From: a virus | Taxonomy: Duplodnaviria > Caudoviricetes | DNA length: 48,090 bases | IMG/VR virus record: IMGVR_UViG_3300020403_000020 | Coordinates: 1 to 48,090 of that record | Strand: one strand, 5' to 3' | Part shown: piece by piece, positions 1 to 48,090 of the stretch | Numbering within the stretch: position 1 is the first letter of the stretch | Layout: the number at the start of each line of letters is the position of its first letter | Made by a program: the position numbers and the translations under genes | The notes under the pieces: model-generated | The model's database searches: none | The model's input: the letters and a program-made list of their open reading frames with translations, nothing else | What the model was told of the DNA's origin: nothing

Positions 1-444
1 TTCTCGTTTCATTGTCTGGTTACATTCTGCGGAATAGCTGCAAAGACGGAAGCACACACCAACGTCCAATCACGGGCAAAGGTGTGCGTGGATGTCGCAT
101 CCGAGGCGCTACACCAAGGCGTTGACCCCGTGCTGGCTGTAGCTGTGGCATGGCGCGAATCTGCATGGACTCGCAGCGCGGTGTCAAAGGCTGGAGCTGT
201 GGGTCCGATGCAGGTGATTCCGCGGTTCTGGTGTAAGTCTAAGCCGTGCGACTACATCGAGGCGGGCGTGCGTGCCCTCAAGTATTACACCGAGAAACAT
301 GGCGAGCAGGGCGGGCTCTGCGCATACCTTAGCGGTAAGCCTTGCCAGTATGGTGGCGGGACAGTTAGCAGATACAGGTCCAGCGTAATCATGAAGGCGC
401 TCAAGTTTAACGAGCTTTTCTCCAAAGTCTGTTCAGGCTGTTAG
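1..444 (+). CDS. Lytic transglycosylase (SLT domain); gene spans the window junction, true start ATG at 48088-48090
   Basis: SLT motifs AVAWRES and SKAGAVGPMQV. Frame 1 is open from base 1, and the terminal GGAGAGTAAGATG supplies an RBS and an in-frame ATG, giving MFSFHCLVTFCGIAAKTEAH... Confidence 0.85.
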   Translation, partial: FSFHCLVTFCGIAAKTEAHTNVQSRAKVCVDVASEALHQGVDPVLAVAVAWRESAWTRSAVSKAGAVGPMQVIPRFWCKSKPCDYIEAGVRALKYYTEKHGEQGGLCAYLSGKPCQYGGGTVSRYRSSVIMKALKFNELFSKVCSGC

Positions 445-500
445 CCCCTTTATTCATGCGGGTTTGCGAGCGTCGTGAAATGTTTTTTTAAATATTTATA

Positions 501-592
501 CTTTTTTCGTTTTATTTACTTGATTAAAACTAAATCAGTCTATATGATGTTCTTAAGAGTTGAGGGAAACAACAAACGGAGAAAGCAAAATG
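501..592 (+). promoter_or_regulatory. Sigma70-type promoter and leader, class I copy 1
   Basis: TTGATT(520-525)-N17-TATGAT(543-548). Upstream CTTTTTTCGTnTATTTAC-like tract and leader AGGGAAACAACAAACGGAGAAAGCAAAATG are nearly identical to 3800-3889. Confidence 0.75.
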
Positions 593-910
593 AGCAAGGC
601 AACCAAAATCAAATTCGGCGCAAACGAGAACTTAGGCAGCTACAGTGATGATAAGCGAGCGGTTTTAGCAATGATTAGTGGCGACTGGGTTAAGGTCGGT
701 ACGCTTGAGGCGCAGACAGACATGTACTACCAGAATGACGGAACGCAGCGAAGACTCGTTAGTACGTATTATGCCCGCATCAATGGAATGGCCTCTTGTC
801 ATGCAGAAGTACGAAGCGGTAGCCGATATACAGGCGGCACAGTAGTTCAAAGCGCATCAAGCGCCAAGGCGAAAATCAAAGCAGAAATTCTTGAAACGCT
901 TAACAAATAA
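590..910 (+). CDS. Hypothetical early protein
   Basis: ATG at 590 preceded by AACGGAG RBS, directly behind the promoter. Confidence 0.75.
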   Translation: MSKATKIKFGANENLGSYSDDKRAVLAMISGDWVKVGTLEAQTDMYYQNDGTQRRLVSTYYARINGMASCHAEVRSGSRYTGGTVVQSASSAKAKIKAEILETLNK

Positions 911-938
911 TAGCTACCCGCAAGGGCTGAAAGGGTAG

Positions 939-956
939 GCCGCCCTTCGGGGCGGC
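939..956 (+). repeat. GCCGCCCTTCGGGGCGGC hairpin (UUCG tetraloop), copy 1 of 4
   Basis: Identical 18-mer at 939, 3511, 4607 and, on the minus strand, 27584-27601. Confidence 0.95.
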
Positions 957-974
957 ATTTCAACGGAGATAGAT

Positions 975-1097
975 ATGGTCGGATGGGAAGGCTTAGAGCC
1001 TCACTACGTCAGGGTTCTACGTGGAGAGAAGGCGCGAACAGTAACGACAGAGCCAAAACAATACGGCATCAAAGCGAGGCAAGCTCATGGCATATAA
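975..1097 (+). CDS. Small hypothetical protein (40 aa), not in the ORF track
   Basis: AACGGAGATAGAT-ATG RBS; reads MVGWEGLEPHYVRVLRGEKARTVTTEPKQYGIKARQAHGI and overlaps the start of the next gene. Confidence 0.55.
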   Translation: MVGWEGLEPHYVRVLRGEKARTVTTEPKQYGIKARQAHGI

Positions 1098-1944
1098 GCA
1101 AACAAAAACAATCGGAGGCACTGCGGTGTCCGCCATTCTCGGATTGAATCCGTGGGCGGGACCGTGGGATGCATGGCAGCGAATCCTTCACAATGTGCAG
1201 CTCGAAACGAACGAAGCAATGGAGCGCGGTGCGCGGCTCGAAGGTCCGATTGCGGAAGTGTGGGGCGCGCGGTCTGGCTTGACGCTTGTGGAGCCATTAC
1301 AGGGCACTGTCATCATTGACGAGACGTTCAGCGCCACAGCTGACCGTATCGCGTTTAAAGATGGCAAAGCGCAGGCAATCATCGAGATCAAGACTGCGAG
1401 CAAGTACGCCACCATCGACCCAGTGCCCAATCACTATTGGCTACAGGTACAGCACTATCTTTGGGCGTATAAGATGGACCGCGGCATACTGGTGGCGCTG
1501 CAAGCATTCCCCGAAGTGTTCCGCATGCTAGACACTGCGGACGATGTTGCTTTTGCGTTATCGAGAAACGCGGCCCAGCTCATCGTCCATGAGATAGAGC
1601 GTGATCCAAACTACGAAACGCAAACGATTCCAAGGCTCCGCGCATGGTTCGAGCGGCACATACTTGGCGGCGAAGTGCCAGACGTGGACGGCTCGAAGGC
1701 GTGCCGTGATGGGTTGTTTAACTTGCACGAGGAAAGAACCGAGCAAGGCGAAGCCGATGACGAGCTGGACGCATTGATCAATCTGCGCATGGCGGTGCGC
1801 GATGCGGAAGCGAAACAGAAAACACAGCGCGAGTTGATTGAAAACCAAATCAGAGACAAGATGGCCCACCGCCGAAAGATTGTTGGCACAGATGTGTCGT
1901 GCACTCTTTCCAAAAACAATCGGCTGACCTTTAAGGAAAACTAG
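1087..1944 (+). CDS. YqaJ-like / lambda-exonuclease family recombination nuclease
   Basis: IGGTAVSAILGLNPW, MERGARLE, ATADRI, IEIKT and YWLQVQHYL motifs. Confidence 0.9.
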   Translation: MAYKQTKTIGGTAVSAILGLNPWAGPWDAWQRILHNVQLETNEAMERGARLEGPIAEVWGARSGLTLVEPLQGTVIIDETFSATADRIAFKDGKAQAIIEIKTASKYATIDPVPNHYWLQVQHYLWAYKMDRGILVALQAFPEVFRMLDTADDVAFALSRNAAQLIVHEIERDPNYETQTIPRLRAWFERHILGGEVPDVDGSKACRDGLFNLHEERTEQGEADDELDALINLRMAVRDAEAKQKTQRELIENQIRDKMAHRRKIVGTDVSCTLSKNNRLTFKEN

Positions 1945-1947
1945 ACC

Positions 1948-2754
1948 ATGCGGAGCCCATTGCGGTACCCAGGCGGCAAGACTCGCGCCCGTTCCATCAT
2001 TGTGCCAAAGCTCACAAGGCAGCGCGCTACACGGCTGATTTCGCCCTTCATTGGTGGCGGCTCCGTCGAGCTGGCGTGGTTGTCTGCAAATCCGCATGGC
2101 GTGGCCGAATGCTTTGACCTTTATGAACCGCTGGCAGAGTTTTGGCGTTATCTGTTGATTGACCCACAGGGCGTCGCAACTCTGGCAAAGATGCATATGC
2201 CCTGCGAGCGTGATTTGTTCTATAAGCTGCAAAGCAAACTGGGAGAGCTTCAAGGTATTGAAAAGGCGGCGGCGTTCTTTGTCTTGAATCGCTGTTCATT
2301 TTCAGGCGCCACCAATAGCGGCGGCATGTCGCCAGGGCATCCGCGGTTCACAGAATCGAGCATCGACCGCGTGCGTAACTTCCGCGCGCCTTGGCTGAGG
2401 GTCAGGCGGTACGACGCGTTTGAGCTGTTGGCAGAGCTGGCAGACGAAAGCCCAGACGATAAGGTCGTTTATCTTGACCCACCGTATGCCATTGAGGGCG
2501 CAGCGCTTTATGGTGACAACGGCAGCGCCCACAGGGGATTTAACCATCAAGAGTTTGCCAGGCTATTCCATGAACTTAGCGCACGCGGCTGGCGCATGCT
2601 TTTGTCTTACAATGATTGTGGAAGCATTCGCGCGCTGTATAATACCGCACGGATAGAAACCGCGTCGTGGTCTTACGGCATGCGCGCGGGTGATTCGTCT
2701 GAGGTGTTGATTTATTCGGAGACGTGGAGCCATGAAGCTGCCCATAGAGATTGA
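1948..2754 (+). CDS. DNA adenine methyltransferase, Dam/D12 class
   Basis: PLRYPGGK, SPFIGGGSV (motif I), YLDPPY (motif IV), LSYND. Confidence 0.92.
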   Translation: MRSPLRYPGGKTRARSIIVPKLTRQRATRLISPFIGGGSVELAWLSANPHGVAECFDLYEPLAEFWRYLLIDPQGVATLAKMHMPCERDLFYKLQSKLGELQGIEKAAAFFVLNRCSFSGATNSGGMSPGHPRFTESSIDRVRNFRAPWLRVRRYDAFELLAELADESPDDKVVYLDPPYAIEGAALYGDNGSAHRGFNHQEFARLFHELSARGWRMLLSYNDCGSIRALYNTARIETASWSYGMRAGDSSEVLIYSETWSHEAAHRD

Positions 2755-3103
2755 AAATAGCAAAGTGCCCGTCTGGTTGTCATACCTGGCGCCGATTGAA
2801 ATTCATGCATTTAGCTTTGGTCCGTTCATCTGGTGCCGCGGCACATTCTCCACACGGTTACGAAACCATGAGACGATCCACTGGCGGCAGCAGCTTGAGT
2901 GCCTCTTCGTATTTCAGTGGCTTCTCTATGGATTGATGTGGTTTTGGATGCTCATGGAATACCGTGGCAACATGCGCGCAGCATATCGAAACAATCCTTT
3001 CGAGCGCGAAGCCTACGCAAACGACGTTGATCCAAACTACCTGGAATCTCGGAAACTGTTTTCATGGGTCAAATATATGTGCCACCAAAACCGAGAACCA
3101 TAG
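2732..3103 (+). CDS. Hypothetical protein with HExxH motif and hydrophobic segment
   Basis: NHETIH...QQ, hydrophobic stretch, NPFEREAY. Confidence 0.7.
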   Translation: MKLPIEIENSKVPVWLSYLAPIEIHAFSFGPFIWCRGTFSTRLRNHETIHWRQQLECLFVFQWLLYGLMWFWMLMEYRGNMRAAYRNNPFEREAYANDVDPNYLESRKLFSWVKYMCHQNREP

Positions 3104-3171
3104 AAAACCGCAAAACTTCAAAACGAAAAAACCTTTGCAAATAGTGCACTTACACACAAAAGTGCATAAGT

Positions 3172-3261
3172 GTGCATTTTTATCTTGTTTTATTAATACG
3201 CATTTCGTACCTTTAGGACATGAGCAACGGCGCTCAAAAAAACAAACGGAGAAAAAAGATG
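3172..3261 (+). promoter_or_regulatory. Promoter and leader, class II copy 1
   Basis: GTGCATTTTTATC-TTGTTT(3185)-N17-TACCTT(3208), then TAGGACATGAGCAACGGCGCTCA hairpin and AACGGAG RBS; matches the reverse complement of 28136-28225. Confidence 0.7.
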
Positions 3262-3501
3262 AATACAGCAATGAGCAACATGATCCCAAAACGCATCGAC
3301 TTCAAATATACTTCTGTTGTCGCTTCACCGTGTGGTGCGTTTATTGCTGAGGCAAAATATCAGACAAACGGCAGGATCTATAAAGGCAAATTCGAGTTGT
3401 CCACAAACGGCACTCTTTTTGATTCATTGGACAATGCTTTGAAGGCGGCTGCCAAGTACGAGCAGACCATGAAAGAACTAAACTGGCAGCACGCAAAATA
3501 A
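3259..3501 (+). CDS. Hypothetical early protein
   Basis: AACGGAGAAAAAAG-ATG at 3259. Confidence 0.7.
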   Translation: MNTAMSNMIPKRIDFKYTSVVASPCGAFIAEAKYQTNGRIYKGKFELSTNGTLFDSLDNALKAAAKYEQTMKELNWQHAK

Positions 3502-3510
3502 TCAAAACCC

Positions 3511-3528
3511 GCCGCCCTTCGGGGCGGC
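3511..3528 (+). repeat. GCCGCCCTTCGGGGCGGC hairpin, copy 2
   Basis: Exact repeat, lying between a stop codon and the next RBS. Confidence 0.95.
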
Positions 3529-3547
3529 ATTACAACGGAGAAACAAA

Positions 3548-3790
3548 ATGCAGAACAAAAACTTGAACGGATTCGTAATTGTTGTTGAGCGCAAGGTGAC
3601 CAAAAAAACAACGCATCGGGATTTGGTGCGAAATGCAAACGTCGTTTGCGTTTTCCCTTGCGTGACAACGGCGGCGACCCACGTCGAAAAAATGGAAATG
3701 CTCGAATGCTTTGACGCGAAGGACCGTGTTTCCATTGTCCACGGCTCAGTTGACTTGAATCTTGGCTGGTCGGTCGCGGCAATGGTTTAA
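3548..3790 (+). CDS. Hypothetical protein
   Basis: AACGGAG RBS and an 80-aa ORF. Confidence 0.7.
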   Translation: MQNKNLNGFVIVVERKVTKKTTHRDLVRNANVVCVFPCVTTAATHVEKMEMLECFDAKDRVSIVHGSVDLNLGWSVAAMV

Positions 3791-3799
3791 CAAAATAAA

Positions 3800-3889
3800 C
3801 TTTTTTCGTCTATTTACTTGATTTGTACGAAAATCGTCTGTATAACTATAAACAGATGGCAGGGAAACAACAACGGAGAAAGCAAAATG
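3800..3889 (+). promoter_or_regulatory. Sigma70-type promoter and leader, class I copy 2
   Basis: TTGATT(3818-3823)-N17-TATAAC(3841-3846); leader AGGGAAACAACAACGGAGAAAGCAAAATG. Confidence 0.78.
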
Positions 3890-4132
3890 ACAAAGTTTGA
3901 AATCATCTGTGAATTGAGAAATGCGCTAGTAGCTGCAAACGGTATTGCAAACGCTTACCATCGCGAGGAGAGCATCGAGGCGGTTTTTGCGGAAGCGTCC
4001 GAACACGATGCCGACATGCCAGGGTTCTTAGTAGAGTTCAGGTCATTTTGTGAATTTAACGGGCTTCTGCCTGCTAGCCGTCCAGCTATCATTGCAGAGC
4101 GTGCCGTGCAGACGCACATCACCACCAAGTAA
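3887..4132 (+). CDS. Hypothetical early protein
   Basis: ATG at 3887 with AACGGAG RBS. Confidence 0.7.
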   Translation: MTKFEIICELRNALVAANGIANAYHREESIEAVFAEASEHDADMPGFLVEFRSFCEFNGLLPASRPAIIAERAVQTHITTK

Positions 4133-4158
4133 GAAAAGCGATCAAAGGAGAGAACAAG

Positions 4159-4599
4159 ATGCAGAACATCACAATCGAATCAGTAAGAGCGCTCTATAGC
4201 GACAGCGAATTTGTCGCGTTGGTCGAGAACGTGAAGCGGTGCCGAGCAGAGGCGGCTTGCGTGCGCAAAGTTGTCGATGCTTACACGCTAGCAGTTTTCA
4301 AGAGCTTTAATTTGATTGACGATTACACAGGTGAAAAGATTGAGCGCATGGAGGACGCGTGGAACGCCAGTGAAGAGTCATTCAGCGCGTATAACGAAAA
4401 GTGCATTGAGGCGGCGCACGCGGCTGGCTTTGCACATTTAGGCGAATGCTGCCCTGCGTTGATTGCAGAGCATGAGCGCATCAAGGCAGAATCAGCACTG
4501 GTCGAAATGGCGTGCGCTGCTTGGGGCTTCGGTCGCATCTATAATCTGGACTTGAGCAATCGCCTACTTTCGATGCTCATGAAGCAGTTGCGAGATTAA
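4159..4599 (+). CDS. Hypothetical protein
   Basis: AAGGAG RBS and a 146-aa ORF. Confidence 0.75.
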   Translation: MQNITIESVRALYSDSEFVALVENVKRCRAEAACVRKVVDAYTLAVFKSFNLIDDYTGEKIERMEDAWNASEESFSAYNEKCIEAAHAAGFAHLGECCPALIAEHERIKAESALVEMACAAWGFGRIYNLDLSNRLLSMLMKQLRD

Positions 4600-4606
4600 C
4601 CAGCCC

Positions 4607-4624
4607 GCCGCCCTTCGGGGCGGC
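4607..4624 (+). repeat. GCCGCCCTTCGGGGCGGC hairpin, copy 3
   Basis: Exact repeat 7 nt after a stop codon. Confidence 0.95.
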
Positions 4625-4626
4625 AT

Positions 4627-4656
4627 TTGATCAATATGCGTTTTAAGTGTTATTAT
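4627..4656 (+). promoter_or_regulatory. Putative promoter
   Basis: TTGATC-N18-TATTAT with TGn extension. Confidence 0.4.
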
Positions 4657-4690
4657 GAAAGGGGCACTGTGGCTCCTGAAAGGTTGCAGC

Positions 4691-4852
4691 ATGGCATCAT
4701 TGCGGTATGTACGATTTGAAAATGTATCACTCGAAAAGATTCACGATTGGTTCACAGCTCAAGGCTTCAGCATTGAAGGCAATCGGGCAACTTCCCGTTG
4801 CCGTTCGCGGGTCTGGTGTTTCAATGGACAGACGGCGGTCCGTGTAGTATGA
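4691..4852 (+). CDS. Small hypothetical protein
   Basis: ORF downstream of the putative promoter; start chosen at ATG 4691 behind AAGG. Confidence 0.45.
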   Translation: MASLRYVRFENVSLEKIHDWFTAQGFSIEGNRATSRCRSRVWCFNGQTAVRVV

Positions 4853-4859
4853 AGCCCAC

Positions 4860-5045
4860 ATGGGCACACATGCAACAGAATCACTCAAGCGAAGATGGCG
4901 GCGAGGCTATCCACCAGGCACTCCATGCGGCCCAATGGGCTTGCCGATTTCCTATTGCCTGAAAAGCTACGAAGACAAAAATCAAAATCTGTCAAAGGCT
5001 TGCCAAGGCGTGAGCCGTTCGCGGGCACACAATCCTCAGACCTAG
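4860..5045 (+). CDS. Possible small hypothetical protein
   Basis: Fills the gap up to the terL stop; no clear RBS and competing frames exist. Confidence 0.3.
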   Translation: MGTHATESLKRRWRRGYPPGTPCGPMGLPISYCLKSYEDKNQNLSKACQGVSRSRAHNPQT

Positions 5046-6517
5046 CGCATATCGCCAGGGCGCAAAATTCGGCGCTCTGTGGCGTTTCCGCTCTTGAATG
5101 CGGCGGCTGCATTGCGCACGGCCTCAGAGCCGCCCCAGCGGGCGTTTATCGCCCAGTATCGCAAAGCGTCGCACGCGTGATCATGCACTCCGTCTTTCTT
5201 CGGAATGTCGCGGCTTCCCGTCTGCCACTTATAATTCGTCACGGACTTGGCAAATGAACGGCCGCCCGTCTGCGTGCCGTAGTTCCAGAGCTGGTGCGAG
5301 CATAGCAAGCGACGCTCGCCCGCGTTGGTTTCCATAAGTCGCCACAGTAGACGGATGCCCGCGTTGATGTCGATTCGCCCAGGCTGGTCGGTAAACGCTA
5401 CACGCAGACCGAGCCCGCCCGCATCAGGTGCGGCTTGCACGTCTGACATGGCGCTGGTCATGTTTTGGTCGTCTCGCATATTACGCCCAGCGCGGTCGCC
5501 ATAGGCAATGTGACAGGGGATTGATCCCAATGGCAGGTCAGCGGTGCGATATGCTGGCCATATGCCAGGGATACCAAACGACGGTATGCCCTTTCGTAGC
5601 ATGCCGCACAAATCAAAAACGCTTGCGCGATCTGGGTTCGCTTCGCTCCAAATCACGTCGGCACCATTCTCTCCGATTCTTGGATCATGCGAGATAACGA
5701 GCGCAGACGGTGAGCGTACTCCAAAGTCCATGGTGACCATTGTGCGCATCCACGGAAGCGGCTGCCATGACTTTTGGGTGATGTTTCCGCGCGGGTATTC
5801 TTCAGGGCTCCACATGTCAAAGACGGCGCCTTCAGGCGATTGAGGCACGCAGTAAATATTTTCAAGAACTTCACGGCGCGAAAGCGTGCCCACCCAATCG
5901 TCAAAGTTTGGCAGGTTCTCACGGTTGACGGTAGACGGGCAGAGAAACCCGACACCGCCGCGGTCTTCTGCAAACCTTATCTGCCAGGGGTCGTATGTCG
6001 GCTTACCCATAAGGCACAGGCGCCCAGGGTTGCCAGAGCGCACACGTCCAAGCATTGCGCTGCCAACTTCGGAATCGAGCACTTGAGCTTCATCTAGAAT
6101 GCCCCAGCCGCAGTCGGGACCTTCGAGAGAGTTTGCTGCCATGCTTTTCCCGCTGGGACGTTTCCAAGATAGGGCCCAGACAATCGTCTGCCTTCCGTTC
6201 TTTGTTGGGCTTTTCCAGTGTGGCGCAGGTTGTCCCTTGTAGGCGTGATGATACACCCAGCCGAGCGGCTCAAGCAGCGCAGCCATTTCGGTGGCGATGG
6301 TTCGCGCACCGCGGCCCATTGAGTCAGTGACATAGAAACCATTGATGCCTGGATCATCTTCGTGTGAGAGGTGGCAGAGCATAGCCACAAGGCGCGTTTT
6401 GCCTACACCCCAGCCACCGCACATCGAGACAATCGGAAAACGCTTCGACAGCCACAGGGCGATGAATTTCATTTGTCCCTTGTTTGGCTTGAACTCTGCC
6501 AGGATGTTGTCAATCAT
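5042..6517 (-). CDS. terL: Terminase large subunit
   Basis: Walker A GGWGVGKT, Walker B GILDEAQ, nuclease domain MDFG...DHACDALRY. Confidence 0.92.
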   Translation of the reverse strand: MIDNILAEFKPNKGQMKFIALWLSKRFPIVSMCGGWGVGKTRLVAMLCHLSHEDDPGINGFYVTDSMGRGARTIATEMAALLEPLGWVYHHAYKGQPAPHWKSPTKNGRQTIVWALSWKRPSGKSMAANSLEGPDCGWGILDEAQVLDSEVGSAMLGRVRSGNPGRLCLMGKPTYDPWQIRFAEDRGGVGFLCPSTVNRENLPNFDDWVGTLSRREVLENIYCVPQSPEGAVFDMWSPEEYPRGNITQKSWQPLPWMRTMVTMDFGVRSPSALVISHDPRIGENGADVIWSEANPDRASVFDLCGMLRKGIPSFGIPGIWPAYRTADLPLGSIPCHIAYGDRAGRNMRDDQNMTSAMSDVQAAPDAGGLGLRVAFTDQPGRIDINAGIRLLWRLMETNAGERRLLCSHQLWNYGTQTGGRSFAKSVTNYKWQTGSRDIPKKDGVHDHACDALRYWAINARWGGSEAVRNAAAAFKSGNATERRILRPGDMR

Positions 6518-7196
6518 CGGTCGGAACGTCTGCCATCAAGTCAAGGTCTGCGGCCTTGGCCAGCTCTTGGCGCACACTGTCCACGATAAACTCAGCGACC
6601 CTTGGCGCTGCATCAGCGTCGGAGCCGCGCGCGTCAATGTTGATCATGGGTTGCCCGCCGTTCAGGTTGTTATCAGCCAAGCGCCACCAATCAACGATTG
6701 CTTTTGCTCTTACTGCATGCGGCACGTCTGCATCCGTTGCGAGTTTGAGCATGTGAGTCAGCGCCATGATTCTCGGCTTGGCATGTGCTCGCCTTACATC
6801 GAGGTCACGAATGAATTTCGCCACATCTTCATCACTGGCGCCGCTGAAGTCTTGAGCCCAGGCAAGACCGCCGACACCAACAGCCTGTAAGAATTTTCCG
6901 CGTGTCTCAACGTCTGCAAGATTATCCGACGCGCCAGCTTCGTATCGTTGCGAGGTGTTGACTGTCGTCTCGTCTTGATACTTGGGCACCGTTGTTTTCA
7001 TTTCGCGAGCTGTTGCGCCTGTTGTGCGTTCTGCATGGTACAGGGCGAAATCTTGAGAACGTCGCCACCGTGAAAGCGTGCCGCGGTTGATGCCTGTCTG
7101 TTCTTCGATTTGCGGCATGCTGTAGCCTTCGGACAGCATTTCAAAGCATTGCAACTTTTGCTCTTTGGTTGCGTGTGGTTTTTGTTTTTTCTTCAC
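6510..7196 (-). CDS. Putative terminase small subunit (N-terminal HTH)
   Basis: HTH-like GYSMPQIEEQTGINRGTLSRW; directly upstream of and overlapping terL. Confidence 0.7.
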   Translation of the reverse strand: MKKKQKPHATKEQKLQCFEMLSEGYSMPQIEEQTGINRGTLSRWRRSQDFALYHAERTTGATAREMKTTVPKYQDETTVNTSQRYEAGASDNLADVETRGKFLQAVGVGGLAWAQDFSGASDEDVAKFIRDLDVRRAHAKPRIMALTHMLKLATDADVPHAVRAKAIVDWWRLADNNLNGGQPMINIDARGSDADAAPRVAEFIVDSVRQELAKAADLDLMADVPTDD

Positions 7197-7264
7197 TTTT
7201 CAAAGCCCGTTGCGTTGGGTTGCGTTTCGTTGCATTATGGGCACAATTCCAGAAACGACGCAAC
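7168..7264. repeat. Phased GTTGCGTT direct repeats with one inverted copy
   Basis: GTTGCGTT at 7209 and 7219, GTTGCATT at 7229 (10-bp period), GTTGCGT at 7168, inverted ACGCAAC at 7258. Confidence 0.7.
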
Positions 7265-7273
7265 CGAGGCAGC

Positions 7274-8551
7274 ATGAAGACCAAAACCGTGAAGATTTCG
7301 GAGCTGACGCCAGACGACATTAACGCCAACAAGGGCACGCCGCGCGGGTCTGCCATGCTTGAGAAGTCACTGCGCGAATATGGTGCAGGACGGTCGGTGC
7401 TAGTCGATAAGGCTGGCAGGATTATCGCGGGCAACAAAACAATCGAGGCGGCCGGCAGCATCGGGCTAGAGGACGCCGTGATGGTTGAGACGGACGGAAC
7501 GCGGGTTGTTGTCGTCAAGCGTACCGACTTGGACCTAGACAGCCCACAGGGGCGCGGGCTTGCAATCGCTGACAATCGCGTGTCCGAGGTAGGTCTTGAT
7601 TGGGATTTGGAAGCACTCGAAAAAATTGGCGAAGAGTTAGACCTGAATCAATTCTGGTTCGATGATGAATTGCCTGAAATAGATTTCGGCAGCATTGACG
7701 GCGAAGACGACGAGCCAACAGGCGACGCCGACGCAGTGCCAGAAGTCGAAGACGCACCGACAAGCAAGCGCGGCGATTTGTGGATACTTGGCGACCATCG
7801 CGTTTTGTGTGGCGACTCGACGAACGCCGACGACGTGGCGCGGCTTATGAATGGCAAGCTTGCCGAAATGACGTTTACAGACCCCCCGTATGGCGTGAAC
7901 TATACAGGCGGACATTTTCACAGAGGCATGATAGTACGAAAAAGGGAAAAGCTAGCAAACGACACAAGCGAGCAAATTTACACGGACGTGATACCCGTCA
8001 TTGCAAACTTCTGTGACGGTCCCGTGTATACTTGGTTTGCTGATACAAAACCCCTTGCGCTTTACGAGGCGGTTAATAAAATTGGCACTATTCACGCGCT
8101 CATAATTTGGCACAAGACAAACGCGAAGTACGCCGCAATGAATGCACAATATAAACAACGCCATGAACCTTGTTTATACTGGAAGCCGAAAAAGTCAACT
8201 CTTCGTTGGTGCGGAGCAAGCACAGAAAACACGCTTTGGGAAATCAAGAGGGACCATGCAAACACGTTCCATCCGACGCAAAAGCCGATAGATTTGGCGC
8301 GTCGTGCCATTTCAAACCATAACGCGGAATCAGTGCTCGATTTATTTCTTGGCAGCGGCTCGACACTAATCGCAGCCGAAGAAACAGGGCTCAAGTGCTA
8401 CGGCATGGAAATATCGCCGCAATACGTGGACGTCATTATTAAACGGTGGCAGGATTACACGGGCAAAGATGCCACACACGAAGACGGGCGCACATTTGCC
8501 CAGGTAGCCGAAGAAAGGGCGAGCAATGAAGCGCAAGAAACCGAAGAATAA
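7274..8551 (+). CDS. ParB-like N-terminal domain fused to an N4/N6 DNA methyltransferase
   Basis: N-terminal SLREYGAGRSVLVD...IIAGN...IADNR; C-terminal LGDHRVLCGDST, TDPPY, HPTQKP, DLFLGSGSTL; start at ATG 7274 behind GAGG. Confidence 0.9.
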   Translation: MKTKTVKISELTPDDINANKGTPRGSAMLEKSLREYGAGRSVLVDKAGRIIAGNKTIEAAGSIGLEDAVMVETDGTRVVVVKRTDLDLDSPQGRGLAIADNRVSEVGLDWDLEALEKIGEELDLNQFWFDDELPEIDFGSIDGEDDEPTGDADAVPEVEDAPTSKRGDLWILGDHRVLCGDSTNADDVARLMNGKLAEMTFTDPPYGVNYTGGHFHRGMIVRKREKLANDTSEQIYTDVIPVIANFCDGPVYTWFADTKPLALYEAVNKIGTIHALIIWHKTNAKYAAMNAQYKQRHEPCLYWKPKKSTLRWCGASTENTLWEIKRDHANTFHPTQKPIDLARRAISNHNAESVLDLFLGSGSTLIAAEETGLKCYGMEISPQYVDVIIKRWQDYTGKDATHEDGRTFAQVAEERASNEAQETEE

Positions 8552-8912
8552 GCCAATTGACACATGGCGAGACGTCAAGCTGCGACTGCCAGCAAACTTC
8601 GTCAAAGGATTGTCAGACGTGCGAGACGAAGACGGCAACGCATATTCGTTACCAGTGGCACGCGGCAACGCAATCATGAACCGCATGGCCTACGCATTGA
8701 AGGTTTCCGAGTCGCTCGCTGTAAAGCTAAACGAAAGAACAGGACAGCTGACGCGAGCTATGGAGCTGTTACAAAAATTTGAAACTAGAATGAAAGAGAA
8801 CGGGGTAGAATATGCCGACCTACTTGAAGCCGAAGAAGTACACGACGAAAGCGGAACTGACACAGACGACAGTAATGTTGAAAGTGAGCGAGGCGACGTT
8901 AGCGAAAATTGA
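8526..8912 (+). CDS. Hypothetical protein (possible ribbon-helix-helix plus coiled coil)
   Basis: Overlaps the MTase end; DVKLRLPANFVKGL pattern. Confidence 0.6.
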   Translation: MKRKKPKNKPIDTWRDVKLRLPANFVKGLSDVRDEDGNAYSLPVARGNAIMNRMAYALKVSESLAVKLNERTGQLTRAMELLQKFETRMKENGVEYADLLEAEEVHDESGTDTDDSNVESERGDVSEN

Positions 8913-9234
8913 CGCCATTGAAGCAGAGCCCGCGAAGAAGGGCGCAAAAATGCCAGAGGTTCGAGGCGCCAAGATTCAGAAAATGGTTGATGATTTAGGG
9001 CGTGACTCAGAAGCGGCCGCAGAAATTCAGCGGCTCCAGATTCAGCTTGCATCGACAAAAAAGGCATACACCGAAGCATCCGAAGAGCTGGACGTTTTGG
9101 CGAAAAGCGGCAGCCAAAGCCAGGACGCAATCAAGCAGTTGCAAGAAAAGTTGGAGACTGCCAAGCATCTGGCAGAATCTCGAAACAAAATCATCCGCTC
9201 GCTTATGACAATTGTGAACGAGGTAGGGTTCTGA
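8812..9234 (+). CDS. Hypothetical coiled-coil protein (possible RHH N-terminus)
   Basis: GGGG RBS; TTVMLKVSEATLAKID; heptad-rich C-terminus. Confidence 0.6.
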   Translation: MPTYLKPKKYTTKAELTQTTVMLKVSEATLAKIDAIEAEPAKKGAKMPEVRGAKIQKMVDDLGRDSEAAAEIQRLQIQLASTKKAYTEASEELDVLAKSGSQSQDAIKQLQEKLETAKHLAESRNKIIRSLMTIVNEVGF

Positions 9235-9281
9235 TATTTTAAAGACTGCGGTGCCTCCCTTGCCGCAAGTTAGGTAAGCCT

Positions 9282-9323
9282 ACAAAACCCGCACGCTGTC
9301 TCAGTGTGCGGGTTTTGTTTTTT
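9282..9323 (+). terminator. Rho-independent terminator
   Basis: ACAAAACCCGCACGCTG-TCT-CAGTGTGCGGGTTTTGT stem followed by a T run. Confidence 0.85.
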
Positions 9324-9364
9324 GGTGGTCATACAATCAGGTACAATGTATGCAAAAGGGCACG

Positions 9365-9393
9365 TTGTGTGCAGCGAGCACACATTGTATACT
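9365..9393 (+). promoter_or_regulatory. Putative promoter of the head operon
   Basis: TTGTGT(9365)-N17-TATACT(9388), 9 nt before the portal ATG. Confidence 0.55.
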
Positions 9394-9402
9394 AGGGTAC
9401 GT

Positions 9403-10932
9403 ATGGCAACTCTCTACACCATAGCGCAAGAGCGCGCGAAAGAATTTCTTGAACTGCCTGAAGAGCTACCAGGGCGACCGGCCGGCTATAGCGGCACTCG
9501 TATCACTGGCGGGCATCTTCCGAGTGAGTACGAGCATAATATTGAGTTCCGTACACCAAGGCGCCGCGCGCTGATGGTGGGGCGCATGCTTCGCACTTCT
9601 CCGATTCTATCGCTTGCGGAAGAATACCTGACAGGGCTTTGCACGGCGGTCAAGTTGACGGTCAAGCGAAACGAGAGCACTAGCGAAGAAGCTGCCGAGG
9701 CTTTGGAGAGGCAATTTGGTCTTGGCAAATATGAAGACGCGGGCGGGCGTCTCGGTGACATGACGACGGATGAGCTGATTCGTCATTTGATGAGCGCGCG
9801 CACATATGGACATGTCGCCCTTTCTGAAGCATACGAATTTGATGAGTCTGATGGCTTGTACTACATAAGCCTACACCGACGGCGGCAAGAGTCCTATGAT
9901 GCATACATTACCGAGCAGGGTACAGAGCGGCTTCTGGGTATCCTTCAGCGGTACGGATATGTGGCGGGTAACGTGGCGTCTCGTGTACTTCCGTTGCGCG
10001 AAACTCTGTGGCTTGTCAATCGCCCTGACATCGGATGGTATGACGGGCAGAGCACTTTCCGTTCTGTTTATCCGCACTGGCGCTCGGAGCAGCTGCGCTA
10101 CCGTCTCGAAGACTTGGCAGCGAATAAATACGCGGACCCGCCGCAACAGGGCAAGCTCTTACTAGATAGATTTGTGCAGTATGCTAACGGTTTAGACGGG
10201 GCGCCGCCAACGCGTGACGACTTTACCGAAGAGCTTGGCGACATGGCGAACAAGTTGTCAAATCTACACAGTGACGAAAATGGGCACCTTTTACATCCTG
10301 ATTGGTGGGAGTTTACGCAGCGCGCAAATCAACACACATATAATCCCGCGCCGTTGCTAGAGTCTGCAAGTCATCACCAGCGAGTCATGGCGGAGCGGCT
10401 TTATATAGCATGGGTTACCCAAGGGCGTAAAGGTGACGGCGGCAGCCGCTCCATGGTGGACGTTCAAAGCTCAATCATTCAGGACGCCACCATCGATTCC
10501 ATGCAATGGATTTGCAACGCGCTGAATCGTCAGACAGTGGCGCGCTTTATGAAGGCGAATTTCTCAAAGCTCGATAGGTCTGAGTATCCCAGAATCTCAT
10601 TTGAGCGCGGCGCAATCGTGACCCCATGGTGGCAGACGAATGCACAGGCATTTGCACAGTTTGTCAGTCAAGGCATCGTCAGCATAAGCCCAGAGGACGA
10701 GCGGGCAGTGCGTGCTGCATCCGATTTGCCTGACCCCTCTGACGAAATGCCTACACAGGTTGACAGAATTGCGGCGCAGGCGGGCGGACGCTTGAATACT
10801 GCGCAGGGACAGCGAGAAGCAGCCGAGCCAGGCAAGTCGCGAGCACAGCCAAACAAGTTTGTGAATCGTTTGGTAGATGAAGAACAGCTGACAGCTGCAC
10901 AGCCTGAAGCGGAAGCAGAGGGCGAAGACTGA
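9403..10932 (+). CDS. Portal protein (Mu gp29 / DUF935-like)
   Basis: About 510 aa, first gene of the head block; MSARTYGHVALSE, YDGQSTFRSVY, ICNALNRQTV...N...YPRISF patterns. Confidence 0.75.
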   Translation: MATLYTIAQERAKEFLELPEELPGRPAGYSGTRITGGHLPSEYEHNIEFRTPRRRALMVGRMLRTSPILSLAEEYLTGLCTAVKLTVKRNESTSEEAAEALERQFGLGKYEDAGGRLGDMTTDELIRHLMSARTYGHVALSEAYEFDESDGLYYISLHRRRQESYDAYITEQGTERLLGILQRYGYVAGNVASRVLPLRETLWLVNRPDIGWYDGQSTFRSVYPHWRSEQLRYRLEDLAANKYADPPQQGKLLLDRFVQYANGLDGAPPTRDDFTEELGDMANKLSNLHSDENGHLLHPDWWEFTQRANQHTYNPAPLLESASHHQRVMAERLYIAWVTQGRKGDGGSRSMVDVQSSIIQDATIDSMQWICNALNRQTVARFMKANFSKLDRSEYPRISFERGAIVTPWWQTNAQAFAQFVSQGIVSISPEDERAVRAASDLPDPSDEMPTQVDRIAAQAGGRLNTAQGQREAAEPGKSRAQPNKFVNRLVDEEQLTAAQPEAEAEGED

Positions 10933-13385
10933 TGCCTTTCAAATCAGAACATGCGGCGCGTCAGCTGGAGCCAAGCCAATTCGACGACTTCCGAAGGGTA
11001 CACGAGGAGGTTGCGCCCGATGGTATTGATTTCATTTATGGTATCAAACCAGACGGCTCCACCGAAATTCAGAGCGTGCGGGCAGATGCTGAGATGTGGA
11101 GCGTGGAGCGTTTTACGTCATGGCTTGAAGAGCACGACCTGACCGCCGACTTTCTTGAACCAGCGGCCAAAGAGCAGGAAGAGGAAGAGCTGAACAAAGA
11201 CGACGCGAGCACGCCTGCGAAACCCTCAGAGAGAATCAAGGGCAGCGACGCCAACAAGAAAGGCAGCGCGAGCGGTGAGCGTGGCGGCATTGAAGTCAGC
11301 GAGCAAACGGAAACAGCTCTGCGCAAAAAGGTCCAAGAGCATAACGAATCGGTTAAGGGTGACTTGGCAAAGCGAACAAATCTTGGAGCATTAAAAGCGG
11401 TCTATCGAAGAGGTGCGGGCGCTTTCAGCACGAGTCACCGCCCAGGCATGACACGGGGTCAGTGGGCATTTGCGCGAGTTAACGCCTTTCTGCACTTACT
11501 AAAAACAGGCAAGCCGAAGTCTGCAAAGTATATCACTGATAACGATTTGCTGCCTGCGGGACATCCGAGATCCTCCAAGAAAGAGCGTGAAGACAGCCGC
11601 GAGTTAGGCCGAATGATTCGCTTGCCTGGATTTATTCGCGATGCCCTCAAAAAAGGGTTGCGGCTGCACGAAGCGGGGCGGAGTGGTGACGGTCTTGTCG
11701 CTGCTACGGTTCGCATGGCCACAATTGGATCAAGCTCAGGTGAATGGTCAGAGGAAAAGATCATAAAGGCGGCGGCATGGTTTGAACGCCACGCAGGTGA
11801 CCGCAAGCTGAAGGGCGGGCGGCGCTGGAATGTTAAAGGCGCGGAGACAGCTGGCTATGTTGCCTGGTTACTTTGGGGCAGTGATGCCAATGACCGCGGG
11901 GCGAACTGGATCAAAAACAAAGCTAAAGAATTGAAAGAGGAGCGCCAGGAGATGAATCAGCCAGAGCAACAAGATGCGACCGAGCTTGGTTTTTACGGTG
12001 ACAAAGACGAAAAGAAAAAGATGGCCTTTGAGCCCAAAGAGGGCGACCCCCTTGCGGATTACCGTGACCCAGACTCGACACTGGCACCAATGATCAAGCG
12101 CGAAGACGTTGAAGGTGACGAAAACAAGGACCTACATGTACTACGTCTTGGCACATTGTACGACCTTGATAGCGGCGAGATGGTCATGAATATGACCGAG
12201 GATTCAGCGCGCGAAATCGCACGCACAACGAGCCGAATGATTGAGGCAGGGCATGCGGTCCCGATTAGCTTTGAGCATGGCATAGAGGGCGGACAGCGTG
12301 GACAAAGCGGCGCAGACCGTCGCCCGTATGGGATGATCATGGGCGTCTATTATGACGAAATGCGGCGCGGTATATATGCGCGCAAGCAGTGGACGAAGTT
12401 GGGCAAATCTTTGCTGCTCGATTCAATGACGGAAGACGGGCGGACCGCAGTGCGTGTTTCTCCTAGAGTCATCATGAAGCCAGCTTATCATCCGAGTACG
12501 GGCGAGCGCCTCGGTGAGTCTTACATGGATGTAGTTTCTTTGACTACATTGCCGCGTCAGGACCGAATGGAGCCCGTGGCCTTATCACGACCAACAGTTA
12601 GAGTGTGCGCAGATGATGCGCCAGTATTAGAAACGGCGGGCGAAACCGCCACAACAGAAACAGGAGTTGTCGAAATGACAGAGAAGACCGAAGAAAAGAC
12701 GGTTGATGTTCTGCTCGCTCGCGGCTCCGAGGATGCCCGCACGATTTACACCGCCGCGGGACTCGAAGACGGGGCACCAGTTGTGGAGCTAGCCCGTAAG
12801 TTCGAGGCTTTGAATGCAGAGCTATCTCGGAGCAATGAAGAGTTGAGCAAGTACCGAAACGAAGAGCTTTCTAGGCTTGCAGCCGAAAAGGAAGCTGAGG
12901 TGCTTTCGTTTCTTGACCAGCATAATGTTGGCGAGGTTGAGCGCGAATTTTTCAAGGTTTCACTTTTGAGCGAAGACGAGAAAACCGCAGAGCTTGCACG
13001 GGAGACAATCATCGCACGAGGCGCGCCCGATACTTTGGCGGCCGTTGAGGAAGCGTTGACCGAGGCAAAGAAGCGTGGCGCAGTGCCCGCTGATTTCGTT
13101 GTTGAGGGTGAGCTCGCAGAGCTTAGCCGCACGGCTCCAGAGGTTGCGGTTGGTATCATCAACGCGATTCCAGGTGAGAACGTGGTACGAGTTGGAGAGC
13201 CCGCTGGTAGCGATGCAGCTGGTGTTGAAACACAGACTGCAATCGGTAAAGAAGAAGCTGGCGTGGAGCTTTCACGGCTTGCGCGCGGCATGGTTGCGGA
13301 AGGCAAGGTTACCAGCCTTATCGAAGCGCACAGAATGGCAAAAAATGAGCGGCCCGACTTAGTGGCAGCAATGAAGGAGAACTAG
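10932..13385 (+). CDS. Mu gpI-like prohead protease-scaffold with three additional N-terminal domains
   Basis: Lies between portal and capsid; protease-like PISFEH...YARKQWT...RVSP...VSLTTLP; acidic helical C-terminus; internal in-frame RBS+ATG at 11952 and 12675. Confidence 0.75.
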   Translation: MPFKSEHAARQLEPSQFDDFRRVHEEVAPDGIDFIYGIKPDGSTEIQSVRADAEMWSVERFTSWLEEHDLTADFLEPAAKEQEEEELNKDDASTPAKPSERIKGSDANKKGSASGERGGIEVSEQTETALRKKVQEHNESVKGDLAKRTNLGALKAVYRRGAGAFSTSHRPGMTRGQWAFARVNAFLHLLKTGKPKSAKYITDNDLLPAGHPRSSKKEREDSRELGRMIRLPGFIRDALKKGLRLHEAGRSGDGLVAATVRMATIGSSSGEWSEEKIIKAAAWFERHAGDRKLKGGRRWNVKGAETAGYVAWLLWGSDANDRGANWIKNKAKELKEERQEMNQPEQQDATELGFYGDKDEKKKMAFEPKEGDPLADYRDPDSTLAPMIKREDVEGDENKDLHVLRLGTLYDLDSGEMVMNMTEDSAREIARTTSRMIEAGHAVPISFEHGIEGGQRGQSGADRRPYGMIMGVYYDEMRRGIYARKQWTKLGKSLLLDSMTEDGRTAVRVSPRVIMKPAYHPSTGERLGESYMDVVSLTTLPRQDRMEPVALSRPTVRVCADDAPVLETAGETATTETGVVEMTEKTEEKTVDVLLARGSEDARTIYTAAGLEDGAPVVELARKFEALNAELSRSNEELSKYRNEELSRLAAEKEAEVLSFLDQHNVGEVEREFFKVSLLSEDEKTAELARETIIARGAPDTLAAVEEALTEAKKRGAVPADFVVEGELAELSRTAPEVAVGIINAIPGENVVRVGEPAGSDAAGVETQTAIGKEEAGVELSRLARGMVAEGKVTSLIEAHRMAKNERPDLVAAMKEN

Positions 13386-13389
13386 AGAA

Positions 13390-13815
13390 ATGGCTGTTTA
13401 TGTTCCATTAGAAGATCCCAAAGCAACCGCCACCGCTGGCGCTGCTATCTCAGAGGGTTTGTTTGTTAAGTATAACGCCGCAGGCACTAAGGTTGAAGTT
13501 GGTGACGGTAACGCAATTCACTGCGCTGGCGTTGCGGCTGAGGCTGCTACGGCTGACGGTGAAGGTATTCGTCTGTATGCTCTTGATCAGTATGCAAGAG
13601 TAATCGCGGGCGAGGCTTTGGACGCATCGAATGGTGCTGTTGATTGTCGCCTCACGTGTGGTTCAGGCGGAAATTCTGGCAAGGCTATGAAGGCTGGAGC
13701 CGCTAACGTGATTTGGGCTATGTGGATGCCCAAACCAGGCGAAACCGCAGCGGCTGGCGACTTCATCACGGTTCAGTTGCTTCAAGGCGCTGGCAAAGTC
13801 GTAGATGACGCGTAA
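13390..13815 (+). CDS. Head decoration / cement protein (DUF2190-like)
   Basis: Small Ala/Gly-rich protein (AGVAAEAA...AGEAL...AAAGDFI) directly before the major capsid gene. Confidence 0.7.
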   Translation: MAVYVPLEDPKATATAGAAISEGLFVKYNAAGTKVEVGDGNAIHCAGVAAEAATADGEGIRLYALDQYARVIAGEALDASNGAVDCRLTCGSGGNSGKAMKAGAANVIWAMWMPKPGETAAAGDFITVQLLQGAGKVVDDA

Positions 13816-13840
13816 TCATTTTATTTAGGAGTTTTTGAAA

Positions 13841-14944
13841 ATGTCACTTAACTATCAATCATTAAATCCCAAAAGTATTCTAAGGGATGCACTTATAGAT
13901 CCTAGCCCCGACTTGGCGGGTATGCAGCTGGCCTACCCAAAGATTTTCGGTATCCCAGGAATCAGCGAAGGCGGTGTGGCTCGTGGTCGTGCAATTGACC
14001 TGACTGGCAATCCAGGCTTTCTTCACGGCAAGCTCTTGGTTCGCAATAAGCGCGACCTTTTAGGTGCTGCGGCTGAAGGCTCTGTAGCCAAGCCAATCAA
14101 CAGCCCGCGTGATACCGTTGAGCGTTTCGCATACAGCGAAGTAGCTTTTGACCTTAAGCAGTTCGACGGCCGTACAACGATTCCATTGCCCTTCCTTGAA
14201 AACGGTTTCCTGTCTTCTGAAGACGAGGAACTGATGATGGTACAACGGGCTATGATGTCAGTTCACTTGAAGCTCGAAAGATACTGCTCCAGCTTCTTCA
14301 CCACACTCGCTGGTGATGCTAACCCAGATCGCGCAGCTGCGGGATGGACCGAAGTAAACTGGCAGACATCTGGTGGCACTGACTTGGATTCATCCTCTGA
14401 TTTCATGGAAGTCATGAGCAGCGTGATCCAAGACGCTCGCTTGCGCTCAACCGCTCCGATTAACGCCATCTACATGGGTCGTCGTGTAGCTGAAAAGCTC
14501 AGCCGTGAGGCGTCCATTCTTGGCCGTTCTGTTGTCGGTGACAGCACGCAGGGCGTTGCAATGGTGAACGGTCTTTCCGCAGCTCCATTGTCGCACGTTG
14601 AAAGTGTTCTAAAGGAATACTTGCAGCTTGACGAAGTTGTGATCAGTGGCGCAATCCAAGACAGCGCAAACCATGGTCAGCCATCATCAAAGAGCTACGT
14701 TTTCCCAACTGACCGCCTTTGGATTGGCTCAGCTGGCGAGCTTCAGCTTTCGGTACGTAGCGGTCAGACTCCACGCGTTATCAATGGCGCTGGCGCATTC
14801 TGCAAGCTCATTGGAAAGATGGACGTACAGATGGGTCCAGAGCCTGGCGTTATGCCGCAGAACTTCGAGGCGATTGCTGAATATTTCTGCGAAAGTGTTG
14901 CGCTTGATACCGATAAGGGTACAATCGTTCACAATCTGGGATAA
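13841..14944 (+). CDS. Major capsid protein
   Basis: About 367 aa, strong AGGAG RBS, canonical position after scaffold and decoration genes. Confidence 0.75.
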   Translation: MSLNYQSLNPKSILRDALIDPSPDLAGMQLAYPKIFGIPGISEGGVARGRAIDLTGNPGFLHGKLLVRNKRDLLGAAAEGSVAKPINSPRDTVERFAYSEVAFDLKQFDGRTTIPLPFLENGFLSSEDEELMMVQRAMMSVHLKLERYCSSFFTTLAGDANPDRAAAGWTEVNWQTSGGTDLDSSSDFMEVMSSVIQDARLRSTAPINAIYMGRRVAEKLSREASILGRSVVGDSTQGVAMVNGLSAAPLSHVESVLKEYLQLDEVVISGAIQDSANHGQPSSKSYVFPTDRLWIGSAGELQLSVRSGQTPRVINGAGAFCKLIGKMDVQMGPEPGVMPQNFEAIAEYFCESVALDTDKGTIVHNLG

Positions 14945-14952
14945 GGTAGATT

Positions 14953-15390
14953 ATGTCTGAAGAGCTGAAAAGGTACCGTTTGAATGGTTTGCGATTTGTC
15001 CATGATTCAAGGGGCAAATATGTTCAGGATGGCGGTGTGGCTTGGCTCGATGACGACAAGGCTGGGTGTATTCTGCGGGCATTGTCTCGCAGTGGGCGCC
15101 CTGATGACCTGGTGCTGATTGATGAAGTACCAGCAAGTCAGGGCGAGCCCGAGCCGATTGATCCCTCAACCAGTGACAGCACAGCAGGCGAGGACGGTTT
15201 CGAGGGTGCTTTACTCTCCGTTGACATTCTCGAAACCGTTCTTGCTTTGCATTTCTCGAAACGTAAAACCATCGCATCACTTTTGGTGAACGATGCAGTT
15301 CAAAGCACACCCGAGGCAGATGAAATCATAAGCAGCTCTTCCGCCGAAGATTTACAAGCGGCCTTCGAGGCAATCAAAGACGAGGCTTGA
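14953..15390 (+). CDS. Hypothetical acidic protein (head-associated)
   Basis: AAGG RBS; position after the major capsid gene. Confidence 0.7.
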   Translation: MSEELKRYRLNGLRFVHDSRGKYVQDGGVAWLDDDKAGCILRALSRSGRPDDLVLIDEVPASQGEPEPIDPSTSDSTAGEDGFEGALLSVDILETVLALHFSKRKTIASLLVNDAVQSTPEADEIISSSSAEDLQAAFEAIKDEA

Positions 15391-15391
15391 C

Positions 15392-16369
15392 ATGCCACCG
15401 CCAGACTTTCGGCGGCTGCTTGACGCCTCGTTCAATCTACAAACTAAAGCAACTGAAGATTTTGAAGAACTAGCGGAAGCATTGGCCGAGAACATCGGCA
15501 GGCGCATCGCTGCATCTTTGGGCGTAGATCCCGATACCGTATTTCCTGCGGATGGGTCTGACGGTCGAATGGTGGGGCGAACAAGATTCGAGCAATTACT
15601 ACAAGGCGTGACGGGCGACGAGGCAGTGCGGGCCGTTGTTCTGGCTAGTGGTCTCGAAGACATCGAAGATTTTGTGGCTCAGAGTGGCAGTATTGCCGCC
15701 AGGCGCGCGTTAACTGACGCCGTGGGCGATTTGGCAGGCTTGGCGGAAAGATCGCTTGTAGCGCAGGGGATCGCCGCCGAGGGTGCGCTTGATACTGTGG
15801 CAGCCGAAGCGCTTATTGGGTCATACATTACAAACACAATGGACGAATCGTTGCGCTCGACAATTGACAGGGCCGCAGCGGTGCGAATCAGGCAGGGCAT
15901 CATCGCCAACATCGGGCAAATGTCTATCGCAGAAATGGCTCAACAGATAGCACTTGAGCAAGACGCCAGCGTACCGCAGGCAACGACGGAAGCGCGCACA
16001 CAGCTGGCGGAGGCTGATAGGTTTGTCAATGAAACGGTACGAAAGTCTGTTGACCCAGAGGGCGAAAAGTTTTTGCTGGCATATCTTGGACCAGATGACA
16101 AGATCACGCGCCCATTTTGTGATCACCTCGTCAATAAGGCGTTTAAGCTGTCTGACTTTAATCAAGCCAGAAATGGGCAGACGGCGACGCATCCCAGAAT
16201 CAGCGGCGGCGGTTACAATTGCCGCCATGATGTACGCGCGGTCATTGATGATGATAAAGTTTTGTCCGACTTGCGCCTACAACGTGGTACACTTGCCGAC
16301 ATACAAGCGGCGAACGCAGCGGCCAAGTCAAAGCGCAAGAGGAAACGAAAGGGTAGGCGAAGAAGATGA
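15392..16369 (+). CDS. Head morphogenesis protein (Mu gpF / SPP1 gp7-like)
   Basis: YLGPDDKITRPFC...GGYNCRH signature; very basic C-terminal tail. Confidence 0.8.
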   Translation: MPPPDFRRLLDASFNLQTKATEDFEELAEALAENIGRRIAASLGVDPDTVFPADGSDGRMVGRTRFEQLLQGVTGDEAVRAVVLASGLEDIEDFVAQSGSIAARRALTDAVGDLAGLAERSLVAQGIAAEGALDTVAAEALIGSYITNTMDESLRSTIDRAAAVRIRQGIIANIGQMSIAEMAQQIALEQDASVPQATTEARTQLAEADRFVNETVRKSVDPEGEKFLLAYLGPDDKITRPFCDHLVNKAFKLSDFNQARNGQTATHPRISGGGYNCRHDVRAVIDDDKVLSDLRLQRGTLADIQAANAAAKSKRKRKRKGRRRR

Positions 16370-17367
16370 TATTTCAAGTTCAGATTGGGCAAGATACTGT
16401 TTTTCAATGGTCGCCCGCAAACCTGCCAGATCCCACCGCCGCGGTGAGTGTTTCGTTTTATGCTAATGGGATCACGCTAAACAGGACGCTTAGCGCGTCC
16501 AGCTCGCAAGCCTTCACTGGCGTTCCAGATAGGTATCGCATTAGCATGGGCGCCCTAGCGTCTAGCGCCTTCGCTGGTCTCGTTGGCAGCACTGGTACGG
16601 GCGGATGGTATATGCACGCGGAAGGCTTCGGCCAATTCCCTATCCGCATCAGCCATTTTGACGATGCAAATGATGAGTTAATATTGGCAGAGCCTTTACC
16701 TGTAGGAATCCCAACGGGGTCAAGTGGTACAGTGTACCACAATGTATGGCGCTGTAGTGTTTTGTCTGACAGCCTAGGCACGGCCGTTGATCGCGCTGGA
16801 TATTATCAAATCAACTATCAGGTTGACGATGACCCAGGCGCGGCAAACACAATCGTGCGCTTCAAGTCAGAGCGCGGACGTGTGCGCGTTATCCGTAGCA
16901 GGTTCGACACTGGTTTAACGTCTTATGATTTGACCACACTTGTGCCACAGTTGGACGCAACGAAGCCAGCAAGCCGAGAAGGGTGGCAGCCATACATTGA
17001 GAGGTATGACATCATTGGCGACATTGAGGCCCATTTGCCGTCTAATCGTTTCGCGGATATGGCGCTGGGTGAGCAGTTCAAACGAGCGCACGCTTTGGCA
17101 GTGGCGGCTTCATTGGCGGAGATTGGGTATGCTCCAAACGTTGACCCCGAAAAGATGCGTGCAGCGGCGGAGGCAGAGCTTAAGCGGCAAATTGCTCGCA
17201 TACACTGGTTTGATTCTGATGACGACGGGCAGATAGATGATGATGAAAAGCTGGTAAGCCCCGAAAGGCTTGTATCGATTACTCGCTCAAGTAATACTAG
17301 CACAGAGCGAGATTATAACGACGGAAAGAGATTTCGGCCAGTCTTAAACAATCAAGACGACAGGTGA
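16366..17367 (+). CDS. Putative head-tail adaptor / structural protein
   Basis: Position; helical C-terminal region with a DSDDDGQID calcium-loop-like motif. Confidence 0.55.
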   Translation: MIFQVQIGQDTVFQWSPANLPDPTAAVSVSFYANGITLNRTLSASSSQAFTGVPDRYRISMGALASSAFAGLVGSTGTGGWYMHAEGFGQFPIRISHFDDANDELILAEPLPVGIPTGSSGTVYHNVWRCSVLSDSLGTAVDRAGYYQINYQVDDDPGAANTIVRFKSERGRVRVIRSRFDTGLTSYDLTTLVPQLDATKPASREGWQPYIERYDIIGDIEAHLPSNRFADMALGEQFKRAHALAVAASLAEIGYAPNVDPEKMRAAAEAELKRQIARIHWFDSDDDGQIDDDEKLVSPERLVSITRSSNTSTERDYNDGKRFRPVLNNQDDR

Positions 17368-17371
17368 AGCC

Positions 17372-17749
17372 GTGCAGATTATTCGCGATTTACAAGTCAC
17401 CGCAATGGCGCACGCTGTTGTCAACTTTACGGCCACCGAATGGACCGAGCTAGATCTGGCAACGGTCGGCCCAAACCTCACCGAAGGGCAGCCGGGTGAG
17501 GACGTGCAGAGCATTTTGATCCAAAACAAGTCAAGCAGCTCTTCGCCTGTTCATTTTGTATTTAAGCAAAATCCAGGCGTGAACACTTCGGCAAGCCATG
17601 GGTTTGAAATAGAGATTGGCGGTGTGCTGCAAGAGGGCACAGTGAAGAACATTAGGTATCTTTCCCTACGTGGCGCCACTGGGAGCGGTACATGCAAGAT
17701 CATTCTGCGGAGCTATAGGACAGCGGAAAAAGCGCCGTGGGATAACTGA
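17372..17749 (+). CDS. Hypothetical structural protein
   Basis: Beta-rich 125-aa ORF in the structural operon; GTG start with AGGTG RBS. Confidence 0.65.
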   Translation: MQIIRDLQVTAMAHAVVNFTATEWTELDLATVGPNLTEGQPGEDVQSILIQNKSSSSSPVHFVFKQNPGVNTSASHGFEIEIGGVLQEGTVKNIRYLSLRGATGSGTCKIILRSYRTAEKAPWDN

Positions 17750-17763
17750 CAACGGAGGGCAGT

Positions 17764-18219
17764 ATGGTCAGGGGCAGCTATTCACCCCCGATACAGGTTA
17801 CGACTGGAAGTATCCAGGGGCGTGATTCAGATGGTGATACAGGCTTAACAATCGCAGAGGGCGAGGCCGGGCTGCGTGCCGATGGTGCGCAGCAGCTGAC
17901 GGCGACCACCGAGGGCGTCACCATGCGCGTGCCCGTGCAGACGGTCACGGCTTCTGATAGCCCGTTCACAATTGCTCTTGATGATTTTCTTGTGCTCGTA
18001 GATAGCAGCGCAGGGCCTGTAAATATTTCTTTGCCTTCGGCAGTGACGGCAGCGAATCGGCGCTATATAATAAAAGACAAGGGATCAGCAGGCACGAACA
18101 ATGTGACCGTGGGCGCTTCAGTGGGAAACGTTGACGGTCTATCGTCGGTAACCATAGAGAACTCTTACGCATTCTTCTCTTTGGTTTCAGACGGCTCGAA
18201 TTATTGGGTGGTAGATTAG
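17764..18219 (+). CDS. Small fibre-like structural protein
   Basis: C-terminal VLVDSSAGPVNISLPSA...YIIKD...LVSDGSNYWVV module of the type seen at phage fibre tips. Confidence 0.65.
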   Translation: MVRGSYSPPIQVTTGSIQGRDSDGDTGLTIAEGEAGLRADGAQQLTATTEGVTMRVPVQTVTASDSPFTIALDDFLVLVDSSAGPVNISLPSAVTAANRRYIIKDKGSAGTNNVTVGASVGNVDGLSSVTIENSYAFFSLVSDGSNYWVVD

Positions 18220-18280
18220 GCTACAGCCGATTTTCTCGCGCGGCTGTGGTCATTAGTAACAGCGAGACGTGGAGAAAAAC

Positions 18281-21205
18281 ATGGCCCAGGGAATTTTCCT
18301 ACATGAATATAATACAGGCGGAAAGCTCTATGACGGAGCGGTTTCCGTTGCCAACAACAAGCTGGCGAATCGTCAATATGTAATTGACAATGCGGCCCTA
18401 CAGTCAAACAACCTTAGCGACCTGGACAGCGCAGAAACGGCACGAACCAATCTTGGTGTCGCAATCGGCTCCGATGTGCAGGCATTTTCCGCACGTCTCG
18501 GAGAGTTGGCTGCCCTTTCTCAAAGTGATGGATCTTTTGTGGTCTCTGATGGTTCCAGTTTTGTCTTTGAATCTGGCGCAACGGCAAGAGCATCGCTTGG
18601 CCTAACCATCGGCACCCATGTGCAGGCGTTTGATGCGCAGCTCTCAGACGTTGCTGGGCTCACGCCAAGTGATGGAAATTTTATCGTTGGTGATGGCTCC
18701 AACTTTGTCGCGGAGTCTGGCTCGACCGCGCGGGCGTCTCTTGGCTTAACAATCGGGTCCGATGTTCAGGCATACGACGCGGAGCTGGCGGCTCTTGCTG
18801 GTTTAACGTCAGCGGCCAATAAGCTGCCAATGTTCAGCGGTAGCGGCACTGCAACACTCATTGATTTCGTTGACGAAGACGACATGGCCAGCAACAGCGC
18901 CACCGCAGTACCATCACAGCAGTCTGTCAAGGCGTATGTGGACGGCGTTAAGCAGGGGCTCGACATTAAGGACTCCGTGCGAGTTGCAACGACGGCAGCG
19001 GGCACTCTTTCCAGCGCATTCGCTAATGGTCAGACTGTAGACGGTGTGAGCCTAGCCACAGGTGACCGTATCTTGATCAAGGATCAAACCGATGCAACCG
19101 AGAACGGTGTATATACTGTTAATGCAAGCGGTGCCCCGACTCGCGCAACTGACTTTGATAGCTCTGCGGACGTCACCGCGGGCGCTTTTGTTTTCGTTGC
19201 CGAAGGTACAGCCAACGCGGATTCTGGTTTTGTTTTAACGACAAATGACGGCACGGGCGACATTGATCCCGACACGTCGAGCAGATACACAGGGTTTGAT
19301 CCTGTCTTCGGCTCAGCCACGACCTTAACTGGAATGACGCTTTCAAGCGCTACTCTTAACGCGTCGTCCAACAGCGTGTCATATTCTGCGGGAAATGATG
19401 CTGTAACTTTGCCAGCAAATGGCGTGATCATTTTCTCGGATGGCTCGGATACGATTGCCTTCAGGCTACAAAATAGCAGCCAGAGCATTAACAGCGGGAG
19501 CGGGTCCATTAGCTTCGCGAATGGCGCCACCGTTGACACAAAGGCTGAATCGTCAGTTACCAGCATGGCAACGTCGGACATCACTGGGATCACATTTAAA
19601 TCCTTAACGTCCGAAGGTTTTCACCGCAAAGTAAGTGGAAATCAAATCGACGAATCGACAACAAGCATTGCTTTCGGTGGTGCAGCCAGTTGGCCTGGCG
19701 GAACGGTTCCGTCTGGAAAGTATATTGAGTTCAAAGATGGCGGCAGCACGTTCTACTACAGAACAACAGCTGAATTGTCGAATGGTGACTTTTTTGTCTC
19801 TGTTGTAGCAGATACCGACGCATCATCAAGCACAACCTATAGTAACCTGTTTCCAGGACATCCTACACAGACTAACTTTTTTAATTCGCAGGGTAGTGCA
19901 GCAATCAGCCCAGGCACAACCGAGTTGGCTTTCACCCAGTTCAGCGGTGCGGGGCAAATTACGGCAGGCACTGGTCTTGTGAAGAGCGGCAACACCATTA
20001 GCGCAACGGGTGGACTCGCAGACATTGCGGGACTAGCAAAGACGGACGGTGGCATCATTGTTGGTGACGGTTCCAACTTTGTTTTGGAAAGTGGATCAAC
20101 CGCGCGAGCATCATTGGGCGCGCAGGCTTCGCATGCTCGACTTGATGACATCAGCGGGCTTGCTGTAACCGACGGTGGCATCATTGTTGGTGATGGCTCC
20201 AACTTCGTGCTGGAAAGCGGTGCAACGGCCCGCGCGTCTCTTGGTGTTGCGATCGGTTCAGATGTGCAGGCGTATGATGCTCAGCTCGACACATTGTCTG
20301 GATTCACCGCTGCACAGGTGACGCGAGGCATTGCCGACGATAACCTGTTGACGGTTGACGACGCTGATGCAGCCGACAACGACTACGCCAAGTTTACCGC
20401 TAACGGTATCGAAGGCCGTAGCTTCAGTGAAGTAAGGACTGATCTTGGTCTTGTGATTGGTACAGACGTGCAAGCATACGACGCACAGCTGGACACCCTT
20501 TCAGGCTTTACTGCCGCACAGGTGACACGAGGCATCGCAGACGACAACCTGATTACCGCGGATTGTGCATCGCACGCGATTGCAAGCGGAGATTTTGCGC
20601 GGTTCACAGCGGATGGTGTTGAGGGCCGTGAAGCGTCACAGGTTAGATCTGACCTGTCTCTTGTTCCTGGTACGGACGTGCAAGCATACGACGCGGAGCT
20701 GGCAGCCATCGCTGGACTCACCAGCGCAGCAGACAAGGGCATCATGTTTAACGGTAGCGCAAGCGCGACAACCTTCGACTTGACGGCGGCGGGTCGTGCG
20801 TTGCTTGATGATGCCGACGCAGCAGCCATGCGCTCAACGCTTGGGCTTGTTATCGGTACTGATGTTGCGGCAGCTGACTCTACCGAGTTGAGTGTCACAA
20901 CCAGCGAGCCATCAAGCATCGCAATCGGTGACGTGGGCGGTATGTTTGTCTATGATCTTTCTGGATCATCTTCACACACTGTATCGTTGCCAAGCACGGC
21001 CACATCTGGATGCCTTGGCAAGTCCATCATCTTCAAGGTTAAGAGCACCGTTAACTCACAGACGTTGACAATCAACCCAGCGTCTAATCAGACCATAGAG
21101 GGTGAGTCATCAATCGTCTTAAACCAAGAGCGTCAATCAATCCGCCTCGTAATCTCGGAAGAGTACAGCAGCGGATCAGGCGTTCAGTGCTGGGTGGCTG
21201 TATAA
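18281..21205 (+). CDS. Long repetitive fibre protein (head or tail fibre)
   Basis: Repeats IVGDGSNFVLESGxTARASLG and DVQAYDA(Q/E)L; gpH-like KAYVD...DIKDSVRVATT...GDRILIKDQT...NGVY; C-terminal TVSLP...FK module. Confidence 0.8.
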   Translation: MAQGIFLHEYNTGGKLYDGAVSVANNKLANRQYVIDNAALQSNNLSDLDSAETARTNLGVAIGSDVQAFSARLGELAALSQSDGSFVVSDGSSFVFESGATARASLGLTIGTHVQAFDAQLSDVAGLTPSDGNFIVGDGSNFVAESGSTARASLGLTIGSDVQAYDAELAALAGLTSAANKLPMFSGSGTATLIDFVDEDDMASNSATAVPSQQSVKAYVDGVKQGLDIKDSVRVATTAAGTLSSAFANGQTVDGVSLATGDRILIKDQTDATENGVYTVNASGAPTRATDFDSSADVTAGAFVFVAEGTANADSGFVLTTNDGTGDIDPDTSSRYTGFDPVFGSATTLTGMTLSSATLNASSNSVSYSAGNDAVTLPANGVIIFSDGSDTIAFRLQNSSQSINSGSGSISFANGATVDTKAESSVTSMATSDITGITFKSLTSEGFHRKVSGNQIDESTTSIAFGGAASWPGGTVPSGKYIEFKDGGSTFYYRTTAELSNGDFFVSVVADTDASSSTTYSNLFPGHPTQTNFFNSQGSAAISPGTTELAFTQFSGAGQITAGTGLVKSGNTISATGGLADIAGLAKTDGGIIVGDGSNFVLESGSTARASLGAQASHARLDDISGLAVTDGGIIVGDGSNFVLESGATARASLGVAIGSDVQAYDAQLDTLSGFTAAQVTRGIADDNLLTVDDADAADNDYAKFTANGIEGRSFSEVRTDLGLVIGTDVQAYDAQLDTLSGFTAAQVTRGIADDNLITADCASHAIASGDFARFTADGVEGREASQVRSDLSLVPGTDVQAYDAELAAIAGLTSAADKGIMFNGSASATTFDLTAAGRALLDDADAAAMRSTLGLVIGTDVAAADSTELSVTTSEPSSIAIGDVGGMFVYDLSGSSSHTVSLPSTATSGCLGKSIIFKVKSTVNSQTLTINPASNQTIEGESSIVLNQERQSIRLVISEEYSSGSGVQCWVAV

Positions 21206-21212
21206 GTTAAAC

Positions 21213-21234
21213 GACCCCCACGCCCGTGGGGGTC
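21213..21234. terminator. Hairpin between convergent genes (probable bidirectional terminator)
   Basis: GACCCCCAC-GCCC-GTGGGGGTC between the fibre stop and the ERF stop. Confidence 0.65.
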
Positions 21235-21245
21235 TGCCCTCCTAC

Positions 21246-22016
21246 CTAGAAAGGGGCCGCGTCATCGTGCGCGGCCTCATTTTCCAACGAGTCAATCAAT
21301 GCACACATGGCCACAAGGTCAACGCATTCGTCCATCTTGCCTACGTTGCGCATAGACTCAGTGGTGGTCTTGCTCCAGGTTCGCCCCTCAAGCGGTCCGA
21401 GCTTACCCAAAAGATTCTCAATCCTTGATCGAGTTATCGACAAAACCATGTCATGCTCCAACCCCTCACTTTCAACCTTATCGGCCAAGCCTTGCAGGGT
21501 CTTCGTCATCTGTGGCAACTCGCTCCACCCCATCACCGACTGGAGAGCGTTGGCTGGCACGCTTGGGTACTGTTGAGGCGCCGAGTTTTTAGGTTTGCGG
21601 GCATTTCGTGGGTGCTGGGTGCCCTTGCCTGCGCTGGCTCCGTCGTCGTCCTCTGGCGCGATTCCTAGCAGTGCCTGGAACGAATATCTGCGGGCGTAAG
21701 TATATGCAGAGCCAAACGCCTGCGCATCGCTCATCTTTTTATCTGCCTTAAAGAACACAGGGCACTCGGTTTCAATCCATTCGCCACTTGCATGGGTTAA
21801 CCGTGTCACGCAAAACCATCCGCCGTCTGTCATGGTTACACCTTGAAAGACCGCCAGCCCGTTTTCACTGATAGCATCGCGGGCGCTGTTCATGACCGCA
21901 TCGAGTGGCGCATACTTGTAGTTGTACGCTTTTGTGTTTTTGTGCACAGGCTGAACGGCACTTTGCGCTTTTGATAGTGCGTCAAATATCGCCCCAACTG
22001 TTTCCGATGTCCTCAT
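21246..22016 (-). CDS. ERF-family single-strand annealing protein
   Basis: ALSKAQ...YKYAPLD...TRLTHASGEWIE...QAFGSAYTYARRYS...EDDDG; start ATG 22016 with AACGGAG RBS. Confidence 0.9.
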   Translation of the reverse strand: MRTSETVGAIFDALSKAQSAVQPVHKNTKAYNYKYAPLDAVMNSARDAISENGLAVFQGVTMTDGGWFCVTRLTHASGEWIETECPVFFKADKKMSDAQAFGSAYTYARRYSFQALLGIAPEDDDGASAGKGTQHPRNARKPKNSAPQQYPSVPANALQSVMGWSELPQMTKTLQGLADKVESEGLEHDMVLSITRSRIENLLGKLGPLEGRTWSKTTTESMRNVGKMDECVDLVAMCALIDSLENEAAHDDAAPF

Positions 22017-22079
22017 CTTTTCTCTCCGTTTTCTTTGCGCCATCTTCGGGTGACGCGTTCCCGCTTTATGGTATAATAG

Positions 22080-22161
22080 GGGTGAGGTTTTAAACCTCGC
22101 CCGTTCGCGATTGGGTGCGGACATCTAGCGCCGCTGTCCTCGCTAGGTGTCCGCTATTTTT
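22080..22161 (+). ncRNA. Candidate small RNA: two hairpins and a U tract, antisense to the ERF leader
   Basis: TGnTATAAT at 22069-22077; stems 22080-22102 and 22117-22154, each with a G-U pair valid only on the + strand; ends TATTTTT. Confidence 0.5.
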
Positions 22162-22172
22162 CAATACCATAC

Positions 22173-22190
22173 TTTTTCCGAGCGGAAAAA
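22173..22190. promoter_or_regulatory. Palindromic operator-like site TTTTTCCG-AG-CGGAAAAA
   Basis: The same site occurs at 43579-43594 and, with one mismatch, at 43430-43445. Confidence 0.65.
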
Positions 22191-22213
22191 CAAAAATCGA
22201 GAGATAATGCGGC

Positions 22214-25200
22214 ATGGTTGATTTAACTAAACTGAGGCAGAAAGATCGCCGGCCTTGCTACGTGTTGAGGATTGCGGGCGTGCCCGTTCTCTATGGCACA
22301 CACATGCCGCCAGCGTTATCGACTAACGGAATCACGCACGCCAGGCGCGCGTCAATCATTGCCAACGATATTTCATTCAGTAGGCGCCATGATGAAAACG
22401 CGCGCGTGGTTGAGGTGTCAAATCTTGAAATCGTTTTGAGCTCTGACGAGCAGTACACCTCCGACCAGTATGATCCTGGAAAGATATTTGGTCGGATTGG
22501 CTTTCAGGGCGCGGACTCCTTCACAAGGATCACGGCAAACGTGGATCCCACCGACGTCTCACTTACGGTTCAAGACAATTCTGGGTTTGCGGCAGCCGAC
22601 ACAATACACGTCGGACAAGAAACCATGACGGTCACAAACATTATAAGCACGGACACCATAAGGGTGTCTCGCGGCATCCTTGGTACGTTTCCGAGGTTTC
22701 ACCGTGTAGACGGCGCGAGCGGCTCCTTTCCCTATGTGACCAAGCCGTTGACGTATTTCCGTGGTCGCCGCGTGGTTGTTTATGAGGGGCGCGTGAATGA
22801 TGATGGCAGTGTTTCGGATAGTTTAGACGACTATGCTGAAGTTTTCCGCGGGTTCCTAGCGTCTGAACCAGCCGTGGCAGTCAGCGGTCAGAGTCATGAG
22901 GTCACGCTTGAGATTGCGCCTTTGACGGCCGTTTTGGATAAGCCTTTGCCTGCCTCAACTCTCAAGACGAATTTGCACCCTATCCTCCACGCATTTGATG
23001 GTACCATTGCGAATAAGATTGCGGTTCACTCGTTTCATCAGACGGGGCAAATGTGGCGATCAAATTGTGAAATTCAGCTAAACTCAAGCGGGACAGAATT
23101 TCAGTACCTCAATCGCGAAGGCGCAGCAGCTGATATTGACAATCGCTTCGACAACGACATTTCTGAGTTTCATCCAAGAGGCATGGCGATAAGGTGTGAT
23201 TTTACGACACGAAATAAGGTCTTGTTTTTAGGTCCAGACAGCATAAGCACAGACCCGGTTAGTGGACACCTAATGATTCACAACCTTTATGTGCAGTCAA
23301 CAGTCACCGATGTCTTGAACCAAACAGGCGGCGGGGCAAATATCACTGGCGCCTTTGTTGAGTTAAAAAGCCGTGGAGGGTTCGAGACAAAAATTGTACG
23401 CATATCTATTTTGGGCACAAGGTCAAGCGCACATGTGGCAAACTGGCGCCATTTGCTTGGCGAAAGATTCAACTCTGCTCTGACGACTGGCACACATTTG
23501 GGGCTTTCTGGCTTTCACTTTGATGTCGGGCTAGACGTCAGCGTGGGCGAGATATTTATAAGTCCGAACTTTAGCGCCCGTGGAGTAGGAAGCAAGCCAG
23601 CGGCACAGTTTGTACTTTCCAATAGCATTTCAAAAGCTAGGAGCGCCATTCAAGACAGCGGTATGTTTCCTGACATGTTCGTTGTACTTCGGGAGGTCAT
23701 CGGGCGACAGGCGCAGAGCGATGTTGATACCAACGCGCCACATGATTCATCAAATGTAGGATACCGAACCATCCTTGAAAACCTACCTTTTATTGTGGGC
23801 GCCACACAAAACGAGTTTCTACCCTCGTCGGTGCTAAGGCTTGACGACGAAGACGGCAACGCTAGAGTCTTTCACATGGAAGCGGAGCGGCTTATCGTGA
23901 CCGACGGCGGAACAAGCGTACATGCGCCACTCTGTGATGCATACATACACATAGGCAACGTGTTCAACGGGCCAGGCGAAAATGTGCCCTTGTCATCGTG
24001 TGAGCGGTTTGTGGTTTTCGAGGATTCGCTTGGAGTGGCGAGCGGAACCAGTGCTGATGTTCTAATTTCTCAAGATGACGAAGCTGTGGCGATGCTAAGG
24101 GTGTCGAATGAGACGAGCGTGTCATCTGACGGATTCACGGGGTTCCAGTATCAAGTTGATCAGGTAACCAAATATAAAGACATTGAAACCATCGCAGATG
24201 TTCCAGGAGAGAAGCGCCACACAGTCACCCCAACCATACGCCCATCAGATGAAAGCATAGGTCAGCTATTAGTGAGGCTGCTTGTAAGCGCAGACGGCGA
24301 CAGCAAGACATCAAGCACTCACGATACGATGGTTTTCGGTGCTGGGCTGTCTGATGGAACGGGGCATGCCGATACGTTCGGGGCGGATATTGATGTTGAT
24401 TCGTTTTTAGCGATTCCAAACCCAATTGCAGCGGAGGTTTTTGGACCAATCTACAAAGAAGGCGACACACTGCTCGAAACGGTAGAAGGGCTTTTGCTTG
24501 CCGTGGGTTACACTGTAGACATTTCAACGAACAGCCTCGGCAAATGCAAGCTGAGGGCCGTAGAGTTAACCTTGCCGCTTGAGTCTGATGTGTCCCAGAC
24601 TTTCACCACCGCAGAAATAGCACAAAAGCCAACGCCAAGCAGTAGCGCCGAGCTGTCCATAAAAAACGTCTTCAAGTTCACTGCAAACTACAATCACGAA
24701 GGTGATGCAGATGTCGAAGTGACGGTGCGCGACCAGGTCAGCATTGATTTGTTTAAAGAGGCGCAAGATTTATCTGTAGACCTAAAAGGCATCAAGCTCA
24801 ACACTACAACGCCAGGTGATGCGGTTCATGATCTGCGCCCGCTTTTTTCAAAGCTCAGATTGGAAAACTCTTTTCCGAGGCGCGTCTTTACGTTTGATGT
24901 TCCGACGAGCCTGCTACAATCTTTGGCGCTTGGTGATACATGCACAGTGACCCATCCACTACTTAGAAGCACATCGGGTCTGGGCGTTACAACCGAGCCC
25001 GCGCGCGTGCGCTCTATTGAATATGATGGATATTCGCCCACTGGATCGATTGAGCTGGTGGCCTATGGAACGGTCGGGCAGTCGTGGAACATGGCGGCCA
25101 ATATTATCTCGATAGTGGCTGGATCTGGCTCTCTTGCAGTCAACGTGTCAGCTAATGAGCACAGCCCGACAGCTCGACCCAGTGACGGGTCAGCCATTGA

Positions 25201-25456
25201 AGATTCAAGCGGGTTCCATGTGAGTCAGTGGGTGGACGTGTTTTCTGTTTATGATATGGACGCTCCAATAGTCACAACCAAAATCACCTCAATAAACACG
25301 GCCACCAATCAAATTGTTTTGGCTTCGAGCGTTTCGGGTCTGACTTTTGACTCTTTGTCGTTTGGGTTCATGGGGTTTCTCGTTCCGCGTGACTTTTCAA
25401 ACGCAACCAGCGACGTTCGCAAATATGGATTCATCAACAGGACCACAGCGACATGA
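22214..25456 (+). CDS. Large tail tip / hub-like structural protein
   Basis: 1080 aa, beta-rich; C-terminal LALGDTCTVTHP...ARVRSIEYD is typical of tail tip proteins. Confidence 0.65.
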   Translation: MVDLTKLRQKDRRPCYVLRIAGVPVLYGTHMPPALSTNGITHARRASIIANDISFSRRHDENARVVEVSNLEIVLSSDEQYTSDQYDPGKIFGRIGFQGADSFTRITANVDPTDVSLTVQDNSGFAAADTIHVGQETMTVTNIISTDTIRVSRGILGTFPRFHRVDGASGSFPYVTKPLTYFRGRRVVVYEGRVNDDGSVSDSLDDYAEVFRGFLASEPAVAVSGQSHEVTLEIAPLTAVLDKPLPASTLKTNLHPILHAFDGTIANKIAVHSFHQTGQMWRSNCEIQLNSSGTEFQYLNREGAAADIDNRFDNDISEFHPRGMAIRCDFTTRNKVLFLGPDSISTDPVSGHLMIHNLYVQSTVTDVLNQTGGGANITGAFVELKSRGGFETKIVRISILGTRSSAHVANWRHLLGERFNSALTTGTHLGLSGFHFDVGLDVSVGEIFISPNFSARGVGSKPAAQFVLSNSISKARSAIQDSGMFPDMFVVLREVIGRQAQSDVDTNAPHDSSNVGYRTILENLPFIVGATQNEFLPSSVLRLDDEDGNARVFHMEAERLIVTDGGTSVHAPLCDAYIHIGNVFNGPGENVPLSSCERFVVFEDSLGVASGTSADVLISQDDEAVAMLRVSNETSVSSDGFTGFQYQVDQVTKYKDIETIADVPGEKRHTVTPTIRPSDESIGQLLVRLLVSADGDSKTSSTHDTMVFGAGLSDGTGHADTFGADIDVDSFLAIPNPIAAEVFGPIYKEGDTLLETVEGLLLAVGYTVDISTNSLGKCKLRAVELTLPLESDVSQTFTTAEIAQKPTPSSSAELSIKNVFKFTANYNHEGDADVEVTVRDQVSIDLFKEAQDLSVDLKGIKLNTTTPGDAVHDLRPLFSKLRLENSFPRRVFTFDVPTSLLQSLALGDTCTVTHPLLRSTSGLGVTTEPARVRSIEYDGYSPTGSIELVAYGTVGQSWNMAANIISIVAGSGSLAVNVSANEHSPTARPSDGSAIEDSSGFHVSQWVDVFSVYDMDAPIVTTKITSINTATNQIVLASSVSGLTFDSLSFGFMGFLVPRDFSNATSDVRKYGFINRTTAT

Positions 25457-26208
25457 GCATACCGATACCAACAGAGCGGACGGGTGATTTTAATCTGACG
25501 GAGCGGGAGTGGTTACGCCGTCTGCGAGGCACCACTTTGGGACAGCTTGCAGACTCAGCTAACCAGCTTTGTTTTCGGCAGGGCTTTAACTGCATCAATA
25601 AGGTTTGGACCTATGCGATAGACCGCACCGACAAGAGCAGCGGCGGGGGCAATGTGATGTGGGACATCAACTTATTCGCATCTGCAAACGTTGAGTACTT
25701 CGTGGACATACCGCGCACACACCCAGCGGCGACGCAGCTCGGTGTGATATTGACCTACATGGCGCCAAATGATTTAGAAGACGATCTAACGCCAAGCGGG
25801 ACTCTAGGCAGTGCGGGACAAAGCGCCATCCGTGTGCGATTAAAAAACGCCAGCGGCACAGCACTGGACCCGCCGCCATCGTCGTCCAACTCATGGGCGG
25901 TAATCATGAGCGGTTCAGAAATGCCATCACCGCGCGTGATAAACAGTGAAACAAATGTTTTTGAATTTGAGTCCAGCGGTGACGTGTCTTTTTCAAGGCA
26001 GGGCAGCGGCGAACATGGATACAGTGCGAACATTGTGCGGTCTTTCCTGTATCTTGACAGAGGCACAATTGGCACCCATACGGCGCCCAGGAGAATTGGA
26101 TATGGAACAGCGGCCGGCACGTCGCAGCATGTATACTTAGAGTTTTCGGTAGACTATGCAGCCTTATTAGAGGCCACGGTTTTCGAGGTTCCAAAGCTGT
26201 TTGCATAA
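25453..26208 (+). CDS. Putative tail-associated protein
   Basis: ATGA-coupled to the upstream gene; beta-rich. Confidence 0.6.
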   Translation: MSIPIPTERTGDFNLTEREWLRRLRGTTLGQLADSANQLCFRQGFNCINKVWTYAIDRTDKSSGGGNVMWDINLFASANVEYFVDIPRTHPAATQLGVILTYMAPNDLEDDLTPSGTLGSAGQSAIRVRLKNASGTALDPPPSSSNSWAVIMSGSEMPSPRVINSETNVFEFESSGDVSFSRQGSGEHGYSANIVRSFLYLDRGTIGTHTAPRRIGYGTAAGTSQHVYLEFSVDYAALLEATVFEVPKLFA

Positions 26209-26438
26209 TGTCTACCATTGACTTCAAAAGACCTACATTTGTAGGGTTGACCGTTGCGGGTGATACGCTTGATAGGCTGCTACTATTGGGCGACCTATGT
26301 GACAAAGCGTGGGGCAACAATGTGGGGCAGTGGGTGCGGTTGATTGTGCGGCTACACCGTGGCGCGTGCTTACCCCAAACCATTGGCGAGGCGTTGGACG
26401 ATATAGAAGAGCAGGCCCTGCAATCTCTAAATGTTTAG
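26208..26438 (+). CDS. Hypothetical protein
   Basis: TAATG coupling to the upstream gene. Confidence 0.5.
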   Translation: MSTIDFKRPTFVGLTVAGDTLDRLLLLGDLCDKAWGNNVGQWVRLIVRLHRGACLPQTIGEALDDIEEQALQSLNV

Positions 26439-26717
26439 AGAATCCAAGGCCCTCGCGAATCGTTCTAGGTATTGCTCTTTGGTTAGTTCCTTGTAGTCTG
26501 ACTTGATCATTTCTCTAGCTTCGGCGCCTGACCTTGTTTTGGGCTTTCTGCCAGTCGGAGCGCCCACCAGCTCATCGTCCAAAATTCTGCCAATCGTTCC
26601 GCGGGTCACCTCGTAGAGCCTAGCCATTTCATAGGCACTGATTGGCCCGATTGCTTCAATGATCGCTTTTCGTACTTTTTTGCGGTGGTTGTGCACTCGC
26701 TCAACATCTTCGCGCAT
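26427..26717 (-). CDS. Small HTH-like protein
   Basis: ISAYEMARLYEVTRGTIGRIL; AACGGAG RBS before ATG 26717. Confidence 0.65.
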   Translation of the reverse strand: MREDVERVHNHRKKVRKAIIEAIGPISAYEMARLYEVTRGTIGRILDDELVGAPTGRKPKTRSGAEAREMIKSDYKELTKEQYLERFARALDSLNI

Positions 26718-26731
26718 TTCTGTTTCTCCGT

Positions 26732-27265
26732 TCATTTGATGAATACCCTTTCTAAACCTTGTGAATCGATGCTGTCAATGGTGAAGGGTTGACCATTGCC
26801 TGGATCGTTTACTTTTGAAGTTGAAACCGACAGCCCGACTAGCTCACCGAGAAACCAGAACGTATAGCGATTCACCGAGCGGGTGCCGTTTGCAAAATCG
26901 TATCCGCGTTGAGTGACACACCAGCCGCCGTCATCAAATCTCCACAGCAAGCCGATGCTGGACAGCTTAGCATAATCACCACCGCGCGCGTCGATGTCTT
27001 TCGACTCGAAACGCACGCCAACAGGAAAACGCGCAGCCAGGTCTCGCAACGTCTCAACCTGCCCGCGGTTCAATCCTCGCTTGTATAATTTCACCCCAGC
27101 GCCGCAACAGGGGCACAGCGTGCCGTCTATGGCTTTCTCTGCTAGCTCTAAGGCATCCGCCTGCGTTGTACCGCTGCGAGCCACCAGAACGCCCGCCAGA
27201 CGCCTTATAAAGCGCGGAGAACAAACTGGCACAGGCTCAGAGAATAAATCAATCTGATCACCCAT
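26732..27265 (-). CDS. Hypothetical protein (CPCC motif, possible winged helix)
   Basis: GTLCPCCG...YKRGLN...GGDYAKL...WCVTQRG. Confidence 0.7.
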   Translation of the reverse strand: MGDQIDLFSEPVPVCSPRFIRRLAGVLVARSGTTQADALELAEKAIDGTLCPCCGAGVKLYKRGLNRGQVETLRDLAARFPVGVRFESKDIDARGGDYAKLSSIGLLWRFDDGGWCVTQRGYDFANGTRSVNRYTFWFLGELVGLSVSTSKVNDPGNGQPFTIDSIDSQGLERVFIK

Positions 27266-27566
27266 GATCGCCCTCTTTCCACTTTTCCCAGGCTGAAAAA
27301 ATCTTGCCTTCGATTAGCTCGCGCTGTCCGTCGGTCAGCTCATCAAAGCGCACAGGCATGCGCGCATCGCCGCAGGCCATTACAAGTGTCACAAGGTCAA
27401 TAAAGCCACCGCCACCATCGTGGCATTTTTCTGGCGGTCCGCTAATCACAGGCGACTCGTGCGGCTCTGCGTTGAATGTGACAACGCACTGCCCGAAAGC
27501 GGGCAACGCGATGGTGCCCATATATGCGTTGGTGTCAAAGCTCCAGCATTCTTCAAATTGTGCCAT
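27258..27566 (-). CDS. Hypothetical protein
   Basis: ATG 27566 with AATGGAG RBS directly after the repeated hairpin. Confidence 0.7.
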   Translation of the reverse strand: MAQFEECWSFDTNAYMGTIALPAFGQCVVTFNAEPHESPVISGPPEKCHDGGGGFIDLVTLVMACGDARMPVRFDELTDGQRELIEGKIFSAWEKWKEGDHG

Positions 27567-27583
27567 GATTCTCTCCATTGAAA

Positions 27584-27601
27584 GCCGCCCCGAAGGGCGG
27601 C
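27584..27601 (-). repeat. GCCGCCCTTCGGGGCGGC hairpin, copy 4
   Basis: The + strand reads GCCGCCCCGAAGGGCGGC, the exact reverse complement of the repeat. Confidence 0.95.
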
Positions 27602-27610
27602 GGGTTGTTA

Positions 27611-28138
27611 TTAGTAGGACGCCCGAAAGAAGGCCGCTTCGCTGCATGGGTAATCAAAACATTCGTCATCTTCGTCATCTTCGTCATCTACAATCGGGCA
27701 CACAGATTGAAGCATATCGACCAGCGCATAGGTCGCAGTCAAGCCACAAAGAATGTCAGCAATGTGCAGCCATGTGATATAAAAATCGAACTTCATATGG
27801 TCGAGAAATTTGCCCCTTTCTACGAGCATTCTTTCTCGCGCAGCCTTTATTAAATCATGCACAGAAACGGATTCCCAAGTTCCTGGCAGGCTTACACATG
27901 ATCCGTTTACACGCCGCTCGACCGCAGCAAACTCGATTGATGACCCCCTAAACTTGCTATAGTTGATCGCCCAAGCCGATACGCGCTCACGCATTAACAA
28001 ATAAAACATCTTTTCTTTTTGCTCTTCAGTGCCGCAGCACTCAAGCATGTCTCTAATGGTATGCCTCAAGTAATCACTGCCCCCTAATGTGATGCTGCTT
28101 GGGCAAACATTTAAAGTGGTATAAAATTTGTTACTCAT
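27611..28138 (-). CDS. Hypothetical early protein
   Basis: AACGGAGAGAACGAA-ATG; first gene after the class II promoter. Confidence 0.7.
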   Translation of the reverse strand: MSNKFYTTLNVCPSSITLGGSDYLRHTIRDMLECCGTEEQKEKMFYLLMRERVSAWAINYSKFRGSSIEFAAVERRVNGSCVSLPGTWESVSVHDLIKAARERMLVERGKFLDHMKFDFYITWLHIADILCGLTATYALVDMLQSVCPIVDDEDDEDDECFDYPCSEAAFFRASY

Positions 28139-28225
28139 TTCGTTCTCTCCGTTCTTTTTTGTGAGCCCCGTTGCTCATGCCCTAAAGGTACTAAACCTGT
28201 ACTAATGGTCAAGATAAAAATGCAC
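28136..28225 (-). promoter_or_regulatory. Promoter and leader, class II copy 2
   Basis: Minus strand GTGCATTTTTATC-TTGACC-N16-TACCTT-TAGGGCATGAGCAACGGGGCTCA...AACGGAG. Confidence 0.72.
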
Positions 28226-28265
28226 TAAATGTGAACTATTTTAAAAACGTTGTGATTGCGGACAC

Positions 28266-29585
28266 TTAGAAAGGCAGACCTGTGCGGCTCATTGCGTGCT
28301 TTGCGCTGCCGTCGCCCGTGATGGTGTGCCCATAAAGCACAGCTTTTCCGTTCTGAATTGGGATAAGTTGTTGCGATGTCTGTCCGTCTTCGTCCTCGTA
28401 GACAATCCCAAACCCCTGTTGCCAATCTAGGTAGTCGCCGCCTGCATGCGGCACAGCGCCATCGGTGCGGCATAGGCATCCAGGTGACGACGCGGTGATG
28501 ATTTGCGGACCGTCTGGTGTTTGGATTGTTTTCTGCGCCATTTCGAGTCGATGAACGTGACCCCAGATAATGGAGCTGGTGGCGTTTCTCAAGTATGCGC
28601 TCGCGGTCTCACCGCCTGGCCTTGCTTTGGTACCATGCTGGATTCTTATCTGGTCAAATAGCCAAAACGCTTTGCCGTATGGTGCGAAGTATTCAATGTC
28701 AAGGGTGTCGAGGGCGAGCAGGCTCGGAATGTTTAGAAGCTCAGAGCCGTCGAGCGTATCAGCCGAGCGGAGCCCATGAGCTTCGTCTAGCTTGGAGATA
28801 ATGGCGTCAGTGATTCTTTTTTCGTGGTTGCCTTCCATAAATCGGATATGAGCGTGCGGCGCCGCAGCTCTTAGCGGTCTAAGGAAGCCCGCATACAGCT
28901 CACGCAGTGTCGCGTTTGTGGTAAAGCGTACAGACGGGTCAGCGGTCCATCTAGTGGACCAGGGCGCGAGATCAAGCATATCGCCCAGTAGTATTATTTC
29001 GTCAGGCTCTAACAGCTCAGCAGCTTGCAGGACTACATCACAGGCGGCTCGGTCGTGAAGTGGTTGCCAGTCATATCCGCCAGGCTGGGAAATGTTTTCA
29101 ATTCTGCGAAACCCGTGTTGGCTGTCAGGAATGATCAGAGCTGTCTTGATTGCGGGCGCAACGTCGAGCGGTTTGCGCTTGTAGTTAGGCATCGGGTCAA
29201 GACCCTGAACGAAGAAGCTAGGCGCTCTTTCAAGATACGCTTTCACTTGATGCATTTGGTGAATTTCCGAATCTTTGCCGAGTGCCTGCCATGTGTTCAG
29301 CGTGTGCTTTGTGCATACCCAATCTTCATCTAGGTCGGCGGCTTCCAAAAGGTGATCAAGGTTTACGATACCCTTGCCGACGATTGTGGCGCGGTCACCT
29401 TCGTGCTTGATGTCAATCTTCGGTCTTGCCTTTGGCTTCGGCTGTTCTTCTGGTGGTTCAAGTAAGGCCGTGTTTTTTGTCAGGTGATAGTGAACCGTCG
29501 AAGCGGCGAGGTTCAGCTCGCGCGCGACCGCACGAATTGATCCAAGTTCAATGTAAAGTTTTTTAATCTTTTCTGTTTGCGTCAC
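28266..29585 (-). CDS. Calcineurin-like metallophosphoesterase with N-terminal HTH
   Basis: IPDSQH, LGDMLD, EGNHE, QHG and WGHVHR motifs; HTH GSIRAVARELNLAASTVHYHL; likely GTG start at 29585 coupled to the upstream stop. Confidence 0.85.
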   Translation of the reverse strand: MTQTEKIKKLYIELGSIRAVARELNLAASTVHYHLTKNTALLEPPEEQPKPKARPKIDIKHEGDRATIVGKGIVNLDHLLEAADLDEDWVCTKHTLNTWQALGKDSEIHQMHQVKAYLERAPSFFVQGLDPMPNYKRKPLDVAPAIKTALIIPDSQHGFRRIENISQPGGYDWQPLHDRAACDVVLQAAELLEPDEIILLGDMLDLAPWSTRWTADPSVRFTTNATLRELYAGFLRPLRAAAPHAHIRFMEGNHEKRITDAIISKLDEAHGLRSADTLDGSELLNIPSLLALDTLDIEYFAPYGKAFWLFDQIRIQHGTKARPGGETASAYLRNATSSIIWGHVHRLEMAQKTIQTPDGPQIITASSPGCLCRTDGAVPHAGGDYLDWQQGFGIVYEDEDGQTSQQLIPIQNGKAVLYGHTITGDGSAKHAMSRTGLPF

Positions 29586-29923
29586 AGTGCCCCCGCCAGC
29601 AGCACCACAGAGAGCGCGCCAGCGAGGAAAGACCCGACAGTGACGACGGGGAGAACCCATTGCGGCGCAGGTTCTGGAGCTGCGTCGATTATGTCTTGTG
29701 CCGTCCTAAGTTTTGAGTTGAGTCTTTCTATTTCTATCTTTTTAGTTTGCTTGCAGAGTTCCCAACTTGCTGTCATTGTTGGCAATTCTACGCGCTTGCA
29801 TTTTAAAGCGTTTCTTGTGCTTTCGACAGTCCAAAGAATCCCAGTGCATGGAGCGGGCTGCCCTACTTGGATTGGAGTAGTTGCTGCACAGATTTGAAGT
29901 AGTATAAGATTAGTCGCTGCCAT
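29582..29923 (-). CDS. Putative spanin-like membrane protein
   Basis: Hydrophobic N-terminus with Cys, coiled coil, C-terminal TM helix. Confidence 0.45.
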   Translation of the reverse strand: MAATNLILLQICAATTPIQVGQPAPCTGILWTVESTRNALKCKRVELPTMTASWELCKQTKKIEIERLNSKLRTAQDIIDAAPEPAPQWVLPVVTVGSFLAGALSVVLLAGAL

Positions 29924-30179
29924 ATTCGTGATCCACCATTTTGGCCAGGTCGTTTAGACTAGCGCGATCAATATGCTGTGTTTGACTTTGTGCGTTTTCG
30001 ACCGCTTGCTTGTGCTCATTGTGAGCTTGTGCGGATGCCTGATTAGCTTTCTCGTCTGTTGCATGGTTTTGTCTTTGCTGTTCACGTTTTGTTCTGCGTC
30101 TCCTCGGTGGATTTTGAAGCAAAACGGCGACCAGTGCGGCAAAGATTCCCAGGGCGATCGTGAGAGAGTAATCATTCAT
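29910..30179 (-). CDS. Putative i-spanin-like protein
   Basis: N-terminal TM followed by a helical hydrophilic domain. Confidence 0.45.
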   Translation of the reverse strand: MNDYSLTIALGIFAALVAVLLQNPPRRRRTKREQQRQNHATDEKANQASAQAHNEHKQAVENAQSQTQHIDRASLNDLAKMVDHEYGSD

Positions 30180-30480
30180 CAGGGCAGTTTTCGCAATCTT
30201 TGCAGCCCTTGCCTGCGTTTTTTATTTTCTCTTTCACTTGAGCAACAACAACCGCAGACAAAGCAGCGCCACAGAATCCGCTTATTGCGCCTTCAGGCGT
30301 CTCGCTTAGATAGTAACCAAAGGCGCTTCCGCAGCATAGCGCGAAGAGACGCACCAAACTCTTGGCCCAGCTCTTGGTTACTTTCTTGATGACTGGCTTG
30401 ATTGCCTCCGTCACCCCGTAGACTGAAATCGAGCACAGGGTGCCAATCTTTAACAATTCTTGGATTTCTGGCAGGTTCAT
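30172..30480 (-). CDS. Putative holin
   Basis: About 100 aa, 2-3 hydrophobic segments, basic C-terminus, AAGGAG RBS. Confidence 0.55.
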   Translation of the reverse strand: MNLPEIQELLKIGTLCSISVYGVTEAIKPVIKKVTKSWAKSLVRLFALCCGSAFGYYLSETPEGAISGFCGAALSAVVVAQVKEKIKNAGKGCKDCENCPDE

Positions 30481-30485
30481 TTTCT

Positions 30486-30698
30486 TCACTCCTTATCATC
30501 AAGCACAACGGGCGTAAGTCGTTCATTGCTTTTAAGTCTCAACTTTCTGGTTTTTCTGTCCACGATTTTTGTGCTGTCTTCGATGATAGACATAGCCGCT
30601 TGCGCTTCTGTCATTTTAGCCTCTGGCTTTGGCTCTGGTGATGCTAAAAAGACCAGGGATGTTATGATCGCAGTTAGTGCGGTTGTCTGTGTGTCCAT
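30486..30698 (-). CDS. Small membrane-anchored protein
   Basis: N-terminal hydrophobic segment. Confidence 0.55.
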   Translation of the reverse strand: MDTQTTALTAIITSLVFLASPEPKPEAKMTEAQAAMSIIEDSTKIVDRKTRKLRLKSNERLTPVVLDDKE

Positions 30699-30699
30699 T

Positions 30700-30927
30700 T
30701 TACTTTTCCCTATGGTACATTTTCACACGCTCTGCAATCTTGGACCATGTGGCCGCATGCTGAACGAGGAACTTGGTAACTTCTTTTTGATCCTGCTTTA
30801 ACTCTTCGAGCTCTGTGGACAGTTGATCAATTTGCATCTTGCCAATGTAAAGCGCACCGACCACAAAGAGGAAAAGTGAAACATTGTTTTTTCCGTCACC
30901 GACCGACCTGCTTATCAAATCCCACAC
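30700..30927 (-). CDS. Small membrane protein with coiled coil
   Basis: TM VSLFLFVVGALYIG followed by a coiled coil. Confidence 0.55.
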   Translation of the reverse strand: MWDLISRSVGDGKNNVSLFLFVVGALYIGKMQIDQLSTELEELKQDQKEVTKFLVQHAATWSKIAERVKMYHREK

Positions 30928-32073
30928 CTATTCGCTCCAAAAACTGTAGCCTTTGATCTTGAGGTTGATGTCAAAATCATTACCATCATTATACCGCATC
31001 GGTGCCCGCGGTGCCATCGCGCGAGTGCCTACAGCTAAAGCAATAAAGTGTCCATCCGCAACGGATTGAAATTGTTGAAAAGGCGGGTGTATCTGAAATG
31101 TGCCCGTGAGCGTCTCAGTTGTATTAGCAGCCACCGACAGCTCTAAAAACTCACCGCGCTCTCCAGAGCTAGAGAAATGATTAGGGTGCGATTGCGGAAA
31201 CTGGAACAAGCTACGAGGATCGATTGCTTGTATTCTAAGGTTTCTGGTTTCTGTGGCGTGTGCGTTTTGTGCCCTTATGTAATAGTTGATTGTAAGCGGC
31301 TTCGTTGAGTTTTGGACCCTTATGATGTGGGGTCTTACAAATGGGTGTATGTGCTGCAAGTCTGTACTGCTTGCGCCGTTAGTAAACTCAATGCCAGACA
31401 CTGAAGCAATCGACCGAGTCCGCTTTTTCAATGTGTTGATGGTAGACCCAAAGCAATACCCAAGCGCCGCGCTAATTGGTTCATCTGTAGACGTTGGTCC
31501 CGTGCCTATTGGTATGATAGGGCCATCTTCACTCTTAGTTGTGGAAACCGCAGAGACGGGAATCCAAGAAACTGCAACATCTTGGCAAATTGACTCTGGC
31601 GAGCCTGTTGCTGAAATTGAGTTTGACAGTCCGATTTGGATTGTGACGAAAGGCTGCGTGATTACCAGACTGCTTATTGTGGCAGTATGTAAAACATGTG
31701 TAGTTGTGCCCGTGATTGTAACGTCTTTGGACCCGATCAGCGTTCCGCTGCTTGCCCCGTCATAAATGCGCACAGTTAGCTTTCCAAAGCTCGACGCGTG
31801 CTGCACATGCCGCGCCCTAAATATAACCGCAACCGAATCGTGTGCCCTGCTTATGGTCGGCGCACGAACCTCAATCTGGTCAGTGGCAGAGTTTGATCCA
31901 ATAATTCGGAAGCTGTCGTGCCTGAACCCTTGAGAATAGATGTGCAGATTATTGTTGGCGTGTGCAGCATTTATCGTTTCTGCAAGGTTTCGGAAAAACT
32001 CTTGCCCAGGTGTTGCCCCTGCGTGTGCCTGCGTTGGATTTGGCGGATTGCCTGTTGTTTGGTTGTAACTCAT
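30928..32073 (-). CDS. Putative structural (tail-associated) protein
   Basis: 381 aa, Ser/Thr- and beta-rich; heads the minus-strand membrane-gene operon. Confidence 0.55.
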   Translation of the reverse strand: MSYNQTTGNPPNPTQAHAGATPGQEFFRNLAETINAAHANNNLHIYSQGFRHDSFRIIGSNSATDQIEVRAPTISRAHDSVAVIFRARHVQHASSFGKLTVRIYDGASSGTLIGSKDVTITGTTTHVLHTATISSLVITQPFVTIQIGLSNSISATGSPESICQDVAVSWIPVSAVSTTKSEDGPIIPIGTGPTSTDEPISAALGYCFGSTINTLKKRTRSIASVSGIEFTNGASSTDLQHIHPFVRPHIIRVQNSTKPLTINYYIRAQNAHATETRNLRIQAIDPRSLFQFPQSHPNHFSSSGERGEFLELSVAANTTETLTGTFQIHPPFQQFQSVADGHFIALAVGTRAMAPRAPMRYNDGNDFDINLKIKGYSFWSE

Positions 32074-32079
32074 GGTCTT

Positions 32080-32119
32080 ATCTTAGCACGTTGTCAGATG
32101 TGCGGAAATGTGAGAAAAT
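32080..32119. promoter_or_regulatory. Divergent overlapping promoters
   Basis: Plus: TTGTCA(32091)-N17-GAAAAT(32114) with TGn, 6 nt before ATG 32126. Minus: TGnTAAGAT, 6 nt before ATG 32073. Confidence 0.55.
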
Positions 32120-32125
32120 TCAAAT

Positions 32126-32596
32126 ATGCCTTATCGAAGAGTCAAGCACAAAAAGAGCACGATCAAAAAATGGTCGAAACGGCACATGATTGCTTTTGCG
32201 AACCAGTCTGCCCTCATCGTAATCCAAAGAACACAAACGGAGGGGCTTGGCGTAGATGATAAAAAGCTGCCTCAATACAAGGGCAGGGGCAGGCGTCTCG
32301 GCTCTTATTCTTTAAGCCATGGAAGGCTGCGAAGGGATGGCGGAAAATATAGAGGCGCTCGAATCGGTGGAGGGTTGCCAATCAACCGCATCACACTTTC
32401 GGTGACTGGTCAGATGTTTCGTCAGTTTCGATATATACGCAGCTCAGGGCGAAGATTCTACGCACAGATTGGCCCGACGGGAAATTCTAAAAAATACGCC
32501 AGGTTCACCAGCGACCTTCGCCCGTGGATTGGCTTTAGCAATAAAGACAGGCAAAAGGTGCTCAACTCATTCCGAGCAATATGGCGCTCATTATGA
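32126..32596 (+). CDS. Virion morphogenesis / tail completion protein (Mu gpG-like)
   Basis: Basic protein with ITLSVTGQMFRQF...YARF...RPWIGFSNKDR. Confidence 0.7.
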   Translation: MPYRRVKHKKSTIKKWSKRHMIAFANQSALIVIQRTQTEGLGVDDKKLPQYKGRGRRLGSYSLSHGRLRRDGGKYRGARIGGGLPINRITLSVTGQMFRQFRYIRSSGRRFYAQIGPTGNSKKYARFTSDLRPWIGFSNKDRQKVLNSFRAIWRSL

Positions 32597-33090
32597 GTGA
32601 TTCCGTGAAGCTAAGCATTGAGCATATTAGCAGAACGGTTTCTGCTTTTCCCAGCGCCATCGTGTCCAGCTTTCCCGATTTAGGAAACGCGGGCTTCGTT
32701 GACATTGAAAAGATGGGCGGCGCAAGGTTGCCTTTAGGGGCTCTTGTTGGACGTTCGCGGGTTTTTGAAGTTGATTTAAATGGGATCACCGCCAATGCGT
32801 TGCAGCTGGGTCAAGGGACGCCACAAGCCTTTGACTTTTCCGCTGCTGTGCGTGTTCGTTACGATGCACAGGGGGCGGGTATTCGTGATACTATAAAAGC
32901 GCAAGCATTGAGGGAGCAGCTGGTAATCATTAAGGCTTTAAATGCGAGCAATTGGCCAAGTGTTGCGGGATTGGTGACGCTGGTTGCTCGTTCAGGTACA
33001 ATACAAAGCGGCGCCGCTGTTGATGATGCGGGCCAGGAATATGAGTTTATTTTGTCAGAGGTCCAGGTGGATCTCTCGGTTGACATGTAA
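32593..33090 (+). CDS. Putative tail terminator
   Basis: Position directly before the major tail protein; ATGA coupling. Confidence 0.5.
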   Translation: MSDSVKLSIEHISRTVSAFPSAIVSSFPDLGNAGFVDIEKMGGARLPLGALVGRSRVFEVDLNGITANALQLGQGTPQAFDFSAAVRVRYDAQGAGIRDTIKAQALREQLVIIKALNASNWPSVAGLVTLVARSGTIQSGAAVDDAGQEYEFILSEVQVDLSVDM

Positions 33091-33107
33091 CCAAAGGAGA
33101 AACGAGC

Positions 33108-34529
33108 ATGGCTGGGAAATCCACCCAAATCTACAGCGTCCAAATCGGTGAGGCTATCACCGCGGGCGGAGATAAAGACGACAACTTTCTGCCCGACCCA
33201 ACGTCGGCGGGCGTGTCATTCAGTGGAATGGCAACAACAACGGCAACGGTAGACGCATTTGCAGGTGATGAGGCGTTCCATCTTGAAGACCAGGGGCGAC
33301 GCACACCAGGCGAGAACAAACCCGCAGCTATTGGCATCATCAATGGTAGCGGCTCTACTAAGTACGGAGCGGCTCAGGGTGAGTTCATCCGCGCAATGTA
33401 TCCTGACGAGATTTCACTTAGCCATAGACTGAGAACGGCAAACGGTGCAGACCCCGACAGCGTAGCATTCGGCAAGGTTCTAAACTCCTCCATGGGGCTT
33501 TACAAGCCAACTGCGGCAACTGTGACATGTGCAGACGATGGCGCAAATGAGGGTCAGTTCATCATCGCCAACGGTGACAACACAAAGGTCATCCTTGGGG
33601 CACCCGTTCGCGTGTATCACAAGGCAGCAGGGCAAGACACGTTCAATCATGAGTATGCAGTGGTGACCAGCAAGAGCGTAGGCGGAACTAATACAACGTA
33701 CACGGTGCACCCAAAGTTTGAGCACATTCCGCAGAACGGCGACGTGATCCAGCTTTGTTATGCTTTTTACCCCGTGATTGGTGACGCATCCACCGACTCG
33801 AATCTATCAAACGACATTCATGCGCAATTCGACATGGGCGGCACTGGTAGCACGGCAACAGTTCGACGGCTGGCAAGCGGCTGCCGTTGTTCTGGCTTTT
33901 CAATCACCAACGACAACAGCGGGGCGAGCCTTTCCATGAGCTTGCGCCCAATGGTTATGCTTCAGGATGACGCAAACGCAAGCACAGCAACGACGTCCGA
34001 GCCAGCTGGCAAGCTCTTGCAGCACCGCTATGGTTGCCGCGTTGATTTGGCTGCAAGTCACGCGGGCATCGCGTCTGGCACGGCGGCAAGCGAAGCGCGC
34101 GCCTATCTGCCAAACTTTGATCACAGCATCGAGGTTTCATTTGAGACGGCGCCAGATGCACCAGAGACACGCGGAGTCATTCGGGGCGGCAAGCACTTGA
34201 TCCATAATGCAACGTGCCAGGTGAGCATCACAACCGAGAACAATGAAGACCTCCAGAGGCTCATCGCAAAGGACGAAGTGCGCACGCTGATTCTTGGGTT
34301 TGGCCCTGGCGGACATGGCACCACTAACGCCAACGGTGCCGCCTTCATTCTGAAAAATGCCAGCCGTGCAGACGGCAGCGCGAATCCGTCAGCGGGTGAC
34401 CAGTCACGTATTCAGCAGGTGACGACATTGCGAGCGGTTGCAGACTTCAATACATTCGCAGGCTCGCCAACAGGCTCAGAGCTTAACTTGGCAAGCGCTC
34501 CTTTTATCTTGGCTTTTCCGAAGTCCTGA
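33108..34529 (+). CDS. Major tail (tube) protein, large
   Basis: Strong AAGGAG RBS; precedes chaperone and tape measure; ASGCRCSGFSIT-type tube motif. Confidence 0.65.
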   Translation: MAGKSTQIYSVQIGEAITAGGDKDDNFLPDPTSAGVSFSGMATTTATVDAFAGDEAFHLEDQGRRTPGENKPAAIGIINGSGSTKYGAAQGEFIRAMYPDEISLSHRLRTANGADPDSVAFGKVLNSSMGLYKPTAATVTCADDGANEGQFIIANGDNTKVILGAPVRVYHKAAGQDTFNHEYAVVTSKSVGGTNTTYTVHPKFEHIPQNGDVIQLCYAFYPVIGDASTDSNLSNDIHAQFDMGGTGSTATVRRLASGCRCSGFSITNDNSGASLSMSLRPMVMLQDDANASTATTSEPAGKLLQHRYGCRVDLAASHAGIASGTAASEARAYLPNFDHSIEVSFETAPDAPETRGVIRGGKHLIHNATCQVSITTENNEDLQRLIAKDEVRTLILGFGPGGHGTTNANGAAFILKNASRADGSANPSAGDQSRIQQVTTLRAVADFNTFAGSPTGSELNLASAPFILAFPKS

Positions 34530-34543
34530 TATAGTTTCGGACT

Positions 34544-35479
34544 ATGCTCCGAAAATTAACCCACACCAATGAACCTCTTAGGCTTCCACTGTTAGCAGAC
34601 AGCGCGACAGTGGAGGCCCAGTTTCAGCACGCTCGCGAGTGTGTAGCAAAGGACCTGGACAAAGAGCCCTCGGACAGTTTTGCCAGCGAAATACTGAGGC
34701 TTGTGAAAGCAACGGTAGGCGACTCTCAGGCGCTCCACGCCCTCAAGGGCATGGAAATGGCAGCCGAGACACTGATAGAGAAGCAGGTGCGCCCGAAGCA
34801 GATCATGCGCGCACTGAAAAACCTGCGTGATACAATGTCTAGACACGAATCACGCGAAGCGTTGGCCTATGTGAGATCGCAGCTTGCTATGCAAAGATAT
34901 AGAGAGACAAGCGACACGTCGGACCTGTTGGTGCCAGAGCCTGAAGACGCTTCATTCATAACCGTAAGAGCACTCACAAGCGACGAGCGCAGAGCAGCAG
35001 AGCGAAGGGCGGGACAAAAGCCAAAACACGGCGCTCTTTTGGCTTCTCGTGCCTTTGATGTAATGAGAAGAGAGTCGAGAGAAGGTGGCGACGGAAACAG
35101 CGCTTATACTGAGTTTCTCAGCTCGCTAACAATCGAACAGCAATCGCAGATTCAGGACTTTGAAGAGTGGAGCTCAAAAGTTGAAAGAGAGGTTTGCAGA
35201 GCAGGCATTATTTCAATTGATGGTTTCGACATCGTAAGTGAGGGCGGGTTTTACAATGTCTCCCAGTTTCTTGAAGAGTGCTTGGAGGGTGATGACGTCA
35301 TTAGCGAAGCATCACGACACATAAGGAACATTGCCAGCCTGGGAAAATCGGAGAGCTTGCCGCAGTCCTCGCAGTCTGGCACAGACGAACGAGAAGACGG
35401 GGCACCAGCGTCGGAGATGGCTGGCAGTGCGCCCAATGCGTCCACGGCGGACGACAGCAGCCAATCGAGGGAGAGTTAG
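34544..35479 (+). CDS. Tail assembly chaperone (gpG-like)
   Basis: Lies between tail tube and tape measure; slippery G GGA AAA at 35341-35347. Confidence 0.7.
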   Translation: MLRKLTHTNEPLRLPLLADSATVEAQFQHARECVAKDLDKEPSDSFASEILRLVKATVGDSQALHALKGMEMAAETLIEKQVRPKQIMRALKNLRDTMSRHESREALAYVRSQLAMQRYRETSDTSDLLVPEPEDASFITVRALTSDERRAAERRAGQKPKHGALLASRAFDVMRRESREGGDGNSAYTEFLSSLTIEQQSQIQDFEEWSSKVEREVCRAGIISIDGFDIVSEGGFYNVSQFLEECLEGDDVISEASRHIRNIASLGKSESLPQSSQSGTDEREDGAPASEMAGSAPNASTADDSSQSRES

Positions 35480-35907
35480 AGCGCCGCGGACACTGCGGTG
35501 GTTTTTTCGATCCAAGTCTTGACGGTGCAGTGGTCCGAAAGGGCTGGTGCCAATGGCGTGCAGGTTTTTTTGATTTGCCGCCCGTAATGTCGCTCGAAGA
35601 TATTCTTGGCGGCGGCATGCCTTCCGATGTTATCAACCGTTTTCATAGTGAACCCGATGAGATGGGAATCATTGACTGGCACGAGATTGACCGATGCCCG
35701 TTGTCTCTAGTCGATAACCGCTCCCCTTATTATGACCCCCAGTGGCTTTCGGAAGTCCTAGAATCAGTCAGCGCTCTGAATATGAAAGCCCCGCATTCGT
35801 GGATTCCTTCAAATCCTTCCGCCGCTTTCCGAGACGCCCTTGTCATGATAAAATCAGAGCAAGAGCACGCAAGTGCGTATCGCACTAAAAACTCAGAGGA
35901 ATGGTGA
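35341..35907 (+). CDS. -1 frameshift extension of the tail chaperone (gpGT-like)
   Basis: The -1 frame is open from the slippery site at 35341 through the listed ORF 35530..35907 (GKIGELAAVLAVW...WQCAQC...). Confidence 0.75.
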   Translation, partial: GKIGELAAVLAVWHRRTRRRGTSVGDGWQCAQCVHGGRQQPIEGELERRGHCGGFFDPSLDGAVVRKGWCQWRAGFFDLPPVMSLEDILGGGMPSDVINRFHSEPDEMGIIDWHEIDRCPLSLVDNRSPYYDPQWLSEVLESVSALNMKAPHSWIPSNPSAAFRDALVMIKSEQEHASAYRTKNSEEW

Positions 35908-35910
35908 ACG

Positions 35911-38900
35911 ATGGCCCTGAACAGAATTTCAACGGAAATAATCGGCATCAAGCTAGAGGGTGCTCAAGAGGCCGAGCGACAGCTCGACGAATTGCAGGAC
36001 GGCTTAGAGCAGGTAGAGGGATCAACCAGAAACGTTGACAGGGCAACTAGAAACGCGGGGGGCGGGTTTTCTTCGTTCCAGGCAAGCCTGACGACGGCGG
36101 GCGCTGCGATGGCTGGTTTTCAAGCGGCGGCAAGCCTTGCAGCTTCAGCACTTAGCGCAATCAAGGCGCCCATCAATCTTGCATCAGACTTTGAAAGCCA
36201 GTTCGCGCAGGTCAGAACGCTTAACAATGCAATTGGTGACGATTTAAAAAATCAGCTTTTGCAACTGGCTGCCGAGGTGCCGCAGACAGCAGGTGATCTC
36301 ACGTCGGCAACTTATCAAGCGATTAGCGCTGGTGTGGCGCCCACCGACGTGATTGATTTTATGCGCGCGGCTAGTCAAACCGCAATCGCGGCAGGCGGCT
36401 CGCTTACCGAAGCGGTGGAGATTCTGACGGCTGGTGTCAATGCGTTTGGCAATCAGGGCGAAACCGCTGGCAGCATTTCTAACAAGCTGTTTGCGACCGT
36501 CAAGAGGGGCGTAACGACGATCCCAGAGCTGAACGCCGTCTTCGGTCGAGCTGCCGCCGCTGCTTCATCCTACGGCGTGAGTGTTGATGAGGTCCTGGGA
36601 GCCATTGCCCAGCTAACATTGCAAGGTCTGCCAACTACGGAAGCAGTGACGAGAGTCAACGCAGTTTTGAAGGAGCTTTCAAGCGAATCAAGCACCGCGG
36701 GCAAAAAGTTAAAGGCTATGGGTGTAGAGGTTGGGGTCACAGCTCTGCAACAAAAGGGTCTGCTCGGCGTTTTGGAAGAGGTCAACAAGGCCACAGATGG
36801 CTCCGCAGACGCAATTTCACGTCTTTCAAACAGGCAGGAGGCAGTACAAGGCTTGTTGAAGTTGACGGGTCAAAACATGAGTGCGTTTTCGGGCATTGTG
36901 CAGGGTATCACAACCGACACAACCGCCGCGGCGGAGGCTACACAAATCATGGCCGATACGACGGCTGGGTCTAATGCCCTTTTTGAAGCAGCTGCGGAGG
37001 GTGCTCTTCGAGAGTTGGGTAACGAGCTGCTTCCTGCCTTCACCGATCTTTTGAAAAGCATCACGAAACAGCTTGGGTCACAAGGCGCATCTGGCGGCAT
37101 TCAGGTTTTCGGAAAAGCGCTTTCTGGTATCATAAAACTGGTGGATCTGTTTGTGCAAAACGTTGGAAAGATTGCCATAGCTCTAACGGCCGCTTTTGGG
37201 GCTCGGTATTCTACTGCCTTCATCGCTGGACTTGCAAAAATGCGGGCGGCAACGATTGCGTTTCATTCAAATTTTACAACAATGGCCGCAGCTGCGGGTA
37301 CGAACGCGGGGCGTGCCTACGCGGGTCTTTTTCTGGCAGGCGCCAAAAGTATTTTGCTTGGGCCCGTCGGGATTGGGCTTGGTGTTTTGTTTGGCGGTAT
37401 GCTTTTAGATTCATTCAATGAAGCAAACGAAGAAGCAGAGAAAAGATCACGCGAAAGAGCTGAAAGCAAAGCGTCAGAAGATCTTGCTGTTTTTGTTGAA
37501 AGCAACGAGATCAACATGAAAGCAATCGAGGAACGTCTTAAAACAGGACAGCGTGAAAGGCTTTTGAATCAGGTTCTGTTGTTACAACGCGAGGCTATCA
37601 CCGAAAACGACAGAATGCGCATAGAGTCGCTCGGCAGAATCGCAACTTTTCTCAACCTTACCAGTGGGCAGCAAATTAACTTCAATAAATTATTTTTTGA
37701 AAACGCAGGCTTTGCGAAAGACCTTCTGGTGGTAATGAACGATCTGCCACCAGCTGCGGAAAATGTAGGCGACAGTTTTGAGAACGCCGTGGCCAGCGCA
37801 GGCAGTATCGAGGAAAAGATTGCGCGCGTGCAGGCCGAAATTGAACGATTGACGAACGCGCAGGATGCCGACGCGCAGGCGACAGCAAACAGAATTGGGC
37901 TCTCTGCGGACCTTGAAGCCGCCGTGGATAAAGAAATGCGCAAGTTTGAAGAGATGACCACAAAGCGCGAGCGCGCGATAGCGGCAACGGAACAAGCTGC
38001 GCAGGGATACGGAAGCTCCACTCAGGCAGCAGTGGTCGCCACTTTGGATTTTTTTGGTGCCTTCGATACGAACGCTGACGTTCTAGACGAGCAGGTCGCA
38101 AAAATAGAAAATGCCAGGCTATCACAGCATCAACACACGCTTGCGACGGCGGAAGCGCGAGCAGAAGAAGAAGCACGCGGCGCAACAATTCAAACGCTAC
38201 AAACCAGAGTAGGAAACCTGCAAGGCGCCCAGGCTTTAGCAGCAAAAATCGAGGCAGATTATAAACAAGCGGTAGACAATTCAACAACCGCACTTGAAAA
38301 GCGCCTCGCAGAGCTGAAGAAGAACACCGACGAACAGATCAACTTTTTCGCGGCGATTGGTGCGACCGATGTCATTGAAAAGTTAAAGGCGGTCTTTAAA
38401 TTTCGTGTAGAGCAAGCAAAGAAGCAAGACAAAGAGGAAAAGAGAGCTTTCCGTGCAGGCGTATCTCGTGCAAATGCCCTTGCGTCTCGAAATGAGAGCG
38501 CCCTGAAGAGGCTTGGCAAAATGCGGGATAGGCTCGCCGTTGATCAACAAAAGAATGACAACAAACAGATGGACCGTCTAAATAAGTTTGCCGAGACGGA
38601 AATAAATCATGAGAAGGAGCTAACCTTAGCGAGACAAAGGGCAGCCGCAGAATCTTTGGATTTAAACCCCCTGCAAGTGGTCGAAATGCGGATTGCCGCT
38701 GAGAAGAAATTTTATGATCGGCAAAAACAGTTCCAGTTGGGTGCGATAGAGGAGGAGCTTCAAGGGAGAGAGAAACTGGAGCGACTTCGGCTAGAGCAGG
38801 AAGAGAAAAAGATCCGAGCAATGAAGATTGATAAAAAGAATCAAGACCTTCTCATAGGACAGGCGCAGATTGCTCATAAAGAAAAGCTAAAACAGTTGAA

Positions 38901-39789
38901 AGAAGAGGCAAACGAAAAAAGGGTTTTGCTTGAGACTGATGCTCGAAGGGCTGAAGAAAGCCGACTGCTGAGTGATTCAGAAGACCGCAAAGCGGCGCAG
39001 GAGGAGCTGAACAAGCTCGCTGCGGAGCGCACAGCTTTTATAAATGAGATGCTTGCTACGGACGAAATGGATCGGCTGGCGCGATTCGATGCAGAAACCG
39101 CAAGGCTTCGACAAGAGTATGAGCAAGAGGTGTTTTTCACAACTGCGACACAGGAAGAGAAGGCAAACATTGAGGCGGTGTTTTTGCAAGCACGCAGAAA
39201 GCTCCGCGAGAAGGAAGCAAAAGAGGTAAAAAGGATTGAGCAAAAGCAGCTCATGTCTGCAATCACTGCCTCCGAGCAAGCAATTGGCACCATTGCTTCA
39301 ATCGCGGATAATTTGGGGCGAAGCGATTCTTTTGTCGGCAAGATTGAGGCGGCCCAGATTATCGCGAAGGGTGTGTATCATGGGTTCCAGGGTGCAAGTG
39401 ATCAAGCCGACGCATTGTCACATTTCCAAAAAGGTAACATTGCGGGCGGTGTTGCGGCACAAGCGGCAGCAATTGCGCACTTTGCCCAGGCAGCCGCAGC
39501 GCCTGTTTTTGCAAGACGTGCTGCAACGAGACAAAACGCGGGCGGCGGTGCAGCTTATGGCGGTGGTGGCGTTTCTTCTCCTTCTAGGGGTCCGAGATCT
39601 ACGGCATTTGATAGACAGGTGGAAGAGCGTACACAGCAGCAGGGGATAACGTTTGGTGATATTGTTTTGGCAGACATTCCCGCGCTGCTTAGTAGACAGG
39701 GCGCACAAGCGCTTGGTCGTCAGGTTGCGGGAAGTGTTGCGCGTGAATTAAGCCGCCAGCGAGCTTTGCCGAATGGAGCACGAATCTAA
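35911..39789 (+). CDS. Tape measure protein (TP901-like core)
   Basis: 1292 aa, Ala-rich helical; ASDFESQFAQVRT...YQAISAG...GVTTIPEL core. Confidence 0.92.
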   Translation: MALNRISTEIIGIKLEGAQEAERQLDELQDGLEQVEGSTRNVDRATRNAGGGFSSFQASLTTAGAAMAGFQAAASLAASALSAIKAPINLASDFESQFAQVRTLNNAIGDDLKNQLLQLAAEVPQTAGDLTSATYQAISAGVAPTDVIDFMRAASQTAIAAGGSLTEAVEILTAGVNAFGNQGETAGSISNKLFATVKRGVTTIPELNAVFGRAAAAASSYGVSVDEVLGAIAQLTLQGLPTTEAVTRVNAVLKELSSESSTAGKKLKAMGVEVGVTALQQKGLLGVLEEVNKATDGSADAISRLSNRQEAVQGLLKLTGQNMSAFSGIVQGITTDTTAAAEATQIMADTTAGSNALFEAAAEGALRELGNELLPAFTDLLKSITKQLGSQGASGGIQVFGKALSGIIKLVDLFVQNVGKIAIALTAAFGARYSTAFIAGLAKMRAATIAFHSNFTTMAAAAGTNAGRAYAGLFLAGAKSILLGPVGIGLGVLFGGMLLDSFNEANEEAEKRSRERAESKASEDLAVFVESNEINMKAIEERLKTGQRERLLNQVLLLQREAITENDRMRIESLGRIATFLNLTSGQQINFNKLFFENAGFAKDLLVVMNDLPPAAENVGDSFENAVASAGSIEEKIARVQAEIERLTNAQDADAQATANRIGLSADLEAAVDKEMRKFEEMTTKRERAIAATEQAAQGYGSSTQAAVVATLDFFGAFDTNADVLDEQVAKIENARLSQHQHTLATAEARAEEEARGATIQTLQTRVGNLQGAQALAAKIEADYKQAVDNSTTALEKRLAELKKNTDEQINFFAAIGATDVIEKLKAVFKFRVEQAKKQDKEEKRAFRAGVSRANALASRNESALKRLGKMRDRLAVDQQKNDNKQMDRLNKFAETEINHEKELTLARQRAAAESLDLNPLQVVEMRIAAEKKFYDRQKQFQLGAIEEELQGREKLERLRLEQEEKKIRAMKIDKKNQDLLIGQAQIAHKEKLKQLKEEANEKRVLLETDARRAEESRLLSDSEDRKAAQEELNKLAAERTAFINEMLATDEMDRLARFDAETARLRQEYEQEVFFTTATQEEKANIEAVFLQARRKLREKEAKEVKRIEQKQLMSAITASEQAIGTIASIADNLGRSDSFVGKIEAAQIIAKGVYHGFQGASDQADALSHFQKGNIAGGVAAQAAAIAHFAQAAAAPVFARRAATRQNAGGGAAYGGGGVSSPSRGPRSTAFDRQVEERTQQQGITFGDIVLADIPALLSRQGAQALGRQVAGSVARELSRQRALPNGARI

Positions 39790-41351
39790 TGACACACAAA
39801 ATTAAAAAGCCCGAAATCGCCATCTTGGGAGAATTTGATGGCACTCCTTATGTGGGAACTCTTTGGACAAGAAACAGCAACGCGGTGACGGGTGTTGTAA
39901 TGACGGACAGCGTGCCGCACTTTGACATCATCGCTTATTTGAACGGGTATGGAACTCGAAGCGGTAAGGATTTGAAGGCTCTAGTTTCTGCCAGCAAGCC
40001 GTCAGGGTTCACGAGCCTCACTTGTGGCATTGATTCTGACAACAAGTTTTTTTTGGAGGGTTCGCATACTTTCGGGCTGGCAACGACGGGCACGAATCCT
40101 AATGCAAGTAGGGACATGTTTGGATTTACTGGTTCGGAGTCCGTGACAGGCTCTGGTCCTTATCGCTTAACCGCTTCTGGAAGATGGAAGCGCGGAGTAT
40201 TCCAAACCGACTTTGACACCGTTGGCGGTCTCAAGATTGCCGAGACGGGTACGGCCACGATGACGATGTTTTTTTCGTCACAGGATTCTGGCCCTGCTTC
40301 TGGTCAGGTAACAATCACATTTGGCGGCTTTTCGGGGGGAGATATTAACGACCTACAGGTGGGCGGGACCGTTGAGGCTGTTAGCTCAGGCACCAGCTAC
40401 ACCATAGCAGGGTTTACAACCGACAGCGGCGGAAACCGTGTTGGCGTGATTGTGACCAGCGGGTCGCCCGTAGACGTGGGTCCGTCTTATCAGGCTATCT
40501 ACACCACAGAGACTGTGACCGATGTTGTGCCATCAAACCGACGCGTGCAAAACCTTGTCACATGGTTGAGGCTGCGGAGCTTTGAGAGTGATGCAGATGA
40601 CAACTACAGCAACCTTTGTCTTGAAGACTTTGAAGCTGTGGCAGGAAACACAGAATTAACATACGTGCTTGAAGAAGATGGACGCGTATCTGTGAATTAC
40701 GATTCTTCGCAGACAAACTACGGCACAGTTTCAAGCATTCAAACAGTAGGGCAATCGCTTTTCTTGCGGCTCGGGTTTAACGGCACAGAGACAGAAACGA
40801 CGACGACCACAAATCACAGGCAGATCAGGGCGACAAATCGAGCGCCATGTGTGTTGCCCACGGGTCGTGCATACGTTGAGCTACGCAGAGAGGTGACAGG
40901 CCGTGACGATTATACGATCATGGCGGACGGCTCCACTGTTGCTTCAGGATTATCGCCAATTAGGGGCTGGTTCATCCTCGTAAGGGTTTTCGGTCCTGCC
41001 CATGGATACAGCACCGACCAAGAGAGACACCTGCGCGCCTGGTGGTCTTATGCGCGAAGAGGTCTGACCATCTATCCATCATTCGGTGACCCAGACAACG
41101 CAGGCAAGGGCGGGAACGACACGCGGCGGCATATTGATCTTGTAGGTCTTTATGGCACAACAGGGCGACACACGCTCTTTCAAACCGTTGAGGCAGAGGA
41201 ATCAGCAAACCATCATGGGCGGCGGATTGGCGGTAGGCTGCTCGTGAGAAGACACCCCACAGACCAGCAGGCAAGACGCGAACAATATAGTGGCGACATC
41301 GACATTCACCAAGAAATACGCTTTCGAGTTTTAGACGACCCAAGCAGGTAA
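39789..41351 (+). CDS. Tail protein following the tape measure (distal tail-like)
   Basis: TAATG coupling to the tape measure gene; beta-rich. Confidence 0.6.
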   Translation: MTHKIKKPEIAILGEFDGTPYVGTLWTRNSNAVTGVVMTDSVPHFDIIAYLNGYGTRSGKDLKALVSASKPSGFTSLTCGIDSDNKFFLEGSHTFGLATTGTNPNASRDMFGFTGSESVTGSGPYRLTASGRWKRGVFQTDFDTVGGLKIAETGTATMTMFFSSQDSGPASGQVTITFGGFSGGDINDLQVGGTVEAVSSGTSYTIAGFTTDSGGNRVGVIVTSGSPVDVGPSYQAIYTTETVTDVVPSNRRVQNLVTWLRLRSFESDADDNYSNLCLEDFEAVAGNTELTYVLEEDGRVSVNYDSSQTNYGTVSSIQTVGQSLFLRLGFNGTETETTTTTNHRQIRATNRAPCVLPTGRAYVELRREVTGRDDYTIMADGSTVASGLSPIRGWFILVRVFGPAHGYSTDQERHLRAWWSYARRGLTIYPSFGDPDNAGKGGNDTRRHIDLVGLYGTTGRHTLFQTVEAEESANHHGRRIGGRLLVRRHPTDQQARREQYSGDIDIHQEIRFRVLDDPSR

Positions 41352-41355
41352 AAAA

Positions 41356-42048
41356 ATGAGCAAATCGGAACGAGATTGGAATCTGGCAAAATTAGATGCC
41401 GAAATTTATGAGCGCGATGTTTTAGGCGAGCTGATTAGATGCGGAGCGCGTGCAATACAGGCAAGCGCAGGACTAAAAGTTGACGGGCTAGCAGGACGCG
41501 ACACCATTGACGCAATTGAAAGCATGCTTCAGAAGCCCGTAGAGACACCCCAGGGGCACGATGCGGTGCGCCCGCAGTACCAGGTCCCAATCCCTAGAAG
41601 AAACGCAATAGAAAGCATCTACGGCTCGTTTTCGTATAAGGAGCACCCAGATACACCAGGCGCGATTATTATTGACCCCGATTGGGTGCGAGCAAACATC
41701 AAGCGGCTTACGTTACATACAGGGCAAAAGCTGTGGGTGCACCGCTTGATTGCGTTTGAGCTTGCGGAGCTATATGAAAAAGCCTGCACCGTTTCGGGAT
41801 ACACGCCTGCCAAGATAGCGAGCTGGGTGCCAAGGCATATGCGATGGGACAAGTCACGCAGCCTTTCGCGTCATTCGTGGGGCATTGCTTTCGATATTGA
41901 CTGGCACCTAAACGGCGTCGGCATGACGGACACGCCGCTGCATCGCCACCCAGAATGGGCTGAGACGTTCCGTAGCGCTGGCTGGAATTGTGGGATTGAT
42001 TGGCGGTCTTATAATGACCCCATGCACTTTGAAAGAACCGCCAGGTAG
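41356..42048 (+). CDS. Endolysin: peptidoglycan-binding domain plus M15-family peptidase
   Basis: IQASAGLKVDGLAGRDT (PG binding); R...SRHSWGIAFD and DPMHFE zinc ligands. Confidence 0.88.
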   Translation: MSKSERDWNLAKLDAEIYERDVLGELIRCGARAIQASAGLKVDGLAGRDTIDAIESMLQKPVETPQGHDAVRPQYQVPIPRRNAIESIYGSFSYKEHPDTPGAIIIDPDWVRANIKRLTLHTGQKLWVHRLIAFELAELYEKACTVSGYTPAKIASWVPRHMRWDKSRSLSRHSWGIAFDIDWHLNGVGMTDTPLHRHPEWAETFRSAGWNCGIDWRSYNDPMHFERTAR

Positions 42049-42053
42049 TGAAG

Positions 42054-42653
42054 TCAGGCACTTGGAAACAGATCATATTCAAAATGGTAGAAATCTTGCG
42101 CATAGACCTGCATGATTTTGTCCACTATGTGGGCCGGCGCTTTTGACCAGTCAATCGGAGTGCCGTCTGTCTTTCCCAGATGCACGTCTTTGGAGCTCCG
42201 CGGAAGCCAGCCGCGCATGATGAGCTCATGGTGAATATGTGGAAATCCAACATCGAGCTTCATTACTTCTGCGTCATCGAGAACGAAATCAGCGGCGGGT
42301 CGTATCCTTCTATTGAATGCTGTATAGATTTTCTCTACGGGCATTTCTTCAAAAATGCTGAACATTTCATTTGGTGAAGACGCGCGCTCGTTTTCCCTGA
42401 AGGCGCTTTCAAGCCTGCGCATTGGGTGCCTGACTATTGCGAATGATCTCGGTTCTTTCGTTTCCTTATATTTGATCCTCAGCTCGAAGTATGTGGCATG
42501 CCTTTGATTGTTGCCGAGTAGGTCATAGTCAACACGCCAGCCACCAAGCTCCATCATTTTAATTATGGAACGGCCCGCACATCGTGGGACGTGACAGAAA
42601 AACAGGCGCTCTTCTTTTCCCGTGTGCGGACTATTTCGGTACAGTTCAGGCAT
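42054..42653 (-). CDS. Sulfotransferase family (Sulfotransfer_2-like) protein
   Basis: FFCHVPRCAGRSI (5'-PSB), FAIVRHPMRRLESAF (3'-PB), VYAQDFYHFEY. Confidence 0.85.
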   Translation of the reverse strand: MPELYRNSPHTGKEERLFFCHVPRCAGRSIIKMMELGGWRVDYDLLGNNQRHATYFELRIKYKETKEPRSFAIVRHPMRRLESAFRENERASSPNEMFSIFEEMPVEKIYTAFNRRIRPAADFVLDDAEVMKLDVGFPHIHHELIMRGWLPRSSKDVHLGKTDGTPIDWSKAPAHIVDKIMQVYAQDFYHFEYDLFPSA

Positions 42654-42873
42654 TTCTCATGAAGTTGTCAAGCATATCGATGGCTTTAGAATTGTTGTTT
42701 GCCATTGCTTCCAGGGTGGTCATGCGGTCGCCTATTGCTTCGAGCTGTTGACGACTCTCGTCAATGTACTCCAAGATCATCTTATTTGACATGAAAAGCA
42801 TTTCGCGCAGTTCGGCAACTTCGTCTTTTTGATCTTGAGACGAAGAGTTGAGAAGTTTGGTAAAGTCTACCAC
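42646..42873 (-). CDS. Hypothetical coiled-coil protein
   Basis: Coupled between ssb and the sulfotransferase. Confidence 0.6.
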   Translation of the reverse strand: MVDFTKLLNSSSQDQKDEVAELREMLFMSNKMILEYIDESRQQLEAIGDRMTTLEAMANNNSKAIDMLDNFMRNA

Positions 42874-43268
42874 TACCAGCCACCCTGGAAGTTTTGCTGC
42901 GGCCGTTGCGATTGACGCGGCTGGCTCTGGCTCTGTTCGCCGCCGCTCAAGAATTGAATCGACTTTGCTTTAATGCCTGTTGACTTTCTTTGGTTACCGT
43001 CACGGTCGGTGTACTCATCGGTCTGCAATGAGCCCTCGACGTAAATCTGACGCCCTTTTGATAGGTAGCGGGCACAAGTATCAGCCAACGATCCAAAGGT
43101 CGTTATGTTGTGGAACTCGGTGCGCTCTTGTTTTTGTCCGTTGCGGTCGGTCCAGCTTTCATTGGTTGCAAGCCCCAGACGGGTAATTGTACCCCCGCCC
43201 GTTTCCTTTGCTTCGGGATCACGGGTCAACCGCCCAACTAAAATCACCTTGTTAACGCTTCCACTCAT
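42873..43268 (-). CDS. ssb: Single-stranded DNA-binding protein
   Basis: SVNKVILVGRLTRDPE...LATNESW...TEFHNI...YLSKGRQIYVEGSL. Confidence 0.95.
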   Translation of the reverse strand: MSGSVNKVILVGRLTRDPEAKETGGGTITRLGLATNESWTDRNGQKQERTEFHNITTFGSLADTCARYLSKGRQIYVEGSLQTDEYTDRDGNQRKSTGIKAKSIQFLSGGEQSQSQPRQSQRPQQNFQGGW

Positions 43269-43570
43269 TTCTTTTTTCTCCGTTTCTTCAATAGCTCGGC
43301 ACGCATGGCGCCAAACTCACATTTACCACAAGGCAAACATCGCGCAATCTCAAAATCAATCGGGCTTGCCTCTTCCGCTTCGAGCTTCAAAACAACGGCA
43401 CTGTGTTTCTTATATCTTTCAGCGCACGCTTTTCCGCTCAGAAAAGACATTGACCCAGGCTCTAAAATTTTGCAATAAAAAAAACGCTCGGCCTGTTCTG
43501 GCGTTTTGGGTCGAAGCCTCTTAAAAATGCCGATGCGCTTGATTAGGTCTTGCAAAGAATTGTCAGCCAT
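43265..43570 (-). CDS. Hypothetical protein with Cys motifs
   Basis: FYC...AC...CLPCGKC; ATGA-coupled to ssb. Confidence 0.6.
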   Translation of the reverse strand: MADNSLQDLIKRIGIFKRLRPKTPEQAERFFYCKILEPGSMSFLSGKACAERYKKHSAVVLKLEAEEASPIDFEIARCLPCGKCEFGAMRAELLKKRRKKK

Positions 43571-43578
43571 TGTACTTT

Positions 43579-43594
43579 TTTTCCGCTCGGAAAA
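43579..43594. promoter_or_regulatory. Palindromic operator-like site TTTTCCG-CT-CGGAAAA
   Basis: In the divergent intergenic region between the ssb operon and the replication operon; same as 22173-22190. Confidence 0.65.
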
Positions 43595-43638
43595 CTTTTG
43601 TATTGATTGTCAACCCTCCGCGGTGTAAGTGTAGGGCA

Positions 43639-44463
43639 ATGGACCACATAAACCCACAAAAATCTTTGTGCCTGTTCTTGTTACGCGAGGGAGGTGGTAA
43701 ATGGCTGGCAAGTAAGAGCAGCGGGCCGGTCGTTCCTTTGATGCTTGCGATGTGCCAAATGGCAGATGCGCACAATGTGGTCGAATGTAGTCAGTCAGAC
43801 ATTGCTGATTGCCTTGGCTATTCAATCGCCACAGTGAAACGGTGTATGAAATTCTTTTTGGATTATGAGCTAATTAGACGCGTAAGGCGCGGCGTTTATG
43901 TTTTAGCATCTTACGAAAGTCTGACGCAAAAGTATCATGGTGATACCCTTGGCGGTGAAAAGTATCATGGTGATACCCTGGAATCCGTAAAGTATCACAG
44001 TGATACCTTTGGCAGCTCTGAGGCGTCAGAATCGGCTGGGGATACATATATAAAAGAACTAACTGCTAAAGCAGTTAGTAGTGCGCGCACGCATGCGCGT
44101 GCTACTGCCGTCGAAATAAAGCAACAAAAAATCGCAAAGCTCGAAGAAATAATTTCCCGCAACATCGGCCCGAATGTTTGGAATCAGAGCACAAGCTGGC
44201 ATGAGTTGCTTGATCGCGCTGGTTGGGATTTGGAAGTAATCGCGGACGCGGTGGTAGCGTATGCTGACAAGGTGACAGGTGCGGGGCATGATCACAGGTT
44301 CTCTAGGCTCTACAATTTTGTCGTGCGTCAAGTAGAGGGCAAGCGCAAGCGGGAAGCGGGCACAACGTCGCCGCCGTCGTATTCTCGCAACATTCAGGAC
44401 ACGGGCGGCGAAAGATTAACGGAGATAGAAATGCAGGAATTGCGGAGGTTCATGCGTGTTTGA
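43639..44463 (+). CDS. Replication initiator (lambda O-like organisation, N-terminal wHTH)
   Basis: SQSDIADCLGYSIATVKRCMKFF HTH; internal DNA repeats; directly upstream of DnaB. Confidence 0.75.
   Translation: MDHINPQKSLCLFLLREGGGKWLASKSSGPVVPLMLAMCQMADAHNVVECSQSDIADCLGYSIATVKRCMKFFLDYELIRRVRRGVYVLASYESLTQKYHGDTLGGEKYHGDTLESVKYHSDTFGSSEASESAGDTYIKELTAKAVSSARTHARATAVEIKQQKIAKLEEIISRNIGPNVWNQSTSWHELLDRAGWDLEVIADAVVAYADKVTGAGHDHRFSRLYNFVVRQVEGKRKREAGTTSPPSYSRNIQDTGGERLTEIEMQELRRFMRV
43929..44007. repeat. Three iterons at 30-bp spacing: probable replication origin
   Basis: AAAGTATCA(TGG/TGG/CAG)TGATACC at about 43929, 43959 and 43989; each holds the palindrome GTATCA-N3-TGATAC. Confidence 0.8.
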
Positions 44464-45763
44464 ATTATCAAAGACAGATAGCAGGGAAGAAGAGCGGTCA
44501 TTGATAGGCGCGGCATTGATGTCGAATCGCGTCGTAGATGATTGCAGTATGTTTTTACAGCCGTCTGATTTTCAGGAAACGGCACTAGGTCAGATATGGT
44601 CTAAGATGATGGCAGCGCGTGCGGATGGTAAGCCGACCAAATTCAGCCAGCTCGTGGCCGATGGTTCAGACGGCTCAACGCTTGAAGCGTGTCAAAACAT
44701 GGTAGCCAGTGCGCTTGGTTTTGAGAGTTACGCCAAACGGATTTCAGAGGCAGCGCAACGGCGCCGAGTGGTCAGTGCGTGCATGCAAATCATTAGTCAT
44801 TGCCAAGAGTCGCCAGATTCTGAAGAGTTCAAGGGCGAAGTGTTTGACTGTTTGATTGATAGCTTTGGGTCATCACATGCAGACGCTGACACGTTCACCA
44901 TTCAAGAAAGCGCGCTAAAGGCGCTAGAGACTGCAATAGCGGCTTTTGAAAATGGCGGCGACGTTTCAGGGCAGGGCATAGGCTTGCGCAGTGTAGACGA
45001 AAAAACGAGCGGGCTGCATCCTGGCGAGCTAGTCATCTTGGCGGCGCGTCCAGGCATGGGTAAAACTACGTTTGCGCTCAACATTGCGAGGTCCGTTTCA
45101 TCTGTGGCGCAGGTTGCATTCTTCTCGCTCGAAATGCCTTATGCGCAACTTGGCGGTAAGCTCTTATCAGCAGAAATCGGACTTGACTCTCAAGACCTTC
45201 GGCGCGGGCGCATCGGTCGACGGGTCTCCGATTTGAAACAGGCGGTGGAGAATTTCAAGTCTTTGGGGCTTACGGTCTTCGATAAGGGCAATGTTACACT
45301 GGGATATATGCGGAGCAAGCTGCACCAGCTTGAAGCGCGTACAGGCAAAAAGACGGCGCTTGTGATTGTTGACTATCTGCAACTGATGAGCGGTGGCGGC
45401 AAACAGGAAAACCGAGTGCAGGAGGTAAGCAAGATTTCGCGCGGACTGAAGTTGCTTGCCCGCGATTTTCAGTGCCCAGTTATAGCCCTGTCACAGCTCA
45501 ATCGCTCAGTTGAGTCACGCACGGACAAGCGGCCAATGATGTCTGATCTGCGTGAGTCGGGCAGCATCGAGCAGGATGCCGACTTGGTTTGGTTTTTATA
45601 TCGTGACGACTATTACAACAGAGACGCGCCGAAAGGCGTTTCAGAGTTGATTTTGTCTAAGCAGAGAAACGGCCCAATCTGCACGATTCCCTTAATGTTT
45701 GAGGGGCGATTGTCACAGTTCACGGAATACACGGGCCCAGGAGAGTTTGATCAATGGCATTAA
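44456..45763 (+). CDS. dnaB: Replicative DNA helicase
   Basis: ILAARPGMGKT, FSLEM, IVDYLQLM, LSQLNR, DLRESGSIEQDAD, KQRNG. Confidence 0.96.
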   Translation: MFELSKTDSREEERSLIGAALMSNRVVDDCSMFLQPSDFQETALGQIWSKMMAARADGKPTKFSQLVADGSDGSTLEACQNMVASALGFESYAKRISEAAQRRRVVSACMQIISHCQESPDSEEFKGEVFDCLIDSFGSSHADADTFTIQESALKALETAIAAFENGGDVSGQGIGLRSVDEKTSGLHPGELVILAARPGMGKTTFALNIARSVSSVAQVAFFSLEMPYAQLGGKLLSAEIGLDSQDLRRGRIGRRVSDLKQAVENFKSLGLTVFDKGNVTLGYMRSKLHQLEARTGKKTALVIVDYLQLMSGGGKQENRVQEVSKISRGLKLLARDFQCPVIALSQLNRSVESRTDKRPMMSDLRESGSIEQDADLVWFLYRDDYYNRDAPKGVSELILSKQRNGPICTIPLMFEGRLSQFTEYTGPGEFDQWH

Positions 45764-45960
45764 TACAACCGAAACAAATCAAAGAGGCGGTGCTAACGCT
45801 CACAAAGGAGTTAGGCAGGGCACCGACCTATCACGACGTAGAAAACTATTTCGGGCTTAAGTCGCCGCAGCATGCTCGGTATTACATCAAGAAAGCGGTC
45901 GAGGCTGGATTGATTAAGATAGACGCAGAGCGGCAGCCCTACTGGCTGGAGGCTGTCTGA
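45754..45960 (+). CDS. LexA-type DNA-binding (winged HTH) small protein
   Basis: GRAPTYHDVENYFGLKSPQHARYYIKKAVEAGLI resembles the LexA N-domain; no protease domain. Confidence 0.7.
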   Translation: MALIQPKQIKEAVLTLTKELGRAPTYHDVENYFGLKSPQHARYYIKKAVEAGLIKIDAERQPYWLEAV

Positions 45961-46310
45961 TGGGTTCCTTATCAAGACGAAAGGGCGCAGCGAATGAACG
46001 ACGTTTGGCCAAGATGTTTGCGGAAGTCATGCCAGGGGCTGACGTGCACCGCGGGCTACAATACCAAAACAGATTTGCGCGCGAAAAGGTGCCAGACGTT
46101 GAATGCCCTGTTTTCTGGGTTGAAGCAAAGGTTGGCAAGAAACCAAATCCACGAGCAGCAATGAGTCAGGCACGCGAAGACGCAGCAAAGGGGAAAATTC
46201 CGATTGCTGTTATTCGTGACGACGGTGCGCCAGGCGATGAATTTGTGTGCATTGGGCTGGCTGACTTTTTGGACTTTGTTGGCGAATGGTGGGAAAGGGG
46301 GTCAAGGTGA
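45960..46310 (+). CDS. PD-(D/E)xK nuclease, Holliday junction resolvase-like
   Basis: SRRKGAANER...PDV...WVEAK. Confidence 0.75.
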   Translation: MGSLSRRKGAANERRLAKMFAEVMPGADVHRGLQYQNRFAREKVPDVECPVFWVEAKVGKKPNPRAAMSQAREDAAKGKIPIAVIRDDGAPGDEFVCIGLADFLDFVGEWWERGSR

Positions 46311-47443
46311 CGGGCGAAGATTCAAAGGTGCAAGACGTTTGGCACCTGTCTGAAAAAGACATAAAGCGTCTTAAATCCGCAAAGGTGATTTTGTCAATGT
46401 CGGGCGGCAAGGATTCGACCGCGTGCGCGCTTTTGCTTGAGCGCCACGGAATTGATTTTGAGAGTGTTTTTATGGATACAGGGTGGGAGCATCCGGCCAT
46501 CTTCAAATATATTTCGGATGTGCTTGAACCCAGATTTGGCAAGTTGACGGTTTTAAAAAACGATAAATTTGAGAGAGGTATGGTTGATGCCATTGAACAT
46601 TATGGCTATTTCCCGAGCCGACTTGTGCGGTATTGCACGGGTAGTCTCAAGGTTGAACCATCTTTAAAACACATTCGTGAAATTGATGATGACGTGATTA
46701 CAGTGATTGGTATTCGTCGAGGCGAAAGCCAGTCAAGAAGCTCGGCTGCTCGGTGGGACTATGACGCAGCGTCGCAGTGCGACGTTTTCCGCCCGTTGGT
46801 TGACCATTCGTTTGATGATGTCATTCAAATGCACCAAGAGGGAAACATTGAGCCCAATCCGCTTTACTTGCAAGGGTTCAATCGGGTCGGGTGTTTTCCG
46901 TGTATCTTTGCAAAAAAAGACGAGATTGCGAGAATTGCCAAGCTGTGGCCAGAACGCATCGAGCAAATTGATAATTTGGAAAAGTCGGTAACGAAAAGAA
47001 ATTATCAAAGATATGAGGATGATTTAGAGTTTCAGGAGAAAACGAGGAAACAAATCTATGAGAACATTGCCTTTCGAAATAAGCTGGAGCCGCTAAATAT
47101 TGATCGAGTTTCTCTGTACAAACACAAGAAAGGCCGAAAGTTGTTCATTGGGAAAGTTGAGACGATATTCAACGAGGAGATCGCTAGGCTCAAGGAAGAG
47201 GGTGAAAGTACGAAAGCCTTTCAAGACGAAAAGCGGCGCGTTTTGTTACAAACGTTCTTCATGCATCGGGCGAGTAAAAACATAACAATCAGAGAGGCGG
47301 TCGAATGGTCGAAAACGTCCAGGGGCGGCAAGCAGATGCAAATGTTTGACCTAACGGCAAAAGACGGATGTCTACGGTGGGGTATGTGTGATTCACCTCT
47401 GGCAAACGAAGAGCTTTTGAAAATACAAGAGCCAAAAAAATGA
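46286..47443 (+). CDS. PAPS reductase family (PP-loop) protein
   Basis: SMSGGKDS, FMDTGWE, GIRRGESQSR, NPLYLQGFNRVGCFPC; an alternative GTG start exists at 46307. Confidence 0.88.
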   Translation: MVGKGVKVTGEDSKVQDVWHLSEKDIKRLKSAKVILSMSGGKDSTACALLLERHGIDFESVFMDTGWEHPAIFKYISDVLEPRFGKLTVLKNDKFERGMVDAIEHYGYFPSRLVRYCTGSLKVEPSLKHIREIDDDVITVIGIRRGESQSRSSAARWDYDAASQCDVFRPLVDHSFDDVIQMHQEGNIEPNPLYLQGFNRVGCFPCIFAKKDEIARIAKLWPERIEQIDNLEKSVTKRNYQRYEDDLEFQEKTRKQIYENIAFRNKLEPLNIDRVSLYKHKKGRKLFIGKVETIFNEEIARLKEEGESTKAFQDEKRRVLLQTFFMHRASKNITIREAVEWSKTSRGGKQMQMFDLTAKDGCLRWGMCDSPLANEELLKIQEPKK

Positions 47444-47559
47444 ACATATACGACGAGCCGCAAGGCTTAAGCACTGGCCCGATTTGGTTCTGGCTTATCA
47501 CATGCATGATTGCGTTGTTTTTAATGTCCGTGGCCGAGTGGTGGAATAATCGCAGATGA
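47440..47559 (+). CDS. Small membrane protein (39 aa), not in the ORF track
   Basis: MNIYDEPQGLSTGPIWFWLITCMIALFLMSVAEWWNNRR; ATGA overlaps at both ends. Confidence 0.65.
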   Translation: MNIYDEPQGLSTGPIWFWLITCMIALFLMSVAEWWNNRR

Positions 47560-48086
47560 ACGACTGGCAGACTATTCACAGCAGCAAGCGGCACGATTGG
47601 CAGACACCGCAGGAACTTTTTGAATCCCTTGATCAAGTGTTCCGCTTTCAGCTCGACGCAGCGGCCAGCGCAGAAAATAAGAAGTGCCAACGGTATTTTT
47701 CGACAAGGCCGCTGTCGAATGCGTTTGATCATTCGTGGAATGTTGGCGGCTGGGTGTGGGTTAATCCTCCCTACGGCAAGCAGGTCGGGCGGTGGTTTGA
47801 TAAGGCAATTTCAGAAAGTGAAAAGGGCGCGCGTATTGTCATGATGTGCATGGCGTGCACAGAAACAAAGTGGTTTCAATCCGCTTGGAATCATTGCGCC
47901 GAAATATGGTTGCTAACGCCGCGCGTCAAGTTCGTGCAGCCAGGAGAAAAAACAGGGCCAGCGCCAAAGGGCTCTGCATTGTATATCTTTGACCGTGTAC
48001 ACGTTCCGCGCGTGGTCAGGATGTTTAATTGGAAGCGGGGCGAATGGACAGGCAACGCGGAAGTGTTGCGGAAGTTTGGAGAGTAA
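47556..48086 (+). CDS. Phage-type DNA N6-adenine methyltransferase
   Basis: DWQTPQELF...LDAAAS...WVNPPYG...TETKWF. Confidence 0.9.
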   Translation: MNDWQTIHSSKRHDWQTPQELFESLDQVFRFQLDAAASAENKKCQRYFSTRPLSNAFDHSWNVGGWVWVNPPYGKQVGRWFDKAISESEKGARIVMMCMACTETKWFQSAWNHCAEIWLLTPRVKFVQPGEKTGPAPKGSALYIFDRVHVPRVVRMFNWKRGEWTGNAEVLRKFGE

Positions 48087-48090
48087 GATG

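Follow-up and report, generated by a model that had tools for sequence, protein, structure and literature searches.

Variable gene slots bounded by leader and hairpin–ribosome-site repeats in the genome of a marine tailed phage

The repeated units of this genome, that of a marine tailed phage, are probably slots of variable gene content, at which relatives differ within bounds set by a leader and by a hairpin fused to a ribosome-binding site (RBS), and whose contents are likely swapped by general single-strand-annealing recombination in short repeats. We observed a shared layout of the units, turnover of the enclosed genes (cargo) among relatives, breakpoints at many of the unit boundaries, and movement of cargo both from lineage to lineage and from slot to slot. 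The window (the whole 48,090-nt stretch analysed) is a 48-kb non-T4 phage genome with tape measure, ERF and DnaB genes and a CheckV completeness of 100%; its TerL found no match among 50,697 phage records and no relative in genome_contigs.

The original prediction had placed four promoter–ORF–hairpin units in the window, and leaders, ORFs and hairpins were all present where expected (Table 1). The leaders form the two near-duplicated classes it described, namely class A (-35 boxes at 520 and 3818; family D16), with 72% identity across 43 nt, and class B (3185 and 28212; pair I1), with 83% identity across 64 nt, and all four terminate in AACGGAGA followed by 7–9 nt and ATG. By sequence consensus they combine sigma-70-like promoter repeats with AT-rich upstream DNA and a Shine-Dalgarno sequence, and would thus act as early promoters for host RNA polymerase; promoter activity is read from consensus here, since a sigma-70 rule scan picked 520 alone of the three plus-strand leaders covered. 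Promoter cores vary too, slot 4 having a class B core in the window and a class A core in relative G001, and the unit is better described as an RBS–ORF–hairpin segment bounded by the common AACGGAGA motif than as one running from promoter to terminator.

Table 1. Positions of the unit components and associated genes in the window
Feature	Position	Strand	Remarks
Leader slot 1, class A	500..592	+	-35 TTGATT 520-525; dyad AC-N7-GT 529-539; -10 TATGAT 543-548; RBS AACGGAGA 575-582
Slot-1 cargo ORF590	590..910	+	106 aa; no known family; predicted beta-sheet and C-terminal helix
H2, second, weaker hairpin-like motif	914..938	+	common to L015, where another 88-aa gene comes next
Hairpin copy 1 and fused RBS (ATTTCAACGGAGA)	939..969	+	
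ORF975	975..1097	+	40 aa; variable; outside the originally predicted units
YqaJ/RecE-like exonuclease	1087..1944	+	conserved core gene; PF09588 E=4.8e-12
Leader slot 2, class B	3160..3261	+	-35 TTGTTT 3185-3190; dyad 3198-3208; -10 TACCTT 3208-3213; RBS 3245-3252
Slot-2 cargo ORF3259	3259..3501	+	80 aa; no family; no homologue across loci searched
Hairpin copy 2 and fused RBS	3511..3541	+	
ORF3548	3548..3790	+	80 aa; variable, behind hairpin; no homologue across loci searched; outside the originally predicted units
Leader slot 3, class A	3791..3889	+	-35 TTGATT 3818-3823; dyad 3827-3837; -10 TATAAC 3841-3846; RBS 3872-3879
Slot-3 first cargo ORF3887	3887..4132	+	81 aa; no family
Slot-3 second cargo ORF4159	4159..4599	+	146 aa
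Hairpin copy 3, then promoter-like TTGATC-18-TATTAT (4627-4656)	4607..4656	+	sole true PeSL-like composite
ERF-family single-strand annealing protein	21246..22016	-	candidate catalyst; PF04404 E=3.3e-26
Candidate HTH repressor	26427..26717	-	96 aa; last gene of slot-4 operon; diverged homologues in G001, G002; all weak
Hairpin copy 4 and fused RBS (TTTCAATGGAGA)	27572..27601	-	leads into ORF27566
Slot-4 cargo ORF28138	27611..28138	-	175 aa; no family; replaced in G001, G002 and one X3 contig
Leader slot 4, class B	28136..28240	-	-35 TTGACC 28212-28207; dyad 28200-28190; -10 TACCTT 28190-28185; RBS 28153-28146

As predicted, an identical 18-nt hairpin, GCCGCCCTTCGGGGCGGC, belongs to every unit: exact copies start at 939, 3511 and 4607 and, on the minus strand, at 27601 (four observed against a mean of 0.00 in 100 shuffles), and no further match occurs in the window with up to two mismatches. 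Three of the four copies are fused to the same AACGGAGA RBS motif that closes each leader and lead directly into a new gene, and a promoter-like site follows the copy at 4607, the only one to abut such a site; the three RBS-fused copies lie more than 300 nt downstream of their own leader's -35 box. A classical intrinsic terminator was rejected because the coding strand has no U-run behind any of the four copies, and among the hairpins a terminator scan flagged the 3511 copy alone, on the antisense side. The stem covaries (pairing in 95.5% of cells, both sides altered in five, none of 500 shuffles equally high) and the loops are UNCG or GNRA tetraloops. The hairpin probably acts in RNA, shielding the upstream message or partly halting transcription, given that the core genes downstream of it still have to be transcribed. 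Of 28 units, 18 end in the hairpin as judged by eye (a regex count missed variants), and it is hence optional. The exact hairpin–RBS pattern was found in no viral contig and a relaxed pattern in four, all within this clade, while the lone match in genomes (L036) has no similarity to the window and was taken as chance; an Rfam search gave no match, and no description of the RBS-fused hairpin or of this phage clade was found in the literature outside subscription journals. Around H2, metagenome contigs are joined or end loosely at 917 and 940, and its folding in L015 was not significant (z=0.26).

An operator-like dyad and a candidate HTH repressor, both absent from the original prediction, were also noticed. 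The dyad, AC-N7-GT, is present in 25 of 28 leaders (shuffles: mean 1.1, maximum 6), and its outer pair is also complementary in 16; the form is TAC..GTA in most lineages and CAC..GTG in all three G001 leaders. The HTH candidate has predicted helices at 28–35 and 39–46 and weak matches to the LacI headpiece (E=0.14) and, for one member, to a PHROG DNA-binding family (E=4e-4); Foldseek results were not significant and no Aca family matched significantly.

Comparison with 10 relatives revealed enclosed ORFs that vary while their flanks persist, rather than the same orthologues in every slot. The 28 leader-proximal ORFs of the window and these relatives fall into 21 families (seven at slot 1 in 10 genomes, eight at slot 2 in 11, three at slot 4 in three). 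G002 retains none of the seven slot ORFs as against 44 of 51 other genes, and G001 one of seven as against 46 of 48 covered genes (p about 1e-5). In L015, the closest relative with different cargo (91–94% nt identity), the slot-1 leader is the same at 97 of 100 nt up to 597 and only 29 of 100 match right of 598; homology ends at the slot ATGs (597, 3270) and restarts at 1064, just before YqaJ, and at 4609, within hairpin copy 3. A whole unit is gained or lost through the RBS repeat between leader–85aa–hairpin–67aa (L007, L009) and leader–67aa (L006, L008, L033), and this clean indel passes through CAACGGAGA. Genes flanking the hairpin assort independently (83aa/214aa in L001, 61aa/214aa in L033, 62aa/YqaJ in L003, 59aa/383aa in L009, 225aa/383aa in L008), and unrelated cargo repeatedly comes with the same hairpin–RBS element behind it.

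Protein identities demonstrate that cargo has moved between distant lineages and between slots. A 214-aa cargo protein is 92.5% identical between L001 and L033, and a 62-aa one 94.5% identical between L003 and L033, whereas core genes of the same phages are far less alike (YqaJ 62%, TerL 71% identity). The same cargo family is found behind leaders at different slots: a homologue of ORF4159 (81% aa) is the first gene behind a leader in L001, a short 5' relic of it is present in slot 1 of L002, and ORF590 has a 45% homologue at another slot in G003. Recent inter-lineage transfer tracts start at the RBS/ATG and end at AACGGAG or a stop codon. Since slot content varies with the flanks kept and cargo has moved, the proposal of exchange slots withstands these comparisons.

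Metagenome contigs, mapped at 88% likeness (at which short-sided joints can stem from repeats or other organisms), bore out in part the expectation of deletion, circle or inversion junctions at the repeats. Replacement- and deletion-type joints occur there: an X3 contig of 5595 nt connects 27603 with 28136 through 206 letters of different sequence, replacing ORF28138 exactly from ATG to hairpin; a joint from 3777 to 4605, with one end outside the repeats, was seen in X3 and X6; and a loose end in X3 links the leader ATG at 3261 directly to the start of ORF3548 (13 letters, weak). In contrast, the joint of an inversion of about 7 kb (21256 to 28267; X6, X10) is not within the repeats, and no circle joint was present over 1–5300 in the contigs of four runs, which drop rare forms. 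Two apparent joints were rejected: 3252–3503 in X3 is a mapping artefact of the slot-4 paralogue (in depth, 79.7, and in its loose ends it agrees with the slot-4 contig), and 3541–1087 in X6, which goes back as a circle would, is the slot-1 hairpin mapped on the 3511 copy. Joints 266–446 and 690–917 are probably diverged alleles.

Half of the curated breaks (8 of 16) fall in repeat zones that make up 7.3% of 1–5300 (p=6e-6, uniform null), a count that omits the two rejected joints and keeps 266, 446 and 690 as misses; identity comparisons anchored at 4610 and 27604 were excluded as out of register. Against an intergenic-only null (8 of 12) the enrichment is not significant (p=0.07), and selection for intact genes could therefore account for part of it. 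The predicted coincidence of breakpoints with repeats accordingly holds for many, at the leader RBS/ATG and the hairpin, but not for others at repeat-free sites. Thus dam is missing in six of nine relatives spanning its site, with HNH or other genes inserted alongside, and PAPS reductase is missing in L015, G001 and G002, these dam, HNH and PAPS reductase indels all lying at junctions without repeats. As a description of swap slots the prediction captured the varying cargo, the persisting flanks and the many breaks at repeats, but not the optional hairpin, the changing promoter cores or the repeat-free indels.

These results leave some room for a rival account, which we consider rather unlikely, namely that the repeats are expression signals under selection and that cargo enters by rare homology-independent events, other joins destroying the gene or its signals. 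The non-significant intergenic test and the repeat-free indels agree with it, as do RNA-structure selection on the covarying stem, a dyad frequent enough to explain leader likeness without recombination, and the statement in PMC3029335 that conserved sequences are missing at most phage mosaic boundaries. Such an account does not readily explain why unrelated cargo repeatedly arrives with the same hairpin–RBS element behind it, why transfer tracts have the ends they do, why a unit indel should run cleanly through CAACGGAGA, or how one cargo family came to occupy different slots.

If swaps proceed by annealing recombination in the short repeats, left crossovers would fall in the 3' end of the leader (…CAACGGAGA…ATG) and right crossovers in the segment formed by the hairpin and ATTTCAACGGAG. 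Recombination of one phage with another would then replace cargo, and a cross of a leader RBS with a hairpin RBS would add or remove one RBS–ORF–hairpin unit. ERF and YqaJ, the latter present in nine of 10 relatives (the tenth, L007, does not span the locus), are the likely candidate catalyst. Exact matches between elements of the genome measure 8–12 nt (leader–hairpin), 8–18 nt (leader–leader) and 18–24 nt (hairpin–hairpin), most of them under the 23–27 bp that Red-beta needs according to PMC3945230, which also describes phage D3 ERF/Exo as recombining diverged DNA. The repeats probably serve expression first, as common promoter, operator-like dyad and RBS, and would come to act as crossover sites as a consequence.

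In integrons, ORF-plus-hairpin units come and go behind a promoter. A dedicated site-specific system of this kind, in which the folded, single-stranded hairpin would be the target of a recombinase that inserts ORF–hairpin cassettes at CAACGGAGA behind the promoter, would suit the promoter–cassette–hairpin architecture and the promoter-proximal position of new units, but is very improbable here: the genome, rated complete, matches neither PF00589 nor PF00239 and thus has neither a tyrosine nor a serine recombinase, the tetraloops are of RNA type, the stem sequence varies with compensation, junctions do not fall at one fixed base (in a small sample), and many units have no hairpin. That the alternative slot contents are assembly chimeras at repeats is scarcely credible and largely refuted, even though all genomes are metagenome assemblies and joint 3252–3503 was an artefact, as the longest exact inter-element repeat (24 nt) is shorter than the 31-letter words of the run index and independent assemblies agree on cargo junctions (the 62-aa and 88-aa cargo of L015 also in run X6; the 62-aa cargo in L003 and L033; the 214-aa cargo in L001 and L033).

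The principle of such shuffling is already published, and this is not a new kind of system. Promoter-early stem-loop (PeSL) cassettes are known from the T4-type pairs RB49/phi1, PST/T4 and nt-1/KVP40 (PMC2839356; PMC4122927), and resemble the present units in their repeated sigma-70-like promoter, stem-loop and Shine-Dalgarno sequence adjoining orphan genes that differ between close relatives, in indels and replacements at the elements (enriched here against the uniform null only), and in that no dedicated recombinase was identified. PeSLs are composites of about 100 bp, some 50 per genome, whose stem-loop lies within the promoter or next to it; their terminator activity has been tested, and mini-circles are described. 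The present phage is not of T4 type, and its 48-kb genome carries four units, in which promoter and hairpin stand apart on either side of the gene (a composite exists only at 4607–4656), the promoter has a dyad, and the hairpin lacks a U-tract and is fused to the RBS of the gene that follows. The boundary-sequence (linker) idea is of lambdoid origin. It likewise treats short conserved gene-edge sequences as homologous crossover points between unrelated modules (cited in PMC3029335), whereas here a defined promoter leader and a hairpin–RBS element with covariation form the boundaries and recur at several loci of one genome, so that cargo can also change slot. Morons, as described in PMC2839356, similarly combine one accessory gene with a promoter of its own and a stem-loop after the gene. 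Their signals are not regarded as common crossover sites, whereas in this genome the signals persist as genes turn over, and core genes beyond the hairpin must be read through. The acr-aca operon (Aca2; PMC6765145) shares an inverted-repeat promoter and variable small genes and has a downstream HTH gene, for which the present counterpart is a candidate with no significant Aca match; in contrast to such operons, the putative operator dyad lies at several loci, and the cargo has no anti-CRISPR annotation.

With this analysis, gene shuffling at regulatory repeats reaches past the T4-type phages into a small clade of uncultured marine phages. The evidence includes variants that co-occur in natural samples, and the case bears on whether an ERF-type annealase can use ribosome-site-sized homology. 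A more ambitious picture, speculative and on balance unlikely, would be that of integrase-free cassettes in natural marine populations, in which RBS–ORF–hairpin units are added, removed and reassorted through a 9–12-nt ribosome-site repeat at dispersed slots, under one HTH repressor and a co-evolving operator, and supply a pool of at least 20 undescribed anti-defence or host-takeover proteins.

No pair among the seven slot ORFs of the window is similar by blastp at E<=1, in agreement with the original view of the enclosed ORFs as mutually unrelated. Cargo gave no informative match in PHROGs, Pfam or PADLOC and no host-takeover or anti-defence annotation; the leader-plus-dyad signature singles out about 21 families of orphan proteins as candidates to be screened for host interaction. 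Fold comparison of the ORF590 model gave nothing significant (best Z 6.1, rmsd 2.9, 78 aligned), and an Atlas search returned solely unnamed clusters (<0.8) for ORF590 and no usable match for ORF4159. ORF975 is likely a remnant: its C-terminal 16 aa resemble the end of the 371–383-aa product encoded at the same position in L006, L008 and L009 (62–69% over 16 aa), and an X6 contig (depth 2.6) skips it. Among the cargo of relatives, the 214-aa gene of L001 has a weak GNAT match (E=0.006), and the 225-aa gene of L006 matches an uncharacterised PHROG family (E=4.5e-10) and, more weakly, an ejected-protein family (E=1.7e-5).

A variable-slot system in the window is well supported by comparison with related loci and with contigs of other sequencing runs. 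Relatives comprised 33 loci from searches, four stretches of three genomes (G001–G003) and two single loci (L001–L037), which collapsed to ten distinct relatives: L015, L001/L023 (G001), L002, L003, L006, L007, L008 (G003), L009/L024 (G002), L033 and L035. Left out were L014 (99.86% identical, the same phage), further loci of the same genomes, L016 (short and like L001), L032 and L034 (without the early region) and L036 (a chance match). The 28 leader-proximal ORFs of the window and its relatives form 21 families, with seven in ten genomes for slot 1, eight in 11 for slot 2, two in two for slot 3 and three in three for slot 4, in agreement with the expectation that slot contents vary among relatives. 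G002 retains none of the seven window slot ORFs and 44 of 51 other window genes; the corresponding figures for G001 are 1/7 and 46/48.

Individual slots illustrate this turnover. L009 and L008 have the slot 1 leader and downstream gene in common, with cargo of 59 aa versus 225 aa, and slot 4 of G001 keeps the hairpin and next gene, but its cargo is of 71 aa and its leader belongs to class A. In slot 2 of L007 and L009 an additional 85-aa ORF with hairpin separates the leader from a 67-aa gene; in L006, L008 and L033 that gene follows the leader directly. The extra unit is the product that would be expected of a crossover in CAACGGAGA. ORF975 is likely what a deletion has left of a 371–383-aa gene, of which L006, L008 and L009 carry intact versions.

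Positions of slot elements and other features in the window
Feature	Position	Strand	Details
AC-N7-GT dyad, slot 1	529–539	+	promoter spacer; leader 520 (class A), ORF590, hairpin 939
AC-N7-GT dyad, slot 2	3198–3208	+	promoter spacer; leader 3185 (class B), ORF3259, hairpin 3511
AC-N7-GT dyad, slot 3	3827–3837	+	promoter spacer; leader 3818 (class A), ORF3887 and ORF4159, hairpin 4607
AC-N7-GT dyad, slot 4	28190–28200	-	promoter spacer; leader 28212 (class B), ORF28138, hairpin 27601
ORF975	975–1097		
Second variable site	1944–1948		no repeats
Tail-fibre gene	18400–20700		internal repeats, ~100–140 nt
Candidate HTH protein gene	26427–26717	-	last of slot-4 operon
Sulfotransferase-like gene	42054–42653		
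Tandem repeats	43928–44017		three of 30 nt, inside DnaD-like replication gene
PAPS-reductase-family gene	46286–47443		

Cargo has also passed between phages and between sites. A 214-aa cargo is 92.5% identical between L001 and L033 and a 62-aa cargo 94.5% identical between L003 and L033, in phages whose backbones share 62% (YqaJ) and 71% (TerL) identity and which are separated by a 100/100 branch in the TerL tree. The RBS/ATG marks the beginning of the transferred tracts, and the stop codon or AACGGAG their end. ORF590 has a 45% homologue in G003 behind a leader near SSB, ORF4159 is the first gene of slot 2 in L001 and a short relic within slot 1 in L002, and a further site in L035 carries a complete unit.

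The components named in the original prediction were recovered: the 18-nt hairpin occurs exactly four times, at the predicted positions, against 0.00 expected, the leaders form two classes (72% identity over 43 nt, 83% over 64 nt), and the slot ORFs are dissimilar to one another and had no family match in searches of the window proteins. The proposed promoter–gene–hairpin layout holds as to the units and required revision as to their anatomy. There is no U-run on the coding strand 3' of the hairpin, which leads directly to an RBS and a new gene in three copies and to a promoter-like site in the fourth (4607); by eye, 18 of 28 units are closed by a hairpin. The RBS motif AACGGAGA is also the end of every leader, and each RBS–ORF–hairpin unit thus has a short direct repeat at both bounds. 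In an alignment of 16 copies, pairing in the 7-bp stem amounts to 95.5%, and five cells are changed on both sides; slid alignments give 41–59% pairing. The copies being related, this comparison is not a probability. The loops are UUCG, UACG, GAAA or GAGA, tetraloop types that are extra-stable in RNA. On the strength of the pairing, the paired changes and these loops, selection on the hairpin appears to act at the level of RNA structure. Since no other promoter was seen for the genes behind it, YqaJ and the slot-4 operon, the putative role of the hairpin is to protect the message or to terminate transcription in part, not completely.

Many breakpoints between close relatives fall at these signals in the early region. 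Alignment of L015 with the window (91–94% identity) breaks at 597, eight nt into ORF590, and at 3270, resuming at 1064 and 4609; its other breaks, none at repeats, are a PAPS-reductase indel, the window ends and 7686 in a methyltransferase. In populations, compared through contigs rather than reads at 88% likeness, a 5595-nt contig of run X3 has 206 other letters in place of 27604–28135, and run X10 shows another, different loose end there, at 28135. Slot 3 is missing in X3 and run X6 (two studies), with 3777 joined to 4605. In X6, moreover, ORF3887 follows another leader, and the cargo of L015 is present at 597 and 940. No circle joint was found in these contigs, and the one inversion joint (21256/28267) has only an 8-nt gene-end motif common to its ends. 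That joint, on opposite strands in contigs of X6 (depth 18.2) and X10, suggests a 7-kb inversion, spanning ERF to slot 4, in these populations; G001 and G002 are oriented as the window.

Once paralogue mappings were set aside, repeat zones, which occupy 7.3% of 1–5300, contained 8 of the 16 break positions (p=6e-6); for intergenic positions alone the count is 8/12 (p=0.07). Among the 15 listed of 19 joints in a control stretch (21101–41000), all except slot 4 and one inversion fall inside other genes or span them, five being substitutions of equal or nearly equal length. Selection alone is a less likely explanation, but may account for the pattern. A site-specific recombination system is unlikely, and neither a tyrosine nor a serine recombinase was found in the window, a 48,090-nt record rated 100% complete. 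The most likely mechanism, which we consider probable, is that signals repeated for the sake of regulated expression also serve the phage annealase pathway as crossover points. Exchanges between phages can use long flanking homology; gain or loss of units through the RBS would be infrequent, because repeats within the genome are only 8–24 nt. Passages of PMC3945230 describe diverged DNA as a workable substrate for ERF of phage D3 and a requirement of 23–27 bp for Red-beta. ERF/YqaJ is only a candidate catalyst, and the repressor and cargo functions are likewise putative.

The way of working is like that of promoter-early stem-loop (PeSL) cassettes as portrayed in PMC2839356 and PMC4122927. The slots lack two defining features of PeSLs, the composite element and the T4-type genome, and for this reason are not classed as such; they represent a variant of a known gene-shuffling principle. 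The boundary-sequence idea, as outlined in PMC3029335, fits this system. A literature search found no account of this phage clade or layout.

In 25 of 28 leaders the spacer from -35 to -10 contains an AC-N7-GT dyad (shuffles average 1.1 and reach at most 6; other spacings give 0–2), and the next base pair outward is complementary in 16. It reads CAC..GTG in all three G001 leaders and TAC..GT in most others. The last gene of the slot-4 operon encodes a protein of 96 aa, for which a helix-turn-helix is predicted and which has only weak matches to DNA-binding proteins. As its putative recognition helix the window has TRGT, G002 has TRAT and G001, the lineage whose dyad is different, has DRRT. With three genomes to go on, an operator–repressor pairing of the two is a lead rather than a result. 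A dyad together with an HTH protein is reminiscent of acr-aca operons (PMC6765145). Alternatively, the dyad could serve in promoter recognition.

The window encodes terminase, portal, capsid, tape measure, DnaB, SSB, ERF and YqaJ, and the runs containing it are of marine or estuarine origin; its TerL had no matches in 50,697 phage records or in prokaryotic genomes. Between matches to the window end and start (48090 to 1), L015 has ~350 nt with a 113-aa ORF, whose apparent ATG is the last bases of the window, and the record is probably without a short piece at this junction. The PAPS-reductase-family gene is absent in L015, G001 and G002 and the sulfotransferase-like gene in G002 and G003; these are possible DNA-modification or auxiliary genes varying without repeats. 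At the second variable site HNH-like or other genes are inserted, and dam is absent in several relatives. The tandem repeats in the DnaD-like gene resemble origin iterons; at ~2670–2850 of L029 the length of a 30-nt tandem repeat differs from that of L035, the two loci being otherwise 99.6% identical. L001 (7831–8730) has transglycosylase and methyltransferase genes in swapped order relative to the window.
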